Positions 1 through 64,000 of a DNA stretch of 64,000 nucleotides are shown here, piece after piece. Numbering within the stretch: position 1 is the first letter of the stretch; every line of letters starts with the position of its first letter. The translations under genes were made by a program, and so were the position numbers. Source of the DNA: Dehalococcoidia bacterium. GTDB taxonomy: Bacteria > Chloroflexota > Dehalococcoidia > GIF9 > AB-539-J10. The stretch lies in the NCBI GenBank assembly GCA_049671165.1, contig JBATUN010000021.1, forward strand, positions 35,623-99,622, read 5' to 3'. The notes under the pieces were generated by a model. It saw nothing but the letters and a program-made list of their open reading frames with translations, did no database searches and had not been told where the DNA came from.

Positions 1-748
1 GCTGCATTTCCCCGTATTTGATAAACAGAATCACATAACGAGGGCCAGTGAAGTGGATATCTTCACCGGTGAGAATTATGTTGTCACCGTTCATTGCTCT
101 GGCGACCTCAAGCCACTGACTAAATTTTTCCAGGAATGCGAGACTGACAAGGAAAGCCGCAAACGTTACCTGGGGCGAAGTTCAGGATTTCTTCTCTATC
201 ACATTCTTGATAGATTGGGCAGCTATTGCTTCCCTATACTTGACAAAATTACCCAAAATATTGAGGATATAGAGGACGTTATTTTTGATAAGACTGGTCC
301 ACAAACTGTCCGCGAGATTTCCCTGATTCGCCGGGACCTTATTTCCTTTCGCCGCGTCATTCATCCCCAAATTGCGGTAATCGAGACACTAGAGAAAGGG
401 GAATATCCTTTCTTAAAGGAGGAGGAGGAAATCTATTTTGGTGATATTGCTGACCACATTCGCAAAATCTGGGGCGGCCTGGAGGACTGCAAAGAGGTCA
501 TAGATGGACTTGCTGATACCAGCAACTGGTTAACCTCACACCGAATTCAAGAGATAATGCGGATACTGACTATCATTATGGGACTCTTGGCACCGCCCAC
601 CTTGATAGCCAGTATTTACGGTATGAATATCCCACTACCTGGTGGAGTGAACTCTGGCAGTCTTTTGCCCTTGGGTATTCTGTTTGCTCTCATGGCGATT
701 ACAGCGGGAGGCATATTCTTTTACATGCACCGTCGGGGTTACCTCTAA
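1..748 (+). CDS. corA: Mg2+/Co2+ transporter CorA, 5'-truncated at the window edge (frame open back to nt 2)
   Basis: C-terminal YGMNIPLPG (GMN motif) followed by two hydrophobic helices; no in-frame stop upstream to the window start. Confidence 0.8.
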   Translation, partial: LHFPVFDKQNHITRASEVDIFTGENYVVTVHCSGDLKPLTKFFQECETDKESRKRYLGRSSGFLLYHILDRLGSYCFPILDKITQNIEDIEDVIFDKTGPQTVREISLIRRDLISFRRVIHPQIAVIETLEKGEYPFLKEEEEIYFGDIADHIRKIWGGLEDCKEVIDGLADTSNWLTSHRIQEIMRILTIIMGLLAPPTLIASIYGMNIPLPGGVNSGSLLPLGILFALMAITAGGIFFYMHRRGYL

Positions 749-772
749 ATCGTCCAGCCAAATCAATTTCTC

Positions 773-1285
773 TTGTTCGAACCAGCTATGGAAATTAAAT
801 TCGTTGCCGATAACAACGTGGGCAAACTAACTCGATGGTTAAGGCTGATGGGCTATGATACTGTGCTGTTTAGGGAGAAAGACGATGGTCAAATGATTAA
901 GATAGCTCTTAGTGAGGACAGGGTGATTCTGACTAAAGATGGCCAGTTTATGAAAAGACGCTTGGTCACAAACGGCGCACTCAAAACCATACACATCAAA
1001 CAGGACGACCCTAGACTCCAGGTGCAGGAAGTGGTGACAACATTGAAGTTAGATTATCATTTCAAACCTTTCTCGCTTTGCCTCGAATGCAATCGACAGT
1101 TAATGACTCGGGATAAAGAAGAGGTGAAAGACCTGGTCCCCGCTCACGTTGTTGAAACTCAAACTCAATATACGCAATGTCCCGGCTGCCAGCGTATCTA
1201 CTGGCCGGGCACACACTGGCAGGCCATGGTGAAGAAGTTGCAGGACCTGCAAAGCGGGGGTGGCGAAAATCATGCTTCTGGCTGA
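773..1285 (+). CDS. Mut7-C RNase-domain (DUF82) protein with C-terminal Cys4 zinc ribbon
   Basis: N-terminal KFVADNNVGKLTRWLRLMGYDT is typical of Mut7-C/DUF82; C-terminal CLECN...CPGCQ. Confidence 0.6.
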   Translation: MFEPAMEIKFVADNNVGKLTRWLRLMGYDTVLFREKDDGQMIKIALSEDRVILTKDGQFMKRRLVTNGALKTIHIKQDDPRLQVQEVVTTLKLDYHFKPFSLCLECNRQLMTRDKEEVKDLVPAHVVETQTQYTQCPGCQRIYWPGTHWQAMVKKLQDLQSGGGENHASG

Positions 1286-1375
1286 TGTCAGTCTTCTCAG
1301 AGTTTCAATAGTGGCACGGATTGGATAGTAGTGCTATACTCAGCCCACAATGCGAGGGGATACGGATAAAGCTAA

Positions 1376-2152
1376 ATGTCTATGTTATTGGCAATTGATA
1401 TCGGGAACACCAACGTTAAGATTGGTGTATTTGACGGTGATGAGTTAAAGGCTACGTGGAACTTAGCTACCGGCATTCACCGCACTTCAGACGAGTACGC
1501 TGGGATATTGCTCAACCTCATGGAGCGAAGAAGGGTCTCAGCTTCGAAAATCACCGGGGTAGCGGTGTGCAGTGTTGTGCCACCGCTGTTGCCTGCATTC
1601 GTGGAACTATGCAGGAAATACTTGAATACTAAACCCCTGGTGGTCGAAGCTGGTGTTAAGACAAGCATGCGTATCCGTTTGGATAACCCGAGGGAGGTTG
1701 GTCCTGACCGCGTGGTTAATGCCGTAGCTGCACAGCATCTTTATGGAAAACCGTTAATAATTATTGACGTTGGCACAGCCACTACCTTCGATGTTGTCTC
1801 TCGGGAAGGGGATTACCTTGGGGGGGCTATTGCCCCGGGGATTGTCATAGCTACGGAAGGTTTATACGCTCGTACTGCTGCGCTCCCTCGAATCAGGCTA
1901 AGCCGCCCGGAGCAAGCTATCGGCAAGAATACTATCTCGGCTATGCAATCGGGTATAATATTTGGCTATATCGGGCTCATTGAGGGCATGATCCGACGCA
2001 TAGAGCAAGAATTGACAAGCAAAGCCAAGGTGATAGCTACGGGTGGTCAGGCTCACCTTCTGGCCCATGAAATACCGGCAATAGAAATAGTAGATCTTGA
2101 TTTAACCTTGGTTGGATTGCGTCTGATTTATGAAATGAACAAGGAGCCGTAA
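1376..2152 (+). CDS. coaX: type III pantothenate kinase
   Basis: LLAIDIGNTNVKIGVF N-terminus, actin-like fold motifs, ~258 aa. Confidence 0.9.
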   Translation: MSMLLAIDIGNTNVKIGVFDGDELKATWNLATGIHRTSDEYAGILLNLMERRRVSASKITGVAVCSVVPPLLPAFVELCRKYLNTKPLVVEAGVKTSMRIRLDNPREVGPDRVVNAVAAQHLYGKPLIIIDVGTATTFDVVSREGDYLGGAIAPGIVIATEGLYARTAALPRIRLSRPEQAIGKNTISAMQSGIIFGYIGLIEGMIRRIEQELTSKAKVIATGGQAHLLAHEIPAIEIVDLDLTLVGLRLIYEMNKEP

Positions 2153-3366
2153 TGCTTAAAAATAGGACCGTAGTCCTGGGAGTGACAGGGAGTATTGCCG
2201 CTTACAAAGCAGCAGAGATTGCCAGCCAGCTCACTCAGTCAGGGGCCAATGTGAATGTAATTGTGACCGAAGAGGCCGTCCAGTTTATATCACCTGTTAC
2301 CTTCCGAGCGATTACGGAGAGGCCGGTAGTCACTGAAATGTTTGACTTAGCCTCTGAATTCAGTATTGAGCATGTCTCATTGGCCAAGGCTGCTGATATA
2401 GTAGTCATTGCTCCTGCTACCGCCAATATCATTGCCAAGCTGGCGGCTGGCATTGCTGACGATATGCTATGCTGCACGGTATTGGCTACCAAGGCGCCGG
2501 TGCTTATCGCCCCAGCTATGGAAACCAATATGTATACTAATCCAATCACTCAGGATAATTTATCTAAGCTCAGAGCTCGCGACTTCATAATTGTTGGTCC
2601 GACCACAGGCCGGTTGGCCTCGGGCAAAGAGGGGTTGGGGAGACTCGCCGACATAAATGATATTATCGACAGCATTCACCAGGTGTTGGGTAGGGGGGGA
2701 GATCTGGTCGGCAGACATATCGTGGTCACCGCCGGCGGTACGCAGGAGCCTATTGACCCGGTTCGCTACGTGAGCAATCGCTCATCCGGTAAGATGGGCT
2801 ATGCTCTGGCTGAGGCAGCGCGTGACCGCGGAGCCAAAGTAACGCTGGTTACAGCCCCTACTTCGTTACCGGAGCCCGTAGGCACTGATGTCGTCCGGGT
2901 CGGCGCAGCTGAGGAGATGCGTCAAGCAGTGGAGAATGTGCTTCCCCAGGCTGACGCCCTGATTATGGCTGCTGCCGTAGCCGATTATCGCCCGGTGAAG
3001 GCAGCTAAAGATAAGATAAAAAAAGGAAAGGCGGGGCTGAGCTTAGAGATGGAATGCACCCAGGACATTCTGGGCACTGTTAAGGGAAATTTCGTCAAAG
3101 TGGGTTTCGCCGCCGAAAGCAGCAACCTGGTGAAAAATGCCAAGGGAAAGCTGAAGCAAAAGAGGCTTGACTTTATCGTAGCCAATGACATTACTGCTAA
3201 GGATAGTGGATTTGACACTGAAACCAATCGAGTGATCATAATTGACCGCACGGGAAAGGTCTACAAGCTACCCCTCCTGCCCAAGGGAGAGGTGGCGAAC
3301 AAGGTTTTGGATAGGGTGGCTATGCTTTTTCCAATGCCGAGACCCCGCCGAGTAAGCAAGCCTTGA
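2152..3366 (+). CDS. coaBC: bifunctional phosphopantothenoylcysteine decarboxylase / phosphopantothenate-cysteine ligase
   Basis: Flavoprotein N-domain (VLGVTGSIAAYKA) plus DFP C-domain; start overlaps the coaX stop (TAATG). Confidence 0.9.
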   Translation: MLKNRTVVLGVTGSIAAYKAAEIASQLTQSGANVNVIVTEEAVQFISPVTFRAITERPVVTEMFDLASEFSIEHVSLAKAADIVVIAPATANIIAKLAAGIADDMLCCTVLATKAPVLIAPAMETNMYTNPITQDNLSKLRARDFIIVGPTTGRLASGKEGLGRLADINDIIDSIHQVLGRGGDLVGRHIVVTAGGTQEPIDPVRYVSNRSSGKMGYALAEAARDRGAKVTLVTAPTSLPEPVGTDVVRVGAAEEMRQAVENVLPQADALIMAAAVADYRPVKAAKDKIKKGKAGLSLEMECTQDILGTVKGNFVKVGFAAESSNLVKNAKGKLKQKRLDFIVANDITAKDSGFDTETNRVIIIDRTGKVYKLPLLPKGEVANKVLDRVAMLFPMPRPRRVSKP

Positions 3367-3428
3367 ATTTGTTCAGGTACAAGATTTCTTTTGGCTGACA
3401 GCCGACAACTAAGACAGGGTTAGAGTCA

Positions 3429-6107
3429 ATGTCCGAGATACCAAAAGCCTATGAGCCGGGCAAGATAGAAAAGAGGTGGTATGATTTCTGGCTCAAGCAG
3501 GGCTACTTTGCTCCGAAAACAGACACTAACAAGAAACCTTTTGTTATCGTTATGCCGCTTCCCAACGTCACTGGTGACCTCCACGTAGGACATGCCCTGT
3601 TTGTGACGCTGCAGGATATGATGACCAGGTGGCACAGGATGATGGGGGAGCCTACCTTGTGGTTGCCGGGAACCGACCATGCTGGTATTGCCACGCAGGT
3701 GATTGTCGAACGGCAGCTGGCAAAGCAGGGCAAGACCAAAGAGGAGATCGGGCGCGAAGAATTCACGAAATCGATCTTAAGATGGGCCGATAAGAACAGG
3801 CATGACATCAGGCACCAACAACAGTTGCTGGGGGCTTCCTGCGATTGGACCAGGGAGAAATTCACGCTGGATGCAGGTCCCAGCAGGGCGGTGCGGACTG
3901 CTTTTGTGCGTTTGTACAATAAAGGCTTGATCTACCGTGGGGAGCGCATGATAAATTGGTGTCCCCGCTGCGGAACAGCACTCTCCGACCTCGAGGTTGA
4001 ACATAAAGATGTTGCTGGACACCTTTATTATATTCGTTATCCCCTAGCTGCAAGCGAAGGGTTCGCAACGGTAGCTACTACCCGACCGGAGACTTTTTTC
4101 GGTGATACAGCTGTGGCGGTGAACCCAGAAGACGAGCGCTACAAGAATCTGATAGGCAAGAGTGTCATCCTCCCTATTATCGATAAGGAAGTTCCCATAA
4201 TCGGTGATGATGCGGTTGATACTTCCTTCGGCACAGGAGCATTGAAAATAACTCCAGCCCATGACCCCACGGACCTCGAAATAGCTCGGCGACATAATCT
4301 GCCGCTGGTAGCGATCATGAACCCCGATGCTACTATGAATGGGAACGCCGGGCCCTATCGAGGATTGGAGAGGTTTGTCTGCAGGGATAGGGTATTGGCC
4401 GATCTGGAAGAGATGAAGCTCCTCGAGAAAATCGAGCCCTACTCTCATTCCGTCGGGCATTGCGGCCGTTGCCAGACGATGATTGAACCTGCAGTTAGTC
4501 TGCAGTGGTTCGTTCAGACACAACCTTTAGCTAAAGCTGCCATCGCGGCTGTTAAAGACGGCAGGATCACCATAATTCCGGAGCGCTTCGCCAAGATATA
4601 TTTTGACTGGATGGAAAACATCAGAGATTGGTGTATCAGCCGACAGCTATGGTGGGGACACCGCATTCCAGTATGGTATTGTCAGGACTGTGGCAAGTTG
4701 ACGGTATCGGCAGACGGACCTTCGGCTTGTACTCATTGTGGTTCAAAACAACTTGTTCAGGACCCTGATGTCCTCGACACCTGGTTTAGCTCAGCCCTAT
4801 GGACACATTCCGCGCTGGGCTGGCCGGAGGACACTGATGACCTTCGCCGTTTCTATCCTGGCTCGGTAATGGAAACAGGCTATGACATCCTTTTCTTTTG
4901 GGTCGCTAGGATGATCATGATGGGCCTGGAGAACACGGGCGAGGTACCATTCCACACTGTTTACCTCCATGGGCTGATTAGGGATAAGGGTGGAGAGAAG
5001 ATGAGCAGAAGTAAACTGCAAGCAAACGCTATGAGCCCCGCCGAGCCTATAAGCCAGTATGGTGTCGACGCTCTCCGGTTCGCTCTGAGTGTAGGCAGTA
5101 CGGCAGGTAACGATATGAGTCTCGGCCAAGATAAATTGGAATCCGGCCGCAATTTCGTCAACAAAGTGTGGAATGCCGCCAGGTTTATCCTGCAGTGCCT
5201 GGAGTCTGAAAGGCTGGAAGCTCAGACAATGGAGCTCCGACCGCATATAATAGAGGACCAATGGATCAACAGCCAGTTGAGCCGCCTTATCAGAAGTGTT
5301 ACCGGGCTAATGGAGAACTGCCAATTCGGCGAAGCCGAGCAGCAGATTTACGATTTTGTCTGGTCGAAGTTCTGTGACTGGTATATCGAAATTGCCAAGA
5401 TACGACTCCGCAGCCAATCGACTCCTTCGCCCCTGCCCTTCCTGGCCAATACATTGGAAAAATCACTGCGTCTTTTGCATCCTTTCATGCCTTTCGTTAC
5501 CGAGGAATTGTGGCAAAGTTTGAAGCAATATCTACCTGACAAAGGCCAAATGCCGGCTTCCATAATGATAGCTCCTTATCCCATTGCTGATGATAAGGCC
5601 TTTGCTCCAGAGGCAGAGCGGGTGATGGACGCCATTATAGAGGTTGTCCGCTCTATCCGTAACGTTCGGGCTCAATATAAGGTGAAGCCAAGCAAATGGA
5701 TTGAAGCCCGAGTTTATACTGGTGAGCTTCTTTCGAGTCTTAGCGCTGAAGCAAGTATGATAGAAACACTGGCTAAAGTCCGGCCCTTAGCAATACTCGG
5801 TCGCCAGAAAAGGGAATCCACTAAAGATAGAGACCTAGTCTTAGTGTTGAAAGAAGCTGAAATAGTTGTGCCTTTGGTGGGCATGGTGGACCGCCTTGCT
5901 GAGGAACAGCGACTGACAAAGGAAAGTGAAGAAATCAAAGAGAGAATTGCCCAACTTGAAACCAGGCTAAGAGACCAAGCCTTTCTGAACAAGGCGCCGT
6001 CTCAAATTGCTGAAAAAGAGAAGCAGAAGCTTTCTATGCTTGAAGATAAATTGAGAAGATTGAACCAGGAATTGTCTCAACTGAGCTCATCGTCGGTTGA
6101 TAGCTGA
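3429..6107 (+). CDS. valS: valine--tRNA ligase
   Basis: 892 aa; HIGH-type motif PNVTGDLHVGHAL, KMSRSK (KMSKS), C-terminal coiled coil. Confidence 0.95.
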   Translation: MSEIPKAYEPGKIEKRWYDFWLKQGYFAPKTDTNKKPFVIVMPLPNVTGDLHVGHALFVTLQDMMTRWHRMMGEPTLWLPGTDHAGIATQVIVERQLAKQGKTKEEIGREEFTKSILRWADKNRHDIRHQQQLLGASCDWTREKFTLDAGPSRAVRTAFVRLYNKGLIYRGERMINWCPRCGTALSDLEVEHKDVAGHLYYIRYPLAASEGFATVATTRPETFFGDTAVAVNPEDERYKNLIGKSVILPIIDKEVPIIGDDAVDTSFGTGALKITPAHDPTDLEIARRHNLPLVAIMNPDATMNGNAGPYRGLERFVCRDRVLADLEEMKLLEKIEPYSHSVGHCGRCQTMIEPAVSLQWFVQTQPLAKAAIAAVKDGRITIIPERFAKIYFDWMENIRDWCISRQLWWGHRIPVWYCQDCGKLTVSADGPSACTHCGSKQLVQDPDVLDTWFSSALWTHSALGWPEDTDDLRRFYPGSVMETGYDILFFWVARMIMMGLENTGEVPFHTVYLHGLIRDKGGEKMSRSKLQANAMSPAEPISQYGVDALRFALSVGSTAGNDMSLGQDKLESGRNFVNKVWNAARFILQCLESERLEAQTMELRPHIIEDQWINSQLSRLIRSVTGLMENCQFGEAEQQIYDFVWSKFCDWYIEIAKIRLRSQSTPSPLPFLANTLEKSLRLLHPFMPFVTEELWQSLKQYLPDKGQMPASIMIAPYPIADDKAFAPEAERVMDAIIEVVRSIRNVRAQYKVKPSKWIEARVYTGELLSSLSAEASMIETLAKVRPLAILGRQKRESTKDRDLVLVLKEAEIVVPLVGMVDRLAEEQRLTKESEEIKERIAQLETRLRDQAFLNKAPSQIAEKEKQKLSMLEDKLRRLNQELSQLSSSSVDS

Positions 6108-6113
6108 CAACTT

Positions 6114-6815
6114 TCAGCCTTCAAGGGCGGAAGTATAAGCTGGCCTGGCTTTCAGGTCTAACAGCTGATGCAGCTTGCTCAGAGCTTTTTTGGTATCGCT
6201 AGCCACGCGGGATTTATCGCGAGTCTTTATCCGATATTTGAATAGCCAATAGGTAAATTCATTGAGCTCGCTGAGTCTCATAGACCTGAGCTGAGGATAA
6301 TGCCGCTCCTTTCTAAATTGCTTTAGAAGGGCAGATTGGGAGGCACCATAAACACGCTGGTAGGCGTCGTCCACTACTCCGTTATCGTTGTGCAAACCTA
6401 AAACTCTCTTTTTCTTTCGTATCTCTTCAGTTACAGACAAAAGGAGAAACTTTTCCACAAGAATGCCATAGAAATAATTGAGATGAGCCTGGTATTTAGA
6501 AGCACCGATAAGATTCTTAAATTCGTCTTTAGATAATTCTACTGGTGGTATACCGAAGAAGAGAAGATTCGTCCGCTCCTTTTCGGGAATAAGTCCATCG
6601 AGCTCTTCACATAACCTCTCGGTCAGGACTAGCCAATCGAAAGCTTCATTGTCAACAAGATACTGATAATGTCGCCCGTCGTAGTCCTCTTCAAGACTAC
6701 TCCATAGGCAAATGGCTTCGAGTACGGCCACGTACCAGTTCTTGCCTTCAGCAATAGCACTTTTCAGCTCTTGGATTGCCTGAGTATCTCGAGTAGACAC
6801 TCCAGCCACCTCCAT
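6114..6815 (-). CDS. hypothetical protein
   Basis: 233-aa ORF convergent with valS; no recognisable motif. Confidence 0.45.
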   Translation of the reverse strand: MEVAGVSTRDTQAIQELKSAIAEGKNWYVAVLEAICLWSSLEEDYDGRHYQYLVDNEAFDWLVLTERLCEELDGLIPEKERTNLLFFGIPPVELSKDEFKNLIGASKYQAHLNYFYGILVEKFLLLSVTEEIRKKKRVLGLHNDNGVVDDAYQRVYGASQSALLKQFRKERHYPQLRSMRLSELNEFTYWLFKYRIKTRDKSRVASDTKKALSKLHQLLDLKARPAYTSALEG

Positions 6816-6905
6816 AATTATTCTAGAAACCTATATTATATCTCCATCAGTCCGAGGGCTCAAGGCACAGCATCGTCGTTCAATACCTTAGCCAGCCCTC
6901 TCTCA

Positions 6906-7050
6906 TCATTGCGACAAGCGATGCCGGAGCTGCGAGCGAAGCGTGGCAGGATGAAGCAATCTCTAAGCCAGGTTCCTTAGTCCAACCATAGCAGGCTTGA
7001 GGTTCACAATGAGATTGCCACGCCCCGACAGGTCAGTGCTCGCAATGACA
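6906..7050. repeat. nested palindromic MITE-like repeat, copy A (outer arms tcattgcga / tcgcaatga, inner arms gaagcaatctc / gagattgc)
   Basis: Inverted arms read directly from the sequence; homologous to 10839-10965. Confidence 0.5.
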
Positions 7051-7105
7051 GGGAAGATATTACCCAATGTCACAAACATAACTAGTCTATCCACAATTGA
7101 TAGCA

Positions 7106-8113
7106 TTACTGCGTTGCGACATCAGTTGGCTTGCGCAGCGGCTTGAAGGTGCCGCCGGCGGCTATCCTGGAGACAACTTCCTCAGCTTCCTTGATTATCC
7201 TGTCTATCAACTCCTTGACCGTGGGAATATCATGAACAAGGCCTATTACCTGCCCCACGCTAAGCAGTCCGTTATCGACATCACCTGCTTCAAGCAATTT
7301 CAGTCCTACTCTGCCGCTGATGAGCGATTCCAATTGATGTATATCGGCGCCTTGCTTTTCCAGCTCGAGCACTTTTTCGGATGTCGGGTTTTTCAATGCT
7401 CTCATCGTGTTGCGGAATGAGCGCAGCACCAATACGGTGTCACGCTCCGATGCTGTTGTTAGCAATTCTTTCACTTTGGGATGTCCTGGTGCCTCTTTAG
7501 TTGCCATAAAGCGGGTACCCATATTGACCGCTTCTGCTCCCAGTGCCAGGGCGGCAACAAGACCACGCGCATCGCCGAAGCCTCCAGACGCGATAACAGG
7601 AATATCCACAGTATCCACAGTTAACGGAATCAGGACGAGGGAGGTAACATCCTCCTCGCCAGGGTGTCCGGCGCACTCAAAACCATCAATGCTAACGGCG
7701 TCGCAACCTATTCGCTGAGCAGTGCGAGCGAAGCGGACTGCGGTGCACTTGTGTATCACCTTTACGCCAGCCGCCTTGAGCCGCTCCATATATGGCTCCG
7801 GGCTTCTGCCGGCTGTTTCCACAATCTTTATTCCAGAATCGATAACCGTATTCAAATAGCCGTCAATATCGACAGGGCGAAGAGTGGGCAACAGGGTTAT
7901 ATTTACTCCGAAGGGTTTATCGGTGAGTTCTCTAGTCTTTTTGATTTCAGCAGCCAGTTCCGCAGGAGTCGGAAATGTAAAGGCCGTGATTATGCCGAGC
8001 CCGCCGGCGTTGGACACTGCGGATACCAGCTCTGCCCGGGAAATCCACATCATTCCGCCCTGGGTGATGGGATACTTGATGCCGAAAAGCTCGGTTATGC
8101 GCGTTTTGAACAT
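7106..8113 (-). CDS. nitronate monooxygenase / FabK-family FMN oxidoreductase
   Basis: MFKTRITELFGIKYPITQGGM...GGLGII, the NMO/2-nitropropane dioxygenase signature. Confidence 0.85.
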   Translation of the reverse strand: MFKTRITELFGIKYPITQGGMMWISRAELVSAVSNAGGLGIITAFTFPTPAELAAEIKKTRELTDKPFGVNITLLPTLRPVDIDGYLNTVIDSGIKIVETAGRSPEPYMERLKAAGVKVIHKCTAVRFARTAQRIGCDAVSIDGFECAGHPGEEDVTSLVLIPLTVDTVDIPVIASGGFGDARGLVAALALGAEAVNMGTRFMATKEAPGHPKVKELLTTASERDTVLVLRSFRNTMRALKNPTSEKVLELEKQGADIHQLESLISGRVGLKLLEAGDVDNGLLSVGQVIGLVHDIPTVKELIDRIIKEAEEVVSRIAAGGTFKPLRKPTDVATQ

Positions 8114-8310
8114 CGTGTTTCCTCCTTCTGATATTTGTGGCTAATTATACCACTTGCTAGTTTGGTGAAGTTTGAGCATAGCTTGAGACTTCATCAGATG
8201 CTTGACAAGTATATGTGAGCAAACTATATTTCCTCTTCATCAACCTACGATAGCCTGAAGAACTGCGCCCAAAAGCCTGCGGGATAAAGTCTTGACAAAG
8301 GAGGGCCAAG

Positions 8311-8625
8311 ATGGGAAAAGAAATCTCTATTTACAACCTGGCCGATGGTGTGACTGATGAGCACTACCAAGAGTACGTTAAGAATATTAAGGGCCCCTTT
8401 CTGGAGAGCCTGCCTTCGGTTAGCAAGTTCGAGCTGGTCAGGATAAAGGGGGCGGTGACGGGGGAATCCCCCTATACCTATGTCGGCATCCTGCATGTGG
8501 ACAACCTAGATGAATTCTACCAGAGAGATGTCCCATCTCAGCAATTCCAGGACTTTCTAAAGGAAGTGATGCCGATGATTAAGCAGGAAGGTTATCACAT
8601 GATGTACGGGGAGGAAATCTACTAA
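8311..8625 (+). CDS. small hypothetical protein (possibly dimeric alpha/beta-barrel-like)
   Basis: 104 aa with AGGAGG ribosome-binding site 8 nt upstream; fold assignment is a guess. Confidence 0.45.
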   Translation: MGKEISIYNLADGVTDEHYQEYVKNIKGPFLESLPSVSKFELVRIKGAVTGESPYTYVGILHVDNLDEFYQRDVPSQQFQDFLKEVMPMIKQEGYHMMYGEEIY

Positions 8626-8917
8626 TATTCGAAAGGCACTGTGTTTCGTTGGCGGCAAGGGCATGAGGCTTTGTCGGAGGATTGAGCAACTTTTGGGAAC
8701 ACATTTGACTCTCGTCACTTCTGACGACGAAGTAGGAAGGATGCAAACAAATGGTGCTCGAATTTGGTCAGCTGATGGGATATTATCTCCCGGCCCCCTC
8801 CTTGAAATGTATCCACACCTTTGTTCGCAATTCTGCCGTAGTCTGTCAAAGACCAGCCATTCCCTCGGGATTTCTGGGACGAAACGCCATCCAAGTCGAG
8901 CTCGCCAACAGAGCTAG

Positions 8918-10642
8918 TTAGCTCTTCCTATTCAAAGTGGCTAGCAATTCTTCTAGCGGTAATGTATTTAATATATGCTGTGGCTCGCACCAAGCGCGCC
9001 GCGCAACGCCAACCCCGAATCGCATAAAGCCCAGATGGGCAATGCTATGAGCGTCCGTTCCGATGGCGAGCTTTACCCCCAATTCTCGAGCACGAAAAGC
9101 ATGGGTGTCGTTTAAATCGAGGCGGTCAGGCATGGCGTTGATTTCCAAAACCTTATTATACTTGGCTGCCGCCCGGAAGACGGCTTCCAAGTCTATGGCT
9201 ACGGGCTCCCGCTCTCCTATAAGGCGGCAAGTAGGGTGGGCAATCATGTCGACATCGGGATTCTCTATGGCGTTTATTACCCTCCGGGTCATCTTTTCCT
9301 CACTTTGGCTCATGGCGGAGTGCACAGCGGCATTCACTATATCCAGTTCGGATAAAATCTCGTGTGGCAGGTCCAGGCTACCATCCGCCCGAATATCCAC
9401 CTCGATGCCTGTAAGCACATGAATCCCGATCAAGCGCTCGTTAAGAGCTTTGATTTCACCAATCTGCTGCCTCAGCCTATCCACATCGAGACCGTGAGCA
9501 ATACCACGTCCAGCGGAATGTTCCGTGATTGCGATATATTGATAGCCCATGTCTTGGGCCGCCCGAGCCAGCTCCTCGATGGAATTGTGCCCATCACTCC
9601 ATTCAGTGTGTGTATGAAGGTCGCCCTTTATGTCGGATAACTCCACAAGCTCTGGTATAGCTCCCTGCGCAGCCTTTTCTATTTCACCCTGTGCCTCTCT
9701 GAGTTCCGGTGGGATGTACTGAAGCCCCAGCCGATGATAGAATTCCTCCTCCGTAGCAAATCTTTCCAGCTTGTCTGTGGCTACAACGCTTATCCCGTAT
9801 TCACTCAGCTTTAAACCCTGCTTATGCCATTTCTCTCTCAGGGAAATGTTGTGCTGTTTGCTGCCGGTGAAATACTGAAGTAGAGAACCGAAGGAGTCAT
9901 GCTCCACCATCCTCAAGTCAACTTGCATTCCGCCGCTGACAATAACAGTGGCTTTGGTTGACCCCTGGGCCAGCACCTGTCTTACTTGAGGGAGTGCCAC
10001 GAGCGCATCTATCACGTCCTTGGGGTTATCGGCAGTGCCCATCAGGTCAATATCGCCCACTGTTTCTCGAAAGCGACGCAAGCTGCCGGCGGGAGTGAGA
10101 TTCTTCACCCCGGGGACAGAGTGGAGGCCAGCTATGATCTCCTCGACAATGGGCAGGGCCTCGCCAATGGGAATGCGCTGGTCTTTGCGGCGCAATGCCT
10201 GAATCTGGTGGAGGATATTATCGGCAGTCTTTTCGCCTAGTCGGAAGAGCTTAGCTACTCGCCTATCATTGATTGCTCGCTCCAGTTCATCTACCGAGCT
10301 TATCCCTAATTCGCTGGAAAGCTTGTTAGCCGTCTTAGGGCCAATCCCTGGTATGGTCAGAAGATTTGTTATCCCCTGGGGAAACTCCGCCTTCAGGTCG
10401 TCATAATAACCCAGTCTACCAGTCGTTATTAGCTCGGTGGTTTTCTTGGCTATTGCCTCACCCACGCCCGGAACACTGTGCAAGTCCTCCCCATCGTCGA
10501 TCATGGCCTCTAATTCTCTGGGGTGATGCTCGATAGCCCGGGCTGCCTTCTGATAGGCGCGAATCTTGAAGACATTCTCTCCTTTAAGCTCCAGAAGATC
10601 AGCAATATCCTGAAATACCTTGGCCACCTCGCTGTTTTTCAT
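8918..10642 (-). CDS. polX: DNA polymerase X family protein with C-terminal PHP phosphoesterase domain
   Basis: N-terminal helix-hairpin-helix (KIRAYQKAARAIE), pol-beta-like core, C-terminal PHP His/Asp motifs (HTHTEWSDG). Confidence 0.9.
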   Translation of the reverse strand: MKNSEVAKVFQDIADLLELKGENVFKIRAYQKAARAIEHHPRELEAMIDDGEDLHSVPGVGEAIAKKTTELITTGRLGYYDDLKAEFPQGITNLLTIPGIGPKTANKLSSELGISSVDELERAINDRRVAKLFRLGEKTADNILHQIQALRRKDQRIPIGEALPIVEEIIAGLHSVPGVKNLTPAGSLRRFRETVGDIDLMGTADNPKDVIDALVALPQVRQVLAQGSTKATVIVSGGMQVDLRMVEHDSFGSLLQYFTGSKQHNISLREKWHKQGLKLSEYGISVVATDKLERFATEEEFYHRLGLQYIPPELREAQGEIEKAAQGAIPELVELSDIKGDLHTHTEWSDGHNSIEELARAAQDMGYQYIAITEHSAGRGIAHGLDVDRLRQQIGEIKALNERLIGIHVLTGIEVDIRADGSLDLPHEILSELDIVNAAVHSAMSQSEEKMTRRVINAIENPDVDMIAHPTCRLIGEREPVAIDLEAVFRAAAKYNKVLEINAMPDRLDLNDTHAFRARELGVKLAIGTDAHSIAHLGFMRFGVGVARRAWCEPQHILNTLPLEELLATLNRKS

Positions 10643-10838
10643 GTCCTTGCTCGCCTCCTCCCCCCTCTATTATACCCTTGCTTCCTCGGCCTGTGATAGC
10701 TGAGAGTATTTCCCCTCCTCTCACTTTGACAAGCTCGGAGCTACGGGTCATTACCCTGAATAGCGGGAGCCATCGTAGATCTCCCCGCCTTGGTCAATGC
10801 CGTTTAGTAGCTACTCAATGTATTGGGTTCTTTCCTTC

Positions 10839-10965
10839 TGTCACTGCGAGGCGTGCTCTCCCCTTGTCATTGCGAGGAGCGAAGCGACGAAGCAATCCCG
10901 GCGGCGTTATTGTGGGCTAAGATTGCCGCGCAACTTTCAGGTGCTCGCGACGACACGAAATAGAT
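10839..10965. repeat. nested palindromic MITE-like repeat, copy B (tandem left arms tgtcactgcgag / tgtcattgcgaggagcgaagcgacgaagcaatc)
   Basis: Homologous to 6906-7050; followed by further hairpins (cagtcggctc / gagccgac) up to ~11140. Confidence 0.5.
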
Positions 10966-11234
10966 ATCCTTCTGAGCCGAGGGCGACAAATCTTTCCTCT
11001 CCTCGGCCGTGTCCTGAGCGAAGCCGAGGAGATAAACTCCGCGTGGCAATCCGATTGACAGGCGTCAGAGTCAGTCGGCTCATCGCGTGTGCCGGTAGAA
11101 TGACATCAAAAGAGCCGACCGTGCTCTGCACAGTCGGCTCCGAGCGTGACCAGCGTCATGCCCCATGCTGAGTTGGAGTCTCACCTGCTGTTGCCGATCG
11201 AACTCCTCCGTACAACCCAGCACTCTACATCACA

Positions 11235-12785
11235 CTAGTTCCGCCACATATCTCCAGTAACTTCAACCACCCAAACAATGGGGTCAATCAGGAGTTCCCT
11301 CACCAACATGCTGGCAAAGTTATGTTCTGATATGAAGTCTGCGATAGGCGGGCTGACTTGATAGTAAAGGTCAACAAATCGGGAGCCCACGGTGCTTTTC
11401 AGCAACACGTCATCTCTGAAGTCTCGCAACAGATCTGGCTGTTTGGCAGTGGAAGTTCCATAGGCTGCGGTGGCGATGAAGCACCAGCCGGAAGGCTCTT
11501 CTGGCTCCTCTGGCTCCTCTTCTGATTTAACCTGGAAATTGGCTGTGATTGCGTAATCTCTGTTCGGGGTGATGGTCATAGTGGTTGTGGCGGCATCGAC
11601 ATCCGCGATGGTACTCACATCGCCAGTCCAGTTGACAAACTCCCAGCTACTGCTCTTTGGCACGCCCTCTAGGTCGACCACAGTGTCACCGGTGCCGGCA
11701 CCGAAGAACATATAAGCTCCGGTGCTTTCGACATTGGCGAACGTATTCTGGCCAGGTGTGCTTACATCGCCACCGAGAGTACTGCTTATTTCCAGGTAAT
11801 ATTTTTCCGGTGGCAGGTGTTTCCATATTAGTGCGCTGCCGTCGATATGAGTGGTAACGGCGCCAACATACGACGAATATAGCAGCCCGCCTGGCCAAGT
11901 ATGCCCACCGCCTTCAACCTTAAACAGTATCACTTCGGTCCCGTCCGTTCCCCCGCTGTAAACATAGCGATGAACTACGGTCGAGTCTCGGCTAGTTGGT
12001 CCCCATACAGTTTCCACCGGCTCGGATGCGATGTTATCGACGTCAAGCCAGGAATTGACGGTATCATCCATAGAACCATATGCATAAGCTGAGCCATCAT
12101 AATTAACGATCGGGTCGGCTGTGCCCATCATCATTATCACGGTTAGCGGAGGGACGCCTTCAAATTCAAACCCATTTACCGTCATTGGTGAACAAACTGG
12201 TGCGATGCCTGCAAATGTGCCCGGCAGCATGAGAGCCACATAGTATGAAAACATAGCGCCATTGGACATCCCCGTGACGTAAATACGGTTTTCATCAATG
12301 TTATGGTTAGTTTCAAACCAGTCGACCATGTCGGAAACAAATCCTACATCATCAATATCTGCACAATATTGTAAGGTCCAGTTTAAGCCAATATTCCACA
12401 TGATGTTAGCACCGGGGAGGTCTGGTAAATACTGTGCACAGTCGGGATAATCCTCCGGATCTAATGCTGTCGCTTTCGGAAACACAGCAATGAGTCCTTC
12501 TTGTTCGGCAAGTGCGTCAAAGCTAGTCAGTTCGATCTGGCCTTCTGGGTCACTGCCCAGCCCATGAAACGAGAACAACAGCGGGACCGCTTCTGACCCG
12601 TCGTAACTGGACGGAATATAGTATTCATAAGTACGATTATACGTGATGTTATTCCCACCGAGTTCCAGCATCCAACCCGTGTGGAGTCCAGATGAGTATT
12701 CTTGGCCGACGACAGTACTCCCCACGGGCACCATCATCACGACAATTGCCAAGACAGCGATAATGCAATATTTCTTTGAAGCCAT
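11235..12785 (-). CDS. secreted esterase (PHB-depolymerase / feruloyl-esterase family) with acidic linker and CFIATAAYG-type C-terminal tail
   Basis: Signal peptide; FHGLGSD...GMSNG (GxSxG) esterase core; C-terminal EEPEEPEEPSGWCFIATAAYG. Confidence 0.75.
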   Translation of the reverse strand: MASKKYCIIAVLAIVVMMVPVGSTVVGQEYSSGLHTGWMLELGGNNITYNRTYEYYIPSSYDGSEAVPLLFSFHGLGSDPEGQIELTSFDALAEQEGLIAVFPKATALDPEDYPDCAQYLPDLPGANIMWNIGLNWTLQYCADIDDVGFVSDMVDWFETNHNIDENRIYVTGMSNGAMFSYYVALMLPGTFAGIAPVCSPMTVNGFEFEGVPPLTVIMMMGTADPIVNYDGSAYAYGSMDDTVNSWLDVDNIASEPVETVWGPTSRDSTVVHRYVYSGGTDGTEVILFKVEGGGHTWPGGLLYSSYVGAVTTHIDGSALIWKHLPPEKYYLEISSTLGGDVSTPGQNTFANVESTGAYMFFGAGTGDTVVDLEGVPKSSSWEFVNWTGDVSTIADVDAATTTMTITPNRDYAITANFQVKSEEEPEEPEEPSGWCFIATAAYGTSTAKQPDLLRDFRDDVLLKSTVGSRFVDLYYQVSPPIADFISEHNFASMLVRELLIDPIVWVVEVTGDMWRN

Positions 12786-13349
12786 TTTTCCTCCTCCCTT
12801 TTGGATTCTCTTTACATAAAAAGCCTGATAAAGGTCACAGAACCATATTTACCCAATAATCCTCACCTCCTTCATAGTATGTATCTATGAAATGCCAGCA
12901 ACTATTGCTTAGAAAGTCATGCGCACAGCTTTTCGGGAGGTTTCACATTACGGTACTCTACAGATTGCTGCAGATGGTATTTCTTCATTATAAGAAGGAT
13001 ATGAGGAGACCTTTCCTTATTTACATAGTCTTAATGAAAATGCTAGCAGATTTTTGCTTTGAATGTCAACGGCCAACGCTGGATAGTTGCTGCGCCGCAC
13101 TTGCCCCGGGGCGTACGCTTCGTGACCACACCCACCCAGTCTGACATACCGAGATAGACACGCCCTTCGCCCTCGCCAACGGCACCCGCCCCAACCGCAG
13201 CGCAGGGAGCATCCCCGGCGGCTTTGTTTTGAGCTATGTGGCGTACAGAAGGAGGTCATTTTTACCTTGTCTTATCATGAATTTGGCATCTAGGCGATGA
13301 CGTTCCCTTTTACCAACTACTAGGGCTTCGGTGTAGTTCTGTGTTCTGC

Positions 13350-14126
13350 TTAGAACGGGAAATAGGGGAGCACATTGGCAGGGAACAGGGCCAGGAGGAT
13401 GCCGATAATTGCCGGCCACTGGGCAAGGTATAACACCAGCGGGTGTCTTCCCGGCAAAGTCAGCGTTGAGGTAACAGGGTCGTTGAATTCATGAATATTG
13501 AATCGTCTGTTTCCTTGCGGGTATAGCATTTTGCCACAGAACATCCCCACAAGGAAGAGGCCAAACCACGGCAGCAGGGGCCAGTAGTCCATCGTCCAAA
13601 AACCGCGCGGCAACAACCCCAGCCAGAGCAGCCAGGGAAAGTCAACAAGAACCCTCTGTTCCTGCAAGTAAATGCCTATTGCCATCAGAGCAGCACCCAG
13701 TAGCAGATTGATGAAGCGGAATCTTGTAAAGAAAGGGGCGAGCATGAATGCAATCCCGAAGAAGTGAAGTATGCCAAATCGGACGTACCCTGTTCTGGAG
13801 ATCAGCCATGTAATCAGAGTAATCCCCATGCCCCAGGCGAATATCTTCAAGCCTCTGAGCATAAAGCCGGAGATTCTCTTTGACCTGGAATCAGTGATTG
13901 TGAGCGATATTCCCGCGACGAAGATGAAAGTCCCTCCGGTCACTCTGGGAAACCACCACCAGAACCCATGAGGCGAAGCAGGCACGCCGGTGTTCTGGAT
14001 GTCAAAGTAGTTAAGTAGATAGAGCGTGTGGAAGGTTATCATCATTGCTATGGCGACGGTGCGTAAGAGGTCTATCTCCCAGAAACGGCTACGCCTGGTT
14101 GTGCTGGTCTGAGCGGTATCTGCCAT
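13350..14126 (-). CDS. DUF1624-family (HGSNAT-like acyltransferase) polytopic membrane protein
   Basis: WEIDLLRTVAIAMMI N-terminal motif; multiple predicted TM helices. Confidence 0.6.
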   Translation of the reverse strand: MADTAQTSTTRRSRFWEIDLLRTVAIAMMITFHTLYLLNYFDIQNTGVPASPHGFWWWFPRVTGGTFIFVAGISLTITDSRSKRISGFMLRGLKIFAWGMGITLITWLISRTGYVRFGILHFFGIAFMLAPFFTRFRFINLLLGAALMAIGIYLQEQRVLVDFPWLLWLGLLPRGFWTMDYWPLLPWFGLFLVGMFCGKMLYPQGNRRFNIHEFNDPVTSTLTLPGRHPLVLYLAQWPAIIGILLALFPANVLPYFPF

Positions 14127-14194
14127 CTGTCAAGCTTTCCGGCATGATTCTATCACGTTTTGATGATTGGGCGTTGGCGTTGTTTAAGAGCTCG

Positions 14195-14231
14195 GCGAAG
14201 CCATAGTATAATAAGGCTGTGGCCAAGGAGA
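14195..14231. repeat. 37-bp copy of the polA promoter/5' end (gcgaagccatagtataataaggctgtggccaaggag)
   Basis: 33/37 identical to 16301-16337, which includes the polA GTG start. Confidence 0.55.
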
Positions 14232-14601
14232 TTGACAACTATACAAGTCAAGAACGGTCTAAATAGGGAGCTTATTACATGGATGCTATACCTAGGGAAA
14301 TGGCTCTGCAACTGTGTGCTGAAATCCGTGAGGAGAATCGTGGTAAGTGGTATAGATTTGCTCACATGCAGTGCTTGGGGCTGCATGACCTATGCTAAAG
14401 GGAACACTGACAAGATGTGTTTAAGTAGCTAGGAAGGTTATCGTGGCTGCAATCTAATCAACAAACGCTATGTCCAACGGTCGGCGGATTGATTAGGAGT
14501 TCGGGGCAGTTGCTCTGCCCTCTCGCTAAAGCCAATTTTCGCCCTGAATAGTAAATGGCTAAAAAGTTAAAGTGGGGCAAGCAAATTAGCGGAAGTGAAT
14601 C

Positions 14602-15171
14602 ATGTTGCCTATACCAGCCTCTGAGATAGGTGTCTGGAACGCCTGGATTTTCATGCTTGTTGATGCATTAACTATTCCTGTCTTCCTGCGTATTGTTAAA
14701 AATAGACAGTCACCCTCCCCAGACAAGGCAATGGCTGGCATGTCTAGGGTTGAGAAGATAATCCTCTACGCCTCAAAGGCAATGTTTGTTCCCGCCCTGA
14801 TATACTCTATTTTCCTGCCGTTAAAATTAGGGACGATGTGGTTCTACATAGGTCTGCCAATTACTTTAATAGGGTTAATTGCAGGCGTGATGGTCTTGGT
14901 GAATTGGGCTACTACCCCACCTGATGAGCCGGTTACCAGAGGACTATATCGTTATTCCAGACATCCAATGTATGTCGCCGCTTTTTTGACGTATGTAGGG
15001 TTGGGTATAGCCTGCGCTTCGTGGGTTTTTCTGTTGTTTGCTGTTGTATTTACAGTTGTTTCGTTTGTCTATGCCGATGCTGAAGAACAGCTAACTCTTG
15101 AGATGTACGGTGACCCGTATCGTGAATATATGAATAGGACCCCAAGATATATAGGGATACCGAAATCCTAA
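14602..15171 (+). CDS. isoprenylcysteine carboxyl methyltransferase (ICMT/PEMT) family membrane methyltransferase
   Basis: YRYSRHPMYVAAFL motif; multi-TM. Confidence 0.75.
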   Translation: MLPIPASEIGVWNAWIFMLVDALTIPVFLRIVKNRQSPSPDKAMAGMSRVEKIILYASKAMFVPALIYSIFLPLKLGTMWFYIGLPITLIGLIAGVMVLVNWATTPPDEPVTRGLYRYSRHPMYVAAFLTYVGLGIACASWVFLLFAVVFTVVSFVYADAEEQLTLEMYGDPYREYMNRTPRYIGIPKS

Positions 15172-15182
15172 TAAAGGAGGCC

Positions 15183-15623
15183 GTGAAAATTATGAGAGCT
15201 GATCCCAAGACAGAAGGCGCAGTGGTGAACATAGTCAAACAGGGCTTTGAAGCATTCACAAAAAGAGACTTGGATGCAGTTCTAGCGTTCTTCGCGCCAG
15301 ACCCTGATGTGGTTGTCATTGGTACGGGAGGGGATGAGAAATGCGTCGGGCTTGCCGAGATTAGGAACATATTCGAACGTGCCTTTGCGCAATTCGAGGA
15401 AGCATCTTTTAAGTTCGGTTGGCATTCAGTCTCAGCGGCAGGTTCAGTGGCATTGCTGGCAACTGATGTTACCCTCTACGTGAAGACCAGTGACCGGCAA
15501 ATAAGTGAGCAAGTACGATTAACGGTTGTGCTTGAGCAGCGGGGAGACAGATGGCTCATCATACAGTGGCATGATTCTTTGCCGGCTGCTGGGCAGAAAG
15601 ATGGTCAAGCATTCGCAACCTAG
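15183..15623 (+). CDS. NTF2-like / SnoaL-like (DUF4440) protein
   Basis: 146 aa; FEAFTKRDLDAVLAFFAPD...IGTG pattern typical of SnoaL-like fold. Confidence 0.65.
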   Translation: MKIMRADPKTEGAVVNIVKQGFEAFTKRDLDAVLAFFAPDPDVVVIGTGGDEKCVGLAEIRNIFERAFAQFEEASFKFGWHSVSAAGSVALLATDVTLYVKTSDRQISEQVRLTVVLEQRGDRWLIIQWHDSLPAAGQKDGQAFAT

Positions 15624-15702
15624 TCTTTCTAGAGACAATAGTCCGTTAGATTACAACGCGCGTATTTTTATTCGGAAGATGGAGAAAAGGAAGTAAAACA
15701 TC

Positions 15703-16299
15703 ATGTTGCTTGTACCCGCTTTTCAAATAGGTGTCTGGAACGCCTGGATTTTTGTGATTTGGCCGTGGGTAGATATGCTCGCAGTAAGGCTTGTTGGGTT
15801 AGATGTATATCGGAGAGCGTCAGGGCTACCTTCTGAAATGAAAACTAGCCATCGATACAGGGTAGTCAGCTATGTATCTATGGTAATAGAGACTATGGCT
15901 GTCGCGTATTCCATTTTTTTACCACTCAAATTAGGCACAATATGGTTCTATGCCGGTCTTGCCATTTTCTTAACAGGCCTGGTGGTGCTTACGGCTGCTA
16001 CAGTTAACTTTGCCAGGACACCGATGGATGTACCGATCACCAGGGGGATATACCATTATTCGAGACACCCATTGTATTTAGCGTCGTTGTTGATATATTT
16101 TAGCGTTGGCATAGCTTCAGCCTCGTGGGTCTTTCTGTTGATTTTTGTGGTACAGTCAGTCTCGATAAGAATTGCGGCAGTTGGAGAGGAACGCTTCTGC
16201 CTTGGGAAATATGGCGACGCCTATCGTGAGTATATGAATAAGACGCCGAGATGGATAGGAATACCGAAATCGGGAGGAAGTGATCGGCAGGCAATGTAG
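15703..16299 (+). CDS. ICMT-family membrane methyltransferase, paralog of 14602-15171
   Basis: Shares QIGVWNAWIF...YSRHPLY...RTPRWIGIPKS with its neighbour. Confidence 0.75.
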   Translation: MLLVPAFQIGVWNAWIFVIWPWVDMLAVRLVGLDVYRRASGLPSEMKTSHRYRVVSYVSMVIETMAVAYSIFLPLKLGTIWFYAGLAIFLTGLVVLTAATVNFARTPMDVPITRGIYHYSRHPLYLASLLIYFSVGIASASWVFLLIFVVQSVSIRIAAVGEERFCLGKYGDAYREYMNKTPRWIGIPKSGGSDRQAM

Positions 16300-16300
16300 G

Positions 16301-16337
16301 GCGGAGCCATAGTATAATGAGGCTGTGGCCGAGGAAG
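16301..16337 (+). promoter_or_regulatory. polA promoter region (TATAAT at 16313-16318) running into the polA GTG start; second copy of the 37-bp repeat
   Basis: Direct repeat of 14195-14231. Confidence 0.45.
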
Positions 16338-19054
16338 AAAAACCGCTTTTGCTGCTCTTTGACGGCAATGCCCTGGTGCACCGCGCCTTTCATGCCCTGC
16401 CTCCGCTAACACAGCACAAGACCGGAGAGCTGGTAAATGCCGTCTACGGCTTTGCCAGTACCCTGCTCAAAGTAGTTGCTGATTTCAAGCCCACTCACTG
16501 GGCCATCGCCTTTGACCGTCCCACCCCGACCTTCAGACACGAAATGTTCGAGGAGTATAAGGCCCAGCGTCCGGCCACGCCTGAGGAATTGAAAAGCCAG
16601 ATAAAAAAGGTCCACCAGTTGGTGGAAGCTTTCCATATCCCCGTTTTTGAAATCGACGGCTTCGAGGCCGACGATGTCCTGGGCACGTTGAGCAGGCAGG
16701 CTGACGAGCAGGGCATTGAGACCATCATTGTTACCGGGGACAACGATATGCTGCAGTCTGTCTTGCCTCGAGTCAAAACCCTAGCTCCCAGGCGGACCTT
16801 CACCGACACCATCCTTTATGATGAAGAAACAGTAGAGCAGAAATATGGCATCAAGCCGGAACAACTCGCCGACCTGAAAGCGCTGGCCGGCGACGTCTCG
16901 GATAATATACCCGGTGTGCCGGGCGTCGGTGAGAAGACAGCCACTAAGTTACTTCAGCAGTACGGCAGTCTCCAGGCAATCTACGACCATATCGAAGACA
17001 TAACGCCGGCCAAGTTGCAGAACACGCTGCGCGAATATCGCACTCAGGCTTTCCAGAGCAAAGAGCTGTCCACAATAGTGAAAGATGTTCCTATCAAGCT
17101 GGACTTGAAAACCTGCCAGGTGAGCCACTATGACCGGAACGAGGTAGCCAGGCTTTTCCAGGAGCTTGAGTTCATTAACCTGCTTCCCAGGCTGCCCCAG
17201 ATGAAAGCTGAGGGCTCCCCCTCGGTAGGCGCAGGTCTTGTACCCGCGCACCCATCGGCAGTCAGGAGCCAAATAGTGAACAGCGAAACAGACTTGGAAC
17301 AGCTTGTAGGCGAACTGGAAAAAGCACAGGACCTTGCTATCGAAGTTGAGACTACTGGCGAAAAGGCTATGATGGCAGGTTTGATAGGGATGGCCATATC
17401 GCCAGGCCGAAGGGAGGCGTTCTATATACCTCTGGGCCACCAGGGTTTAAATCAGCCGCCGCAAATGCCGCTAGCCCAGGTCACAGCCCGGCTCAAACCA
17501 GTTTTGGAAAACGCCAGTGTAGGCAAGGTTGCCCATAACGGCAAGCATGTTATAGCGGTACTGGCTGGGTGCAGTGTGAAGCTTGAGAATTTGAATTTCG
17601 ACTCCATGCTCGCCGCTTATCTCCTGGGTGAAAAGAATCTAGGTCTTAAAGCTTTGGCCTTTAATAAACTGGGCGTCGAGCTTACAGCCCCCGCTGAATT
17701 AACCGGCACAGGAAAGAAACAAAGCTCCCTGGCCCTGCTAGACGCGAACCGAGTTGCCGGCCATGCCTGCGCCAGCGTGGATATCCTTTGGAGCCTAAAA
17801 GAGACTTTGGAAGCCGAGCTACGACAGCAAGGCTTGGGGCGGCTTTTCACCGAAGTAGAGATGGCTTTGGTCCCAGTGTTAGTAGCTATGGAAGATAATG
17901 GCATTCTTCTGGATACCGACCTGCTCCGTGAGATGTCCCTGGAGATGGGTAAGGAGCTGCTGAGGCTGGAGAAGGAAATCTATGGCAGCGTCGGGCACCA
18001 GTTTAATATCAACTCGCCCCAGCAATTGGGCAAGGTGCTTTTTGAGGACCTCAGGCTGCCCCAGTCCCGCAGAACGAAGACCGGCTATTCCACCGAAGCC
18101 TCGGTCATGGAAGCGTTGAGAGGCGTTCATCCCGTAATCGAATTCATACTGCAATACCGCCAGCTCAGTAAGCTCAAGTCAACCTATGTTGATGCCCTGC
18201 CCGCGCTTGTTAACCGTAAGACGGGGAGGGTGCACACCACCTTCAACCAGACAGGCACGACTACCGGCCGGCTTTCCTCCAGCGACCCCAACCTCCAGAA
18301 TATACCTATAAGGACTGAGATGGGGAATAAGATAAGAAAGGCCATCATAGCTCCGCCCGGGACATACCTTCTAAGTGCCGACTACTCCCAGATTGACCTC
18401 AGAGTCCTGGCTCACCTCTCTCAAGACTCCGGCCTCATTGCCGCCTTTGCCCGGGACGAGGATATACATGCCACGACCGCCTCTAAGCTCTTCGGCATCC
18501 CCAATGATGCAGTGACTCCCGAGATGCGCCGGAATGCCAAAACGGTCAATTTTGGAGTTATTTATGGTATGAGCGATTACGGATTGGAGCAAGCTACCAA
18601 TCTCAGCCGGGAGGAAGCCGCCCAATTCATCGCCCTGTATTTCGAGAAATATCCCAAGGTGAAGGCATATCTCGAGGCAACCAAGGAACAAGCTAGGAAG
18701 ATGGGCTATGTGCAAACAGTGTTGGGGAGGCGACGGTTCCTGCCCGAAATTAATTCTTCCAACCGGATGGTCAGGGAGGCGGCCGAGCGCATGGCTATAA
18801 ATGCCCCGGTGCAGGGCAGCTCTGCCGATATCATAAAAATCGCCATGATAAATCTGTACCGGGAAATGAAGAAGCGGGATCTGAAGAGCAAGATGTTGTT
18901 ACAAATACACGACGAATTGCTGTTCGAGGTGCCGGAGGGTGAGGTGGAGGAAATAAAGTCCCTGGTCAGCGAGCTTATGCCCCATGCCTTCGAGCTTTGT
19001 GTTCCTGTGAAGATAGACATCAAGCTGGGCAAGAACTGGGCCGAGATGGGATAG
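16325..19054 (+). CDS. polA: DNA polymerase I
   Basis: 909 aa; 5'-3' exonuclease N-domain (LLLFDGNALVHRAFHAL), 3'-5' exo domain, Klenow polymerase motifs (RRxAKxxNFGxxYG, HDEL). Confidence 0.95.
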   Translation: MAEEEKPLLLLFDGNALVHRAFHALPPLTQHKTGELVNAVYGFASTLLKVVADFKPTHWAIAFDRPTPTFRHEMFEEYKAQRPATPEELKSQIKKVHQLVEAFHIPVFEIDGFEADDVLGTLSRQADEQGIETIIVTGDNDMLQSVLPRVKTLAPRRTFTDTILYDEETVEQKYGIKPEQLADLKALAGDVSDNIPGVPGVGEKTATKLLQQYGSLQAIYDHIEDITPAKLQNTLREYRTQAFQSKELSTIVKDVPIKLDLKTCQVSHYDRNEVARLFQELEFINLLPRLPQMKAEGSPSVGAGLVPAHPSAVRSQIVNSETDLEQLVGELEKAQDLAIEVETTGEKAMMAGLIGMAISPGRREAFYIPLGHQGLNQPPQMPLAQVTARLKPVLENASVGKVAHNGKHVIAVLAGCSVKLENLNFDSMLAAYLLGEKNLGLKALAFNKLGVELTAPAELTGTGKKQSSLALLDANRVAGHACASVDILWSLKETLEAELRQQGLGRLFTEVEMALVPVLVAMEDNGILLDTDLLREMSLEMGKELLRLEKEIYGSVGHQFNINSPQQLGKVLFEDLRLPQSRRTKTGYSTEASVMEALRGVHPVIEFILQYRQLSKLKSTYVDALPALVNRKTGRVHTTFNQTGTTTGRLSSSDPNLQNIPIRTEMGNKIRKAIIAPPGTYLLSADYSQIDLRVLAHLSQDSGLIAAFARDEDIHATTASKLFGIPNDAVTPEMRRNAKTVNFGVIYGMSDYGLEQATNLSREEAAQFIALYFEKYPKVKAYLEATKEQARKMGYVQTVLGRRRFLPEINSSNRMVREAAERMAINAPVQGSSADIIKIAMINLYREMKKRDLKSKMLLQIHDELLFEVPEGEVEEIKSLVSELMPHAFELCVPVKIDIKLGKNWAEMG

Positions 19055-19281
19055 GTTAATAAATCCCAAATCCTACTATCCAAATCCTAAGCAAATTCAA
19101 AAGTCAAAGGCCAAAACAAGGCACACCTCGACACAAGCTCGGGTAAAGGGATTGTCATGAATCTTGTGTTATGATGTGGGGGAGGAGAGGTGATCAGGAA
19201 AGGATTGATGGATGAGATTGACGGGAAAAGGCAGCTTGATTTGGAGTCTGTGCTCGGCGAGGCATTGACAGAAAGGACGGC

Positions 19282-19971
19282 ATGATGAGCAAAGCAGTGG
19301 CCATAAATGGTAGCCCTCGAATGGAACGAGGGAATACAGCGATGGTTCTTAATCCTTTCGTTGAGGGCATGATGGATGCCGGGTCCCATGTCGAGCTGTT
19401 CTACGCGAGCCGCCTCAAAGTCAAGCCGTGCGCTTGCGGGACTATGTACTGCTGGACTGAGATGCCCGGAGAATGTTGCATCAAGGATAAGATGGAGCTG
19501 CTCTATCCAAGGCTGAAGGAGTCAGATATTCTTGTCCTGGCCACCCCGGTTTACATCCCCCTGCCTGGCGACATGCAGAACATCATAAACAGGCTTTGTC
19601 CTTTGCTTGATCCGGTGCTCGAGTTTCGCAAGGGACGCACGCGGGCGATATTTCGCAAGGATGGCCGGATCCGAGCAATCGTGCTTGTCTCCACGGGTGG
19701 CTGGTGGGAGAAAGGAAATTTTGGAACGGTAGTGCGTATCGTCAAAGAGCTCGCTGAAGATGCCAGTGTGAACTTCGCCGGGGCGGTGCTCCGACCGCAT
19801 GTCCACGCCATGAGACGGAAAGGAGAATTGACGCAGGACGGCAGAGCTGTTCTGAACGCAGTGCGAAAAGCGGGCTATGAGTTGGTCAAAGACGGTGCGA
19901 TGAAGCGGGAGACCCTCGCGGCGGTAAGCCGCCCGCTTATCTCCCGGGCCGAATTCTGGCGTGAATGGTGA
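19282..19971 (+). CDS. NADPH-dependent FMN reductase-like flavoprotein (iron-sulfur flavoprotein family)
   Basis: Flavodoxin-like AINGSPR...ATPVY pattern with Cys cluster CACGTMYC. Confidence 0.65.
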   Translation: MMSKAVAINGSPRMERGNTAMVLNPFVEGMMDAGSHVELFYASRLKVKPCACGTMYCWTEMPGECCIKDKMELLYPRLKESDILVLATPVYIPLPGDMQNIINRLCPLLDPVLEFRKGRTRAIFRKDGRIRAIVLVSTGGWWEKGNFGTVVRIVKELAEDASVNFAGAVLRPHVHAMRRKGELTQDGRAVLNAVRKAGYELVKDGAMKRETLAAVSRPLISRAEFWREW

Positions 19972-20079
19972 GCATCGTAAGTCTGAGTGTATTGCCGAGG
20001 GAGTTCGATCCTGGCTCCAGACCTGCTCGATGGAATGGCCGATTGAGTTATTGATGCCGTATTGCCACGCTAACCTGAA

Positions 20080-20199
20080 ATGCCGGAGCTACCTGAGGTA
20101 GAAACGATCAGGAACGAGCTTGCGCCCTGGATCGTGGGGCAAAGCTTCGCTCAGGTCACTATCCCCGATTCTGAGCTGGTGTGTGTTGTTTTGCTATGA
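20080..20199 (+). pseudogene. fpg 5' fragment (first ~35 codons, MPELPEVETIRNELAPWIVGQSF...) ending in a premature stop
   Basis: ~85% nt identity to the 5' end of the intact fpg at 21062; 39-aa ORF. Confidence 0.7.
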
Positions 20200-20231
20200 T
20201 GTGAATGAGGCAGGCAAGGAGGAGAGAGCCG

Positions 20232-20867
20232 ATGGATGAAATCAGTGTCAAGAATGTTACACAAGAGAACGTAGATGACCTGTGCCGGGTGTGTGTCACA
20301 TCCTGCGTAAGAGATGACCCTGACTGGATAAGAGGCGCGGCAGACAAAAAGAAATGGGCTGCTGAGATGTTACCCAAATGGGGTTCATTCGCCAAGGTAG
20401 CCTACGAGAATCGCAATCCAGCGGGGATGATTCAGTACCGGCCGTCTCCCGAGGAACGAGTTGTTCGTATTGACTGCATTTATGTCCCCGTTCAGAGTTG
20501 CTGGGGGAAAGGGATTGCAAGCCGGCTCTTGGGCAGCCTGATGGAAGATGTGCAAAAACCAATGAGCTGGTTCGATAATAGGCGACCATTGGCACTCGTG
20601 ACCACGACGTTTCCCGGCGGAGCCCCCGAACAATATACAGCCCGGGAGTTCTTCACCAGAAAAGGCTTCAAGCAGATAGGGGAAGACCCTGATTATCTGT
20701 ATTACCCTCTGCAGCCAGGTTTTGTCTACAAGCCTGCTGCCAAGAAAGAAGTAAGGTATGTTCCCCAGGATGAAGATAGGGATAAGGTTGTGATTGTTTG
20801 CGGCCCTGATTACTGCCCTGCCACCTACCCTTATTTTCTCAAGAGAATGGAGAGGTACGTCAGATAA
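20232..20867 (+). CDS. GNAT-family N-acetyltransferase-like protein
   Basis: AGGAGG ribosome-binding site before ATG 20232; IDCIYVPVQSCWGKGIASRLL resembles GNAT motif A. Confidence 0.55.
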   Translation: MDEISVKNVTQENVDDLCRVCVTSCVRDDPDWIRGAADKKKWAAEMLPKWGSFAKVAYENRNPAGMIQYRPSPEERVVRIDCIYVPVQSCWGKGIASRLLGSLMEDVQKPMSWFDNRRPLALVTTTFPGGAPEQYTAREFFTRKGFKQIGEDPDYLYYPLQPGFVYKPAAKKEVRYVPQDEDRDKVVIVCGPDYCPATYPYFLKRMERYVR

Positions 20868-21061
20868 ATATACCCGGACGTTCCTATCAGGTGGATAGAC
20901 TCGTCTGAAGAACCTGAAGAGCCAAGAAAGCGCAATATTGGTGTCGGGACCTGTATCGTGAATGCTAAGCTCATCAAATCCTATGTCCTTGACAAAGATA
21001 ACTTCCAGAAGGAAGTAAAGGCAGCGCTCGAGTAGAAGGGGCTCGACAGGGGGACCGAGAG

Positions 21062-21889
21062 ATGCCGGAACTGCCTGAGGTAGAGACCATCAAGAACGAG
21101 CTTGCGCCCTGGGTCGTGGGGCAAAGCTTCACCAAAGTCACTATCTCTGATGCCAAGCTGGTGTGCGGTGGTTCTGCTCAGGAAGTCCGTCGCGGATTAA
21201 TCCGGCAGAAGATAGAAAGCCTGGGACGCCGGGGAAAGTATCTCATCTTTCACCTATCGAATGGCAGGTCACTGGTTATACATCTCAGGATGACCGGCAG
21301 CTTGCTGTTAAATCCCAAAGAGGTTGACCGCTATGCCCGGGCAGTTTTTCGCCTTTCCAACGGGCACCGCCTTGTTTTCAGTGACCGGCGCCGCCTGGGG
21401 GTGCTGTGGCTGGCAGACGATGCCGGTACTGTCGTTTGTAAGCTGGGTCCCGAGCCGCTGGATAAAGCCTTCACGCCGAACGTTCTGAAGCAAAGGCTAA
21501 GCTGGCATCACATCCCGATAAAAGCCGCGCTTCTCGACCAGCGTATCGTCGCTGGAATCGGCAATATGTATGCCGATGAAGCCCTCTTTGCCGCTCGTAT
21601 TCAGCCACTGAGGAAAGCAGACGACTTGTCGCCCAAAGAAGTACGAACTTTACATAATTGCATCCGCAGGATTCTTCGGGCAGCCATCGGCAGCAAAGGC
21701 GCCAGCGTGGATACCTACGTCCGCCCCGAAGGCGAGCTGGGCACAGCCCATTTCGATTTTAAGGTTGCTCATAAGGGAGGCGAACCCTGCCCCGTTTGCG
21801 GCAGCACCATCGAGCGGGTCGTGGTGCAAAACCGCGGCACTTACTTCTGCCCCCGATGCCAACGTCTCAAACCCGGGCACTCAAAATAA
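21062..21889 (+). CDS. fpg: formamidopyrimidine-DNA glycosylase (Fpg/MutM family)
   Basis: N-terminal MPELPEVE (catalytic Pro2/Glu3), H2TH, C-terminal CxxC...CxxC zinc finger; 275 aa. Confidence 0.9.
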   Translation: MPELPEVETIKNELAPWVVGQSFTKVTISDAKLVCGGSAQEVRRGLIRQKIESLGRRGKYLIFHLSNGRSLVIHLRMTGSLLLNPKEVDRYARAVFRLSNGHRLVFSDRRRLGVLWLADDAGTVVCKLGPEPLDKAFTPNVLKQRLSWHHIPIKAALLDQRIVAGIGNMYADEALFAARIQPLRKADDLSPKEVRTLHNCIRRILRAAIGSKGASVDTYVRPEGELGTAHFDFKVAHKGGEPCPVCGSTIERVVVQNRGTYFCPRCQRLKPGHSK

Positions 21890-22033
21890 GAGCTGACGGC
21901 GGCGGGATTTGCGCCAGCGACTAAGGGCTTCCCAACGCCTTGGCTCATCCTGCCGTATCTTTACCCTATGGGTAGCCTTGCCGATCCCCCAGCAAACCAC
22001 CCCGCTATCCTCAAGCTTCACTTAGCTAGCAAG

Positions 22034-22042
22034 TGGTATAAT
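22034..22042 (+). promoter_or_regulatory. extended -10 promoter element TGGTATAAT for the radical-SAM operon
   Basis: Perfect TGnTATAAT ~65 nt upstream of ATG 22108, with a GAGAGGAAA ribosome-binding site in between. Confidence 0.35.
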
Positions 22043-22107
22043 TTAGGAATAAGATTTAATCTACAAATTCATAAGATAGTTTGGACTTACGAAAAGAGAG
22101 GAAATAG

Positions 22108-23403
22108 ATGAGTGAACAGGGAGTCAAGCATATAACCGTGCCAGGACTCAGGCTACATCTCAGAAGGGATGATAACCACAGTATTCTCTGGATAAACAGC
22201 CAAAAAGTATTAATACTTAATACCACAGCGGCTGATTATGTCGAAGCATATATTGATGCTATGCGTTCTACCTCACAATTTGACCAATCGGTAGTCAAGT
22301 CTAAGATTGTAAAAGCAATAGAAGAGAAATACCCTACAGTCACTAAGGAGAGAATACTCAGCGACTTTGATACTTTGTATGCTCAAATACTTGCGATAGC
22401 TGAAAACAAATGTCCGGTTTATGACCTGGGAATTGGACAGCAAGTTATGGATATAAACAAACTAACGGCACCACCAAGAGTAGACCTGGCACTAACTTAT
22501 AGATGCAATAATAAATGTTCCTACTGCTATACAGGTGGCTCGCGTAAGACTAAGGAATTAGACACAACGGATTGGACACAAATACTTGATAAGCTTTGGA
22601 AAGCCGGGGTACCTCAAGTAGTATTTACCGGTGGAGAGCCTACGTTAAGAGACGACTTGGTCCCACTGGTGAGTCATGCTGAAGAGTTCGTGACTGGCTT
22701 GGTCACAAATGGACGTTTGCTACATAAGCTATCTAAGGGCTTAAAGGAGGTAAGCTTAGATTACGTTCAAGTTAGTATTGAATCCAATTCCCAGTCTATA
22801 CACGATGAGATGACGGGTGTGTCCAACTCCTGGGCGGAGACCGTAAATGGGATCAGGGCAGCAGAAAAAGAAGGTTCAAATGTCTACACCAATACTACCC
22901 TTACCAAGCGTAATGCGGACCATTTTACCTCTACTATGGAATTTCTAGCCTCCCTGGGGGTCAAAGGTATAGCTTGTAACAGTCTAATATGTAGTGGCTT
23001 AGGGTGTAAGGCAATTGAAAAGGATGGGCTAAGCGAGGAAACGTTAAAGGGCATTTTACAGGATGCCTGTGACAAAGCCAGAGAGCTAAAGATAGAGTTT
23101 AATTGGTATACCCCTACTTGTTATAAGAAGTTGAACCCCATAGATTTGGGCTTGGGAATAAAAAGCTGCTCGGCTGCTCAGTATAATGTAACCATTGAAC
23201 CAGATGGGACTGTTATTCCATGTCAGTCACTCTTCAACCACAAAATGGGGCATATTATGAAGGATAGCTGGGAAAAGATTTGGGGTAATGAGTTTGCGAA
23301 AAAGATTAGAAATCACTACTTCATCAGTGAGGAATGTAAGTCCTGTAGTTTTCTAGAGACTTGCGGAGGTAGCTGTCCTTTGGCGACCGGAGAATTGAAA
23401 TGA
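22108..23403 (+). CDS. radical SAM / SPASM-domain maturase with N-terminal PqqD-like RiPP recognition element
   Basis: N-terminal ~100 aa PGLRLHLRRDDNHSILWINSQKVLILNTTAADYVEAYIDAM (PqqD-like); CNNKCSYC (Cx3Cx2C); C-terminal Cys clusters CKSCSFLETCGGSCP (SPASM). Confidence 0.85.
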   Translation: MSEQGVKHITVPGLRLHLRRDDNHSILWINSQKVLILNTTAADYVEAYIDAMRSTSQFDQSVVKSKIVKAIEEKYPTVTKERILSDFDTLYAQILAIAENKCPVYDLGIGQQVMDINKLTAPPRVDLALTYRCNNKCSYCYTGGSRKTKELDTTDWTQILDKLWKAGVPQVVFTGGEPTLRDDLVPLVSHAEEFVTGLVTNGRLLHKLSKGLKEVSLDYVQVSIESNSQSIHDEMTGVSNSWAETVNGIRAAEKEGSNVYTNTTLTKRNADHFTSTMEFLASLGVKGIACNSLICSGLGCKAIEKDGLSEETLKGILQDACDKARELKIEFNWYTPTCYKKLNPIDLGLGIKSCSAAQYNVTIEPDGTVIPCQSLFNHKMGHIMKDSWEKIWGNEFAKKIRNHYFISEECKSCSFLETCGGSCPLATGELK

Positions 23404-24584
23404 GAAGAGTCCTACTGATAGCTGCCGTATTTCTTATTGCTTTAGCTTTGCTGCCTGTTCCGATATACGCTGATACCGGTACCTATGACATACTAGATTA
23501 CGTAGTAGAACTAACTCCCTTGGATGATGGTACTGTACATATGACGTACTACCAGGAATGGCTATGTACCGGGGGTCATATACCCTGGGTGACAGTCGGC
23601 ACTGCAAATAGTCATTTTGACATCATAAGTACTGGAGGCAATGTTGAATCTGCCAGAGACAACAGTAGCGGTGGTTGGCAGGGAGTCTACCTGACACTGG
23701 ATAAAGACTATACTTCCGGTGAGAAGTTTACTATATCTTTTTCAATAGTCCAGCGAGATCTCCTGGAAAGGTTAACCAATGAAGGAAAGTGGAGAATAGA
23801 TTTTACCCCCGGGTGGTATGATAATTGCGTTACAGATAACCTTACTATCACACTGAACTCGCCAGTGTCAGTTAGCACATATAGTTTTGCACCGCAACCT
23901 GCTCAAGTAATAGATAATATCGTCACCTGGCAAACCAGTTTAGCTAGAGGAGATAGGTTTAACGTTAGGATGGGATCCTATGATGGAAGTTTTCTTCAAC
24001 CTACAGAACCTACTGGTCCCAGCTTTAATTGGGTATGGGTATTAATACCCGTTTTTGTAGTTGGATTCTTACTCGTTATGTTTGTTAGAAGCAGGAAAAG
24101 AGAAGAATCTACTACTTCGGAAGAGTATATCTTTGATGAGAAGGGTAATCTAGATGATAGGTTAAAAGAGGCAAAGGAGAAGTGGGATAAAGATAAGAAA
24201 GATACTAAGTTCTCTGACACAGAACAAGCTAGATTTGATGAGTTTGTGGCTGAGAAAAGGCTGGAACCTGATATTAACGGAAACTACTATTACAATGGTA
24301 ACTTCATCAACCCCTGGATATTGTTCGGGGCTTTAAATAGTCTTTCTTACCGTAAACCTAACATGAATGTATTTACAACGAGGGGTGCAGGGGCCAGAGG
24401 CGGTTCATCTTGCATTGCTGTTTCCTGCGCTTGTGTAGCGTGTGCTTGTGCCTGTGCTTGCGCATGCGCAGGAGGTGGTGCTGCTGGTTGTGCAAAGAAA
24501 CTGGATTATTACGATGGTATAGAATCCGGCGAGAAGGGCTGCACTATGGGGAATTCCAATCTAGCAAGCCGTTCTGGGGACTAG
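23400..24584 (+). CDS. single-pass membrane protein with predicted cytoplasmic C-terminal (Cys-Ala)n tail
   Basis: Signal peptide, ~190-aa ectodomain, TM helix (WVWVLIPVFVVGFLLVMFV + RSRKREE), tail ...SSCIAVSCACVACACACACACAGGGAAGCAKK; start overlaps the radical-SAM stop (ATGA). Confidence 0.7.
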   Translation: MRRVLLIAAVFLIALALLPVPIYADTGTYDILDYVVELTPLDDGTVHMTYYQEWLCTGGHIPWVTVGTANSHFDIISTGGNVESARDNSSGGWQGVYLTLDKDYTSGEKFTISFSIVQRDLLERLTNEGKWRIDFTPGWYDNCVTDNLTITLNSPVSVSTYSFAPQPAQVIDNIVTWQTSLARGDRFNVRMGSYDGSFLQPTEPTGPSFNWVWVLIPVFVVGFLLVMFVRSRKREESTTSEEYIFDEKGNLDDRLKEAKEKWDKDKKDTKFSDTEQARFDEFVAEKRLEPDINGNYYYNGNFINPWILFGALNSLSYRKPNMNVFTTRGAGARGGSSCIAVSCACVACACACACACAGGGAAGCAKKLDYYDGIESGEKGCTMGNSNLASRSGD

Positions 24585-24587
24585 AAT

Positions 24588-24751
24588 TCGAGGGCGAATT
24601 GAGCACAGCCCATTTCGATTTTAAGGTTGCTCATAGGGGAGGCGAACCTTGCCCCGTTTGTGGCGGCACCATCGAGCGGGTCCCGGTGCAGAACCGCGGC
24701 ACCTACTTTTGCGCCAGATGCCAGCCTTTGGGTCGCGGGCCTCTGATATAA
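24588..24751 (+). pseudogene. fpg 3' fragment (zinc-finger end, ...EGELSTAHFDFKVAHRGGEPCPVCGGTIERV...)
   Basis: High nt identity to 21725-21889 of intact fpg; no 5' part attached. Confidence 0.7.
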
Positions 24752-24755
24752 AAGC

Positions 24756-24811
24756 TGGCAATGGCTGGATTTGAACCAGCGATTAAGGGATTCCTAAGCC
24801 CCTGGTTCATC
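24756..24811 (-). repeat. tRNA-like 3' half (T-arm + acceptor), ~24/27 identical to the tRNA-Met 3' end at 44440
   Basis: tggcaatggctggatttgaaccagcga versus tggcagcgggtggatttgaaccaccga; a degenerate homolog follows the intact fpg at ~21899. Confidence 0.35.
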
Positions 24812-24938
24812 TACGAGCACTAGTGTTCTGAAGCTCCTTCTCCAAGGACTTCCATCTGCCCAGGTCTTTTATAGTTGTGAAAAGTTCGTTAGCAAAAATG
24901 TTAGCAGAATACATAACCTTTGTTTTAGGGCTTGTGCG

Positions 24939-25427
24939 ATGTATAATTGGTGGAAAGTTGCAGAAGTCGAAGGAATCATGCCTCGACGAGAGTACGTGCC
25001 CAGTCCAATAGATACGCTTAGTCCAGAAGCAAGAAGCAAACGAATGAGCCTTGTTAAGGGGCGTGATACTAAGCCTGAGCGACATGTTCGTGAAATATTA
25101 AAGAAACTGGGCTATCGCTATCGATTACAATATTCAAGGTTACCTGGCAAACCTGATTTTGCTTTGCCTGGAAAGCGTAAGGCCATTTGGGTTCATGGGT
25201 GTTTCTGGCACCGCCATGAAAATTGCTCATTGGCTAGGTTACCTAAGGGGGGCCAGGATTTCTGGATACCGAAATTGGAGGGGAATAGGAAGCGTGATTT
25301 GGAGCATCAGGATAAAGTAAGACAAATGGGGTGGCAAATTTTGGTGATATGGGAATGCGAATTGAGCAATCAACCTTCAGTAGAATCTAAGATAAAGCAG
25401 TTCTTGGAGAATCATGAGATCAATTGA
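24939..25427 (+). CDS. vsr: very-short-patch repair endonuclease
   Basis: ARSKRMSLVKGRDTKPERHVR...WVHGCFWHRHENC; start may be an internal Met (MPRRE). Confidence 0.8.
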   Translation: MYNWWKVAEVEGIMPRREYVPSPIDTLSPEARSKRMSLVKGRDTKPERHVREILKKLGYRYRLQYSRLPGKPDFALPGKRKAIWVHGCFWHRHENCSLARLPKGGQDFWIPKLEGNRKRDLEHQDKVRQMGWQILVIWECELSNQPSVESKIKQFLENHEIN

Positions 25428-26466
25428 GTTGTTCACCGGAGCCGGTGGTTTGGCGTTGGGAATTCATTTAGCTGGATTCGAGCATCAATTACTAGTCGAA
25501 GCGGACGACGATGCCTGTGAGACGTTAGTTCATAATAGTAAAAACGAAACGGTTTCAGGAATATCGAGATGGCCAATAGTTCGCGATCTAGTTGAATTGG
25601 TTGATCTAAGCAGTTATCAGAAAATTGATTTGCTGGCCGCAGGCATTCCGTGCCAACCGTTCAGTAACGGAGGGAAGCGCGGTGGCATTGAGGACGATAG
25701 GAATATGTTTCCTGTATTCGCTAGAGTCCTTGCCGCCTTAAAGCCGCAGGCTTTTCTGCTGGAGAATGTGAACGGACTAATAAACGGCAAACTTGCAAGC
25801 CACATGGAATATATTATTTTGCAGCTACGGCATCCTTGGAATTTGGCAAGGAATGGCCAAACGTGGAAAGATCATTTAGAAGAATTGCGATACATAACTG
25901 AAAAAGATATAAGGAAAGACACGGACTATAAAGTGTATTTCCAAGTTTTGGATGCTGCCAATTATGGAATTCCGCAGATTAGGAAGCGCGTCTTCGTTGT
26001 TGGATTCCGAAGGGATTTAGAGACCAACTGGAATTTTCCGACAGCCACTCACTCAAAGGAAGCACTTTTGACCAACAATAAAAAGGCGTGGCTAACCGTC
26101 CGTGACGCCATCAGAGGTCTACCGAAGAGTGGCACCAAAGCCGCCGCCGGTATTCAACACGTTATGGTCCCTGGAGCTAGGAGCTACAAGGGACACACTG
26201 GCAGTGTCTTAGACTGGCCAGCCAAGTCATTGAAGGCTGGGAATCATGGAGTTGGGGGTGGAGAGAACACGTTACGTTATCAGAATGGTCGTGTCAGGTA
26301 TTTCACGGTAAGAGAGTGTGCGCGCTTGCAGACCTTTCCGGACTCTTGGGTATTCAAAGGACCTTGGTCCAGCGTGACAAGACAAATTGGTAACGCCGTG
26401 CCGGTAAAGATGGCTACCGTAGTGGCGAAGTCAATAAGAGAACTGTTGGGGAATTCGGTAGAATAA
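25414..26466 (+). CDS. dcm: DNA (cytosine-5)-methyltransferase
   Basis: Motif I FTGAGG, PCQPFS catalytic motif, ENV, QIGNAV; overlaps the vsr stop. Confidence 0.9.
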   Translation: MRSIELFTGAGGLALGIHLAGFEHQLLVEADDDACETLVHNSKNETVSGISRWPIVRDLVELVDLSSYQKIDLLAAGIPCQPFSNGGKRGGIEDDRNMFPVFARVLAALKPQAFLLENVNGLINGKLASHMEYIILQLRHPWNLARNGQTWKDHLEELRYITEKDIRKDTDYKVYFQVLDAANYGIPQIRKRVFVVGFRRDLETNWNFPTATHSKEALLTNNKKAWLTVRDAIRGLPKSGTKAAAGIQHVMVPGARSYKGHTGSVLDWPAKSLKAGNHGVGGGENTLRYQNGRVRYFTVRECARLQTFPDSWVFKGPWSSVTRQIGNAVPVKMATVVAKSIRELLGNSVE

Positions 26467-26478
26467 GTATAGGGATTA

Positions 26479-27609
26479 CTAGGACGACTTATTGTAACTT
26501 GGTAAGCTAACTTTAAAAACTGATTGAAAGTATTCACTCATATAGTCGTATTGACGCTTTATTGCTCCAGCATCGTTCGGAGACTGTTTCTCGCGGTCAA
26601 AGTACACCAGAATCTGTTCAAGTTGGGACAATGGTTCTTTTGTAGTCCCTGCTGCGAGTCTCTGCGATTTTTTACGAGCAGCGGTTAATTCATCGTTGAA
26701 CTGTTCAAGCGTCTGCTTGGTGAAAGGCACTGGAATACTAGATTCTTGACAAATTCGGAAGATGTGGAAGTATAGAGTCATTCTTCCCTGACTGGCTAGT
26801 AACGGGTCTTTGTGATCAAAGAATTCATTCATTTTGTCCATGATTTTGGTTGTATTGGATTGCATAGATTGTAAATGCTCGGGGGATGCCTCGGGTTGTT
26901 TCATGTCGCGATACTCGCGGAACTTAGTCACGAATTCATCTAGCATCTTTTTCTTGGTGGATTCGATGGAATTAACGTAGGTTAGATACAAGAACTTAGC
27001 CGCCAAGTCAAAGTGTTGCCTGCGTTTGTTAGTTATGCGGACTGATTGCTGGAAGAAGGCGTGGAATCCTATTTTTTGAATGACGAAGGGTAGGGGCCCG
27101 CCGAGAGCGTTTCGTCTTTCACCAGCACTAAGTGATACTTGTATATTGAGGCGTGAGAAAAGGTCATCAATGAAGTCTGTGTCATCTGTTTGAACGACTG
27201 TGACTGGTAAGTCGAAGCCATCAAACCGAGCACGCAAGCGAGGGAACTTAGACATTAGCTCATCATATTTAGCCCCTCCAGCTTCTATGGACTCATCGTC
27301 ATAGAAGATGAAGTTTTTGGGAAGAGATAGTTCATTTTCCATGAATCTCCACAAGGAATATAGACGTTGTTTGCCGTCAATAACGGCATACCTGTATTTG
27401 CCAGTCTGGTTAGGCGTTGGCGGAATCTGATAAAAATATAGCTTAGGGACATCAAAGCCGTTAAGTATGGAATCAATGAAACATTGCTGTTGCCCTTCAT
27501 CCCAGATCGAAAAACGTTGGTAGGGGGGGTCAAGGTCAATCTGGTCTTTCCATTCATACAATTGTAATATATTGTTTGCCCTCAACGGGTACATTTTGAA
27601 GCGTGGCAT
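26479..27609 (-). CDS. DUF262 (ParB-like nuclease superfamily) protein, candidate restriction/defense nuclease
   Basis: DPPYQRFSIW...IDGKQRL motifs at the N-terminus. Confidence 0.7.
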   Translation of the reverse strand: MPRFKMYPLRANNILQLYEWKDQIDLDPPYQRFSIWDEGQQQCFIDSILNGFDVPKLYFYQIPPTPNQTGKYRYAVIDGKQRLYSLWRFMENELSLPKNFIFYDDESIEAGGAKYDELMSKFPRLRARFDGFDLPVTVVQTDDTDFIDDLFSRLNIQVSLSAGERRNALGGPLPFVIQKIGFHAFFQQSVRITNKRRQHFDLAAKFLYLTYVNSIESTKKKMLDEFVTKFREYRDMKQPEASPEHLQSMQSNTTKIMDKMNEFFDHKDPLLASQGRMTLYFHIFRICQESSIPVPFTKQTLEQFNDELTAARKKSQRLAAGTTKEPLSQLEQILVYFDREKQSPNDAGAIKRQYDYMSEYFQSVFKVSLPSYNKSS

Positions 27610-28499
27610 TAGTCACCTCCCAGAAGATCTTTTGCTTCTCTGGCGACATTGTCAAGTTCTGGGAAAAGTATTCTTCTATTAACTCCGATTCTTCCAAGCT
27701 CCTGATATATCGGTTCTTTGTGTTCTTGAGGTATCTTATATCTCCAGATATGCGTGCCATCCTTGAGCGCCTGTTCGACCGGAGTTTTATTATTGACATG
27801 ATGTATAGTGAAAACGCTCATTTGCACCTGCATACGGCGGTTAGTGCGTGGCGCTATACCCGCAGCGGGCAATCGGCCGGGAGGCAAATCCTCACTGATT
27901 GTTGTTGGCAGATAAAGGTCAATTGTCTCACCTGCACCGCGTGAGACTTCTTCTGGATTGCCAGAAAGCATCGGAAGCGTGTAATCGTCATTTGGCCATT
28001 TAAGTGAAACAACATTAAGACGATTCGGTAGCAAACACCATAAGACACCGTCATCGGCATATGGATTTTTAGGGTCTTCTCTTGGATAGACGGCGAAGTA
28101 TAAGGCTACCAAAGGATTTTCGGTCCAATCAAGCAAGCGTGAAGGCGCCTTATGATGACGCATGAGAAACATCCACTCCCATATGCTGTTGGGAATTTGG
28201 GCAAGGATTTCGTGTGCATTCTGTTTAAACAGGTTCATGAGATAAATTTCGTCCTTGATATCAACCTTGCATTCCTTCCTATAGAAGGTGGGTAATAATT
28301 TGCGGCTGATTTTTCTCAAGCCCCTATACCAAATCGGAGGTTTAGAGTAGTTACCTTTAAGAGGGGTCTCACCTGCAGGATGTTGCCTAGAAGTACGTTT
28401 TGGCTCAAGCGCCTCGCGTAATCTCTCCTCATCTTTCTGTAATGCAGCTAATAAGTCGGCGACGCTCGTTATTTTATCTTCATCAAAAAGGTAGGCCAT
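27609..28499 (-). CDS. FRG-domain protein
   Basis: IWYRGL...LLPTFYR and ...HHKAPSRLLDWTENPLVALYFAV match the FRG-domain core. Confidence 0.6.
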   Translation of the reverse strand: MAYLFDEDKITSVADLLAALQKDEERLREALEPKRTSRQHPAGETPLKGNYSKPPIWYRGLRKISRKLLPTFYRKECKVDIKDEIYLMNLFKQNAHEILAQIPNSIWEWMFLMRHHKAPSRLLDWTENPLVALYFAVYPREDPKNPYADDGVLWCLLPNRLNVVSLKWPNDDYTLPMLSGNPEEVSRGAGETIDLYLPTTISEDLPPGRLPAAGIAPRTNRRMQVQMSVFTIHHVNNKTPVEQALKDGTHIWRYKIPQEHKEPIYQELGRIGVNRRILFPELDNVAREAKDLLGGD

Positions 28500-28873
28500 A
28501 TGTTCTAACCCACGTTATGAAGGTTATGAACGAAATTATATGCCTTAAGAGAATTGAGCGCAATAGATAAAGGGGATGCGGATTAATAATTACATCGGAG
28601 TGACGATAAGAAACTGTCAGTAACGATCAAAAGTCGGCCGTAGCTTTATTCTTGACGGCTGGTGAGTGGGCGGATAATGAAGAGAGAGGAGCTAATGCGA
28701 CCCCCCTTATTATTTCATAGTGGTAAAATTGTGACTTTTGAGTATTGCCATCCTAATCAAAAGTCAGGCAGACTGTTTGAATCAAAAGTTGTCGATCAAC
28801 GAATAACGTTTGTGACTCTCTATCGCACCGTAGCATCCCGCCGCCTGGCAATATCGATTAGTCACCATCAACG

Positions 28874-29210
28874 TTGACAGAAAGCCTACCTCAAATTATT
28901 ATCTTCTGTTTCTAATAGCTTCCATTACCGAAAGAAGAACTCCGACACCTATGAGAGAGTAACCTATCGCACGAGAATCACCGAAGATAATCCCCAGAAC
29001 CACTAAGGACATACCAAGTATAGCGAGGTTTGATGGTTGTTGATATTGCCTTCCCCTGGCTATAAGCAGAAGAACCACAATAACAACCAGGGCAATGATT
29101 GAAATGGTTATCCACACGGGTTCCATGAATACCTCCTTTTAGAAGTACTGGCTACTTTCAAAAATTATAGCACTGAGGGCAAAGAGAAGATGTATTATTG
29201 CCAGGGAAAA
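28874..29210. repeat. ~335-bp direct repeat R1 (carries the small membrane-protein gene)
   Basis: ~90% identical to 31166-31500. Confidence 0.7.
28899..29126 (-). CDS. small two-TM membrane protein (75 aa)
   Basis: MEPVWITISIIALVVIVVLLLIARG...; paralog at 31188. Confidence 0.55.
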   Translation of the reverse strand: MEPVWITISIIALVVIVVLLLIARGRQYQQPSNLAILGMSLVVLGIIFGDSRAIGYSLIGVGVLLSVMEAIRNRR

Positions 29211-29354
29211 AATCGGGATGTCTGTCTAGCGACGCATATAAATACTTGATACCGTTTTCAGTGTCTACCTCAAGAGATAAATAGGCCGAGGCCAGAAAGC
29301 AACCTGCTACCAGGTATACATCATATATAGAGTACTAAGACCCCGAAATAGCCT

Positions 29355-30929
29355 TCACGGAGTGCTGGCTACAAACTTCTTTTTATCCTTTTTACAGATA
29401 ATTTGTATCGTATGCCGACCCGACATAACCGCCGTAGGCATTCCGCCGCCCGGATTGACCCACTGCCCGGCCATGTAGAAATTGTCAAGTCCCGGCAGAG
29501 TCTTGCTCATCTGCATCATGAGAGTCTTGGGGGTAATCATCCATCCTTCATAGCTGCCCTTCCAGTTACCGGTATAACGTACCCATGTCATCGGAGTAGC
29601 TACGTCACGCATCTCTACCTGGGCTGCCAGTCCCGGAAAGCGCTTATCGAGAAGGGCAACCACCGTATCTGCTATCTGCTCTTTCTCCGCTTTATATCGT
29701 TCGGGCTCTTTGTATAACCTCTCCCAGTAATCGTAATCCGTATTGAACTGGACCTTGACCACGGTCTTGCCCTCCGGCGCCAGGGTGGGGTCGAAATTGT
29801 AAATGAGTACGCCGAGTGTTTTCTGTGCTTTGCCGGCAATAGTTACGGGTTTCTCCAGAGGGAAAGTAAGACCGCCTACCGAGGGCGGCACATCATCGAA
29901 TTTACGAGCCACTCCCAGGCCGATATATACCAGCGGTGGAAACAATTGGAGATTGTCATAATAGCCGCGTATCTTGTCATCGATGTATTTACCATCCAGC
30001 ATATCGAAAATGGTGGTATGACCATCGGCGGCAGAGATAACGATGTCGCCCCGGTGTTCCGTACCATCCGCCAGCCTTGTGCCTACAGCTTTATCGTTTT
30101 CTACCAGTACTTTTTCTACCCTTGCCTTGAGATGCAGTTTGCCGCCAAGGTCAAGGTAGCGTCGCTGAATATAGCTGACAAGGGCCAGGGCGCCGCCGAT
30201 GACATAGCCGGCTGCCTGCTGGTGTTGCCAGGCAAGCATCATCGGCATGGTTATCGCGGGCATGTCGGCGAAGTCATCCTCGGGATCTACGTTGACAACT
30301 TTACGAAGTAAGGGGTTTTTAAAGCGCTGAGCGAAATCGGCCGTGCGAATTTCAGCCCACTTTCGTATGAACCTTAAATAAGGCAGCATTTTGACCGTCT
30401 TGATGCCATCGATTAGGCTATAAAGCTCCTGGGGCTTATCTACAGGCATGTCGGATCGAGCGAGATAGCGTATTGCTTTGGTGAACTCGCGGATGACCGC
30501 TTCATCCTCGGGGGCAAATTCCATCATCTGCTGTTCGAGGCGGTTGACATCGGAATACATGTTAAAAACCTTACCACTTTCATCTTCAATGATAGTGAAC
30601 TGGTCAAGATTGATAACTTTCCACTGCTGCGCCGCCCCAAGCTCTTCCCACAACTTGTAAAAGCTGGTTCCCGGTTTGGTGCCCACCAGCCAGTTCATTG
30701 CGCCATCAATGGTGTAGCCCTTGCGTTGCCAGCCGGTGCATACCCCGCCAGCCTTATCATGCATCTCAAAAACAGACGTACGGTAACCGTTCATCCGACC
30801 GTAGCACCCCGCCGCCAGACCGGTGAGTCCACCCCCGATGATGATTATTGACTTTTCCACATTTCTTCCTTTTCGGCTTAGATTATTAACAGGATAGTGC
30901 ATGCTATATTGATGTCTGCTAATTGTCAA
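29355..30929 (-). CDS. FAD/NAD(P)-binding oxidoreductase, phytoene-desaturase (CrtI) family
   Basis: IIIIGGGLTGLAAGCYG Rossmann motif near the N-terminus; ~524 aa. Confidence 0.8.
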   Translation of the reverse strand: MTISRHQYSMHYPVNNLSRKGRNVEKSIIIIGGGLTGLAAGCYGRMNGYRTSVFEMHDKAGGVCTGWQRKGYTIDGAMNWLVGTKPGTSFYKLWEELGAAQQWKVINLDQFTIIEDESGKVFNMYSDVNRLEQQMMEFAPEDEAVIREFTKAIRYLARSDMPVDKPQELYSLIDGIKTVKMLPYLRFIRKWAEIRTADFAQRFKNPLLRKVVNVDPEDDFADMPAITMPMMLAWQHQQAAGYVIGGALALVSYIQRRYLDLGGKLHLKARVEKVLVENDKAVGTRLADGTEHRGDIVISAADGHTTIFDMLDGKYIDDKIRGYYDNLQLFPPLVYIGLGVARKFDDVPPSVGGLTFPLEKPVTIAGKAQKTLGVLIYNFDPTLAPEGKTVVKVQFNTDYDYWERLYKEPERYKAEKEQIADTVVALLDKRFPGLAAQVEMRDVATPMTWVRYTGNWKGSYEGWMITPKTLMMQMSKTLPGLDNFYMAGQWVNPGGGMPTAVMSGRHTIQIICKKDKKKFVASTP

Positions 30930-31138
30930 GCATTATGGAAAGCATATATGTAGCAGAACGTATGATTACCGAGAAAACGAAAAAAGAGTATAAATAATCC
31001 CTCAGTAGTCCGGAGGTGCAATTAGTCCGTCACCACTGGACAAACATCGGGATATGGTTACGAATTTAGATACAATCAAGATTTCAATACAACACACCGG
31101 TGAGGTATAATTCAAGAAACAGATACGTTGAAGGGCAC

Positions 31139-31172
31139 ATGAAACCGTTAGTAGTTTATTATTCTTTGACAG
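31139..31172 (+). pseudogene. flavodoxin 5' fragment (MKPLVVYYSLT) fused to repeat R2
   Basis: 29/34 nt identical to the start of the flavodoxin gene at 31903. Confidence 0.45.
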
Positions 31173-31500
31173 AAAGCCTACCTCACATTATTGTTTTCTG
31201 TTTCTAATAGCATCAATTACTGAAAGAAGAACTCCGACACCTATGAAAGAGTAACCTATCAGACGATCATCACCGAAAATAATCCCCAGCACCACAAAGG
31301 ACAGGCCAACTATAGCGAGGTTTGAGGGTTTATGATATCGCTTTCCCCTGGCTATAAGCAAAAGCACCACAATAACAACCAGGGCAATGATTGAAATGGC
31401 TATCCACACGGGTTCCATGAATACCTCCTTTTAGAAGTACTGGCTACTTTCAAAAATTATAGCACTGAGGGCAAAGAGAAGATGGATTATTACCACGGAA
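31166..31500. repeat. ~335-bp direct repeat R2
   Basis: Pairs with 28874-29210. Confidence 0.7.
31188..31418 (-). CDS. small two-TM membrane protein (76 aa), paralog of 28899-29126
   Basis: ~85% aa identity to its paralog. Confidence 0.55.
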   Translation of the reverse strand: MEPVWIAISIIALVVIVVLLLIARGKRYHKPSNLAIVGLSFVVLGIIFGDDRLIGYSFIGVGVLLSVIDAIRNRKQ

Positions 31501-31869
31501 ATCCACCAATCGCTTGTTTTATCGTAAAGTTGGGGATCCCGGGTCGGCTAACCGGGACCCCCATAGAGAAAGGAGGGGAAGAGTGAACACAATAGCAGAG
31601 GAAGCCTTGCTATCGCGTCCGGCCTATGCCGGTGACTATATGCTACCATTACCATCATGAACCCTCCATGAACTCTCTATGAATTCCTCCTGAATTTTGT
31701 CCTACCCCTGCGGACTCGATACTGGTCAGCCTGCAAAAGGCTTTGGGCCTTGCCAGGCCGATATCGCCTCTCAGAGCCAATTCTTCACAAAAGTTGTTCT
31801 ATACTGTTGACCGATAAAGCCTTGAGCCATCCTGAAATTCAGTGAGTTGCTGCATTCGGGGTTGGTCGG

Positions 31870-32382
31870 ATGTATAATTCAGTTAGCCAAATTGGAGGGG
31901 GCATGAAATCGCTGGTAGTTTATTACTCTTTGACAGGTAAAACGAAGCTGGTATCTCAAGTAATCGCCGAAGCACTGAATGCAACGCTAGTGGAGATTGA
32001 GGAGAGAAGGCCCATACCCATACCCTTCGTCTATTTGAGTGGCGGCTTCGCAGCTATAACGAACAGGGGGACTAAGATAAATCCCATAGATGTCGATTTA
32101 AAGCAATATGAAAGGATATTCATCGGCTCTCCAATGTGGGGTCCGAGACCAGCACCGGCTGTTAACTCATTTATATACCAGACAGATTTCGAAGGTCGGA
32201 GCACTATTCCATTCTTTACCATGGGTGGCGACAATGCAAAGAAAGCGCTGGCGAACATGACGGCTAAGATAGAGAGACGCCAGGGCAAAGTAGTCGGCTC
32301 CTTTGCCATAACGTCGTACAAAGTGTCCGACGAGGAAATCATAGCGCGAGCTAAAGAGGCTATAAAGGAGTATTCAAGCTAA
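31870..32382 (+). CDS. flavodoxin-family protein
   Basis: VVYYSLTGKTK flavodoxin signature; possible start at Met 31903 (MKSLVVYY). Confidence 0.75.
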   Translation: MYNSVSQIGGGMKSLVVYYSLTGKTKLVSQVIAEALNATLVEIEERRPIPIPFVYLSGGFAAITNRGTKINPIDVDLKQYERIFIGSPMWGPRPAPAVNSFIYQTDFEGRSTIPFFTMGGDNAKKALANMTAKIERRQGKVVGSFAITSYKVSDEEIIARAKEAIKEYSS

Positions 32383-32416
32383 GCACGATTCATCGAACGA
32401 TGCCACTAGCCCATAG

Positions 32417-32809
32417 ATGCGGACAGCAGTAAAGAGAAGGCTTCTGATCGGAGCAGGGACCTTATGCACAGGACTGGGGATTATCGGTATTTTTGTTCCA
32501 ATTCTGCCGACAACTCCATTCCTGTTACTCGCCGCTGCCTGCTATATGCGGAGCTCTGAACGCTTTTATCAATGGCTCATAAATAACAGGATATTCGGGG
32601 CCTATGTCAGGAACTACATTGAAGGCAGAGGAATGCCTGTAAGAATAAAGATATTTACCATCCTTCTACTCTGGCTAACTATCGGACTCACTATAGCTTT
32701 TGGAGTACAGAACACAATTATCAGGATAGTGCTGGTTTGTATTGCCATTGGGGTTACAGTGCATATTGTTCTAATCAGAAAAAGGAAAGCTAAAGTTATT
32801 CAGAGGTAA
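32417..32809 (+). CDS. DUF454 (YbaN-like) inner-membrane protein
   Basis: LLLAAACYMRSSERFYQWL motif. Confidence 0.7.
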   Translation: MRTAVKRRLLIGAGTLCTGLGIIGIFVPILPTTPFLLLAAACYMRSSERFYQWLINNRIFGAYVRNYIEGRGMPVRIKIFTILLLWLTIGLTIAFGVQNTIIRIVLVCIAIGVTVHIVLIRKRKAKVIQR

Positions 32810-32924
32810 GACTAGGCGGCACTGGCGGGATTTGCATCGGCGTACAAACAGTAAGCTATAATGGCCAGGAATATGCCGTGCGAGATTTCCGGGCTGAACA
32901 AATTATCAAGGAGTCGCGTAATCT

Positions 32925-34337
32925 GTGCTGGCTAAACTGACATTTCTGGGGGCGGCGCGGAATGTCACAGGCTCCTGCTATCTCTTAGAGAGCCGGGATA
33001 GCCGTGTGCTTATAGACTGCGGCATGTATCAGGAGCGGAAATACCAGGAGAGAAACTGGCAGCCATTTCCATTTGACCCTCAGTCCCTTGATGCTGTTTT
33101 CTTGACTCATGCCCATCTTGACCACTGTGGACTTTTACCTAAGCTGGTGCGGGATGGTTACAAGGGCAAGATATACTGCACCCAGGCGACGGCTGATATA
33201 GCCCAGATTATCCTTCTTGACGCCGCAAAGCTGCAGGAAGAAGACGCTATATATAAGGCAAAACGCCATAAAAGGGAAGGACGCCGTGGTCCTTACCCTG
33301 AAATACCTCTTTACGCTGTAGAAGACGCCGAAGCAGTTCAGCCGCATTTTTCCGCCGTAGAATTTCTGAGCTGTGTCACAGTTAATAGCAATGTCGAAGG
33401 CTGTTATTATGAAGCAGGCCATGTGCTTGGGGCGGCAGTCATAAATATGAATATCCGACAAGACGGCAAGAACCACAGAGTGATTTTTTCGGGTGATATC
33501 GGCGAGCCTGACCGCCCGATAATAAATGACCCAACCCTTTTCGATGAGGCCGAATATATAGTCATGGAGGCAACCTATGGCGACCGTACTCACGAAGAAC
33601 ACGAGAACACCGATATTCAAAGGCAATTACGCGATTGTATCAACAGGACGGTAAGCGCCGGAGGCAACATCATTATTCCCAGTTTCGCTCTGGAGCGGAG
33701 CCAGGAGTTACTGTATCACCTGAACGAGTTATTTTTACGCAAAGAAATTCCAGCCATAACTGTCTTTCTGGATAGCCCTATGGCTATACGAATTACCGAA
33801 GTATTTAAACGTCACGCTGAACTCTTCGACGAAGAGATGATGCAACGTCTGCGCCAGGGTAATTCCTTTTTCAGTTTTGAAAACCTCAGAATGGTACAGA
33901 GTGTGGAAGAGTCTAAATCCATTAACAACATAAAGGAAAGCAGTATCATCATAGCCGGCAGCGGTATGGTAACCGGCGGCCGTGTAAAGCACCATATTGT
34001 CAATAACATCGGAAGGGCAGAAAGCACAATATTATTTGTGGGCTATCAAGCGGAGGGAACGCCGGGCAGAATATTGCTGGATGGCGCCCAGGAAGTCCGT
34101 CTTTTAGGGCAAACGCATCGGGTGAAAGCAAACATTGAAAAAATCGATGGTTTCTCTGCGCATGCCGACCGCGACGGACTACTAGAGTGGCTATCCGATA
34201 TTCGTATCCCGCCGCGCTGTGTATTCATAACTCACGGGGAAGAAAAAGCAGCCACCAGCTTTGCCAAGCTCTTGAACGAGAAGACCGGCTGGACCGCAAA
34301 AGTCCCCGAATACAAGGATACTGTGGAGCTACTCTAA
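32925..34337 (+). CDS. MBL-fold beta-CASP RNA-metabolising hydrolase (CPSF/RNase J-like)
   Basis: HAHLDHCG motif; beta-CASP and RMMBL-like C-terminus. Confidence 0.85.
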   Translation: MLAKLTFLGAARNVTGSCYLLESRDSRVLIDCGMYQERKYQERNWQPFPFDPQSLDAVFLTHAHLDHCGLLPKLVRDGYKGKIYCTQATADIAQIILLDAAKLQEEDAIYKAKRHKREGRRGPYPEIPLYAVEDAEAVQPHFSAVEFLSCVTVNSNVEGCYYEAGHVLGAAVINMNIRQDGKNHRVIFSGDIGEPDRPIINDPTLFDEAEYIVMEATYGDRTHEEHENTDIQRQLRDCINRTVSAGGNIIIPSFALERSQELLYHLNELFLRKEIPAITVFLDSPMAIRITEVFKRHAELFDEEMMQRLRQGNSFFSFENLRMVQSVEESKSINNIKESSIIIAGSGMVTGGRVKHHIVNNIGRAESTILFVGYQAEGTPGRILLDGAQEVRLLGQTHRVKANIEKIDGFSAHADRDGLLEWLSDIRIPPRCVFITHGEEKAATSFAKLLNEKTGWTAKVPEYKDTVELL

Positions 34338-34559
34338 ATCGCTAGAGGGCGTTTGGTTGTGAAAAAGCGAAAGTGGGGCTCTGGACTTGGACCAACGCCC
34401 AAGGCCCTCACAGGATACGCAACATGCCCCTGGGCGTTCCTGCTCAAGGGCATATTCTTTTGTTTTACATGCAGGTATAATGCGTGAAAGCTATGTGGCG
34501 TCGAAGGCTGTATGTATGACGAATTGAATGGCAATTAATCTAAAGCATAGGAGGAGTCT

Positions 34560-35351
34560 ATGGTAGATTACATGATCAACTATTTCCTCTCGTTCTTTCA
34601 AAATCCCAGCGCCTGGGGCATTGGGCTAGCCATAGGGTTCGGTGTGGTCTGGCTGGCCTGTTACCGGGCACCACTCTTCAGAAAACCCTGGCTCTGGGCG
34701 GTCCTCGCAAGCAGTGCCTTTTTTACCCTGGCTGCTGTTTGCTTTATTCAAATTCCGCTCCAAACCTGGGCGGGACAGGCACTGGGCCATTTCTGGAGCC
34801 TGGAGGTCCTCATACGCTGGATTCTTGTGGCGGCGATACCGCAAATATTCCTCAGCGGACTGGTGCAGGAAGGGGCAAAGCTGGTGCCCGTAGTCGTGTA
34901 CTGGGGGCGTAGCGGCAAAAGTCTTGATCCCAAGCTGGGACTGGCCATCGGCGCTGTGGCCGGAGCTGGATTTGGCATCTTCGAAGCGCAGTGGGCGCAC
35001 AATCTCATCTTCGCATCGGGGTGGACCTGGGCATCAGTGCAGGCTGGCGGATTCTGGGCACTGGCTGCATTTTGGGAGAGATTCTTCGCCGTAGCCGCTC
35101 ATATCGCTTTTTCCGGCCTGGCCGGGTATGGTCTGGCGAGGGGCTGGGGATGGCGGTTCTACCTCATAGCAGCAGCGCTGCACGCCTTACTGAACTATAG
35201 CATAGTTTTGGCGCAGGCAGGACTCCTTACCCCCACCGTCCAGGTGGAAATCTATGTTGCCGTGGTAGCCGTGGCAGTAACTGCCTGGGCCCTGTGGCTC
35301 CGCTGGAGAAAAAGGACAACTACGGCTGAGCCTGAGATATCAGCCATGTGA
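34560..35351 (+). CDS. PrsW/YhfC-like putative intramembrane metalloprotease
   Basis: QEGAK, FGIFE and HALLN motifs resemble the EExxK / FxxxE / HxxxN pattern; multi-TM. Confidence 0.5.
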   Translation: MVDYMINYFLSFFQNPSAWGIGLAIGFGVVWLACYRAPLFRKPWLWAVLASSAFFTLAAVCFIQIPLQTWAGQALGHFWSLEVLIRWILVAAIPQIFLSGLVQEGAKLVPVVVYWGRSGKSLDPKLGLAIGAVAGAGFGIFEAQWAHNLIFASGWTWASVQAGGFWALAAFWERFFAVAAHIAFSGLAGYGLARGWGWRFYLIAAALHALLNYSIVLAQAGLLTPTVQVEIYVAVVAVAVTAWALWLRWRKRTTTAEPEISAM

Positions 35352-35355
35352 AGTT

Positions 35356-35895
35356 ATGGCCCCGAAAAAAAGCATTTTGCGCTGGGAGTTAGGGGGGATT
35401 GCCTTCATAGTTGTTTTGGGGTCGTTGCTGCACTTTGCCTTCGAGTGGTCCGGTCGCGCGATTCCCATCGCCCCGATTGCCGCCGTGAATGAGAGTGTGT
35501 GGGAACATCTCAAGCTGGGTTTCTGGCCAGCATTGGTATATGCGGTTCTGGAATATAGCCGCTTTGGGAAGTCGGCGAACAATTTTTTCTTTGCCAAGAC
35601 TCTCGGAATTTATCTAATACCAATCACTATTGTGGTCCTTTTCTATTCGTACACAGCTATCCTGGGGCACGATCTCCTGATAGTTGACATTGCGAGTTTC
35701 GTTGTAGCTGTCATAGTCGGGCAGCTGGTGAGCTATAAATTGCTACTTGCCTCTCCATTACCGGAAAGGCTTAACCGTTTCGCCCCGATTGCTTTGGCGG
35801 TACTGGGCATTCTCTTTGTGCTGTTTACTTTCTATACACCACAATTGTCACTCTTCAGAGACCCCGTCACCGGTGGCTATGGCATTGTCGGATAG
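35356..35895 (+). CDS. hypothetical polytopic membrane protein
   Basis: 179 aa, hydrophobic throughout. Confidence 0.45.
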   Translation: MAPKKSILRWELGGIAFIVVLGSLLHFAFEWSGRAIPIAPIAAVNESVWEHLKLGFWPALVYAVLEYSRFGKSANNFFFAKTLGIYLIPITIVVLFYSYTAILGHDLLIVDIASFVVAVIVGQLVSYKLLLASPLPERLNRFAPIALAVLGILFVLFTFYTPQLSLFRDPVTGGYGIVG

Positions 35896-35998
35896 TGCTG
35901 AGAAAAAATAGGTCTTGCTATCCCGTGGACTTGGCATTAAGATATTGCGGAGAAAATCATCAAATAAAGAAGAGATTGTCTTATAAAAGGAGAAGAAC

Positions 35999-36166
35999 AT
36001 GGCAGAGGAAGAAAGACGCTGGTACCGCCGCCGCTCCGTGACTTTGGCAGGCCCTATCTGGTTCATCGGCTTGCTATTTACAATTGGTTTCGCCAACCTG
36101 GTCTGGTGGCAGATTTTGCTGGCCATCGTAATCTGGCCGTACTTTCTAGGCCAAGCACTGGGCTAA
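35999..36166 (+). CDS. small membrane protein (55 aa), absent from the ORF track
   Basis: AAGGAG ribosome-binding site 6 nt before the ATG; MAEEERRWYRRRSVTLAGPIWFIGLLFTIGFANLVWWQILLAIVIWPYFLGQALG. Confidence 0.4.
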   Translation: MAEEERRWYRRRSVTLAGPIWFIGLLFTIGFANLVWWQILLAIVIWPYFLGQALG

Positions 36167-36305
36167 CCGGGCAAGGAGCGTTCTCTAATTCCAGCTATCA
36201 GAAGAAAAGCAGTGGTGGTGGCTGGATATGACCGATTGTGCATTCGTGGATTCGGAAACCATCAGGTTATCTCCCCGTTCTCTGTCTAGTATTACTGAAT
36301 TACTA

Positions 36306-38084
36306 TTATCCTTTACTCAAGTAATACGCATACATTTCATATACCGGTCTTATTGGGTTGTAAACAAAACCCTGTATCCAGTCTCGAAAGAAATAGACAC
36401 CCAATATTTGAGACATCATGATGCTGGGGACTTCGTTATAATATAATTCTGCTATCTGATCATAAAGTATTTGCCTTTCTGAATGGCTACTTGAGGAGAT
36501 TGCCTGTTCAATAAGATCATCTACTACTTCATTACTATATCGCTGCGCTTGTGCGAATACACCTTTACTATGCATATAAGGAAAGACGAAATTGTGGGGA
36601 TCAGGATAGTCAGCAGTCCAACCATTTACATACATAGGTAAACGTCCTAACACCATCTCACTGAGTATGGTTGGCCACCCCATTAGCTGAATATTTATCT
36701 TAAATAGTGGATTGATCTCAAATAGATTATTTTGCAGTATTTCACAGGCAATCTTTCCCGTGATGTCTCCTGATGCATATACAAGTGTCATTTCAAAACC
36801 ATTCTCCCATAGTAATCCGTCCCAAGCCGCTTTCAAGTGCTCCTCTGCTTGCACCAGATCCAGTTCATAACTTGGCCAGTCGGGCTCATAGTAAGGTATA
36901 CCTTTGACTATCGGTGAAGATATTTGCTCCCCATAACCTGTCAGTGCATCATCAATATAAGTATCCCAATCGAAAGCATAGGCAAAACCCTTGCGTACAT
37001 CAATATCGCTGAAAAAATTCATGGGTATACCATTGCCATCTAACTGGCCACTGCCGATCAATGTGCTGGTAAGATCAATATCAAATTGGAAGAAGAACGC
37101 TTGATTGAGCAACGTAGGTACATTTTCATAAACTAGGATTCCTGGCATTTCTTTTGCTTCTTGGATTCCGGCATTTGGAACAAAAGCACAATCAACGTCA
37201 CCCAATCCTAGCATCAATTTTCTGGTGCCCCATTCGTCAACTATTTGGGTGACAACTCTCTCAAAACTGGCTGGTGCACCCCAATAGTCATCATTTCTTA
37301 CTAACCTTACTGCAATTCCTGGTTCCCAAAGCTCTAACATGAATGGGCCAGTGCCATCAGCTATCGAATGGATCGGAGAGCCACCAGGACCAGGGTTATT
37401 CAAAGCTTCATATGATTCCTCAGTTCCATTCCAATCGCCATTCTGTATACACCAATCCATATCAACTATAGAACCCCAGGAAGAGGCAAGAATCTGTAAG
37501 AACGGTTCATATGGGGTAGCCAGATTGAATTGTACCCATTGGCCGTCGACTTCTACTTTGCTCTTGATCTCCTCAAGCGGGATCAGACCATTGTCGGTTC
37601 GAGAGGTGTAATTCCCCAAACCAAAAAGGGGTTCAAAAAACATCCATTGTGGTCCAAGGACGTAATCTTGAACCATCCCCCTTTCAAATGAATATTCCAC
37701 ATCTTCGGGGGTTAATGGATTTCCACTATGAAAACTTACTCCATCGCGAATCTTAAATCTATAGGTCTTTCCATCTTCAGAAATCGTCCAGTCTGTCGCC
37801 AGCGATGGAATAAACTCGCTTGTACTATTGCCATGAAATTCAACTAGTGTTTCATAAATGTTTTGTATTTGACCAGCACTTGCAGTATCATAGCCATAGG
37901 CGGGATCTAAACTGGCAATATCGAAAGCGTCCGCTATGACAAAGATATCGGGATTCTTGATTTCTGAAGGCCCGCCATTGCAGGAAAAAGATCGTGATAC
38001 TAATACAGAGATACATATGACAACTATTATGCTAACTGTAATTATAGTAGCTACTCTTTTCGTCACCGTTTTCTTGCTCCTCAA
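36306..38084 (-). CDS. ABC-transporter substrate-binding lipoprotein, family 5 (peptide/nickel); no adjacent permeases
   Basis: Lipobox (..FSC), SBP_bac_5-like sequence. Confidence 0.8.
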   Translation of the reverse strand: MRSKKTVTKRVATIITVSIIVVICISVLVSRSFSCNGGPSEIKNPDIFVIADAFDIASLDPAYGYDTASAGQIQNIYETLVEFHGNSTSEFIPSLATDWTISEDGKTYRFKIRDGVSFHSGNPLTPEDVEYSFERGMVQDYVLGPQWMFFEPLFGLGNYTSRTDNGLIPLEEIKSKVEVDGQWVQFNLATPYEPFLQILASSWGSIVDMDWCIQNGDWNGTEESYEALNNPGPGGSPIHSIADGTGPFMLELWEPGIAVRLVRNDDYWGAPASFERVVTQIVDEWGTRKLMLGLGDVDCAFVPNAGIQEAKEMPGILVYENVPTLLNQAFFFQFDIDLTSTLIGSGQLDGNGIPMNFFSDIDVRKGFAYAFDWDTYIDDALTGYGEQISSPIVKGIPYYEPDWPSYELDLVQAEEHLKAAWDGLLWENGFEMTLVYASGDITGKIACEILQNNLFEINPLFKINIQLMGWPTILSEMVLGRLPMYVNGWTADYPDPHNFVFPYMHSKGVFAQAQRYSNEVVDDLIEQAISSSSHSERQILYDQIAELYYNEVPSIMMSQILGVYFFRDWIQGFVYNPIRPVYEMYAYYLSKG

Positions 38085-38307
38085 TATTCAAGTTCAGGCA
38101 ACCAGCATTATGATCGACACCAGTTTATAGCAAATACTGATGGTTTTGTAAATCTATTTAGAATGTCTAAATCTTCTGGTGATACAAAAAAGGGCATTAG
38201 AAAACAGGGAGTGATGTTTATCCTATTAATATTAATCACCAGATAAAATAGGTGACTTAGCTTTGTGCTGTTCACTTTGCCAGTATCCCCATGAGTGAAA
38301 CAATAAG

Positions 38308-38332
38308 TGGCAGCGGCTGGACTTGAACCAGT
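38308..38332 (-). repeat. tRNA-Met 3'-end remnant a (att-like)
   Basis: tggcagcggctggacttgaacca versus tRNA tggcagcgggtggatttgaacca. Confidence 0.6.
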
Positions 38333-38381
38333 ATCTAAACTGCAAGTGATATAATTATACTCATAGTTATGTTGACTGGAA

Positions 38382-38810
38382 TTGGCAATGCCGCGTAGGA
38401 GAAAACGAGTATCGTTCCGCACCTCAGAGGTATCACATGTGGTCGGCGCTACCCATAACCAGCTTGTGTATTGGGACAAGACGGGCCTGGTGAGCCCGGG
38501 TCTGAGAGCAGCATCCGGTAGAGGTTCACGCCGTCTCTATTCTGTGGAAGACATTTTCGAATTGAAGATACTGATGAAGTTGCTGGATAGCTCGCTGTCT
38601 CTGCAGCGCATACGGTCGAGTTTCCGCTTTATACGAGGTCAATCTAAGGCTTTATCGTCGTTCGTAGTGCTCACGGATGGGAAGACAGTCTATTTCTACG
38701 AGGATTATGATGTTCTTGTGGACACGCTGAAGGAAGGTCAGACAGTGTTGCGCATCGCAGTTCAAGACCTGATTGCAGAAGTGCAAGCCAAGTTGACCGG
38801 TGGGCAGTGA
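38382..38810 (+). CDS. MerR-family helix-turn-helix transcriptional regulator (possibly excisionase-like)
   Basis: MerR-type helix-turn-helix VVGATHNQLVYWDKTGLVSP. Confidence 0.7.
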   Translation: MAMPRRRKRVSFRTSEVSHVVGATHNQLVYWDKTGLVSPGLRAASGRGSRRLYSVEDIFELKILMKLLDSSLSLQRIRSSFRFIRGQSKALSSFVVLTDGKTVYFYEDYDVLVDTLKEGQTVLRIAVQDLIAEVQAKLTGGQ

Positions 38811-38847
38811 ACATGGAAGGTGCTCAGCCTGTGCCAGCTGCAGAATA

Positions 38848-38873
38848 TGGCAGCGGCTGCATTTGAACCAAAC
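38848..38873 (-). repeat. tRNA-Met 3'-end remnant b
   Basis: tggcagcggctgcatttgaaccaaac. Confidence 0.6.
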
Positions 38874-38891
38874 AAAAGGAGCTTTTGAGAT

Positions 38892-39380
38892 ATGACAAAT
38901 TATGCCGAAACGCAGTGCTGTCCCAAGTTTGATCCGGAACCATGGCATGACAAAGAAATAAGGTGGGAAGACAAGCTCTTTATCAGGGACACTATGATGC
39001 AATTCATGCATATGCCGCTACCCGGAACATTCGGTAAAACAGTCGGAAGGATGTGGAAGAAGATTGAAGACGCGGGAGCAAATCCAGATATCAAGGACTT
39101 TATCATGCTTGCCACCGAATCATCACCCTGGAAAGGTGAAGTATATATAAATGTGACAAAAGAAATCCCGAACGCCGAAAACGTCAAACTATCAGGAACA
39201 TATATCACCAAAGTTTTCGATGGTCCGTATAATGACGTACCAAAATGGATTAAAGACATGGATCAATATGTAAACCGGAAGGGCAAGACAGTCAAGAAGT
39301 ATTATTTCTACTATACGACCTGCCCCAGGTGCGCCAAGATCTACGGCCATAATTATGTGGTAGCATTTGCAGAGGTGTAG
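38892..39380 (+). CDS. hypothetical protein
   Basis: 162 aa, Cys-containing; no motif assigned. Confidence 0.45.
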   Translation: MTNYAETQCCPKFDPEPWHDKEIRWEDKLFIRDTMMQFMHMPLPGTFGKTVGRMWKKIEDAGANPDIKDFIMLATESSPWKGEVYINVTKEIPNAENVKLSGTYITKVFDGPYNDVPKWIKDMDQYVNRKGKTVKKYYFYYTTCPRCAKIYGHNYVVAFAEV

Positions 39381-39487
39381 GATACCATCTTCTTGAATAT
39401 GGGAAATGTTGAAGTGAACGGTGGTATTGACAACAAAAGCGTGGATGGCTATTCTGAACCTACCACGCTGATATAAAGAAGGTTGGT

Positions 39488-40537
39488 ATGGGATTATCAC
39501 CTGAAGAAAAAAAGAAAATCTATGAGGAAGAGAGAGCGCGGATTGAGGCACGGGAAAAGATAGAGCGCGAGAAACTGACAGAGCTGGGAAGTACAAGCAC
39601 AGGGCTGTCGCCAAATATTGCAGGACTATTGTGCTATGTTGGTGGATGGATAAGCGGCATCATTTTTCTCGTTTTAGAGCAGAGAAACAAATTTGTTCGT
39701 TTCCACGCGACGCAGTCAATTGTTGCCTTCGGCACCATCACAGTTGCCGGGATTGTACTCGGCTTGATACCGGTGGTCGGTGTTGCTTTCTCTTCAATCA
39801 TAGGAATTATAGGGTTCATTGTTTGGATAATAATGATAGTCAAGGCTTCCAGTGGTGAGTGGTATAAACTGCCCTGGGCTGGTGATGCTGCTGAGAAGAT
39901 GGTCGCTTCTTCAAGGGTAGCAGGTGAATACCCTGAACCTCCACCCCCAGAACCAACAGCAGAATCAGAGGCAGCAGCATCTACACCACCGCCCACTGCA
40001 GATTCAGGTAAACGAATCGAAGACAAAGTAGACGCTCATTTCAAAAGTAGAAGTGGGAGAATAGTGGCTTCCGCTTTTGCCGTCGCCTGGAGTATCGTTT
40101 TATTAATATTCTTCAACTTTTTTAATCAATACGTAGCCTATTATCAGTCGGAAACAGTGGGCGGCATTACTACGTGGACGAGATATCCGTTCTTTACGGA
40201 AGACGTCAGTCTATGGCTACCGATTCTGACAACAACTCTAATTATAACTATTATCGGTCACATTATTTTGATTATCCTTGATAGGTATGTACTGCATGAA
40301 ATGATTCATATCGTTATAAATGCATTTTCACTTTGGACGGTTTTAACCCTTCTATCTATCTTTCCTTTCGACTTCAGTGTAATACCTAGCACTACTGCGG
40401 CTGAGGCCACTTATTTAGGCGTCAAAATATTCTTGATTTTTATTTCAGTTGTGGTAGGAATCGCACTACTGGTCAGGGTAATAAAGTTAATTGTTAATGT
40501 AGTCAGGGGAACTGCTACTTACGAGGAGCATATTTAA
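39488..40537 (+). CDS. membrane protein with DUF4870-like N-terminal domain
   Basis: LCYVGGWISGIIFLVLEQRNKFVRFHATQS; multi-TM C-terminal part. Confidence 0.55.
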   Translation: MGLSPEEKKKIYEEERARIEAREKIEREKLTELGSTSTGLSPNIAGLLCYVGGWISGIIFLVLEQRNKFVRFHATQSIVAFGTITVAGIVLGLIPVVGVAFSSIIGIIGFIVWIIMIVKASSGEWYKLPWAGDAAEKMVASSRVAGEYPEPPPPEPTAESEAAASTPPPTADSGKRIEDKVDAHFKSRSGRIVASAFAVAWSIVLLIFFNFFNQYVAYYQSETVGGITTWTRYPFFTEDVSLWLPILTTTLIITIIGHIILIILDRYVLHEMIHIVINAFSLWTVLTLLSIFPFDFSVIPSTTAAEATYLGVKIFLIFISVVVGIALLVRVIKLIVNVVRGTATYEEHI

Positions 40538-40554
40538 CTAAAAGGAGGTGTGAT

Positions 40555-41283
40555 ATGAAGAAGGCAATAATAATAGTTGCAATAGTGGCAGCGGCAGCGA
40601 TTATCTGTACCTTGTTAATTGTAAGGGGTTGGCCGGGAGGTCTGATTGGGTCCGGAAATCTCGAGACTGAAGAGTATGCTTTCAGTAATTTCACTAGAGT
40701 TGAGATCAGCAGCGCTTTTGAATTTGAAATTCAACAATCCAGCTCGTACAACATAAGTGTCACCGCGGACGATAATGTAATGGAGTACGTCCAGGTTTCT
40801 CAAGTCGGTCAGACTTTGAAGATAGGGCTCAGGACAGTCACATGGTTTGGGCCCGTAACTTTGAGGACTTCGGTGACTATGCCTGAGCTTCGCGGCCTGA
40901 CTGTCTCTGGAGCATCGCGCGGTGATATTTACGACTTCAGTTCCACTGGGGATGTAGATATCACGGTATCTGGAGCCAGCAGGGTTAATGGTGACATCAC
41001 AGCAGGCAATGTCGAGTTTGACATAAGTGGAGCAAGCACTATTCAGTTGGACGGGTCCGCTAACGACATGGTCGCTAGTGTGAGTGGTGCTAGCCGTTTG
41101 AATCTTGACGACTTCACAGTTAATAATGCCGATGTCAATTTTAGTGGTGCCAGCTCGGGAACTATAAACCTGGATGGCAGACTGGATGCTGACCTTAGCG
41201 GTGCATCAAGACTATCGTACATTGGCGAGCCTACAATGGGCACTATCAATACATCCGGTGCGTCTACACTTAGTAAGAAATAA
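40555..41283 (+). CDS. DUF2807 (putative adhesin head/GIN-domain) protein, membrane-anchored
   Basis: Repeated (V/I)SGASR beta-strand repeats; N-terminal TM. Confidence 0.55.
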   Translation: MKKAIIIVAIVAAAAIICTLLIVRGWPGGLIGSGNLETEEYAFSNFTRVEISSAFEFEIQQSSSYNISVTADDNVMEYVQVSQVGQTLKIGLRTVTWFGPVTLRTSVTMPELRGLTVSGASRGDIYDFSSTGDVDITVSGASRVNGDITAGNVEFDISGASTIQLDGSANDMVASVSGASRLNLDDFTVNNADVNFSGASSGTINLDGRLDADLSGASRLSYIGEPTMGTINTSGASTLSKK

Positions 41284-41322
41284 AAACTTCACCGGTGCGA
41301 CTGAGTCGGGGCAAATGGCTAT

Positions 41323-41739
41323 CTATGCTTTTAGCACGGCATTCCGTCCAAGATTAAGCACAAACAGAATAAAGCTGACGACTGCAAGCACTATGAAAGC
41401 CATCGAGTATCCCGTGATGGCCCCGGTGTTCAGGCCGCTGAAAGTACGGATAATGAGGATTAGAGTAAAAATACCAAGTATCTGCCCGGCGATTGTAATA
41501 GGGTGAGCATGTCTTTTCCATCTCCATTTAGTCGGCCTGAACCGAAGGGTGCTCTGCACTTCATTAACTGCGCAGCCAATACCCCCGATAACGACCAGGA
41601 CAATAAAGCTCGTTTGGCCGCCTCCGGCAAACGGGACTTTCATACCGGTTAGAACGGCAACGACGAAGAACACTGCCACCAATCCAAGCACTATTGAAAA
41701 TACATTGTTCCAACGTGTGGTTGAGAATCGTGCCTTCAT
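41323..41739 (-). CDS. hypothetical membrane protein
   Basis: 138 aa, four hydrophobic segments. Confidence 0.4.
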   Translation of the reverse strand: MKARFSTTRWNNVFSIVLGLVAVFFVVAVLTGMKVPFAGGGQTSFIVLVVIGGIGCAVNEVQSTLRFRPTKWRWKRHAHPITIAGQILGIFTLILIIRTFSGLNTGAITGYSMAFIVLAVVSFILFVLNLGRNAVLKA

Positions 41740-42020
41740 AGTATTCCTCCTTGCTATATTATTTAGTTATATTTTTGTGGGCTATTCTACTACCTCCGCT
41801 TAATCTGTCAAGAGATATATATGAACACTATTTGCGCTGGAGCCAGCGTGCACTTTAGGCATCTTTCGTAAGCATATCGTTATAAATGCAAGCTTCATAT
41901 ACTTTTTGACCACCTATAAAAAGGCAGTAAAAATTCAAAAAGTACCTAGTAAAAACTCTGTATTGTTCTGAAGCTAAAATAAACATCGGTCTGCTAAGCC
42001 CTTGGTTCGCTTAATCTGCC

Positions 42021-42335
42021 TTATTTACGCCTGAGAGGTAGTAGCTGGACATTGGAAGTTGCTATCAGGGAAATCCCAACAATCCCTATGACTGTGGAAA
42101 TACCTGTGTTATTTTCTCCCAGGATATCGCCATCGAACATAAAAATAGCAGCTACTAATGCTACGACAACCCCTATTATCCATTGTGCGAAGAATGCTTT
42201 CTTCCGTTTATTGCTTATTCCTTCTAGCTTTACCTCTTTTCGCCTCCTCCAAACTAATAATGCTAACACTACCAATATAACACCAATAACAATAATCACA
42301 ATCGGTATGCTATTGATCATCTTCAACACCTCCAA
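42021..42335 (-). CDS. hypothetical small membrane protein
   Basis: 104 aa, three TM segments. Confidence 0.4.
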   Translation of the reverse strand: MEVLKMINSIPIVIIVIGVILVVLALLVWRRRKEVKLEGISNKRKKAFFAQWIIGVVVALVAAIFMFDGDILGENNTGISTVIGIVGISLIATSNVQLLPLRRK

Positions 42336-42395
42336 TTATTGTTTTTCCAGCATACTAAGTTCCATCTCCCCAAGTTGTCAAGTGGACTGAATTTC

Positions 42396-42421
42396 TGGCA
42401 GCGGCCGAATTTGAACCACCT
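42396..42421 (-). repeat. tRNA-Met 3'-end remnant c
   Basis: tggcagcggccgaatttgaaccacc. Confidence 0.6.
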
Positions 42422-42449
42422 GGGATGGAAAGCCAGCCTCGAAAAGGGT

Positions 42450-42632
42450 TCATTTATCTGAGAAAACAGCTGCAATGCCAACAATCGCCAGTACTATCCC
42501 GATTCCCATTAGCACTAGTGGGAAGTAGCCACTGCCAGGATCTTTGCTGGACAGATATGCCAGGATAAAAAGCACTGTGCTAAGACCGAATGGTGCAATG
42601 ATTCTAGCTACCTTCATTTGCCCTCCTTCCAA
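42450..42632 (-). CDS. hypothetical small membrane protein (60 aa)
   Basis: Hydrophobic ORF; weak. Confidence 0.3.
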   Translation of the reverse strand: MEGGQMKVARIIAPFGLSTVLFILAYLSSKDPGSGYFPLVLMGIGIVLAIVGIAAVFSDK

Positions 42633-42637
42633 ATCGG

Positions 42638-42904
42638 TTAGCCATTTAGATACCCCTGCTCTTGTTTTTGTCTTTTGACAAGTTTATATATTCCAAGAGC
42701 AACTAATAATGTGACGGCGATACCGGCTGACATATACGGATCCATCATTGCCGTGAATAATACAATGAGTGCTGCGGCAATAGCAAAGATGCTGTCCATT
42801 TTAGCTTTCGCTACATTCTTGATGAACCTTGCCAGACACATGAACACTCCCTTATCAATACTAGAATGAAGAAGTCCGAAAAAGGTTGCATTATTCCGTT
42901 CCAT
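42638..42904 (-). CDS. hypothetical small membrane protein (88 aa)
   Basis: Hydrophobic ORF. Confidence 0.35.
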   Translation of the reverse strand: MERNNATFFGLLHSSIDKGVFMCLARFIKNVAKAKMDSIFAIAAALIVLFTAMMDPYMSAGIAVTLLVALGIYKLVKRQKQEQGYLNG

Positions 42905-43007
42905 TTCATATATCCGCCAAGAAAAAGTCCCTGTTGGGAATTTACGAGTTGCTACGCTTGTAGAATTTGAGTAATGCCTTGGTCGGTTAGATAGGATGTA
43001 TGCATAT

Positions 43008-43036
43008 TGGTGGGAGTGGTTGGATTTGAACTAGTT
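43008..43036 (-). repeat. divergent tRNA 3'-end-like remnant d
   Basis: tggtgggagtggttggatttgaactagtt (shares GGATTTGAAC and the terminal TGG). Confidence 0.45.
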
Positions 43037-43523
43037 AATGGGCGATGTACTTTTCCATTTCAATGAAGTCTACCTGCCCGATATGGGTATCCCTGACCGT
43101 CTTGTTAGTCTCTACAAAACCTGCTCTTTGATAGACCTTTATAGCGCGCTGGTTAAAAAGAGCAACTGCAAGTTTAATGGTGTGTTTAGTCAATTTGTAC
43201 TGCAATATTGCATATCTTACACACTCCGATACAAATTCTTCACCTAGTCCTTGGCCAGCTAGGTCAGGTCTTAGACCTAATGATAGCCAGAATTCATCGT
43301 TTTCAGTATAAAAAGAGGCCCATCCTACCAATTCGTCATTTTCATTCAACACAGCCCTAATAGTATTCTGCCAGTTCTTAGCGTCCATAAATATCCTGAG
43401 GTCATCTTCATCTGCCGCCATATCGTAAAACGAATAGACATCATCATAGTGCCAATTGGAGATAATATCATTTGCATATTTCTCGTTCATAGGGATAAAA
43501 ATATATTTCATTTCATACTCCAA
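43035..43523 (-). CDS. GNAT-family N-acetyltransferase
   Basis: QGLGEEFVSE...AIKVYQRAGF motifs A/B. Confidence 0.75.
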   Translation of the reverse strand: MEYEMKYIFIPMNEKYANDIISNWHYDDVYSFYDMAADEDDLRIFMDAKNWQNTIRAVLNENDELVGWASFYTENDEFWLSLGLRPDLAGQGLGEEFVSECVRYAILQYKLTKHTIKLAVALFNQRAIKVYQRAGFVETNKTVRDTHIGQVDFIEMEKYIAH

Positions 43524-43678
43524 ATGCTTGTTTAATTGTAGTAGACATTGAACGTCACCTTCTCTTATTCGAGATGCGAGACGATATATGAGAATCGGCA
43601 GAAGGTCAATAAGGATATGAGACTATTTACAGGCTCGAAAACGATAGAGCTATCTCTCGAGTATTTCTTGTTCCAAGG

Positions 43679-44002
43679 CTAATTACTCGAACCTTTGAAC
43701 AGCAATACCACCCCTATTATTAATGCGGCTATAGGAGATACGAGGTAGAGGATGAATTCAGTAGGCCCGAGAAGGTCTTTAAGCATCACGGCACCAACTA
43801 TCCAGCCTAATGTGAAGACAATCCCCGAGAATCTGAAAGTGAAGAATAAAACGATTGATGCTAAAAAGCCCACAACTGTAAACAGAATAACTAGAAATGA
43901 CGGTATGAGTCCCTCTTCAGCGAAAGCAGCTAATAGAGCGCTGATTATGATGCCACCTATGATACCTGTTACAGCTTCAACAAAACCTCGTTGAAAGTTC
44001 AT
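43679..44002 (-). CDS. hypothetical membrane protein
   Basis: 107 aa, three TM segments. Confidence 0.4.
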   Translation of the reverse strand: MNFQRGFVEAVTGIIGGIIISALLAAFAEEGLIPSFLVILFTVVGFLASIVLFFTFRFSGIVFTLGWIVGAVMLKDLLGPTEFILYLVSPIAALIIGVVLLFKGSSN

Positions 44003-44075
44003 CTTAGTACCTCCTCTTTGTTTTGATAATATATCTTAGCAGATGATTTGCAAGGAAAACAAGTCATAAAAGAAG

Positions 44076-44089
44076 TGGCAGCGGCTGAT
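44076..44089 (-). repeat. truncated tRNA-Met 3'-end remnant e
   Basis: tggcagcggctga. Confidence 0.45.
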
Positions 44090-44102
44090 TGCTAGATCTC
44101 AA

Positions 44103-44306
44103 TTATATATACCCAACAGCCACCAATACTCCAACAACGATAACAATTACTCCGACAATCTGGTGGAAACGATATATATTATCGCCCCATAGTATCTTTG
44201 AGCGAGCAACTATTAACCGATAGATAAAGAAATCGCTTTTTAATCTGCCGCAGACCAGTAAGAACAGGCCTGCCAAAACTATCAAAATACCCCATAGTAA
44301 GTGCAT
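44103..44306 (-). CDS. hypothetical small membrane protein (67 aa)
   Basis: Two TM segments. Confidence 0.35.
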   Translation of the reverse strand: MHLLWGILIVLAGLFLLVCGRLKSDFFIYRLIVARSKILWGDNIYRFHQIVGVIVIVVGVLVAVGYI

Positions 44307-44439
44307 TCTCCCTCCCCTAACCAGTTATATGAAGGGTTATTCTGGACGCTTCGTCATTATTTAAATAACAATCCATCAAATGCTGATTTTGGGCATTTTA
44401 ACCCAGTGGCTACGCAAAAAGACTAAACAAATAAACAAA

Positions 44440-44511
<72 letters not shown>

Positions 44512-44627
44512 CGAAAATAGTTTAGCATTGGCTAGAGGAGACGGTCAAATTAGGGGACACAATGACAAGGAGAATTTGAGCAGTTATAATCTAATGCGGC
44601 GATGTCAAGCTGTACAGGAGGCGTAGA

Positions 44628-45230
44628 TTGAGAGAGCCGTTTGCGAAATTCGTAGAAGGCGAGCTGGGGGCTGGTGTTTTGCTTACCACCTGTGGCTTGC
44701 CGGGCACCTGGAAAACTGAGACGAGTGAGGAGATTTCCAGGATTAAGGGCTACCCTATCCTGCGGTCCGACCTGATTAGACTGGAAGTGCTGAAAGGCGA
44801 GAACATATTCGATGAGAAAGTCGCCTCGGATATGAGCAAACGAACGATGGTCTATGATGAGACGTTCCGGCGGGCAGACGAGGCCTTGAATAAGGACGAT
44901 AGTGTAATACTCGATGCCACCTTCCTCACCCAATCGTTGAGAAGACGGGCTGCTGAGGTAGCGGCCAAGCATAATAAGACATTCGTTATCCTGCAGACTC
45001 ATTGCCCGCAAGAGATAGCCATCGCCCGGATATTAAGACGTACCCAGGAGGACTACGAATCGAATGCCCTCACCGAGCAGGCCTACCTCAACAATAAGAA
45101 GAAGTTCGAAGAGGTGGATGTGGACGACCTGAAGCGATTGTATCCCGGACTCAATATCATCCACCTGACAGTTGATACCGAGCACGACCCGCCCGAAGAT
45201 TGGTATATCATCGGCATGGAAAAGAAATAG
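44628..45230 (+). CDS. P-loop NTPase / predicted kinase (AAA_33-like)
   Basis: GLPGTWKT Walker A-like motif. Confidence 0.6.
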   Translation: MREPFAKFVEGELGAGVLLTTCGLPGTWKTETSEEISRIKGYPILRSDLIRLEVLKGENIFDEKVASDMSKRTMVYDETFRRADEALNKDDSVILDATFLTQSLRRRAAEVAAKHNKTFVILQTHCPQEIAIARILRRTQEDYESNALTEQAYLNNKKKFEEVDVDDLKRLYPGLNIIHLTVDTEHDPPEDWYIIGMEKK

Positions 45231-45251
45231 AAGTGAAAATCAATCTGAGGT

Positions 45252-45937
45252 GTGAAGGAATCCTTTCCTTCACAAGTTCAAGTTGTAGCAGAGGGAATGG
45301 ATACTCTGTCCTCAAAATGAGGTATTATCCACATCTTAAGGGCATGGTTTATGGCACCATACAAATCATTCCCTGAAAAAGAGCACCTCTATTTTGTGAC
45401 TAGCTCAATTGTTGGTCACAAATACCTTTTTCACAAGCCCGAGTATGCTCAAATCATTCTTGATAGCTTGAGCTTCCTGCGAAGTCAGAGGAGAATTAAG
45501 CTTTATGCTTTTGTAATAATGCCTAACCATTTCCACTTGATTATCAAAGTACTTGGTGCTTCTAATATCTCGAAATTAGCCCACGACCTCAAACTATTTA
45601 CAGCAAATCAAATTATTAAGAGGTTGCAGACAAATAGAGAATTGCATTTGCTGGATTATTTTAAGCAGCAAGCCAAGGGCATTAAAAAACAGAAGCACAA
45701 AGTTTGGGAAACTGGATTTTGGGACAAAAACATCTTTTCGGAAAAATTTCTGCAAGAAAAGATGGAATACATTCACAACAACCCAATCAATAAGAACTGG
45801 TGTCTAGTTGAAGAGAGGTCAGAGTACCCTTTTTCCAGCGCCCGGTTTTATGACAAAGGAAAAGAGGCCATTGTTGATATTGATGATGTCCGAGAACTCG
45901 TGTGCTAATATGCTGGCGGGAATCCTTTCCCGCCAGC
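45252..45937 (+). mobile_element. IS200/IS605-like minimal element or REP/RAYT unit: tnpA flanked by hairpins sharing the core GGAATCCTTTCC
   Basis: Hairpins 45252-45273 (gtgaagga-atcctt-tccttcac) and 45912-45937 (gctggcggga-atcctt-tcccgccagc). Confidence 0.6.
45351..45908 (+). CDS. tnpA: Y1 HuH transposase (IS200-like / REP-associated tyrosine transposase)
   Basis: VIMPNHFHLII HuH motif; C-terminal EYIHNNP catalytic-Tyr motif. Confidence 0.75.
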   Translation: MAPYKSFPEKEHLYFVTSSIVGHKYLFHKPEYAQIILDSLSFLRSQRRIKLYAFVIMPNHFHLIIKVLGASNISKLAHDLKLFTANQIIKRLQTNRELHLLDYFKQQAKGIKKQKHKVWETGFWDKNIFSEKFLQEKMEYIHNNPINKNWCLVEERSEYPFSSARFYDKGKEAIVDIDDVRELVC

Positions 45938-45968
45938 CTCAAAAGGGTGACTTATTATTAAGGGTAGA

Positions 45969-46832
45969 ATGAAGATAGATTTGCACATCCATACCAAGAC
46001 CGGCTCGGATGGCAATCTCCCTATTGAAGAGGTTTTCCAAGAAGCCAAAAATAGAAACATCGATTTAATCTCGATAACTGACCACGATTCTATAGACTGC
46101 CAGGAAAGAGCTATCGCCCTGGCGAGAAAGCACGGCATGTCTTACATCACAGGGGTGGAATTAAACGTGACTTTCCATTATCCTGAGGGCAATAAAGATG
46201 TTTCCCTGGATTTCCTGGGATACGGGTATGACATCGGCAATCAAGAGCTAAAGAGCAAGCTTCAATTGATAAAAGAACACAGGAAAGGAAGGGCGCGCCA
46301 GATTTTAGAAAACCTGAACGTTGAGTTCGATAAAGAGGGTATTGAAAGATCTACCGAGGAAGACCTCAGGAAAATAGAGGATAGTGTAGACGGCGTGTTC
46401 GGGCGACCCCATATAGCGAACTACCTAAAGGAAAAGGGCATTGTAAAGGATAAGCAAGAGGCCTTCGATAAATATCTGGTCAAGTGCGATGTCCCCAAGT
46501 ACCCACTCTCTCTGGCTGAAGCATCAAAGCTGATCAGGAACGCCGGCGGTATGCTGGTACACGCCCACCCCAATGACCCCAACGGAACATCCCTGGCAAG
46601 CATAACTCATGATTTGGACGAGCAAACGAGGGTCATAGAAAAATATATGCTAAAATACATCGATGGTGTCGAGTGCTGGCATACGAGACATGACGAAAAA
46701 ACCACAGCACACTATATTGAATTTGCCAGAAAGCACAATATGCTCATGACCGGCGGCAGTGATTGTCATCAAAAACCGCTTCTTATGGGCACATTGGATA
46801 TACCTGATTGGGTTGCTGAACAGTTCAGCTAA
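45969..46832 (+). CDS. PHP-domain metal-dependent phosphoesterase
   Basis: MKIDLHIHTKTGSDG...ISITDHD. Confidence 0.8.
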   Translation: MKIDLHIHTKTGSDGNLPIEEVFQEAKNRNIDLISITDHDSIDCQERAIALARKHGMSYITGVELNVTFHYPEGNKDVSLDFLGYGYDIGNQELKSKLQLIKEHRKGRARQILENLNVEFDKEGIERSTEEDLRKIEDSVDGVFGRPHIANYLKEKGIVKDKQEAFDKYLVKCDVPKYPLSLAEASKLIRNAGGMLVHAHPNDPNGTSLASITHDLDEQTRVIEKYMLKYIDGVECWHTRHDEKTTAHYIEFARKHNMLMTGGSDCHQKPLLMGTLDIPDWVAEQFS

Positions 46833-46856
46833 TGCAATTTTCAAGGAGCCAAAAAG

Positions 46857-48113
46857 ATGAAGAACTATGACATTAAAGACTCTTCCCTAGCCCGAGAGGG
46901 CAAACTTCGCATTGACTGGGCTGACAAGGAAATGCCAGTCGTCAGGCGAATAAGGACAAGATTCCGCAAAGAAAGACCCCTGGCGGGAGTACGTATTTCT
47001 GCTTGCCTCCATATCACCACAGAAACAGCCAATTTAGCTCTGGCTTTGAAAGCAGGTGGGGCTGAAGTAGTCCTGTGTGCCTCCAATCCTTTGAGTACCC
47101 AGGACGATGTAGCTGCTGCCCTGGTGGACTATGGCATTCCCGTCAACGCCATAAAGGGAGAGGATAATAAGACTTACTACAAACATATCATAACCGCCCT
47201 GAAACATGAGCCACAGATTACTATGGACGATGGGGCAGACCTGGTTTCCACCCTTCATAAAGACTACACCAAACTGGCTGCTAACGTCATTGGCGGCACC
47301 GAGGAAACCACCACGGGAGTCATCAGGCTGAGGAACATGGCCAGGGATGGCAAGTTGATTTATCCTATTGTCGCCGTGAACGATGCACAAACTAAACATT
47401 TATTTGACAATAAATATGGAACGGGACAAAGCGCAATTGATGGCATCACCAGGGCTACCAATATACTCTGGGCGGGGAGGAAAGTGGTTGTTTGTGGCTA
47501 TGGCTGGTGTGGCAGGGGAATAGCCAGGCGGGCTCAAGGGCTAGGAGCGCACATTATCATCACCGAGGTGCAGCCTATCCCGGCTCTGGAAGCGGCCATG
47601 GATGGCTATCAGGTGATGCCTCTGATCAAGGCGTGTGAGATAGGAGAGGTCTTCATCACCGCCACGGGCGATATGAACGTCATTGATAAGGCACACATTT
47701 CGAGGATGAAAGACGGGGCTATTCTGGCCAATAGCGGCCACTTCAACGTAGAAATAAATATCGCAGCCCTGGAAAGCCTGGCCAAATCGAAGAAGCGAAT
47801 ACGTTCTTCCGTTGATGAGTACACTTTGGGCGATGGACGGCGTATCTATCTGCTAGGCGAGGGCAGGTTAATCAATCTAGCCGCTGCCGAGGGACACCCG
47901 GCTAGCGTTATGGACATGAGCTTTGCCAACCAGGCTCTATGTCTAGAATATCTCACCAAGATGAAGGGAAAACTTAAGCCTGCGGTCTATCCTGTACCTG
48001 AAGAAATTGACCAGGAGGTAGGTAAACTGAAGCTCGCCTCTATGAATATCGCCATTGATTCTCTGACCAGGGAGCAGAAAAAATACCTGGAAAGCTGGGA
48101 AGAAGGAACATAG
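46857..48113 (+). CDS. ahcY: adenosylhomocysteinase
   Basis: NAD-binding GYGWCGRG segment and conserved SAH-hydrolase blocks. Confidence 0.95.
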
Positions 48114-48125
48114 AAAGGAGTAAGA

Positions 48126-49340
48126 ATGCCGAATAGCTTTAACCAGTCGGATTCCTATTTAGCCACTGCGGAGTGCGTCACCGAGGGACATCCTGATAAG
48201 CTGTGCGACCAGATTTCAGACGCTATCCTCGACGCCATGCTGGAACAGGACCCCTTTGCCCATGTAGCCTGCGAAGTCTCTGTGGCCATGGGCATGGTCA
48301 TAGTTCTTGGTGAGGTTACCTGCAAGGGTTACGTGGAGATTCCGGACATCGTGCGCCAAGTAATCAAAGAGGCAGGCTATACCAAACCTGAATATGGCTT
48401 TGATTATCGGACCTGTGGAATCATGGTTTCCCTCAAGGGACAGTCAAGCGACATTGCTGCCGGAGTTGATCAATCTTTGGAAACAAGAACAGGAGAGGCA
48501 ACCGACGAAGTCTTAGACAAAACCGGCGCCGGTGACCAGGGAATGATGGTTGGCTTTGCCTGTAGAGAAACACCTGAGCTCATGCCTTTGCCTGTTGCAC
48601 TGGCGCACAAGCTATGCCGGCGCTTGGCTCAGGTAAGAAAAGAGGGGATCGTGCCTTATCTGAGGCCCGATGGTAAGTCCCAGGTGACTATAGAATACAC
48701 CCGTGGCATACCCAAGAGGGTGGTCTGTGTTGTTATCGGTGCTCATCACGACCCGGGAGTGGAACGTAAAATTATGGAGCATGACCTTATAGAGCAGGCG
48801 ATTAAGAAGGTCATTCCTGCCAACTTGCTGGATAACGAGACTGAATACTACATCAACAGCGCCGGCCAGTTTGTCATCGGTGGGCCGGTGAGCGACACCG
48901 GTTTCACCGGGCGCAAAATCATTGCCGATACTTACGGCAGTGCCTGTGGACATGGTGGAGGCTCTTTTTCAGGCAAAGACCCTACTAAGGTAGACCGCTC
49001 CGCTGCTTATATGGCTAGATATGTTGCCAAGAATATTGTAGCTGCCGGACTTGCTGATTACCTCGAGCTTCAGGTTGCCTATACTATCGGAAAAGCTTAT
49101 CCCCTGTCATTATCCATCGAGACATTCAGCACAGGACAGGTCCCTGATGAAGTCATATCAAATCTCGTCAACAAGCATTTCGACTTCCGTCCCGAGGCTA
49201 TCATAAGGACTTTGGACCTGCGCCGGTCTATTTACCGCCAAACTGCTACTTATGGACACTTCGGCAGAGAAGACCTCGACTTTCCCTGGGAGAGAACGGA
49301 TAAGGCCGAAATCCTAAGAAAAGAAGCGGGCCTGCAATAG
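48126..49340 (+). CDS. metK: S-adenosylmethionine synthase
   Basis: [24 protein letters not shown]. Confidence 0.95.
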
Positions 49341-49371
49341 CCCAGACCACAGGACGGAGTCAAGACCCCCC

Positions 49372-49388
49372 GCAGGACCATGTCCTGC
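49372..49388 (+). terminator. weak hairpin after metK (gcaggac-cat-gtcctgc)
   Basis: 7-bp stem; no clear U-tract. Confidence 0.25.
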
Positions 49389-49603
49389 CTTAATAATTCA
49401 TCAGTTCGTGCATTGCTAAGATTACGTATGTTTGAGCATAATGTGGTACATAATGTGGTATAATTGGAAGGCTAACCTAGAACCTCAATGGGCACCTGAG
49501 TGATCGGGAGTGAACCAGTGTGGACAAAGCTGTTATAGCGTGCCTCTATCTTAACTGCTCGGAGGCGGACTTTGTGTTTTTGTATTTGGCGAGATGAGGT
49601 CAC

Positions 49604-50557
49604 ATGAGTTTGATACAGGTGGATGATTTAGCCAAAAGTTATGGCAGGGTGGTTGCTGTGGATGGGCTCTCTTTGAGGGTGGAGGAGGGCAGCATTATGG
49701 GGCTCATAGGTCCCAACGGCGCTGGAAAAACCACCGCAATAAAGATAATCTTGGGCTTGCTTAAGCAGGATAGGGGGTTTGTCAGGGTTTTTGACGAGGA
49801 ACCATGGGACAACCCGGATATCAAACCGAAGATAGGAGTAATCTATGAAAGAGCCTACTTCCCATCCCGTCATAAGGTATTCGACTACCTGAAGAGGGTG
49901 TGTAGGATCTTTGGCAAACCTGAGTCCCGAGCCCGTGAAGTTTTAGCTTTGACGAGACTTGAGGATGCCCATGACAGAACCATAAAAGCGTTGTCGGCCG
50001 GGATGCTCCAAAAGTTCGCCGTAGCCCATGCCCTGATCAAAGAGCCGCGTCTCATCATTGCTGATGAACCTACATCAAACCTTGACCCTGAGGCCAGGAG
50101 AGAGTTGTTAGATTTAATCCTGAAACTTCACCGCGACGAAAATGTAACTTTTCTCATCTCCTCGCACGTACTTCCTGAGTTGAGCAGAGTTTGTGAATCC
50201 GTGGCGATAATTAATGAGGGCAAGGTCTGGGCCGCGGGAAGCTTGACGGAACTTTCGGAGAAGCTTGGAACCAGAACTACGAGGATAGCTACTGATAATC
50301 CTGAGGCGCTTGGAGAGCTGGTAAGAAAACTGGAATATGTTAACCGGGTGGAAGTAGATAGCAGGGGAGTTTCTGTAGGTGTGCTTGCCGGCGAAGATGA
50401 AAGGCTTTACGAAGACGTTCCCAGACTTGCTAAGAAAGCAGAGGCCAAAATTGTGGGAATAGAGACCGGAACTGCTTCCCTTGAAGAACTCTTTAGACTG
50501 GCCGTTAAGTCCGGACAAGGAGAAGGTCATAGATGGGAAAAGGCCGACCATTCTTAG
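49604..50557 (+). CDS. ABC transporter ATP-binding protein
   Basis: Walker A GPNGAGKTT, LSAGMLQK signature, Walker B IIADEPT. Confidence 0.9.
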   Translation: MSLIQVDDLAKSYGRVVAVDGLSLRVEEGSIMGLIGPNGAGKTTAIKIILGLLKQDRGFVRVFDEEPWDNPDIKPKIGVIYERAYFPSRHKVFDYLKRVCRIFGKPESRAREVLALTRLEDAHDRTIKALSAGMLQKFAVAHALIKEPRLIIADEPTSNLDPEARRELLDLILKLHRDENVTFLISSHVLPELSRVCESVAIINEGKVWAAGSLTELSEKLGTRTTRIATDNPEALGELVRKLEYVNRVEVDSRGVSVGVLAGEDERLYEDVPRLAKKAEAKIVGIETGTASLEELFRLAVKSGQGEGHRWEKADHS

Positions 50558-51336
50558 AAATCTTCACCTATGCCCTCGATGAAGATTACAGGTTCCCGAT
50601 CCTGGAGATTTTTGCTTTCCTTTTCGCACTGGGGACATTTGTCTTCGCGGATTTTGCGTTGTTATACGGCCAGACTGGAGAAGCCCTCGCGTACAGCTTG
50701 GTTAGCACTTTATGTGGATTTCCGCTTTTGTTCATCTTTGTGGTCTTAATTCTAAAGAACGTGGCCTACGGTCTGGGTGGCGATTTGGACAAAGGTGTGA
50801 TGCAAACCCTGTTCTCATATCCTTTGAAGAGGCGATACATTCTCACGGCAAAACTTCTCTCAGGTTTAGGCATAGCGTTGCTCTTATTCTTGGGAATCCA
50901 GATTTTTGGTCTCTTTCTGTTAGCCCCGAATGTCATTCTCACCTATCCCGGCACGGTTTTCTTGACCTATGCTGCTAATCTCTGTAGCCCGGCACTTTTG
51001 CTGGCTGGTCTCGTGCTGCTTTTGACTTTACGACTGAAACGAGGGGGACTCGCTGTCGTCATCGGATTCGTTCTTTTCCTTGCGGGGTTGGTAGTCTCTG
51101 GATTGGTGACCTCCATCGCTTACGGAACAGGCTCCGATGTGGCCCTAAAAATCTGGGCTGTAATCAACCCTAACTCAGCTCTCCAGTATTATCATATGGG
51201 CGCAGTAGGTTTTCCCTCTGAAACTTGGGTTCCGAGCTTTTCCGAGGTCCTCATTTACTTGGGGGCAGGATACCTGATCGTGGCTGCGATTTTCACCGCT
51301 GGATACATCTACTTCGAGAGGAGATTGGAAATATGA
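50533..51336 (+). CDS. ABC-2-type transporter permease
   Basis: Six hydrophobic segments; overlaps the ATPase stop. Confidence 0.6.
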   Translation: MGKGRPFLEIFTYALDEDYRFPILEIFAFLFALGTFVFADFALLYGQTGEALAYSLVSTLCGFPLLFIFVVLILKNVAYGLGGDLDKGVMQTLFSYPLKRRYILTAKLLSGLGIALLLFLGIQIFGLFLLAPNVILTYPGTVFLTYAANLCSPALLLAGLVLLLTLRLKRGGLAVVIGFVLFLAGLVVSGLVTSIAYGTGSDVALKIWAVINPNSALQYYHMGAVGFPSETWVPSFSEVLIYLGAGYLIVAAIFTAGYIYFERRLEI

Positions 51337-52019
51337 GGTGGATAACTCTGCTGGGGAGAATAGGCACCGTAATTTTAGCGATAGGCTTAGCTCTCCTCAT
51401 CGCCTGGCTCATCCCCTCAGGTAGCGGATCTTGGTCTGGGTGGAGTCAGCCTATCGAGCCTGAACAATATATAATTGAGAGGTTAGGGGTTTATTCGCCT
51501 CAAACTGGATTTCAAATCTCCGTGGAGTCTACCGATAACATCCGCGTTTATCTCCTCGGAGTAAACTCAGTTGAACTCGATAACTGGAGAACATCGGTTA
51601 GGGAGGCATATCCTGATTTAGATGATATGTGGATTAGAATCTTTACCGTGCCGCTGATTTTTGTTAGGGAAGCATATCCCGATTTAGATGATCCTCAAAT
51701 CGAGGATATCATGGATATCGTGTGGAACGTATCCGTCTTAGACAAGGGTCTGCAAACACACCCTGAGATTATCTTGTGGGACCCGCCTCCGAGCAGCTCG
51801 TTTTCCCACGAGTTGTTTCCAGCGGATACCCTTGACATCATGGCCGTAGTTGCCAATCCATCCTCTAATACGGTGGAAGTCGAAACGAGGATAACGGATT
51901 TAACAGCGCTCGCACCAAAAGAGAGGGTTATCCTCCCAGCCATATTGCTCATTTCAATAGGCATTGCGTTAGCCATTCCATGGTTAATCTCGAGAAAAGT
52001 AAAAAAGAGCACCTTCTGA
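51333..52019 (+). CDS. hypothetical exported/membrane-anchored protein; start reassigned to ATG 51333 (ATGA overlap with the permease stop)
   Basis: MRWITLLGRIGTVILAIGLALLIAWL signal/TM; C-terminal TM; internal REAYPDLDD duplication. Confidence 0.5.
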   Translation: MRWITLLGRIGTVILAIGLALLIAWLIPSGSGSWSGWSQPIEPEQYIIERLGVYSPQTGFQISVESTDNIRVYLLGVNSVELDNWRTSVREAYPDLDDMWIRIFTVPLIFVREAYPDLDDPQIEDIMDIVWNVSVLDKGLQTHPEIILWDPPPSSSFSHELFPADTLDIMAVVANPSSNTVEVETRITDLTALAPKERVILPAILLISIGIALAIPWLISRKVKKSTF

Positions 52020-52074
52020 TAGAGGGCAACTTTCGTCTTGGGTACCGTAAAGACATTAGGTTTGCGACGCCCCA

Positions 52075-52182
52075 TTTACCGCCAAACTGCTACCTATGGA
52101 CACTTTGGGAGGGAAGACCTCGACCTTCCCTGGGAGAGAACGGATAAGGCCGAAATCCTAAGAAAAGAAGCAGGCTTGTAGA
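52075..52182 (+). pseudogene. duplicated metK 3' end (~36 codons, ...[35 protein letters not shown])
   Basis: ~93% nt identity to 49231-49340. Confidence 0.75.
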
Positions 52183-52261
52183 AGTCCCAACCATCCTCAC
52201 CAGCCGTGTTGAAGTTACCAGTAGGGGGGCAAGGAGATTTGGGTAATGATAATCCAGCTTC

Positions 52262-53458
52262 TCAAACCTGGTGTGTTCTACCACAATGTGGGCACTTGAT
52301 TTGTGGGTCTTTGAAGCGAGGTGGCACCCGTAACTTGGCACCGCAGTCACATGTGATGGTGTTGTAGTTGCTCAGCCGCCACATTACATCTGAGGTCTCG
52401 CGAGCCTGCTGTACCTCATTTAGTTCACCTGCTTCACCCTCCAGTCTTGTTGTTGCTATCGGGACTGTTGCGGCGGCAAGACTGGCGGCGGGTATAACCC
52501 CTTTACCTCCATGGACCTGGCGGTAAACCTGGTCATAATCGTTAAAGGAAGCACCGGCCATGGCACGCAGGATGCGTATCCTCTCTGATATAGGGGGGTG
52601 GGTGCCGGTGAGATCGCTGGCTTTCAAGCCTTTCTTGCGGAAAGGATTGACGATATACATAGGGGCTGTGGCCTTATTGGCTGATTTCAATTGCCCCGTT
52701 GAGGCACCCAGCTTTTCCAGGGCTGAGGCCAGTCCTTCAGGGTATCTGGTGTAGAGGGCCGCCGAGGCATCTGCCAGGTATTCTCTCTTCCGAGAGATGG
52801 CGAAGTAGATAAGCTGCGCAAAAATCGGCGCCAGTATCATAAATACAAGTCCCACGATCAGAATTATTAACTGAGCTCCCCCACCGCCTCCTGATGATGA
52901 GCTTCTTCTTGACCCGGCGCCGCCAAAAATCAGGAAGCGCGATCCGTACCAGGCCAGGATGACGATGGTGCCGAGCAGGACACCGCACATCGCCATGAGC
53001 AGTACATCCTGGTTCTTGATATGGGATATCTCGTGGCCAATGACCCCCTGCAATTCGTCGCGGTTCAGTTTTTGTAGCAGTCCCGAGGTGATAGCTACGG
53101 ATGCCTTATTGGGGTTACGACCGGTGGCGAAGGCATTCAGTGCTGGGTCGTCAATGATGTATATGTCAGGCATCTTCTCCAGGCCGGAGGCAATCTTCAT
53201 CTCCTCAACCACATTGTACAGACGGGGGTGGTCATCACGACTAATTTTCTTCGCCCTCGACATGCCGAGCAGTATACTATCACCCTGGAAATAGGCAGCC
53301 AGACTCAAGATCACCCATAATAATATGGCGATGACCAAGCCCGTGATAGCGCTATCGAAGTACAGGCCCAGGAAATAGCCGATGAGGATCAGCAGTGCTC
53401 CCATGCCTATTGTCAGCACTACCGACCTTATCTGGTTAGACCTAATCTGTTCCCACAC
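52262..53458 (-). CDS. htpX: M48-family zinc metalloprotease HtpX homolog with C-terminal zinc ribbon
   Basis: HEISH (HExxH), multi-TM, C-terminal CDCG...CPHCG. Confidence 0.85.
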   Translation of the reverse strand: MWEQIRSNQIRSVVLTIGMGALLILIGYFLGLYFDSAITGLVIAILLWVILSLAAYFQGDSILLGMSRAKKISRDDHPRLYNVVEEMKIASGLEKMPDIYIIDDPALNAFATGRNPNKASVAITSGLLQKLNRDELQGVIGHEISHIKNQDVLLMAMCGVLLGTIVILAWYGSRFLIFGGAGSRRSSSSGGGGGAQLIILIVGLVFMILAPIFAQLIYFAISRKREYLADASAALYTRYPEGLASALEKLGASTGQLKSANKATAPMYIVNPFRKKGLKASDLTGTHPPISERIRILRAMAGASFNDYDQVYRQVHGGKGVIPAASLAAATVPIATTRLEGEAGELNEVQQARETSDVMWRLSNYNTITCDCGAKLRVPPRFKDPQIKCPHCGRTHQV

Positions 53459-53473
53459 AGTTGAGCTATCCGC

Positions 53474-54040
53474 TTACTGAGTGAAACTCACCTTGGGCGC
53501 TTCTCTTTCGGCGGCTAGAGTAACCTCGAAGAATTCGCCAGCCTTAAACCTGAACATGCTGGCTACAATGTTGGATGGAAACATGTGCGTCTTGTTGTTG
53601 AACTTCAGAACTGAATCATTGTAGAACTGGCGGGAAAAGCTTATCTTGTTCTCGGTTGAGGTAAGCTCCTCCTGAAGTGCCAGAAAGTTCTGATTGGCTT
53701 TCAGATCGGGGTAGCGTTCCACTACAACCAGCAAACGGGATAGGGCTGAACTCAGCTCACCTTCGGCCTTGGCTCGCTCGCCGGCTCCAGCAGATGACGC
53801 TTGCTGGGCAATATTGCGGGCTTTGGTCACCGCTTCCAGGGTTTCCCGCTCGTGTTTCATATACCCCTTGACGGTTTCCATCAGGTTGGGAATCAGGTCA
53901 TAGCGTCGTTTCAGCTGGACGTCAATCTGCGCCCAGGCGTTCTTGACTTGATTACGAAACCTGACCAGGCCGTTGTAGTTAGCCCATAAGAATATCCCAA
54001 CAACCACGACAATGACACCGATAATAATACCTGGAATCAT
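53474..54040 (-). CDS. lemA: LemA-family protein
   Basis: N-terminal TM followed by WAQIDVQLKRRYDLIPNL. Confidence 0.85.
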   Translation of the reverse strand: MIPGIIIGVIVVVVGIFLWANYNGLVRFRNQVKNAWAQIDVQLKRRYDLIPNLMETVKGYMKHERETLEAVTKARNIAQQASSAGAGERAKAEGELSSALSRLLVVVERYPDLKANQNFLALQEELTSTENKISFSRQFYNDSVLKFNNKTHMFPSNIVASMFRFKAGEFFEVTLAAEREAPKVSFTQ

Positions 54041-54077
54041 ACTAAACCTCCTTTAACTATTATTCTCCGAGTATCGC

Positions 54078-54515
54078 TTAATCGCCATTGCTATTCTGTC
54101 CTGAGGCTCCGAATACTTCTTCTAAGAAACCGACGACCTGTCCCCTGGAATCATGTTTTGGCGGATGTTCCCCATCCAGACGTCGTATCAGTTGACCGAC
54201 CTCACCCCCGTCAAACCACAATCCATGTTTATCACGGCATATGTCGATGAGGGTTTCAGGCTGTCCGCCTATCGCTGTTTTTTTCATTTTATGGCCACAG
54301 ATGGGGCAATTCCGTTTCTTTTCTGATGAAGGGGCTTCCTGAGAGTTGAAGATGCCATCAAAGAACGCCTTTGGCTCTTCAAGACCCTGCGACTTAAGCA
54401 AAAGCCCAAGCTCTCCAGAGTCAAACCACACCCCCTTGCAGCTATTACAATAATCAAGCTCAATATTGTGATACTCAACGACCAGCATATCGTATTTACA
54501 AACAGGGCATATCAT
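54078..54515 (-). CDS. tandem zinc-ribbon (zf-TFIIB-like, PF13453-type) protein
   Basis: Two CPxC...GVWFD.GEL units. Confidence 0.6.
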   Translation of the reverse strand: MICPVCKYDMLVVEYHNIELDYCNSCKGVWFDSGELGLLLKSQGLEEPKAFFDGIFNSQEAPSSEKKRNCPICGHKMKKTAIGGQPETLIDICRDKHGLWFDGGEVGQLIRRLDGEHPPKHDSRGQVVGFLEEVFGASGQNSNGD

Positions 54516-54629
54516 CGCTTTCAGACCTCATCTCAGGCAGTCTCAATAGTGTAGATATCTTCGGAAGTCATGTCAAGGTTGTTGTTGTATGAGCTTGGAA
54601 TAATACCGGTGAGGTAAATGCATTGAGAA

Positions 54630-55388
54630 TTAGGTCTTAGCCCTTCGGCGTCTTCTGAGCCAGATTACCAAAGGTGGCACCCAGGCCCAGCAGAAAATGC
54701 CAAGCCAGATGAGCACGGTGGCCAACCCTCTGCCAAATGTTGTCAGTCCACGCACTGCCGATTGCAAAGCAGCGGAGGCGCTCCAGGGTTCAGCCAATCC
54801 CTGTGTTTCCTGCAAGTTTACTTCAATAAGTGATGTCTCTGAGGTTTGCTCCAAATACTTTATGTGGCCTTCAATTTGCTCAATTTGCCCTCTCACACTG
54901 GAAAGCTCTTTCTGCACCTTCAACATGTCCTCTACCGTCTCTGCCTTCTCCAGCAAGGCCAGATACTGGGCTTCGGTCGCCAGAAGGTTGCTTAGCTGAG
55001 CTTCCAGGTCAACATATTCCTCAGTTACATCCTCTGCCGTGGTAGTCTCGTAGGGCACGGCTACAGCCAACTGGCGCAGTCTGACAAAAGCCTCTTCAAA
55101 TTTTTCAACAGGAATGCGAATGGTAATGTGACCGGAGACCCCCCGTTCATATTCATGCTTATATGAGGAAACTACATAGCCGTTGAGCTCGTCAGCCATT
55201 TCAGCAACTTCATCCATAGTCTCCGCTATATCTTCCACCTCCAAAGTTATGGAGCCTTCCTTTACGATTTTGCGGTCTTCCGTTGAGTCTCCAGGAATCT
55301 CCCCTTCACCTTGCCCTCCTTCACTACGTTCAGATTCTTCCTGTGGCGGTGCTACTGAGGGCGAAGCACCGCAGCCGCTTATTAGCAC
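54630..55388 (-). CDS. DUF4349-domain protein (C-terminal TM)
   Basis: Coiled-coil middle region and hydrophobic C-terminus. Confidence 0.6.
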   Translation of the reverse strand: MLISGCGASPSVAPPQEESERSEGGQGEGEIPGDSTEDRKIVKEGSITLEVEDIAETMDEVAEMADELNGYVVSSYKHEYERGVSGHITIRIPVEKFEEAFVRLRQLAVAVPYETTTAEDVTEEYVDLEAQLSNLLATEAQYLALLEKAETVEDMLKVQKELSSVRGQIEQIEGHIKYLEQTSETSLIEVNLQETQGLAEPWSASAALQSAVRGLTTFGRGLATVLIWLGIFCWAWVPPLVIWLRRRRRAKT

Positions 55389-55586
55389 TAACCCCAGAAT
55401 TAACAGTATTGGAATTGAAACTCTGAGTAGCTTACTAATTTTTGCCCCCTTCTATTACTGTAAATGCAGAAGGCCCCGAAAGGTTGCATTATCTAACCCA
55501 AAAAGTCTTTCGACCTTTATTCCAGCAACCCCCCAAAAGCAACTCAGCAATATTATAACATGGTAAGCTGGAATCTTGAGGGAGGT

Positions 55587-56378
55587 TTAAACAACCTCTA
55601 TCTCTATGTCGTCCGCGCTCTTCGCCGGTTTCTTCAAATCAACCAGGGCTATGGTGCGCTCCGAAATGTAATGGCGATAAGCTGAAGAGGTGAATATGGT
55701 GAGGCACCTTTTGCCATACATGGTGGGGGGAGCATCCGGCTGGTGAGACCTTATCAAGACATTCTTGCCCAGGCGGGACATGATTTCGTTGAACCAGCCT
55801 CGCCCGAATTGAGGTCTCCCGGTGTAGGGATCGATTCCCAGAGACTTTCCCACCCTTTCCTGCCAGTCTCCCCAGGTTATCTGATGCCATTCGGCACTAC
55901 CTGGCTTTATCCGGGCTATATCTTCCAAACGCGACACACCGGGAAGTGCTCCATGCAGAGCAATGATTCCATTTGGCGTAGACACTGCAAGCGGCAGCTT
56001 GGAAAGGACCTCACCATATCGCTGGCGAAGCTCGGTATCCAGTGCCTCCCAGAAGTCGGCGGGGTGGAAGCTACCCATGGCATAGCCCTCGTGATTTCCC
56101 ATAAGCAGGTGAAGGGAATCGGGGTGCTCAGATTTCTGTTCAAGCAAGAAGTTGATGTTCTCTAGGGAAGCTGGTCCCCGGTCAACATAGTCTCCCAAAA
56201 AAACCAGCTTGTTCTCCGGCTTGAGATACCTGCGGATAATTTTCTGCGTGGCTTCGAGGTCACCATGGGTATCGCCAACGAAAATAACCCTGCCGGATTC
56301 CAGCTGTATCAACTTTGGTTCCGAGGCAAACTTCTTCTCTGCCCAGTTGAGCAACTCTTTTATTTTCTCTCTGGTCAT
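55587..56378 (-). CDS. PPP-family metallophosphoesterase (Ser/Thr phosphatase-like)
   Basis: GDTHGD, GDYVDRG, GNHE motifs. Confidence 0.8.
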   Translation of the reverse strand: MTREKIKELLNWAEKKFASEPKLIQLESGRVIFVGDTHGDLEATQKIIRRYLKPENKLVFLGDYVDRGPASLENINFLLEQKSEHPDSLHLLMGNHEGYAMGSFHPADFWEALDTELRQRYGEVLSKLPLAVSTPNGIIALHGALPGVSRLEDIARIKPGSAEWHQITWGDWQERVGKSLGIDPYTGRPQFGRGWFNEIMSRLGKNVLIRSHQPDAPPTMYGKRCLTIFTSSAYRHYISERTIALVDLKKPAKSADDIEIEVV

Positions 56379-56512
56379 ACTACAAAGCCTGCCGGTTCGA
56401 AGAAGTATACACTTTCATCAGCATAGATGTTTTTCGTGGTAAAAAGCAACACTTGCTCTGGAAAGCCTCCCCATAATTGTTTTTGCTTGAATGCTTTTGA
56501 TATGATGCGAGT

Positions 56513-57547
56513 ATGAAAGCAGGCCTGGTTTATGACCCAATCTATCTGGAACATGATACCGGCGACCACGTAGAGAATTCTCGCAGGCTGGTAGATGCGA
56601 TGTCCTATTTGAAAGAGACGGGAATTAAGGAGAAACTCATCTCTCTGCCTGCGCGCCCCGCCTTGCTAGAAGAACTGGAGATGATACATGCGCCGGAGTA
56701 TATCTCCCATGTTAACAGTAAAGCAGAAAACGGTGGTGGTTGGCTGGACCCTGATACAGTAATGTCTCCGAAATCCTACGAAGCAGCCCTATATGCTACC
56801 GGTGGACTCCTGGTGGCTGTAGAAGGGGTGATGAAGAAAGAAGTGGATAACGCCTTTGCTGTAGTCAGACCACCAGGGCATCACGCTGTTCAAAGTCGAG
56901 CAATGGGCTTTTGTATTTTCAATAATGTGGCCATCGCCGCTAAATTTGCGCTAAGCAAGTTCAGTCTCAAGCGCATTCTTATCGCTGATTTCGATGTCCA
57001 TCATGGCAATGGGACACAGGATGCCTTTTATGCTGACCCAAAAGTCCTTTACTTCTCCACCCACCAGTATCCCTTCTATCCCGGGACAGGGTGGATGGAT
57101 GAGACTGGAACAGGCGAAGGAGAAGGCACTACGGTGAATTTTCCTATGGCTGCCGGCTGGGGTGATGAGGAATACTTGCGAGCTTTCAATGAGGTCCTGG
57201 TTCCGATCGCCCGGAGATTTCAACCGCGGCTCATTCTGGTTTCTGCTGGCTTCGATGCTCACTGGGCTGATCAACTAGCTATGATGAGGGTAACTGTCAA
57301 GGGTTTTGCTCAAATGGCGCTGATATTGAAGGAACTGGCTGCCGAACTATGCCAGGGACGTCTCGTTTTCACTTTGGAAGGTGGCTATAACCTTCGCGTG
57401 GTTGCTTCTTCCACAAAGGCTGTCTTTGATGTGCTTCTAGGTACTAGGGAGATAGAAGACCCTTTGGGAAAAGCATCAATGGCAAGAAAGCCCGAGGGAT
57501 TTGACGAGCATATCGAGGCAATAAAAAGAATACACCATGTTGGCTGA
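56513..57547 (+). CDS. histone deacetylase / acetoin utilisation (AcuC) family amidohydrolase
   Basis: Conserved HDAC blocks (VRPPGHHA, DFDVHHGNG). Confidence 0.85.
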   Translation: MKAGLVYDPIYLEHDTGDHVENSRRLVDAMSYLKETGIKEKLISLPARPALLEELEMIHAPEYISHVNSKAENGGGWLDPDTVMSPKSYEAALYATGGLLVAVEGVMKKEVDNAFAVVRPPGHHAVQSRAMGFCIFNNVAIAAKFALSKFSLKRILIADFDVHHGNGTQDAFYADPKVLYFSTHQYPFYPGTGWMDETGTGEGEGTTVNFPMAAGWGDEEYLRAFNEVLVPIARRFQPRLILVSAGFDAHWADQLAMMRVTVKGFAQMALILKELAAELCQGRLVFTLEGGYNLRVVASSTKAVFDVLLGTREIEDPLGKASMARKPEGFDEHIEAIKRIHHVG

Positions 57548-57567
57548 AGACAGCTCTCGGCTTATGG

Positions 57568-58500
57568 CTATTGCGCTGCTTTCTTAGCCCAGGGCAGCAG
57601 CGCACTCCAGTCCCCTTTTTCCCATACCACGAGGAGCGGGCCGGCGATGCACACCGAGCTGTAGGTGCCGATGATAACGCCGAGGAGCAAGACCAGGACG
57701 AAATAGTGTATGGTGGCTCCGCCAAAAAGGAACAAGGCTAGGAGCACAAAAAGGGTGGTCAGGGCAGTATTCAGACACCTCGCCAGAGTGTCTATGAGGC
57801 TATCGTTTACCGTCTCGCCGAAATCAGGTCTAACGTGCCTTGATACATTCTCCCGAATGCGGTCGAAGACAACCACGATATTATTGACGCTGTAACCTAC
57901 AATTGTAAGCAGTCCGGTGATAAACAGGGCATCAATCTCCACCCCAGCAAGCCAACCCAGGAAGGAGAAAATGCCTACTATTATGAACACATTGTGGATA
58001 AGGGCGATGACGGCACAACTGCCCCAACGAAAAGGCTTGGGCATGCGGCGAAACGCCCAGACAATGTAGAACAGCATCGCTATAGATGCTACAATTATGG
58101 CAATGAGAGCACTGCGTGCTGTTGCTGCTCCTACTGTTGCGGAAGCCAGGTAATAATCAGTTACTTCAACCTGAGAATTCAATTCTGCGCCGAGTTCCTG
58201 CGCCAGCGCCGTTGCCTCATCTGAGGTTATGTCCCTGGTATGGATGATGAAATTTCCCTCGCCGGCATTCTGAATAGTTGCCTCGTCGTATCCCAGCCTA
58301 GATATCTGCTCCCGCAGCTGGCCTTGCTCCACCGCTGGGCTGAATTGAAGAGTCATGGATGTGCCACCGGCAAAATCGGGCCCCAATCGCAGAGGAGTTC
58401 CAAGCTGTATCTGAGAGATGACTAGAGAAGCTATTCCAACAATTACAAGTATCCAGGAAATCAAGAAAAACCACCGCTTCTTGCCAACGAAATCTATCAT
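57568..58500 (-). CDS. secF: protein translocase subunit SecF; start reassigned to MIDFVGKK (ATGA overlap with the secD stop), so the 69-aa N-terminal extension in the ORF track is not used
   Basis: SecF TM pattern, LLLGVIIGTYSSVCIAGPLL. Confidence 0.85.
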   Translation of the reverse strand: MIDFVGKKRWFFLISWILVIVGIASLVISQIQLGTPLRLGPDFAGGTSMTLQFSPAVEQGQLREQISRLGYDEATIQNAGEGNFIIHTRDITSDEATALAQELGAELNSQVEVTDYYLASATVGAATARSALIAIIVASIAMLFYIVWAFRRMPKPFRWGSCAVIALIHNVFIIVGIFSFLGWLAGVEIDALFITGLLTIVGYSVNNIVVVFDRIRENVSRHVRPDFGETVNDSLIDTLARCLNTALTTLFVLLALFLFGGATIHYFVLVLLLGVIIGTYSSVCIAGPLLVVWEKGDWSALLPWAKKAAQ

Positions 58501-59873
58501 TTCGCATTCCTCGCTGTCTGAACTGATGTTACTCCGTAAGCTGCTGGGTTTGTGACTACCTGGCTGCCTATAATCAGGCGGAGGAAGGTTCTGGTAACGG
58601 TGATGGCGGTGAACATGGATAACGCCACACCAATAAACAAAATCAGCGCGAAGCCTCGGACCATAAAAGCACCCAGCGTACCGCCGAGCCAGAACAGAAC
58701 GATGCAAGCGATGAAAGTCGTGATGTTGCTATCCCTGATAGCTGTCCACGCGCGGTTGAATCCAGCCTCAACAGCAGCCGCTAAGGTGCGTCCCCCTCGC
58801 AATTCCTCCTTCATGCGCTCAAAGATAAGGACGTTGGCATCTACAGCCATGCCTAGAGAGACAATAAAACCAGCGAGGCCAGGCAAAGTGAGGGTTATGG
58901 GGACAATCTTGAAAATGGCTAGAAGCACGACTCCATAAACCCCTAAACTAAGGCAAGCCACTAAGCCGGGCAGCCGATAATAGACAAGCATAAATATTAG
59001 CAATAGCACTATCCCAATCCCTGCTGCCGTTACGCTCTTCCTGATAGAATCGGCACCTAACGTAGCATCTACAGTTCGTTCGTACAGTGGAATGCTAGGT
59101 TCAAATTCTCCGTTCTGCCACCTCCCTAATGGGACGTCAATACGCCCGGCATTGAGCAAGTCTTTCAGTACGGTGGCATCAGCAAGGCTCAGCCCTTCAA
59201 TCTGTCCCCTGTCTTCTATCACCGCCTGGACTACGGGGGCGATAATGTGTCCATCTTCCCCTCGAAGTGGCTCATCGCCAAGGTAAATAGCCAATTGTTT
59301 GTTAAGAAGGCGGGTTGTGATTTGTTCGGAAAGTTGGGCTCCTATTTCGTCCCATTCGAACACCAAAAAAGGTTTGCCATATTGGTCGACGGAAATGTCG
59401 GTGTTCTGTTTGAAATATCTGCTGGTGAGGGTCAGTGTCTCGTTATTGACTGTTCCGGTAGCAGGAGTCCAATTTCCTGCAGCATCCTGCTCCCGGAATT
59501 CGAGTATGGTGAAGAGTCCGACCGTCTCCTTGGCTTTCTCAATGTCAGCGATGCCAGGCAGTTGGATGACAATGTTGTATTCCCCTTCGTGTTTCTGTAT
59601 TTCGACGACTGGCTCAGTTATGCCCAGAGCATTGATACGCCTTTCTATGACCCCCTTCACACCTTCCATAACGTCATCGGCCGTGCCGGGCTCGATATTG
59701 CCGAGATCAGCCTGATAGACCAGGTAGCTACCACCGGCTAGGTCAAGCCCCAGCCTCAGTCCTTCTCTGCCTAAGACATTCCTATCCAACGGGACTGCGG
59801 ACCACAAAGCGAAGCCGGACAAAACCAGGATGAAAATCAGTAGATAAACCGTTCCTCTTCTCAATTTAGTCAA
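58497..59873 (-). CDS. secD: protein translocase subunit SecD
   Basis: Periplasmic domain plus C-terminal 6-TM SecD_SecF domain. Confidence 0.9.
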   Translation of the reverse strand: MTKLRRGTVYLLIFILVLSGFALWSAVPLDRNVLGREGLRLGLDLAGGSYLVYQADLGNIEPGTADDVMEGVKGVIERRINALGITEPVVEIQKHEGEYNIVIQLPGIADIEKAKETVGLFTILEFREQDAAGNWTPATGTVNNETLTLTSRYFKQNTDISVDQYGKPFLVFEWDEIGAQLSEQITTRLLNKQLAIYLGDEPLRGEDGHIIAPVVQAVIEDRGQIEGLSLADATVLKDLLNAGRIDVPLGRWQNGEFEPSIPLYERTVDATLGADSIRKSVTAAGIGIVLLLIFMLVYYRLPGLVACLSLGVYGVVLLAIFKIVPITLTLPGLAGFIVSLGMAVDANVLIFERMKEELRGGRTLAAAVEAGFNRAWTAIRDSNITTFIACIVLFWLGGTLGAFMVRGFALILFIGVALSMFTAITVTRTFLRLIIGSQVVTNPAAYGVTSVQTARNAK

Positions 59874-61509
59874 CCTTTGCGTTAGGGATTGTCTCTACTC
59901 CGTATTTCCCGGATTTTTGGGCAACCTTTGTGTGCTGCTTGTTCACAGTTGATAACTCCCTTTGCACCAAGGATAATGCTTCTTCTCTAGTGCTTAACTC
60001 GCCGCCAGCATGAGCCTCGTTGACCATGCCCAGGAGTTTGCCGATGAGCGGTCCTGGTGCTAAGTCAAATGTGTCCATTATATCATCGCCATCAATGACT
60101 TTCACCGGCAGGATTTTGACCTGCTGCTTGTCATGCTCTGCCAATATATAGTTTACCAATTGGCAATGTTTTCTCCATTCCTCCATAGATGCCAGGGGCC
60201 CGCGGCTGGCCAGATAATCGGCCAAAGCCAGGAGTAGGATATCAATACCGGCCTCGCCGGTATCCCGAAAGTAGCGATAAATTGCCCGTTGAGTGGGCAA
60301 TTCATCAGCTGCCATCTGAACTGGACGGAGGTGATGATAGACAAGGCTTTCCACTAGGCTTATTTCCCGCTTGCTGAACCGCAACCGTTCCAAAATGCGC
60401 GCAGTTATGGCTGCCCCTTCTTTGGTGTGCCCCAAGAATCTGGCTCTGCCCGTTTCATCAATAGACTTTGTCCTTGGTTTGGCAATATCATGAAATAACG
60501 CACCTAACTTGAGTAGAACCTTATGGTTACTTCCGCTGGAAACTTCCTGGGACAAGTGCCTTTCTATTGCGTTGGACCACGGAACAGTAGACAGCATATC
60601 TTCGTTGCTGTACTCCCAGTCGCTTTCTCTAAAAAGGAATTCCACCGCTGCTACGGTCTGTAAGGAATGGTCGAAGACATCCCAGAAGTGCACCGTTGGT
60701 TGTTCTACCCCCTTGCTCTCGGCTAACTCGGGGATTAGAGCGAGCAGCAGGCCGAGTTTATCTAGGTATCGCAGGTAGTAAGCCGCTCGGGGCAGGGTGA
60801 GCAAACGAAGCAACTCTTCTCTAACCCTCTCCCCCGCGACTTCGATGATAGCCTGGGAATAGCGGCGGATTAAAGACTCTGTGTCCGGCTCTATAGTGAA
60901 GTCGAGGTCAGCAGCCAGCCTTACTGCCCGCAAGAGTCTGGCGGCGTCGGCTTCAAATATCTGCTCGCTTACCTTTCGCACTATTTTGCCCCTCAAATCC
61001 TCCTTACCGGAAAAGGGGTCGATAAGCTTCAGGGCAGGCCGCTTTCCAGCCGCAGCAGCAGCCGATTTTCGGGACCTCATCTTGGTGGCCGTCCAGGCAG
61101 CGGCAAATTGGCTGAGTTCCACAGCCATAGCATTTATGGTGAAATCGCGGCGGGCAAGATCAGATTTAATATCCCCCCTGAAAGCAGAAAAATCGAAATG
61201 CCACTCTATACCACGTAATTCCTGGTCTCGTGCAGTCTTTCCTGGCTGCTCGTTTTCAATCACCACCACCCTAGCTACATTGTTGACATCATCGAGGAGC
61301 ACAAATGTGCCCCCTATTTCTCTGGCTATCTTGCGGGCTATGCTTATGGCATCACCGCTTACAGCAATATCTATATCGTTGGTCTCTCTTTTCAAAAGCC
61401 GGTCACGGATGAAGCCACCAACAATATAGCTTTGCTTCTTCTGGATAGCTAGCAGTTGAGATATCTTGGGGAGGATGGCAGACAAGCCGGCACTTCTTAT
61501 AGAGGACAT
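59866..61509 (-). CDS. cca: CCA-adding tRNA nucleotidyltransferase / poly(A) polymerase family with HD domain
   Basis: GGFIRDRLL...DIDIAV Pol-beta-like head; HD motif (HDIAK). Confidence 0.85.
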   Translation of the reverse strand: MSSIRSAGLSAILPKISQLLAIQKKQSYIVGGFIRDRLLKRETNDIDIAVSGDAISIARKIAREIGGTFVLLDDVNNVARVVVIENEQPGKTARDQELRGIEWHFDFSAFRGDIKSDLARRDFTINAMAVELSQFAAAWTATKMRSRKSAAAAAGKRPALKLIDPFSGKEDLRGKIVRKVSEQIFEADAARLLRAVRLAADLDFTIEPDTESLIRRYSQAIIEVAGERVREELLRLLTLPRAAYYLRYLDKLGLLLALIPELAESKGVEQPTVHFWDVFDHSLQTVAAVEFLFRESDWEYSNEDMLSTVPWSNAIERHLSQEVSSGSNHKVLLKLGALFHDIAKPRTKSIDETGRARFLGHTKEGAAITARILERLRFSKREISLVESLVYHHLRPVQMAADELPTQRAIYRYFRDTGEAGIDILLLALADYLASRGPLASMEEWRKHCQLVNYILAEHDKQQVKILPVKVIDGDDIMDTFDLAPGPLIGKLLGMVNEAHAGGELSTREEALSLVQRELSTVNKQHTKVAQKSGKYGVETIPNAKVD

Positions 61510-61570
61510 AACAGGGCATTATAGTTTGGATAGCCCGAATTGTAAAGGTCTGTTCAGTTTCCCGGAGCCG

Positions 61571-62368
61571 TTATCTTAGCTTGTCAATTGGAGTACATTT
61601 CATCAGAATAACGTCTGCCAGTGAGGGAAAAGGTCGGCCTAATTTATCTAATGTCTTCAGAAGAGCGTAAGAAACAGAATGGGGAAGTCTGGAAAGAAGA
61701 CTACCCCACAGGGGAAGTCCAAAAAAGAGGGATATGCCCTTTGTTTCCTTAATTTCAAAATGCTGCTTCACCAAGCTGCCCAGTAATGGGTAGTCAAATT
61801 CATATTTGTGGTCTAGTGGTAGCTCCCATGGCTTCCTCTCCTTAGCCAGAGAAGGGGAAAGAAACTGTGTTACCGGATATAACCTCTTCCCCAGGCGGAA
61901 ACCCAGACTATTAAAGTTAGCTATGGAGATTATCATCTCTCCTTGAGGTTTGAGTACGCGGGCAATCTCCTCCATTGTTTTGCTGGGGGAGAAAAAATGG
62001 TCTAACGCTCCCTTACACATAACTTTGTCGAAGGAGTGCGGCTTGAAGGGTAAATTCTCCCCTACTCCCTGGGCTAAAGCTACCCGGGCATTCCTTTCAC
62101 TGAGATACTCTGTCGCTCGAACTATCATCACGTGAGAAGGTTCAAGCCCGATAACCTGTGCTCCTTTTTCCCATAGCCGTGCACCGTCGATAGCTCTGCC
62201 GCAGCCGACATCGAGTATTAGCTCACCGTGACCTGGTGCTACTTCTCTCAGAGTCAAATGGAGCATTTGCTGGAATAAGAAGTCCAGGTTAGGGCAAACA
62301 ACGTCGGGGACCACATCGTCGTCATTCCATTCCAGGTCGATTTTCTGTGTGTTGTGATCTTGTATCAT
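61571..62368 (-). CDS. class I SAM-dependent methyltransferase
   Basis: Motif I LDVGCGRAIDG. Confidence 0.8.
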   Translation of the reverse strand: MIQDHNTQKIDLEWNDDDVVPDVVCPNLDFLFQQMLHLTLREVAPGHGELILDVGCGRAIDGARLWEKGAQVIGLEPSHVMIVRATEYLSERNARVALAQGVGENLPFKPHSFDKVMCKGALDHFFSPSKTMEEIARVLKPQGEMIISIANFNSLGFRLGKRLYPVTQFLSPSLAKERKPWELPLDHKYEFDYPLLGSLVKQHFEIKETKGISLFFGLPLWGSLLSRLPHSVSYALLKTLDKLGRPFPSLADVILMKCTPIDKLR

Positions 62369-62432
62369 GGTTTGGATTCGCGATTCTTATTGCGCGGTTA
62401 TCAACTTTGCGAAGACCCGTAGTCTGATGGCT

Positions 62433-63863
62433 TCATTTAGCCTCCTGCCAGCAAGAATATTGATTGAGCCTGCAAATGGCTTTAGCAGCACGTTCCATGG
62501 AACAAAAGACCGGGATGGAAGCTGTCAGGAGTTTCTGCTCTATCTGCAGTCTTTCTGCTTCAACAGAGCCGGGCGGCAAAACGACTATTATGGGTTTATT
62601 CTGCCTCCCTCCAAGCTCTATGAGGAATTGATTTATTTCCTCGAGCCCTTGCCGAGAGTATATTGGTAAGAGAATCTCTACATCCTCTTGAATTAAGACG
62701 ATGTCGCTAATGCTATCTCTTACTACCAAATCTATGGCTTCAAATAGAGTTGCCAGACCTCGGAATTGTGCCTGGCTGACATCTACTGGATTACACAAGA
62801 TGCTGCCCACTTCTCCCAGAAGCTCGTTCAATCTTTGCTTTGTCTCGAAGGAGAGAGCCGGGATCTTGAGTCCATGCTCCATGCAGGCATCGCCAGCGGC
62901 TACTGAGTTGCCGCCGCCCCCATCAGCCAGGCCACCAATAATGGCTGCGCGGGTACCTTGCCCGTGTCCAAGCTGTTGGAAAATAAGCAAAGTATCTGTC
63001 AATTCCTCCAGACTATGCACTTCTACGACACCAGCTTGCTTCAGCATGGCTGACCAGATGGCAGCTGAGCTGGCTAGAGAACCGGTGTGGGACATGGCAG
63101 CCTGAGCGCCAGCTTCTGTTCTCCCTCCTTTCCAGACAACCAAAGGCTTGACCTCGGCCACTTTTCTCATCGTCTTGAAAAGACGGGTTCCGTCTCTTGT
63201 TCCCTCGAGATACGCACCAATGACTTTGGTCTTGGGGTCAGCAGCCAGGTACTGCAGAAAATCGCTGGCATCCAAATCAGTGCCATTGCCGAAGCTGACT
63301 CCTTTGCTGTAGTTGATGCGGCGGGCTATCCCGATTGTCACCAATTTGGTGGCAACGCCGCCGCTTTGAGAGACGAAGCCCACAGAACCATCTTCACCGA
63401 GTATCCCCATGAGGAATGGAATTTTGTGTTCCGGGCAATATACACCTATGCAATTTGGGCCGATAATACGAACGTTTCCCTGTCGTGCTTTCTCAAGCAT
63501 CTGTTCTTCTAGCTTGCGCCCCTGTTCTGTATCCGTCTCGCTGAATCCAGCAGTGAAGAAATGGACAGCTTTGACATTTTTGGCTGTACAATCATCGAGG
63601 AGCTCCAATGCAGATTGTCGAGGAATAGATACAATAACGTAATCCACTTCCCCGGGTATCAGCCGGAGGTTGGGGAAAATCTCGAGGTCGGCGATGCGAC
63701 CGCCGCTAGAACCAACGGGATAAATGAGTCCCGGGAAACCAGCAGAACGCAAGTCCCTCACCCATAGAGAGCCGGCTTTTATTGAGGTAGCTGATACACC
63801 CACGACCGCAATAGATTTGGGGTAGAAGATAGGCTCGAATTCCTTAAGTTTTTCCTCGAACAA
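62433..63863 (-). CDS. CoA-binding protein, ADP-forming acyl-CoA synthetase alpha-domain family
   Basis: N-terminal CoA-binding PKSIAVVGVS; succinyl-CoA-synthetase-like flavodoxin domain. Confidence 0.7.
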   Translation of the reverse strand: MFEEKLKEFEPIFYPKSIAVVGVSATSIKAGSLWVRDLRSAGFPGLIYPVGSSGGRIADLEIFPNLRLIPGEVDYVIVSIPRQSALELLDDCTAKNVKAVHFFTAGFSETDTEQGRKLEEQMLEKARQGNVRIIGPNCIGVYCPEHKIPFLMGILGEDGSVGFVSQSGGVATKLVTIGIARRINYSKGVSFGNGTDLDASDFLQYLAADPKTKVIGAYLEGTRDGTRLFKTMRKVAEVKPLVVWKGGRTEAGAQAAMSHTGSLASSAAIWSAMLKQAGVVEVHSLEELTDTLLIFQQLGHGQGTRAAIIGGLADGGGGNSVAAGDACMEHGLKIPALSFETKQRLNELLGEVGSILCNPVDVSQAQFRGLATLFEAIDLVVRDSISDIVLIQEDVEILLPIYSRQGLEEINQFLIELGGRQNKPIIVVLPPGSVEAERLQIEQKLLTASIPVFCSMERAAKAICRLNQYSCWQEAK

Positions 63864-64000
63864 AGTGAAGCCTCGGGTACCTCAATATGTCTGGTGAAAA
63901 CCACATTTAGCAACTTCTGGCTATTGGGACAGCGGCCTTTGGATTGTCATTCCAGGATTATTCGGGCATCAACAGCTACAGCCTTATCAGGATAGGCGAA

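Follow-up and report, generated by a model that had tools for sequence, protein, structure and literature searches.

A copy of the metK 3' end beside an ABC-transporter cassette in uncultured Dehalococcoidia, probably left by an old Campbell-type insertion

Downstream of metK, the stretch of DNA analysed here (64 kb, the window) carries a 2.7-kb insert of three cargo genes with a second copy of the metK 3' end at its far side. We regard this locus as the probable outcome (roughly 0.55) of a Campbell-type insertion-duplication that has since eroded, in which a circular DNA carrying the cassette and a copy of the metK end would have recombined once with the resident gene. The features of the locus are listed in Table 1.

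Table 1. Features of the metK locus, in window coordinates.
Feature	Positions	Strand	Basis
metK, S-adenosylmethionine synthetase, 404 aa, intact	48126..49340	+	Pfam: all three S-AdoMet_synt domains
Zone A, metK codons ~353-368, counterpart of the degenerate zone A'	49182..49229	+	Alignment
Zone B, proximal copy: last 36 metK codons and stop, high-identity repeat	49230..49340	+	Alignment
Zone C, native-type metK 3' flank	49341..49388	+	Sequence; alignment with empty sites L155 and L161
Site O, fixed junction of native flank and cassette	49389..49411	+	Comparison of relatives; PWM
Cassette leader	49412..49603	+	Promoter scan; left-end conservation in all contexts; BLAST
ABC transporter ATPase, 317 aa	49604..50557	+	Pfam ABC_tran, E 1.7e-26
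ABC-2-type permease, 267 aa	50533..51336	+	Homologues with PF12679 ABC2_membrane_2
Third cassette gene, 228-aa membrane protein	51333..52019	+	ORF list
Zone A', degenerate, frameshifted metK-derived segment	52026..52073	+	Shared by ~20 loci
Zone B', distal copy, promoterless metK fragment: last 35 codons and TAG (52179-52181)	52074..52184	+	Alignment
Gene-conversion tract inside zone B'	52122..52171	+	Three-way comparison; L138 mapping
Host-side junction	52182..52261	+	Alignment with L161, L090, L118, L092 and L109; BLAST to empty sites
htpX-like M48 peptidase, host gene convergent with metK	52262..53458	-	Pfam Peptidase_M48; synteny with L161-164, L083 and L264

A repeat search between 47 and 54 kb returned a single long direct repeat (49196-49349 versus 52040-52193), and a search of the whole 64-kb window with the metK end gave no second comparable match. 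The core of the repeat (52074-52175 versus 49230-49331) aligns without gaps at 96 of 102 identical positions (94.1%, BLAST E 1.8e-40), and over the full span given in the initial annotation (111 nt to the stop region) 101 of 111 positions are identical, which confirms the ~108-bp duplication at ~93% identity described there. The two window copies share a 46-nt identical block, and six of the seven codons that differ between zones B and B' before the stop region do so synonymously. Zone A' is ~62-65% identical to zone A of metK, and a 2-nt deletion breaks its frame. According to the end alignment, the metK stop itself is shifted in this genome, the usual TAA having become CAA and the next codon, TAG, being used; MetK has 403 aa in most homologues. 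The duplicated block was originally ~300 nt long, comprising metK from about codon 329, the stop codon and ~65 nt of 3' flank up to site O. The window's distal copy no longer has the post-stop part of this block: at 52182-52261, ~11 nt resembling the start of flank C are fused straight to the sequence bordering the htpX 3' end, with the alignment showing neither the remainder of C' nor a right-hand site O.

The gene content between the copies matches the earlier description of an ABC ATPase, an ABC-2 permease and a small protein. The ATPase is 88-98% identical at the amino-acid level across relatives. A Pfam search with the permease itself gave no match, PF12679 being seen in its homologues, which JGI names as the permease of a multi-copper-enzyme-maturation ABC system. 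No Pfam family was found for the third protein, whose N- and C-termini are both hydrophobic; its gene contains an internal 66-nt tandem duplication (at 51597 and 51663) and is linked to both ABC genes in all cases. The cassette leader contains a promoter-like TTGCTA-18-CATAAT (49413-49442, promoter scan) and a local 12-nt tandem duplication upstream of TATAAT, and BLAST mapping found it conserved in every place where the cassette occurs. Zone C, which is homologous to the post-metK flank of cassette-free relatives, contains a terminator-like hairpin (GCAGGAC-CAT-GTCCTGC, 49372-49388).

We compared the window with ~100 related contigs or loci of the clade (~2 Mb of related loci). The layout PHP-ahcY-metK-cassette-fragment, also seen in L083 and L264, is present in at least 23 independent contigs (metagenome or MAG; JGI, ENA and NCBI), with MetK 84-95% identical. 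The cassette at metK is an old state common to a group of uncultured Dehalococcoidia rather than a recent integration, and the idea that this genome acquired it recently is refuted by the number of contigs that share the state. Cassette-free metK junctions are found in L155-160 (MetK 94%), in L161-164 (MetK 90%) and in L265, so that the empty junction for which the initial annotation had suggested searching exists in relatives, as metK-NYN-htpX in L161-164. The locus is a well-sampled example of accessory genes added beside the essential metK in streamlined uncultured Dehalococcoidia, without visible mobile-element machinery.

At least eight alternative contents occupy the position downstream of metK, which makes it a hot spot, and its junction motif is sharply defined. 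Other cargo found there also carries its own metK-end copies: an acetyl-CoA hydrolase in L165, two tandem Glug-protein units in L261-263, and the cargo of L001 and L063. These copies have a common 3' limit at site O and differing 5' limits, namely codon ~329 or 352 for the ABC cassette, ~365 for the Glug units and ~345 for L165. Every metK fragment is short, its 5' limit falling 8-115 nt upstream of the conserved ATTTACCGCC, which stands at the start of zone B and is invariant in all copies. The cargo units are tiny (1-3 genes) and have tight ends, the right end of the cassette lying 8 nt past a stop codon.

Within the fragment of the ABC cassette, A' with the identical 2-nt deletion occurs at ~20 loci, including some that do not adjoin metK, and is strongly diverged from metK yet conserved between cassette copies. 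Because all class-1 copies, those distant from metK too, share A' and its deletion, A' belongs to the cassette. All copies likewise have the same joint of gene 3 and fragment. Deletions or truncations have arisen independently many times in the fragment (L083/L125, L126/L105, L085/L089), which is what a relic would be expected to show.

As a trend, which gene conversion can blur, the flank adjoining the cassette is of the CCTGyC type in 24 of 28 cases, and the flank beside L155-type downstream sequence is of the CCCGGC type in 20 of 21 cases, empty sites counted in. The distal flank is nearer than the proximal one to the empty-site flank in seven of nine genomes, L101 and L113 being the exceptions. 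Since both the flank types and the likeness of the flanks in these genomes place the crossover left of the distal flank, they indicate that it probably fell inside the metK-end homology (zone B) and that the proximal flank would have come with the cassette, and they indicate a distal piece that is likely part cassette-linked and part host. The segment stands on both sides of the insert, which is linked to the left part of the distal copy and, on the proximal side, to the right part, as Campbell-type integration predicts. The initial annotation had integration reconstitute metK with an element-borne end; judged by the flank types in relatives, this stands for the post-metK flank, which the incoming DNA supplies, and probably for the completion of metK.

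Under the Campbell-type reading, a circular DNA would have contained, besides the three-gene ABC cassette, a copy of a metK 3' end, zone C and site O, and one recombination with the resident metK inside the zone B homology would have left a completed metK followed by incoming sequence, then the cassette and then the fragment, of which the left part (A') would come from the cassette and the right part and flank would be the host's original end. The event would have taken place in an ancestor of the whole clade of uncultured Dehalococcoidia, with vertical inheritance and some transfer between lineages afterwards. The promoterless fragment would since have decayed by lineage-specific deletions, the distal flank and the right-hand site O having been lost here, and zone B would have been overwritten repeatedly from the functional metK by gene conversion. 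The crossover was most likely made by ordinary homologous recombination, given that independent cargo types do not share a 5' limit and that no integrase was found. We infer the circular intermediate from L081 and similar loci, where the copies are circularly permuted; neither a circular form nor a fragment-free donor (metK, flank, site O, cassette) was directly observed. Gene-end repeats can, on this account, ride on the cargo itself and serve as a homology handle.

The two copies have not diverged independently. Within a genome, the metK end and the fragment have a mean identity of 0.9325, compared with 0.889 ± 0.006 when pairs are permuted (0.9325 was attained in 0 of 10000 permutations), and the identity amounts to 100% in L113 and L116 and to 95% in the distant L144. 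In a tract of ~45 nt within B' of the window the fragment equals the window's own metK, and L138, a 97.4%-identical relative, differs at nine positions; on either side of the tract the fragment agrees with L138 instead. The 93-94% identity of the repeat is that of a mosaic in which the ~45-nt tract was overwritten from metK by gene conversion, and repeated overwriting of this kind explains why B' is still 94% identical with mostly synonymous differences. The divergence of the copies, proposed earlier as a means of telling the original from the element-derived one, cannot serve that purpose, as the copies undergo concerted evolution and the fragment is mosaic. Nor is a repeat identity of 93-94% with synonymous differences a guide to the age of an insertion under active gene conversion from a functional gene.

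Site O reads CTTAATAA-TTCATCAG-TTCGTGC in the window, and relatives give the consensus CTTAACAA-TTCGTCAn-nTTGTGC, which is an imperfect inverted repeat with a dyad of AACAA/TTGTT around 8-9 nt. A PWM scan of the window found it as the sole match above shuffled sequence (23.0 versus a shuffle maximum of 19.3). The combination of zone C and site O occurs 75 times with at least 20 different right-hand partners, and TTGT stands at +3 to +6 after the site in 14-17 of 20 partners. The unit of cassette and fragment is also found in at least seven other contexts away from metK, always opened at site O, so that it appears there as a circular permutation of the metK layout with the fragment right of the cassette. 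A DEAD-box helicase gene is directly followed by a nearly identical site, which is occupied by the cassette in L081 and joined to other sequences in L108 and L093. Site O is a nucleotide-precise junction of many unrelated segments, and a site-specific enzyme acting in trans would probably place and move cargo there. If the motif is a recombination site, it points to a trans-acting recombinase working on chromosomal cassettes. Viral contigs scanned for site O gave matches at chance level only, none of them with a metK flank. An integron gene cassette was considered and rejected, as the cores RYYYAAC ... GTTRRRY were absent from site O and its flank and no integrase was found in the window. The site O motif is also absent from the repeats at fpg and at the tRNA, with which the metK repeat had been thought to share a footprint, and a common mechanism is thus unsupported.

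Pfam searches revealed no recombinase in the cassette, the window or neighbouring ORFs. A tblastn search of the window and 171 loci, with flanks covered to 8-10 kb, also found none with XerD, IntE and PinE, three queries that divergent enzymes could escape, apart from one unrelated match in L059. Among the ~100 clade loci there was no autonomous element (ICE, IME or prophage) using the metK site. The earlier proposal holds as to an insertion with a duplicated metK end; no recombinase was found in the cassette, the window or the ~2 Mb of related loci.

A tandem duplication of the metK end in place with later insertion of other DNA, or a chimeric or collapsed assembly of two strains, would also yield two copies, and the assembly is of the metagenome type, in which the 46-nt identical block would permit the assembler to switch strains. 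Such an origin is highly improbable and in effect ruled out by comparison with relatives: more than 20 independent assemblies from different projects have the layout, which disposes of the chimera raised in the initial annotation, A' is strongly diverged from metK and conserved between cassette copies, the cassette takes the fragment along to loci that lack metK, and the cassette-fragment join shares no k-mer with metK. Integrase-mediated integration into the metK 3' end, of the type of e14 or phage 21 at icd, is a more serious candidate, though still an unlikely one. It would involve an attP carrying the metK end from a fixed core past the stop codon and an element-encoded tyrosine or serine recombinase that was later lost. 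The anatomy is like that of e14 at icd, where the last 165 nt of icd are 92.7% identical to icdC with two amino-acid changes; ATTTACCGCC is invariant, independent fragments start at most ~115 nt upstream of it, and the proximal flank is linked to the cassette. Wider scatter than that of these short fragments with their clustered 5' limits might be expected from random donor breakpoints, and there may be a site-specific core inside metK. However, none of the six cargo types or ~100 clade loci contains an integrase, the cargo units are tiny (1-3 genes) with tight ends, the 5' limits vary by cargo type, and the metK-distant copies are opened at site O with the fragment right of the cassette and no core inside metK.

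Homologous recombination alone cannot account for those metK-distant units of cassette and fragment or for the precision of site O. Another rival is site-specific insertion at site O by a recombinase in trans (Xer-like or other). The mobile unit would then be the cassette with A'B'C' between two copies of site O, the fragment being flank that was captured once and metK never taking part in the exchange. The multi-way junction with its shared TTGT, the occurrence of the unit in other contexts as a circular permutation, the cassette-occupied site after the helicase gene in L081 and the uniform joint of gene 3 and fragment, which fits a single capture, all speak for it. We nevertheless consider it improbable: the flank types at metK loci are reversed (cassette-type proximal, host-type distal), the Glug, acetyl-CoA hydrolase, L001 and L063 cargo each bring their own metK-end copy, which a single capture does not predict, the right-hand site O is missing in this window, the Pfam and tblastn searches for an enzyme were negative, and site O matches the predicted Dehalococcoides dif at only 15 of 28 positions. 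A broader possibility, which we put forward tentatively, is that uncultured Dehalococcoidia have a chromosomal, integrase-less cassette system, with units of 1-3 genes joined precisely at a ~20-bp dyad-symmetric site (TAACAATTCGTCA-NN-TTGTGCA) just downstream of housekeeping genes (metK, the DEAD-box helicase) and moved by a recombinase encoded elsewhere, the carried copy of the neighbouring gene's end allowing entry by homologous recombination too.

Among known systems, e14 (and phage 21) at icd of E. coli K-12 is similar in that an intact housekeeping gene is followed, after its last ~50 codons, by an insert with the displaced copy (the icdC pseudogene) at its far end; its copies differ almost only synonymously, at an identity close to the 94% found here. 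In contrast to the metK cassette, for which none was found, e14 codes for an integrase, an excisionase and an invertase, and at metK the repeat continues beyond the stop codon as far as a fixed site in the 3' flank, the distal fragment has a left part that belongs to the insert, and three cargo genes make up the whole insert. The CIMEs (cis-mobilisable elements) at the fda 3' end of Streptococcus thermophilus, like other island remnants lacking an integrase, consist of cargo between attachment-site repeats without integration or transfer genes; they can form tandem arrays, and sit beside or derive from recognisable ICEs on the same site. The metK cassette likewise has flanking attachment-type repeats at a gene 3' end and no recombination or transfer genes, and the tandem units of L261-263 are comparable, but no parent element was found and its repeats are ~300 nt long whereas those of CIMEs are tens of nt. 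Campbell-type single-crossover integration of circular DNA is the laboratory principle behind suicide-vector integration. It fits the duplication of a segment on both sides, the arbitrary distal 5' limit and the mosaic copies, and also predicts instability, amplification by unequal crossover and later gene conversion; as a laboratory principle it is no described natural cassette system, and it leaves the site O junction and the metK-distant copies unaccounted for.

The ssrA-associated islands of Dehalococcoides and Dehalogenimonas, which belong to the same bacterial class, likewise follow a conserved gene, whose end is directly repeated at their borders; these repeats measure 11-25 bp, and the islands are ~23 kb long and carry recombinase and replication genes (PMC13390414). 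At the metK locus the repeat was originally ~300 nt, the insert is 2.7 kb and no recombinase was found. IMEXs at dif and the pdif modules of Acinetobacter plasmids are Xer-dependent gene modules without a recombinase of their own (PMC5357621, PMC5790767, PMC7399989), and they share with the metK cassette a short dyad-symmetric bounding site, several contexts and the absence of a recombinase. The metK locus differs in that site O is not clearly recognisable as an 11-6-11 XerC/D site, in that several direct copies of the site persist within a few kb, and in that a position at the terminus is no more than hinted at by GC skew. Cumulative GC skew, which tracks the coding strand and was viewed over 64 kb, has its maximum at 52-54 kb, and at 52.2 kb the gene orientations converge.

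The MetK protein of the window falls among those of uncultured Dehalococcoidia. A metagenome scan with the permease yielded 70 loci (numbered L below, together with the metK loci of relatives), at least 23 of which carry a PHP gene, ahcY, metK, the cassette and a metK fragment in this order and encode MetK proteins 84-95% identical to that of the window. The NCBI assemblies behind L083 and L264 also have the cassette in the same position between metK and htpX; the metK fragment after the cassette is retained in L264, and its zones A (the degenerate left part) and B (the high-identity metK end) are deleted in L083. The collapsed repeat or chimeric assembly that the initial annotation had envisaged is ruled out, because the layout recurs in these independent contigs (at least 23) and in both assemblies. 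The cassette insertion is a state of the whole lineage rather than private to this genome, and the event is old. In L083 (GCA_964586515.1) two small genes of 79 and 141 aa, the latter with an HTH_36 domain, lie at 4820-5557 between ahcY and metK, which otherwise adjoin throughout Chloroflexota.

Coordinates of the cassette, its neighbors and the repeat zones in the window (primes mark the distal copy)
Feature	Position	Remark
ahcY	46857-48113	upstream of metK
metK	48126-49340	followed by cassette
Zone B, proximal copy	49230-49331	metK end
Zone C, proximal copy	49341-49388	native metK 3' flank; hairpin 49372-49388
Site O, proximal copy	49389-49411	junction motif adjoining zone C
ABC ATPase	49604-50557	cassette gene 1
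ABC-2-type permease	50533-51336	cassette gene 2
228-aa membrane protein	51333-52019	cassette gene 3
Zone A'	52026-52073	2-nt deletion
Zone B'	52074-52175	copy of metK end
M48 peptidase, htpX type	52262-53458	convergent to cassette; then lemA

A repeat search placed a direct repeat of the metK end between gene 3 and htpX, with 96 of 102 positions identical, no gaps and an E-value of 1.8e-40, and the initial annotation had thus correctly described an ABC cassette bounded by a metK-end duplication. No further sequence resembling the metK end was found by similarity search within the 64-kb window. Six of the seven codons that differ between the copies before the stop region do so synonymously, and homology at about 62% extends upstream to about 52026 and includes a 2-nt deletion that destroys the frame. 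Just about 11 nt of zone C are left in the distal copy, fused to the sequence bordering htpX, and this deletion of distal zone C and site O is common to L092, L109 and L118. Because the window lacks the right-hand copy of site O, the cassette can now be lost there solely if the two 102-nt B copies recombine with each other. At the metK stop (49335-49340) CAA replaces the usual TAA and translation ends at the following TAG, so that MetK has 404 residues rather than 403; a few relatives and the distal fragment of L117 share this CAATAG variant. Gene 3 has a 66-nt in-frame tandem duplication (51597-51692; 30 nt of it 93% identical), which is also present in L138, a 97.4%-identical contig.

Empty metK junctions, proposed in the initial annotation as something to look for in relatives, do exist. 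Among close relatives without the cassette, metK is followed in L155-160 (MetK 94%) by genes for a zinc-finger protein, a DEAD helicase, BipA and NYN, and in L161-164 (MetK 90%) by NYN, htpX and lemA. At the same spot, each with its own metK-end copy, are an acetyl-CoA hydrolase in L165, an MBL-fold protein and VapBC in L001, and a DUF2075-like ATPase with an FGE-type enzyme in the distant L063; L261-263 have two tandem Glug-protein units with a fragment after each, and L265 has dodecin downstream of metK. With these empty sites and different cargoes, the interval 3' of metK is a hot spot in which at least eight alternative contents occur. In L161 a 13-nt repeat matching the metK stop region (8211-8223 and 9424-9436) brackets the NYN gene between metK and htpX, which suggests that this gene arrived in the same way, with hardly anything left of its fragment. 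The nearest cassette homologs outside the clade (permease homologs P0063, P0080, P0095 and P0112, and L134-L147) have a permease identity of 53-64% and the same three-gene order; among them are proteins annotated from Bathyarchaeia MAGs, hinting at cassette transfer between archaea and Dehalococcoidia.

At empty sites metK is natively followed by a flank C of about 65 nt that ends in CTTAACAA-TTCGTCAn-nTTGTK, which is site O, and in many occupied genomes both repeat copies extend through the stop and zone C to this motif. The longest fragments begin at metK codon ~329 (L132, L103 and L094), so the original duplication was about 300 nt and longer than it looks; shorter fragments begin at codon ~352, and in several lineages the fragment is truncated or internally deleted. 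About 20 loci, some of them not beside metK, share the 2-nt deletion and the substitutions of zone A', so A' is physically part of the cassette unit and the repeat is partly carried by the cargo. The flank at the cassette left end is of the CCTGyC type in 24 of 28 cases, the flank at L155-type host downstream sequence is of the CCCGGC type in 20 of 21 cases, empty sites counted, and in seven of nine genomes the distal flank is nearer to the empty-site flank than the proximal flank is. The linkage of A', the flank types and the flank distances together indicate that the exchange fell within the conserved coding stretch B, to the right of A' and to the left of the distal flank. Such a pattern is what one Campbell-type crossover would leave if a circle bearing the cassette, a metK end and its flank had recombined with the resident metK, a reading that we consider sound and give a probability of roughly 0.55. 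The earlier statement that the incoming DNA completes metK holds to the extent that the exchange lies in B and the proximal flank is of the cassette type.

Under the crossover reading, the cargo would have come to sit at site O beside metK in some lineage, and a circle with a metK end, flank, site O and cassette would then have formed; the joint between cassette and fragment, 8 nt after the gene-3 stop, is identical in all copies. A single exchange in zone B would have integrated this circle at a naive metK. The resulting state would have been inherited, now and then excised or moved, amplified by unequal crossover in the case of the Glug units, eroded by deletions and homogenized by gene conversion. 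We infer the circular intermediate, the crossover enzyme and the activity of site O from comparative anatomy.

An exchange at site O itself is one alternative for how the cassette moves. Flank C with site O occurs 75 times, and the motif is continued by no fewer than 20 different sequences; TTGT stands at +3 to +6 after CGTCA in 14-17 of 20 partners, and conservation is at background by +8. The cassette-plus-fragment unit occurs without adjacent metK in at least seven contexts (L081; L093 and L094; L108 and L120; L126 and L106; L104; L082; L089 and L119), and those copies with an intact left end are opened at site O, so that they are circularly permuted relative to the layout at metK. Directly behind the stop codon of a gene for a zinc-finger DEAD-box helicase stands a near-identical site, TAACAATTAGCCA-nn-TTGTGCA, which is continued by the cassette in L081 and by two other sequences in L108 and L093. 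Such precision of the junctions suggests a site-specific process acting in trans at site O, but the linkage of flank types argues against a simple exchange at this motif for the metK-adjacent copies. L093 has two site O-like sequences 145 nt apart just upstream of the cassette (2718-2734 and 2863-2879), the first identical to the helicase-linked variant ACAATTAGCCATTTTGT, and the pair may be a minimal unit between two sites. L104 has inverted copies of a MarR-family gene (123-713 and 8429-9019) that flank the cassette together with some 5 kb of other genes (SMC-like ATPase and unknown).

A dif site is improbable: site O matches the predicted Dehalococcoides dif (Kono 2011 supplement) at 15 of 28 positions and is not recognizable as one, several direct copies within a few kb argue against a canonical dif, and the GC-skew peak at 52-54 kb cannot be separated from the effect of gene orientation. 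The core motifs of an integron attC are absent. A REP/RAYT reading, prompted by a Y1 transposase ORF in the window, was rejected since site O is single-copy in the 64 kb. A scan of viral contigs for site O gave 93 matches, about the chance number by our own estimate from the collection size rather than a tool expectation, and none had similarity to metK or the flank. A translated or functional metK fragment was likewise rejected, given frameshifts, many independent deletions and the lack of a consistent frame relation to gene 3 (0 in the window, +1 in L086, L087 and L092). Of all parts of the locus, this precise junction motif most deserves further study.

We compared each fragment with metK ends across 18 non-redundant genomes. 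Mean identity to the metK end of the same genome was 0.9325, and to those of others 0.889 ± 0.006; none of 10000 permutations attained the former value. The two are 100% identical in L113 and L116, and in the distant L144 they are 95% identical, with its fragment at most 84% identical to all others. Zone B' of the window is a mosaic relative to L138, whose sequence it equals in its first 48 nt and its last ~15 nt. In between, ~45 nt (52122-52171) equal the window's own metK, including nine positions at which L138 differs; this stretch is a gene-conversion tract. The similarity of the copies is maintained by conversion. Copy identity therefore neither dates the insertion nor shows which copy is the original, and the proposal to tell the original from the element-derived copy by divergence is uninformative.

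Pfam searches revealed no integrase in the cassette, the rest of the window or the tested site O neighbors, the related loci being seen with flanks of 8-10 kb. The genes adjoining site O (a weak sub-threshold radical-SAM match, PIN, SMC-like ATPases, MarR, Hypoth_Ymh and Glug) include no recombinase, and no riboswitch or small RNA was found by Rfam in the flank or cassette leader, tRNA-Met being the only match at 44-54 kb. A tblastn search with E. coli XerD, IntE and PinE, of limited sensitivity, against the window and 171 loci (~2 Mb) gave a single match, in the unrelated Thermomicrobiales MAG contig L059, where a XerD-like tyrosine recombinase gene (14064-14906) lies about 3 kb downstream of metK, probably by coincidence. 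The repeat left by e14 at icd is very similar in kind (icd copies 92.7% identical, with two amino-acid changes), but e14 carries intE, xisE and pinE, whereas no recombinase was found at the metK cassette. Our literature search found no paper naming metK as an integration site, and the known Dehalococcoidia islands are ssrA-linked and have recombinases (PMC13390414).

Other repeats occur in the window. Six partial copies of the tRNA-Met 3' end (21894, 24756, 38308, 38848, 42396 and 43011), upstream of the real gene (44440-44511, minus strand), delimit small gene blocks with no integrase by eye and resemble a series of old insertions at the end of the tRNA. The likeness to fpg and the tRNA pointed out in the initial annotation is seen in a 223-nt direct repeat (21727-21949 and 24589-24811; 80%), made up of the fpg 3' end and a tRNA-Met 3' fragment: as at metK, it includes a neighboring gene's end, and genes for a radical-SAM protein and a 394-aa membrane protein lie between its copies. 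Site O is absent there. Single genes are also bracketed by copies of the fpg 5' end (20077-20191 and 21059-21173) and by 36-nt copies of the polA start region (14194-14229 and 16300-16335). A 300-nt repeat (28874-29173 and 31166-31465; 92%) flanks a 524-aa ORF (29355-30929, minus strand) that looks by eye like a flavin oxidoreductase. The block at 24939-28499, with a Vsr-like endonuclease, a cytosine methyltransferase and DUF262-like and FRG-like proteins, has a low GC content (0.44-0.46) and a GC skew opposite to the coding strand, and looks by eye like a defence island. The IS200-like Y1 transposase ORF (45351-45908; Pfam Y1_Tnp), between a KTI12-like kinase gene and the PHP gene, is found at the same place in L261 and L262 and missing from L155, L161 and L083. 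This single-gene insertion is therefore polymorphic, and it is possibly a domesticated RAYT-type gene.
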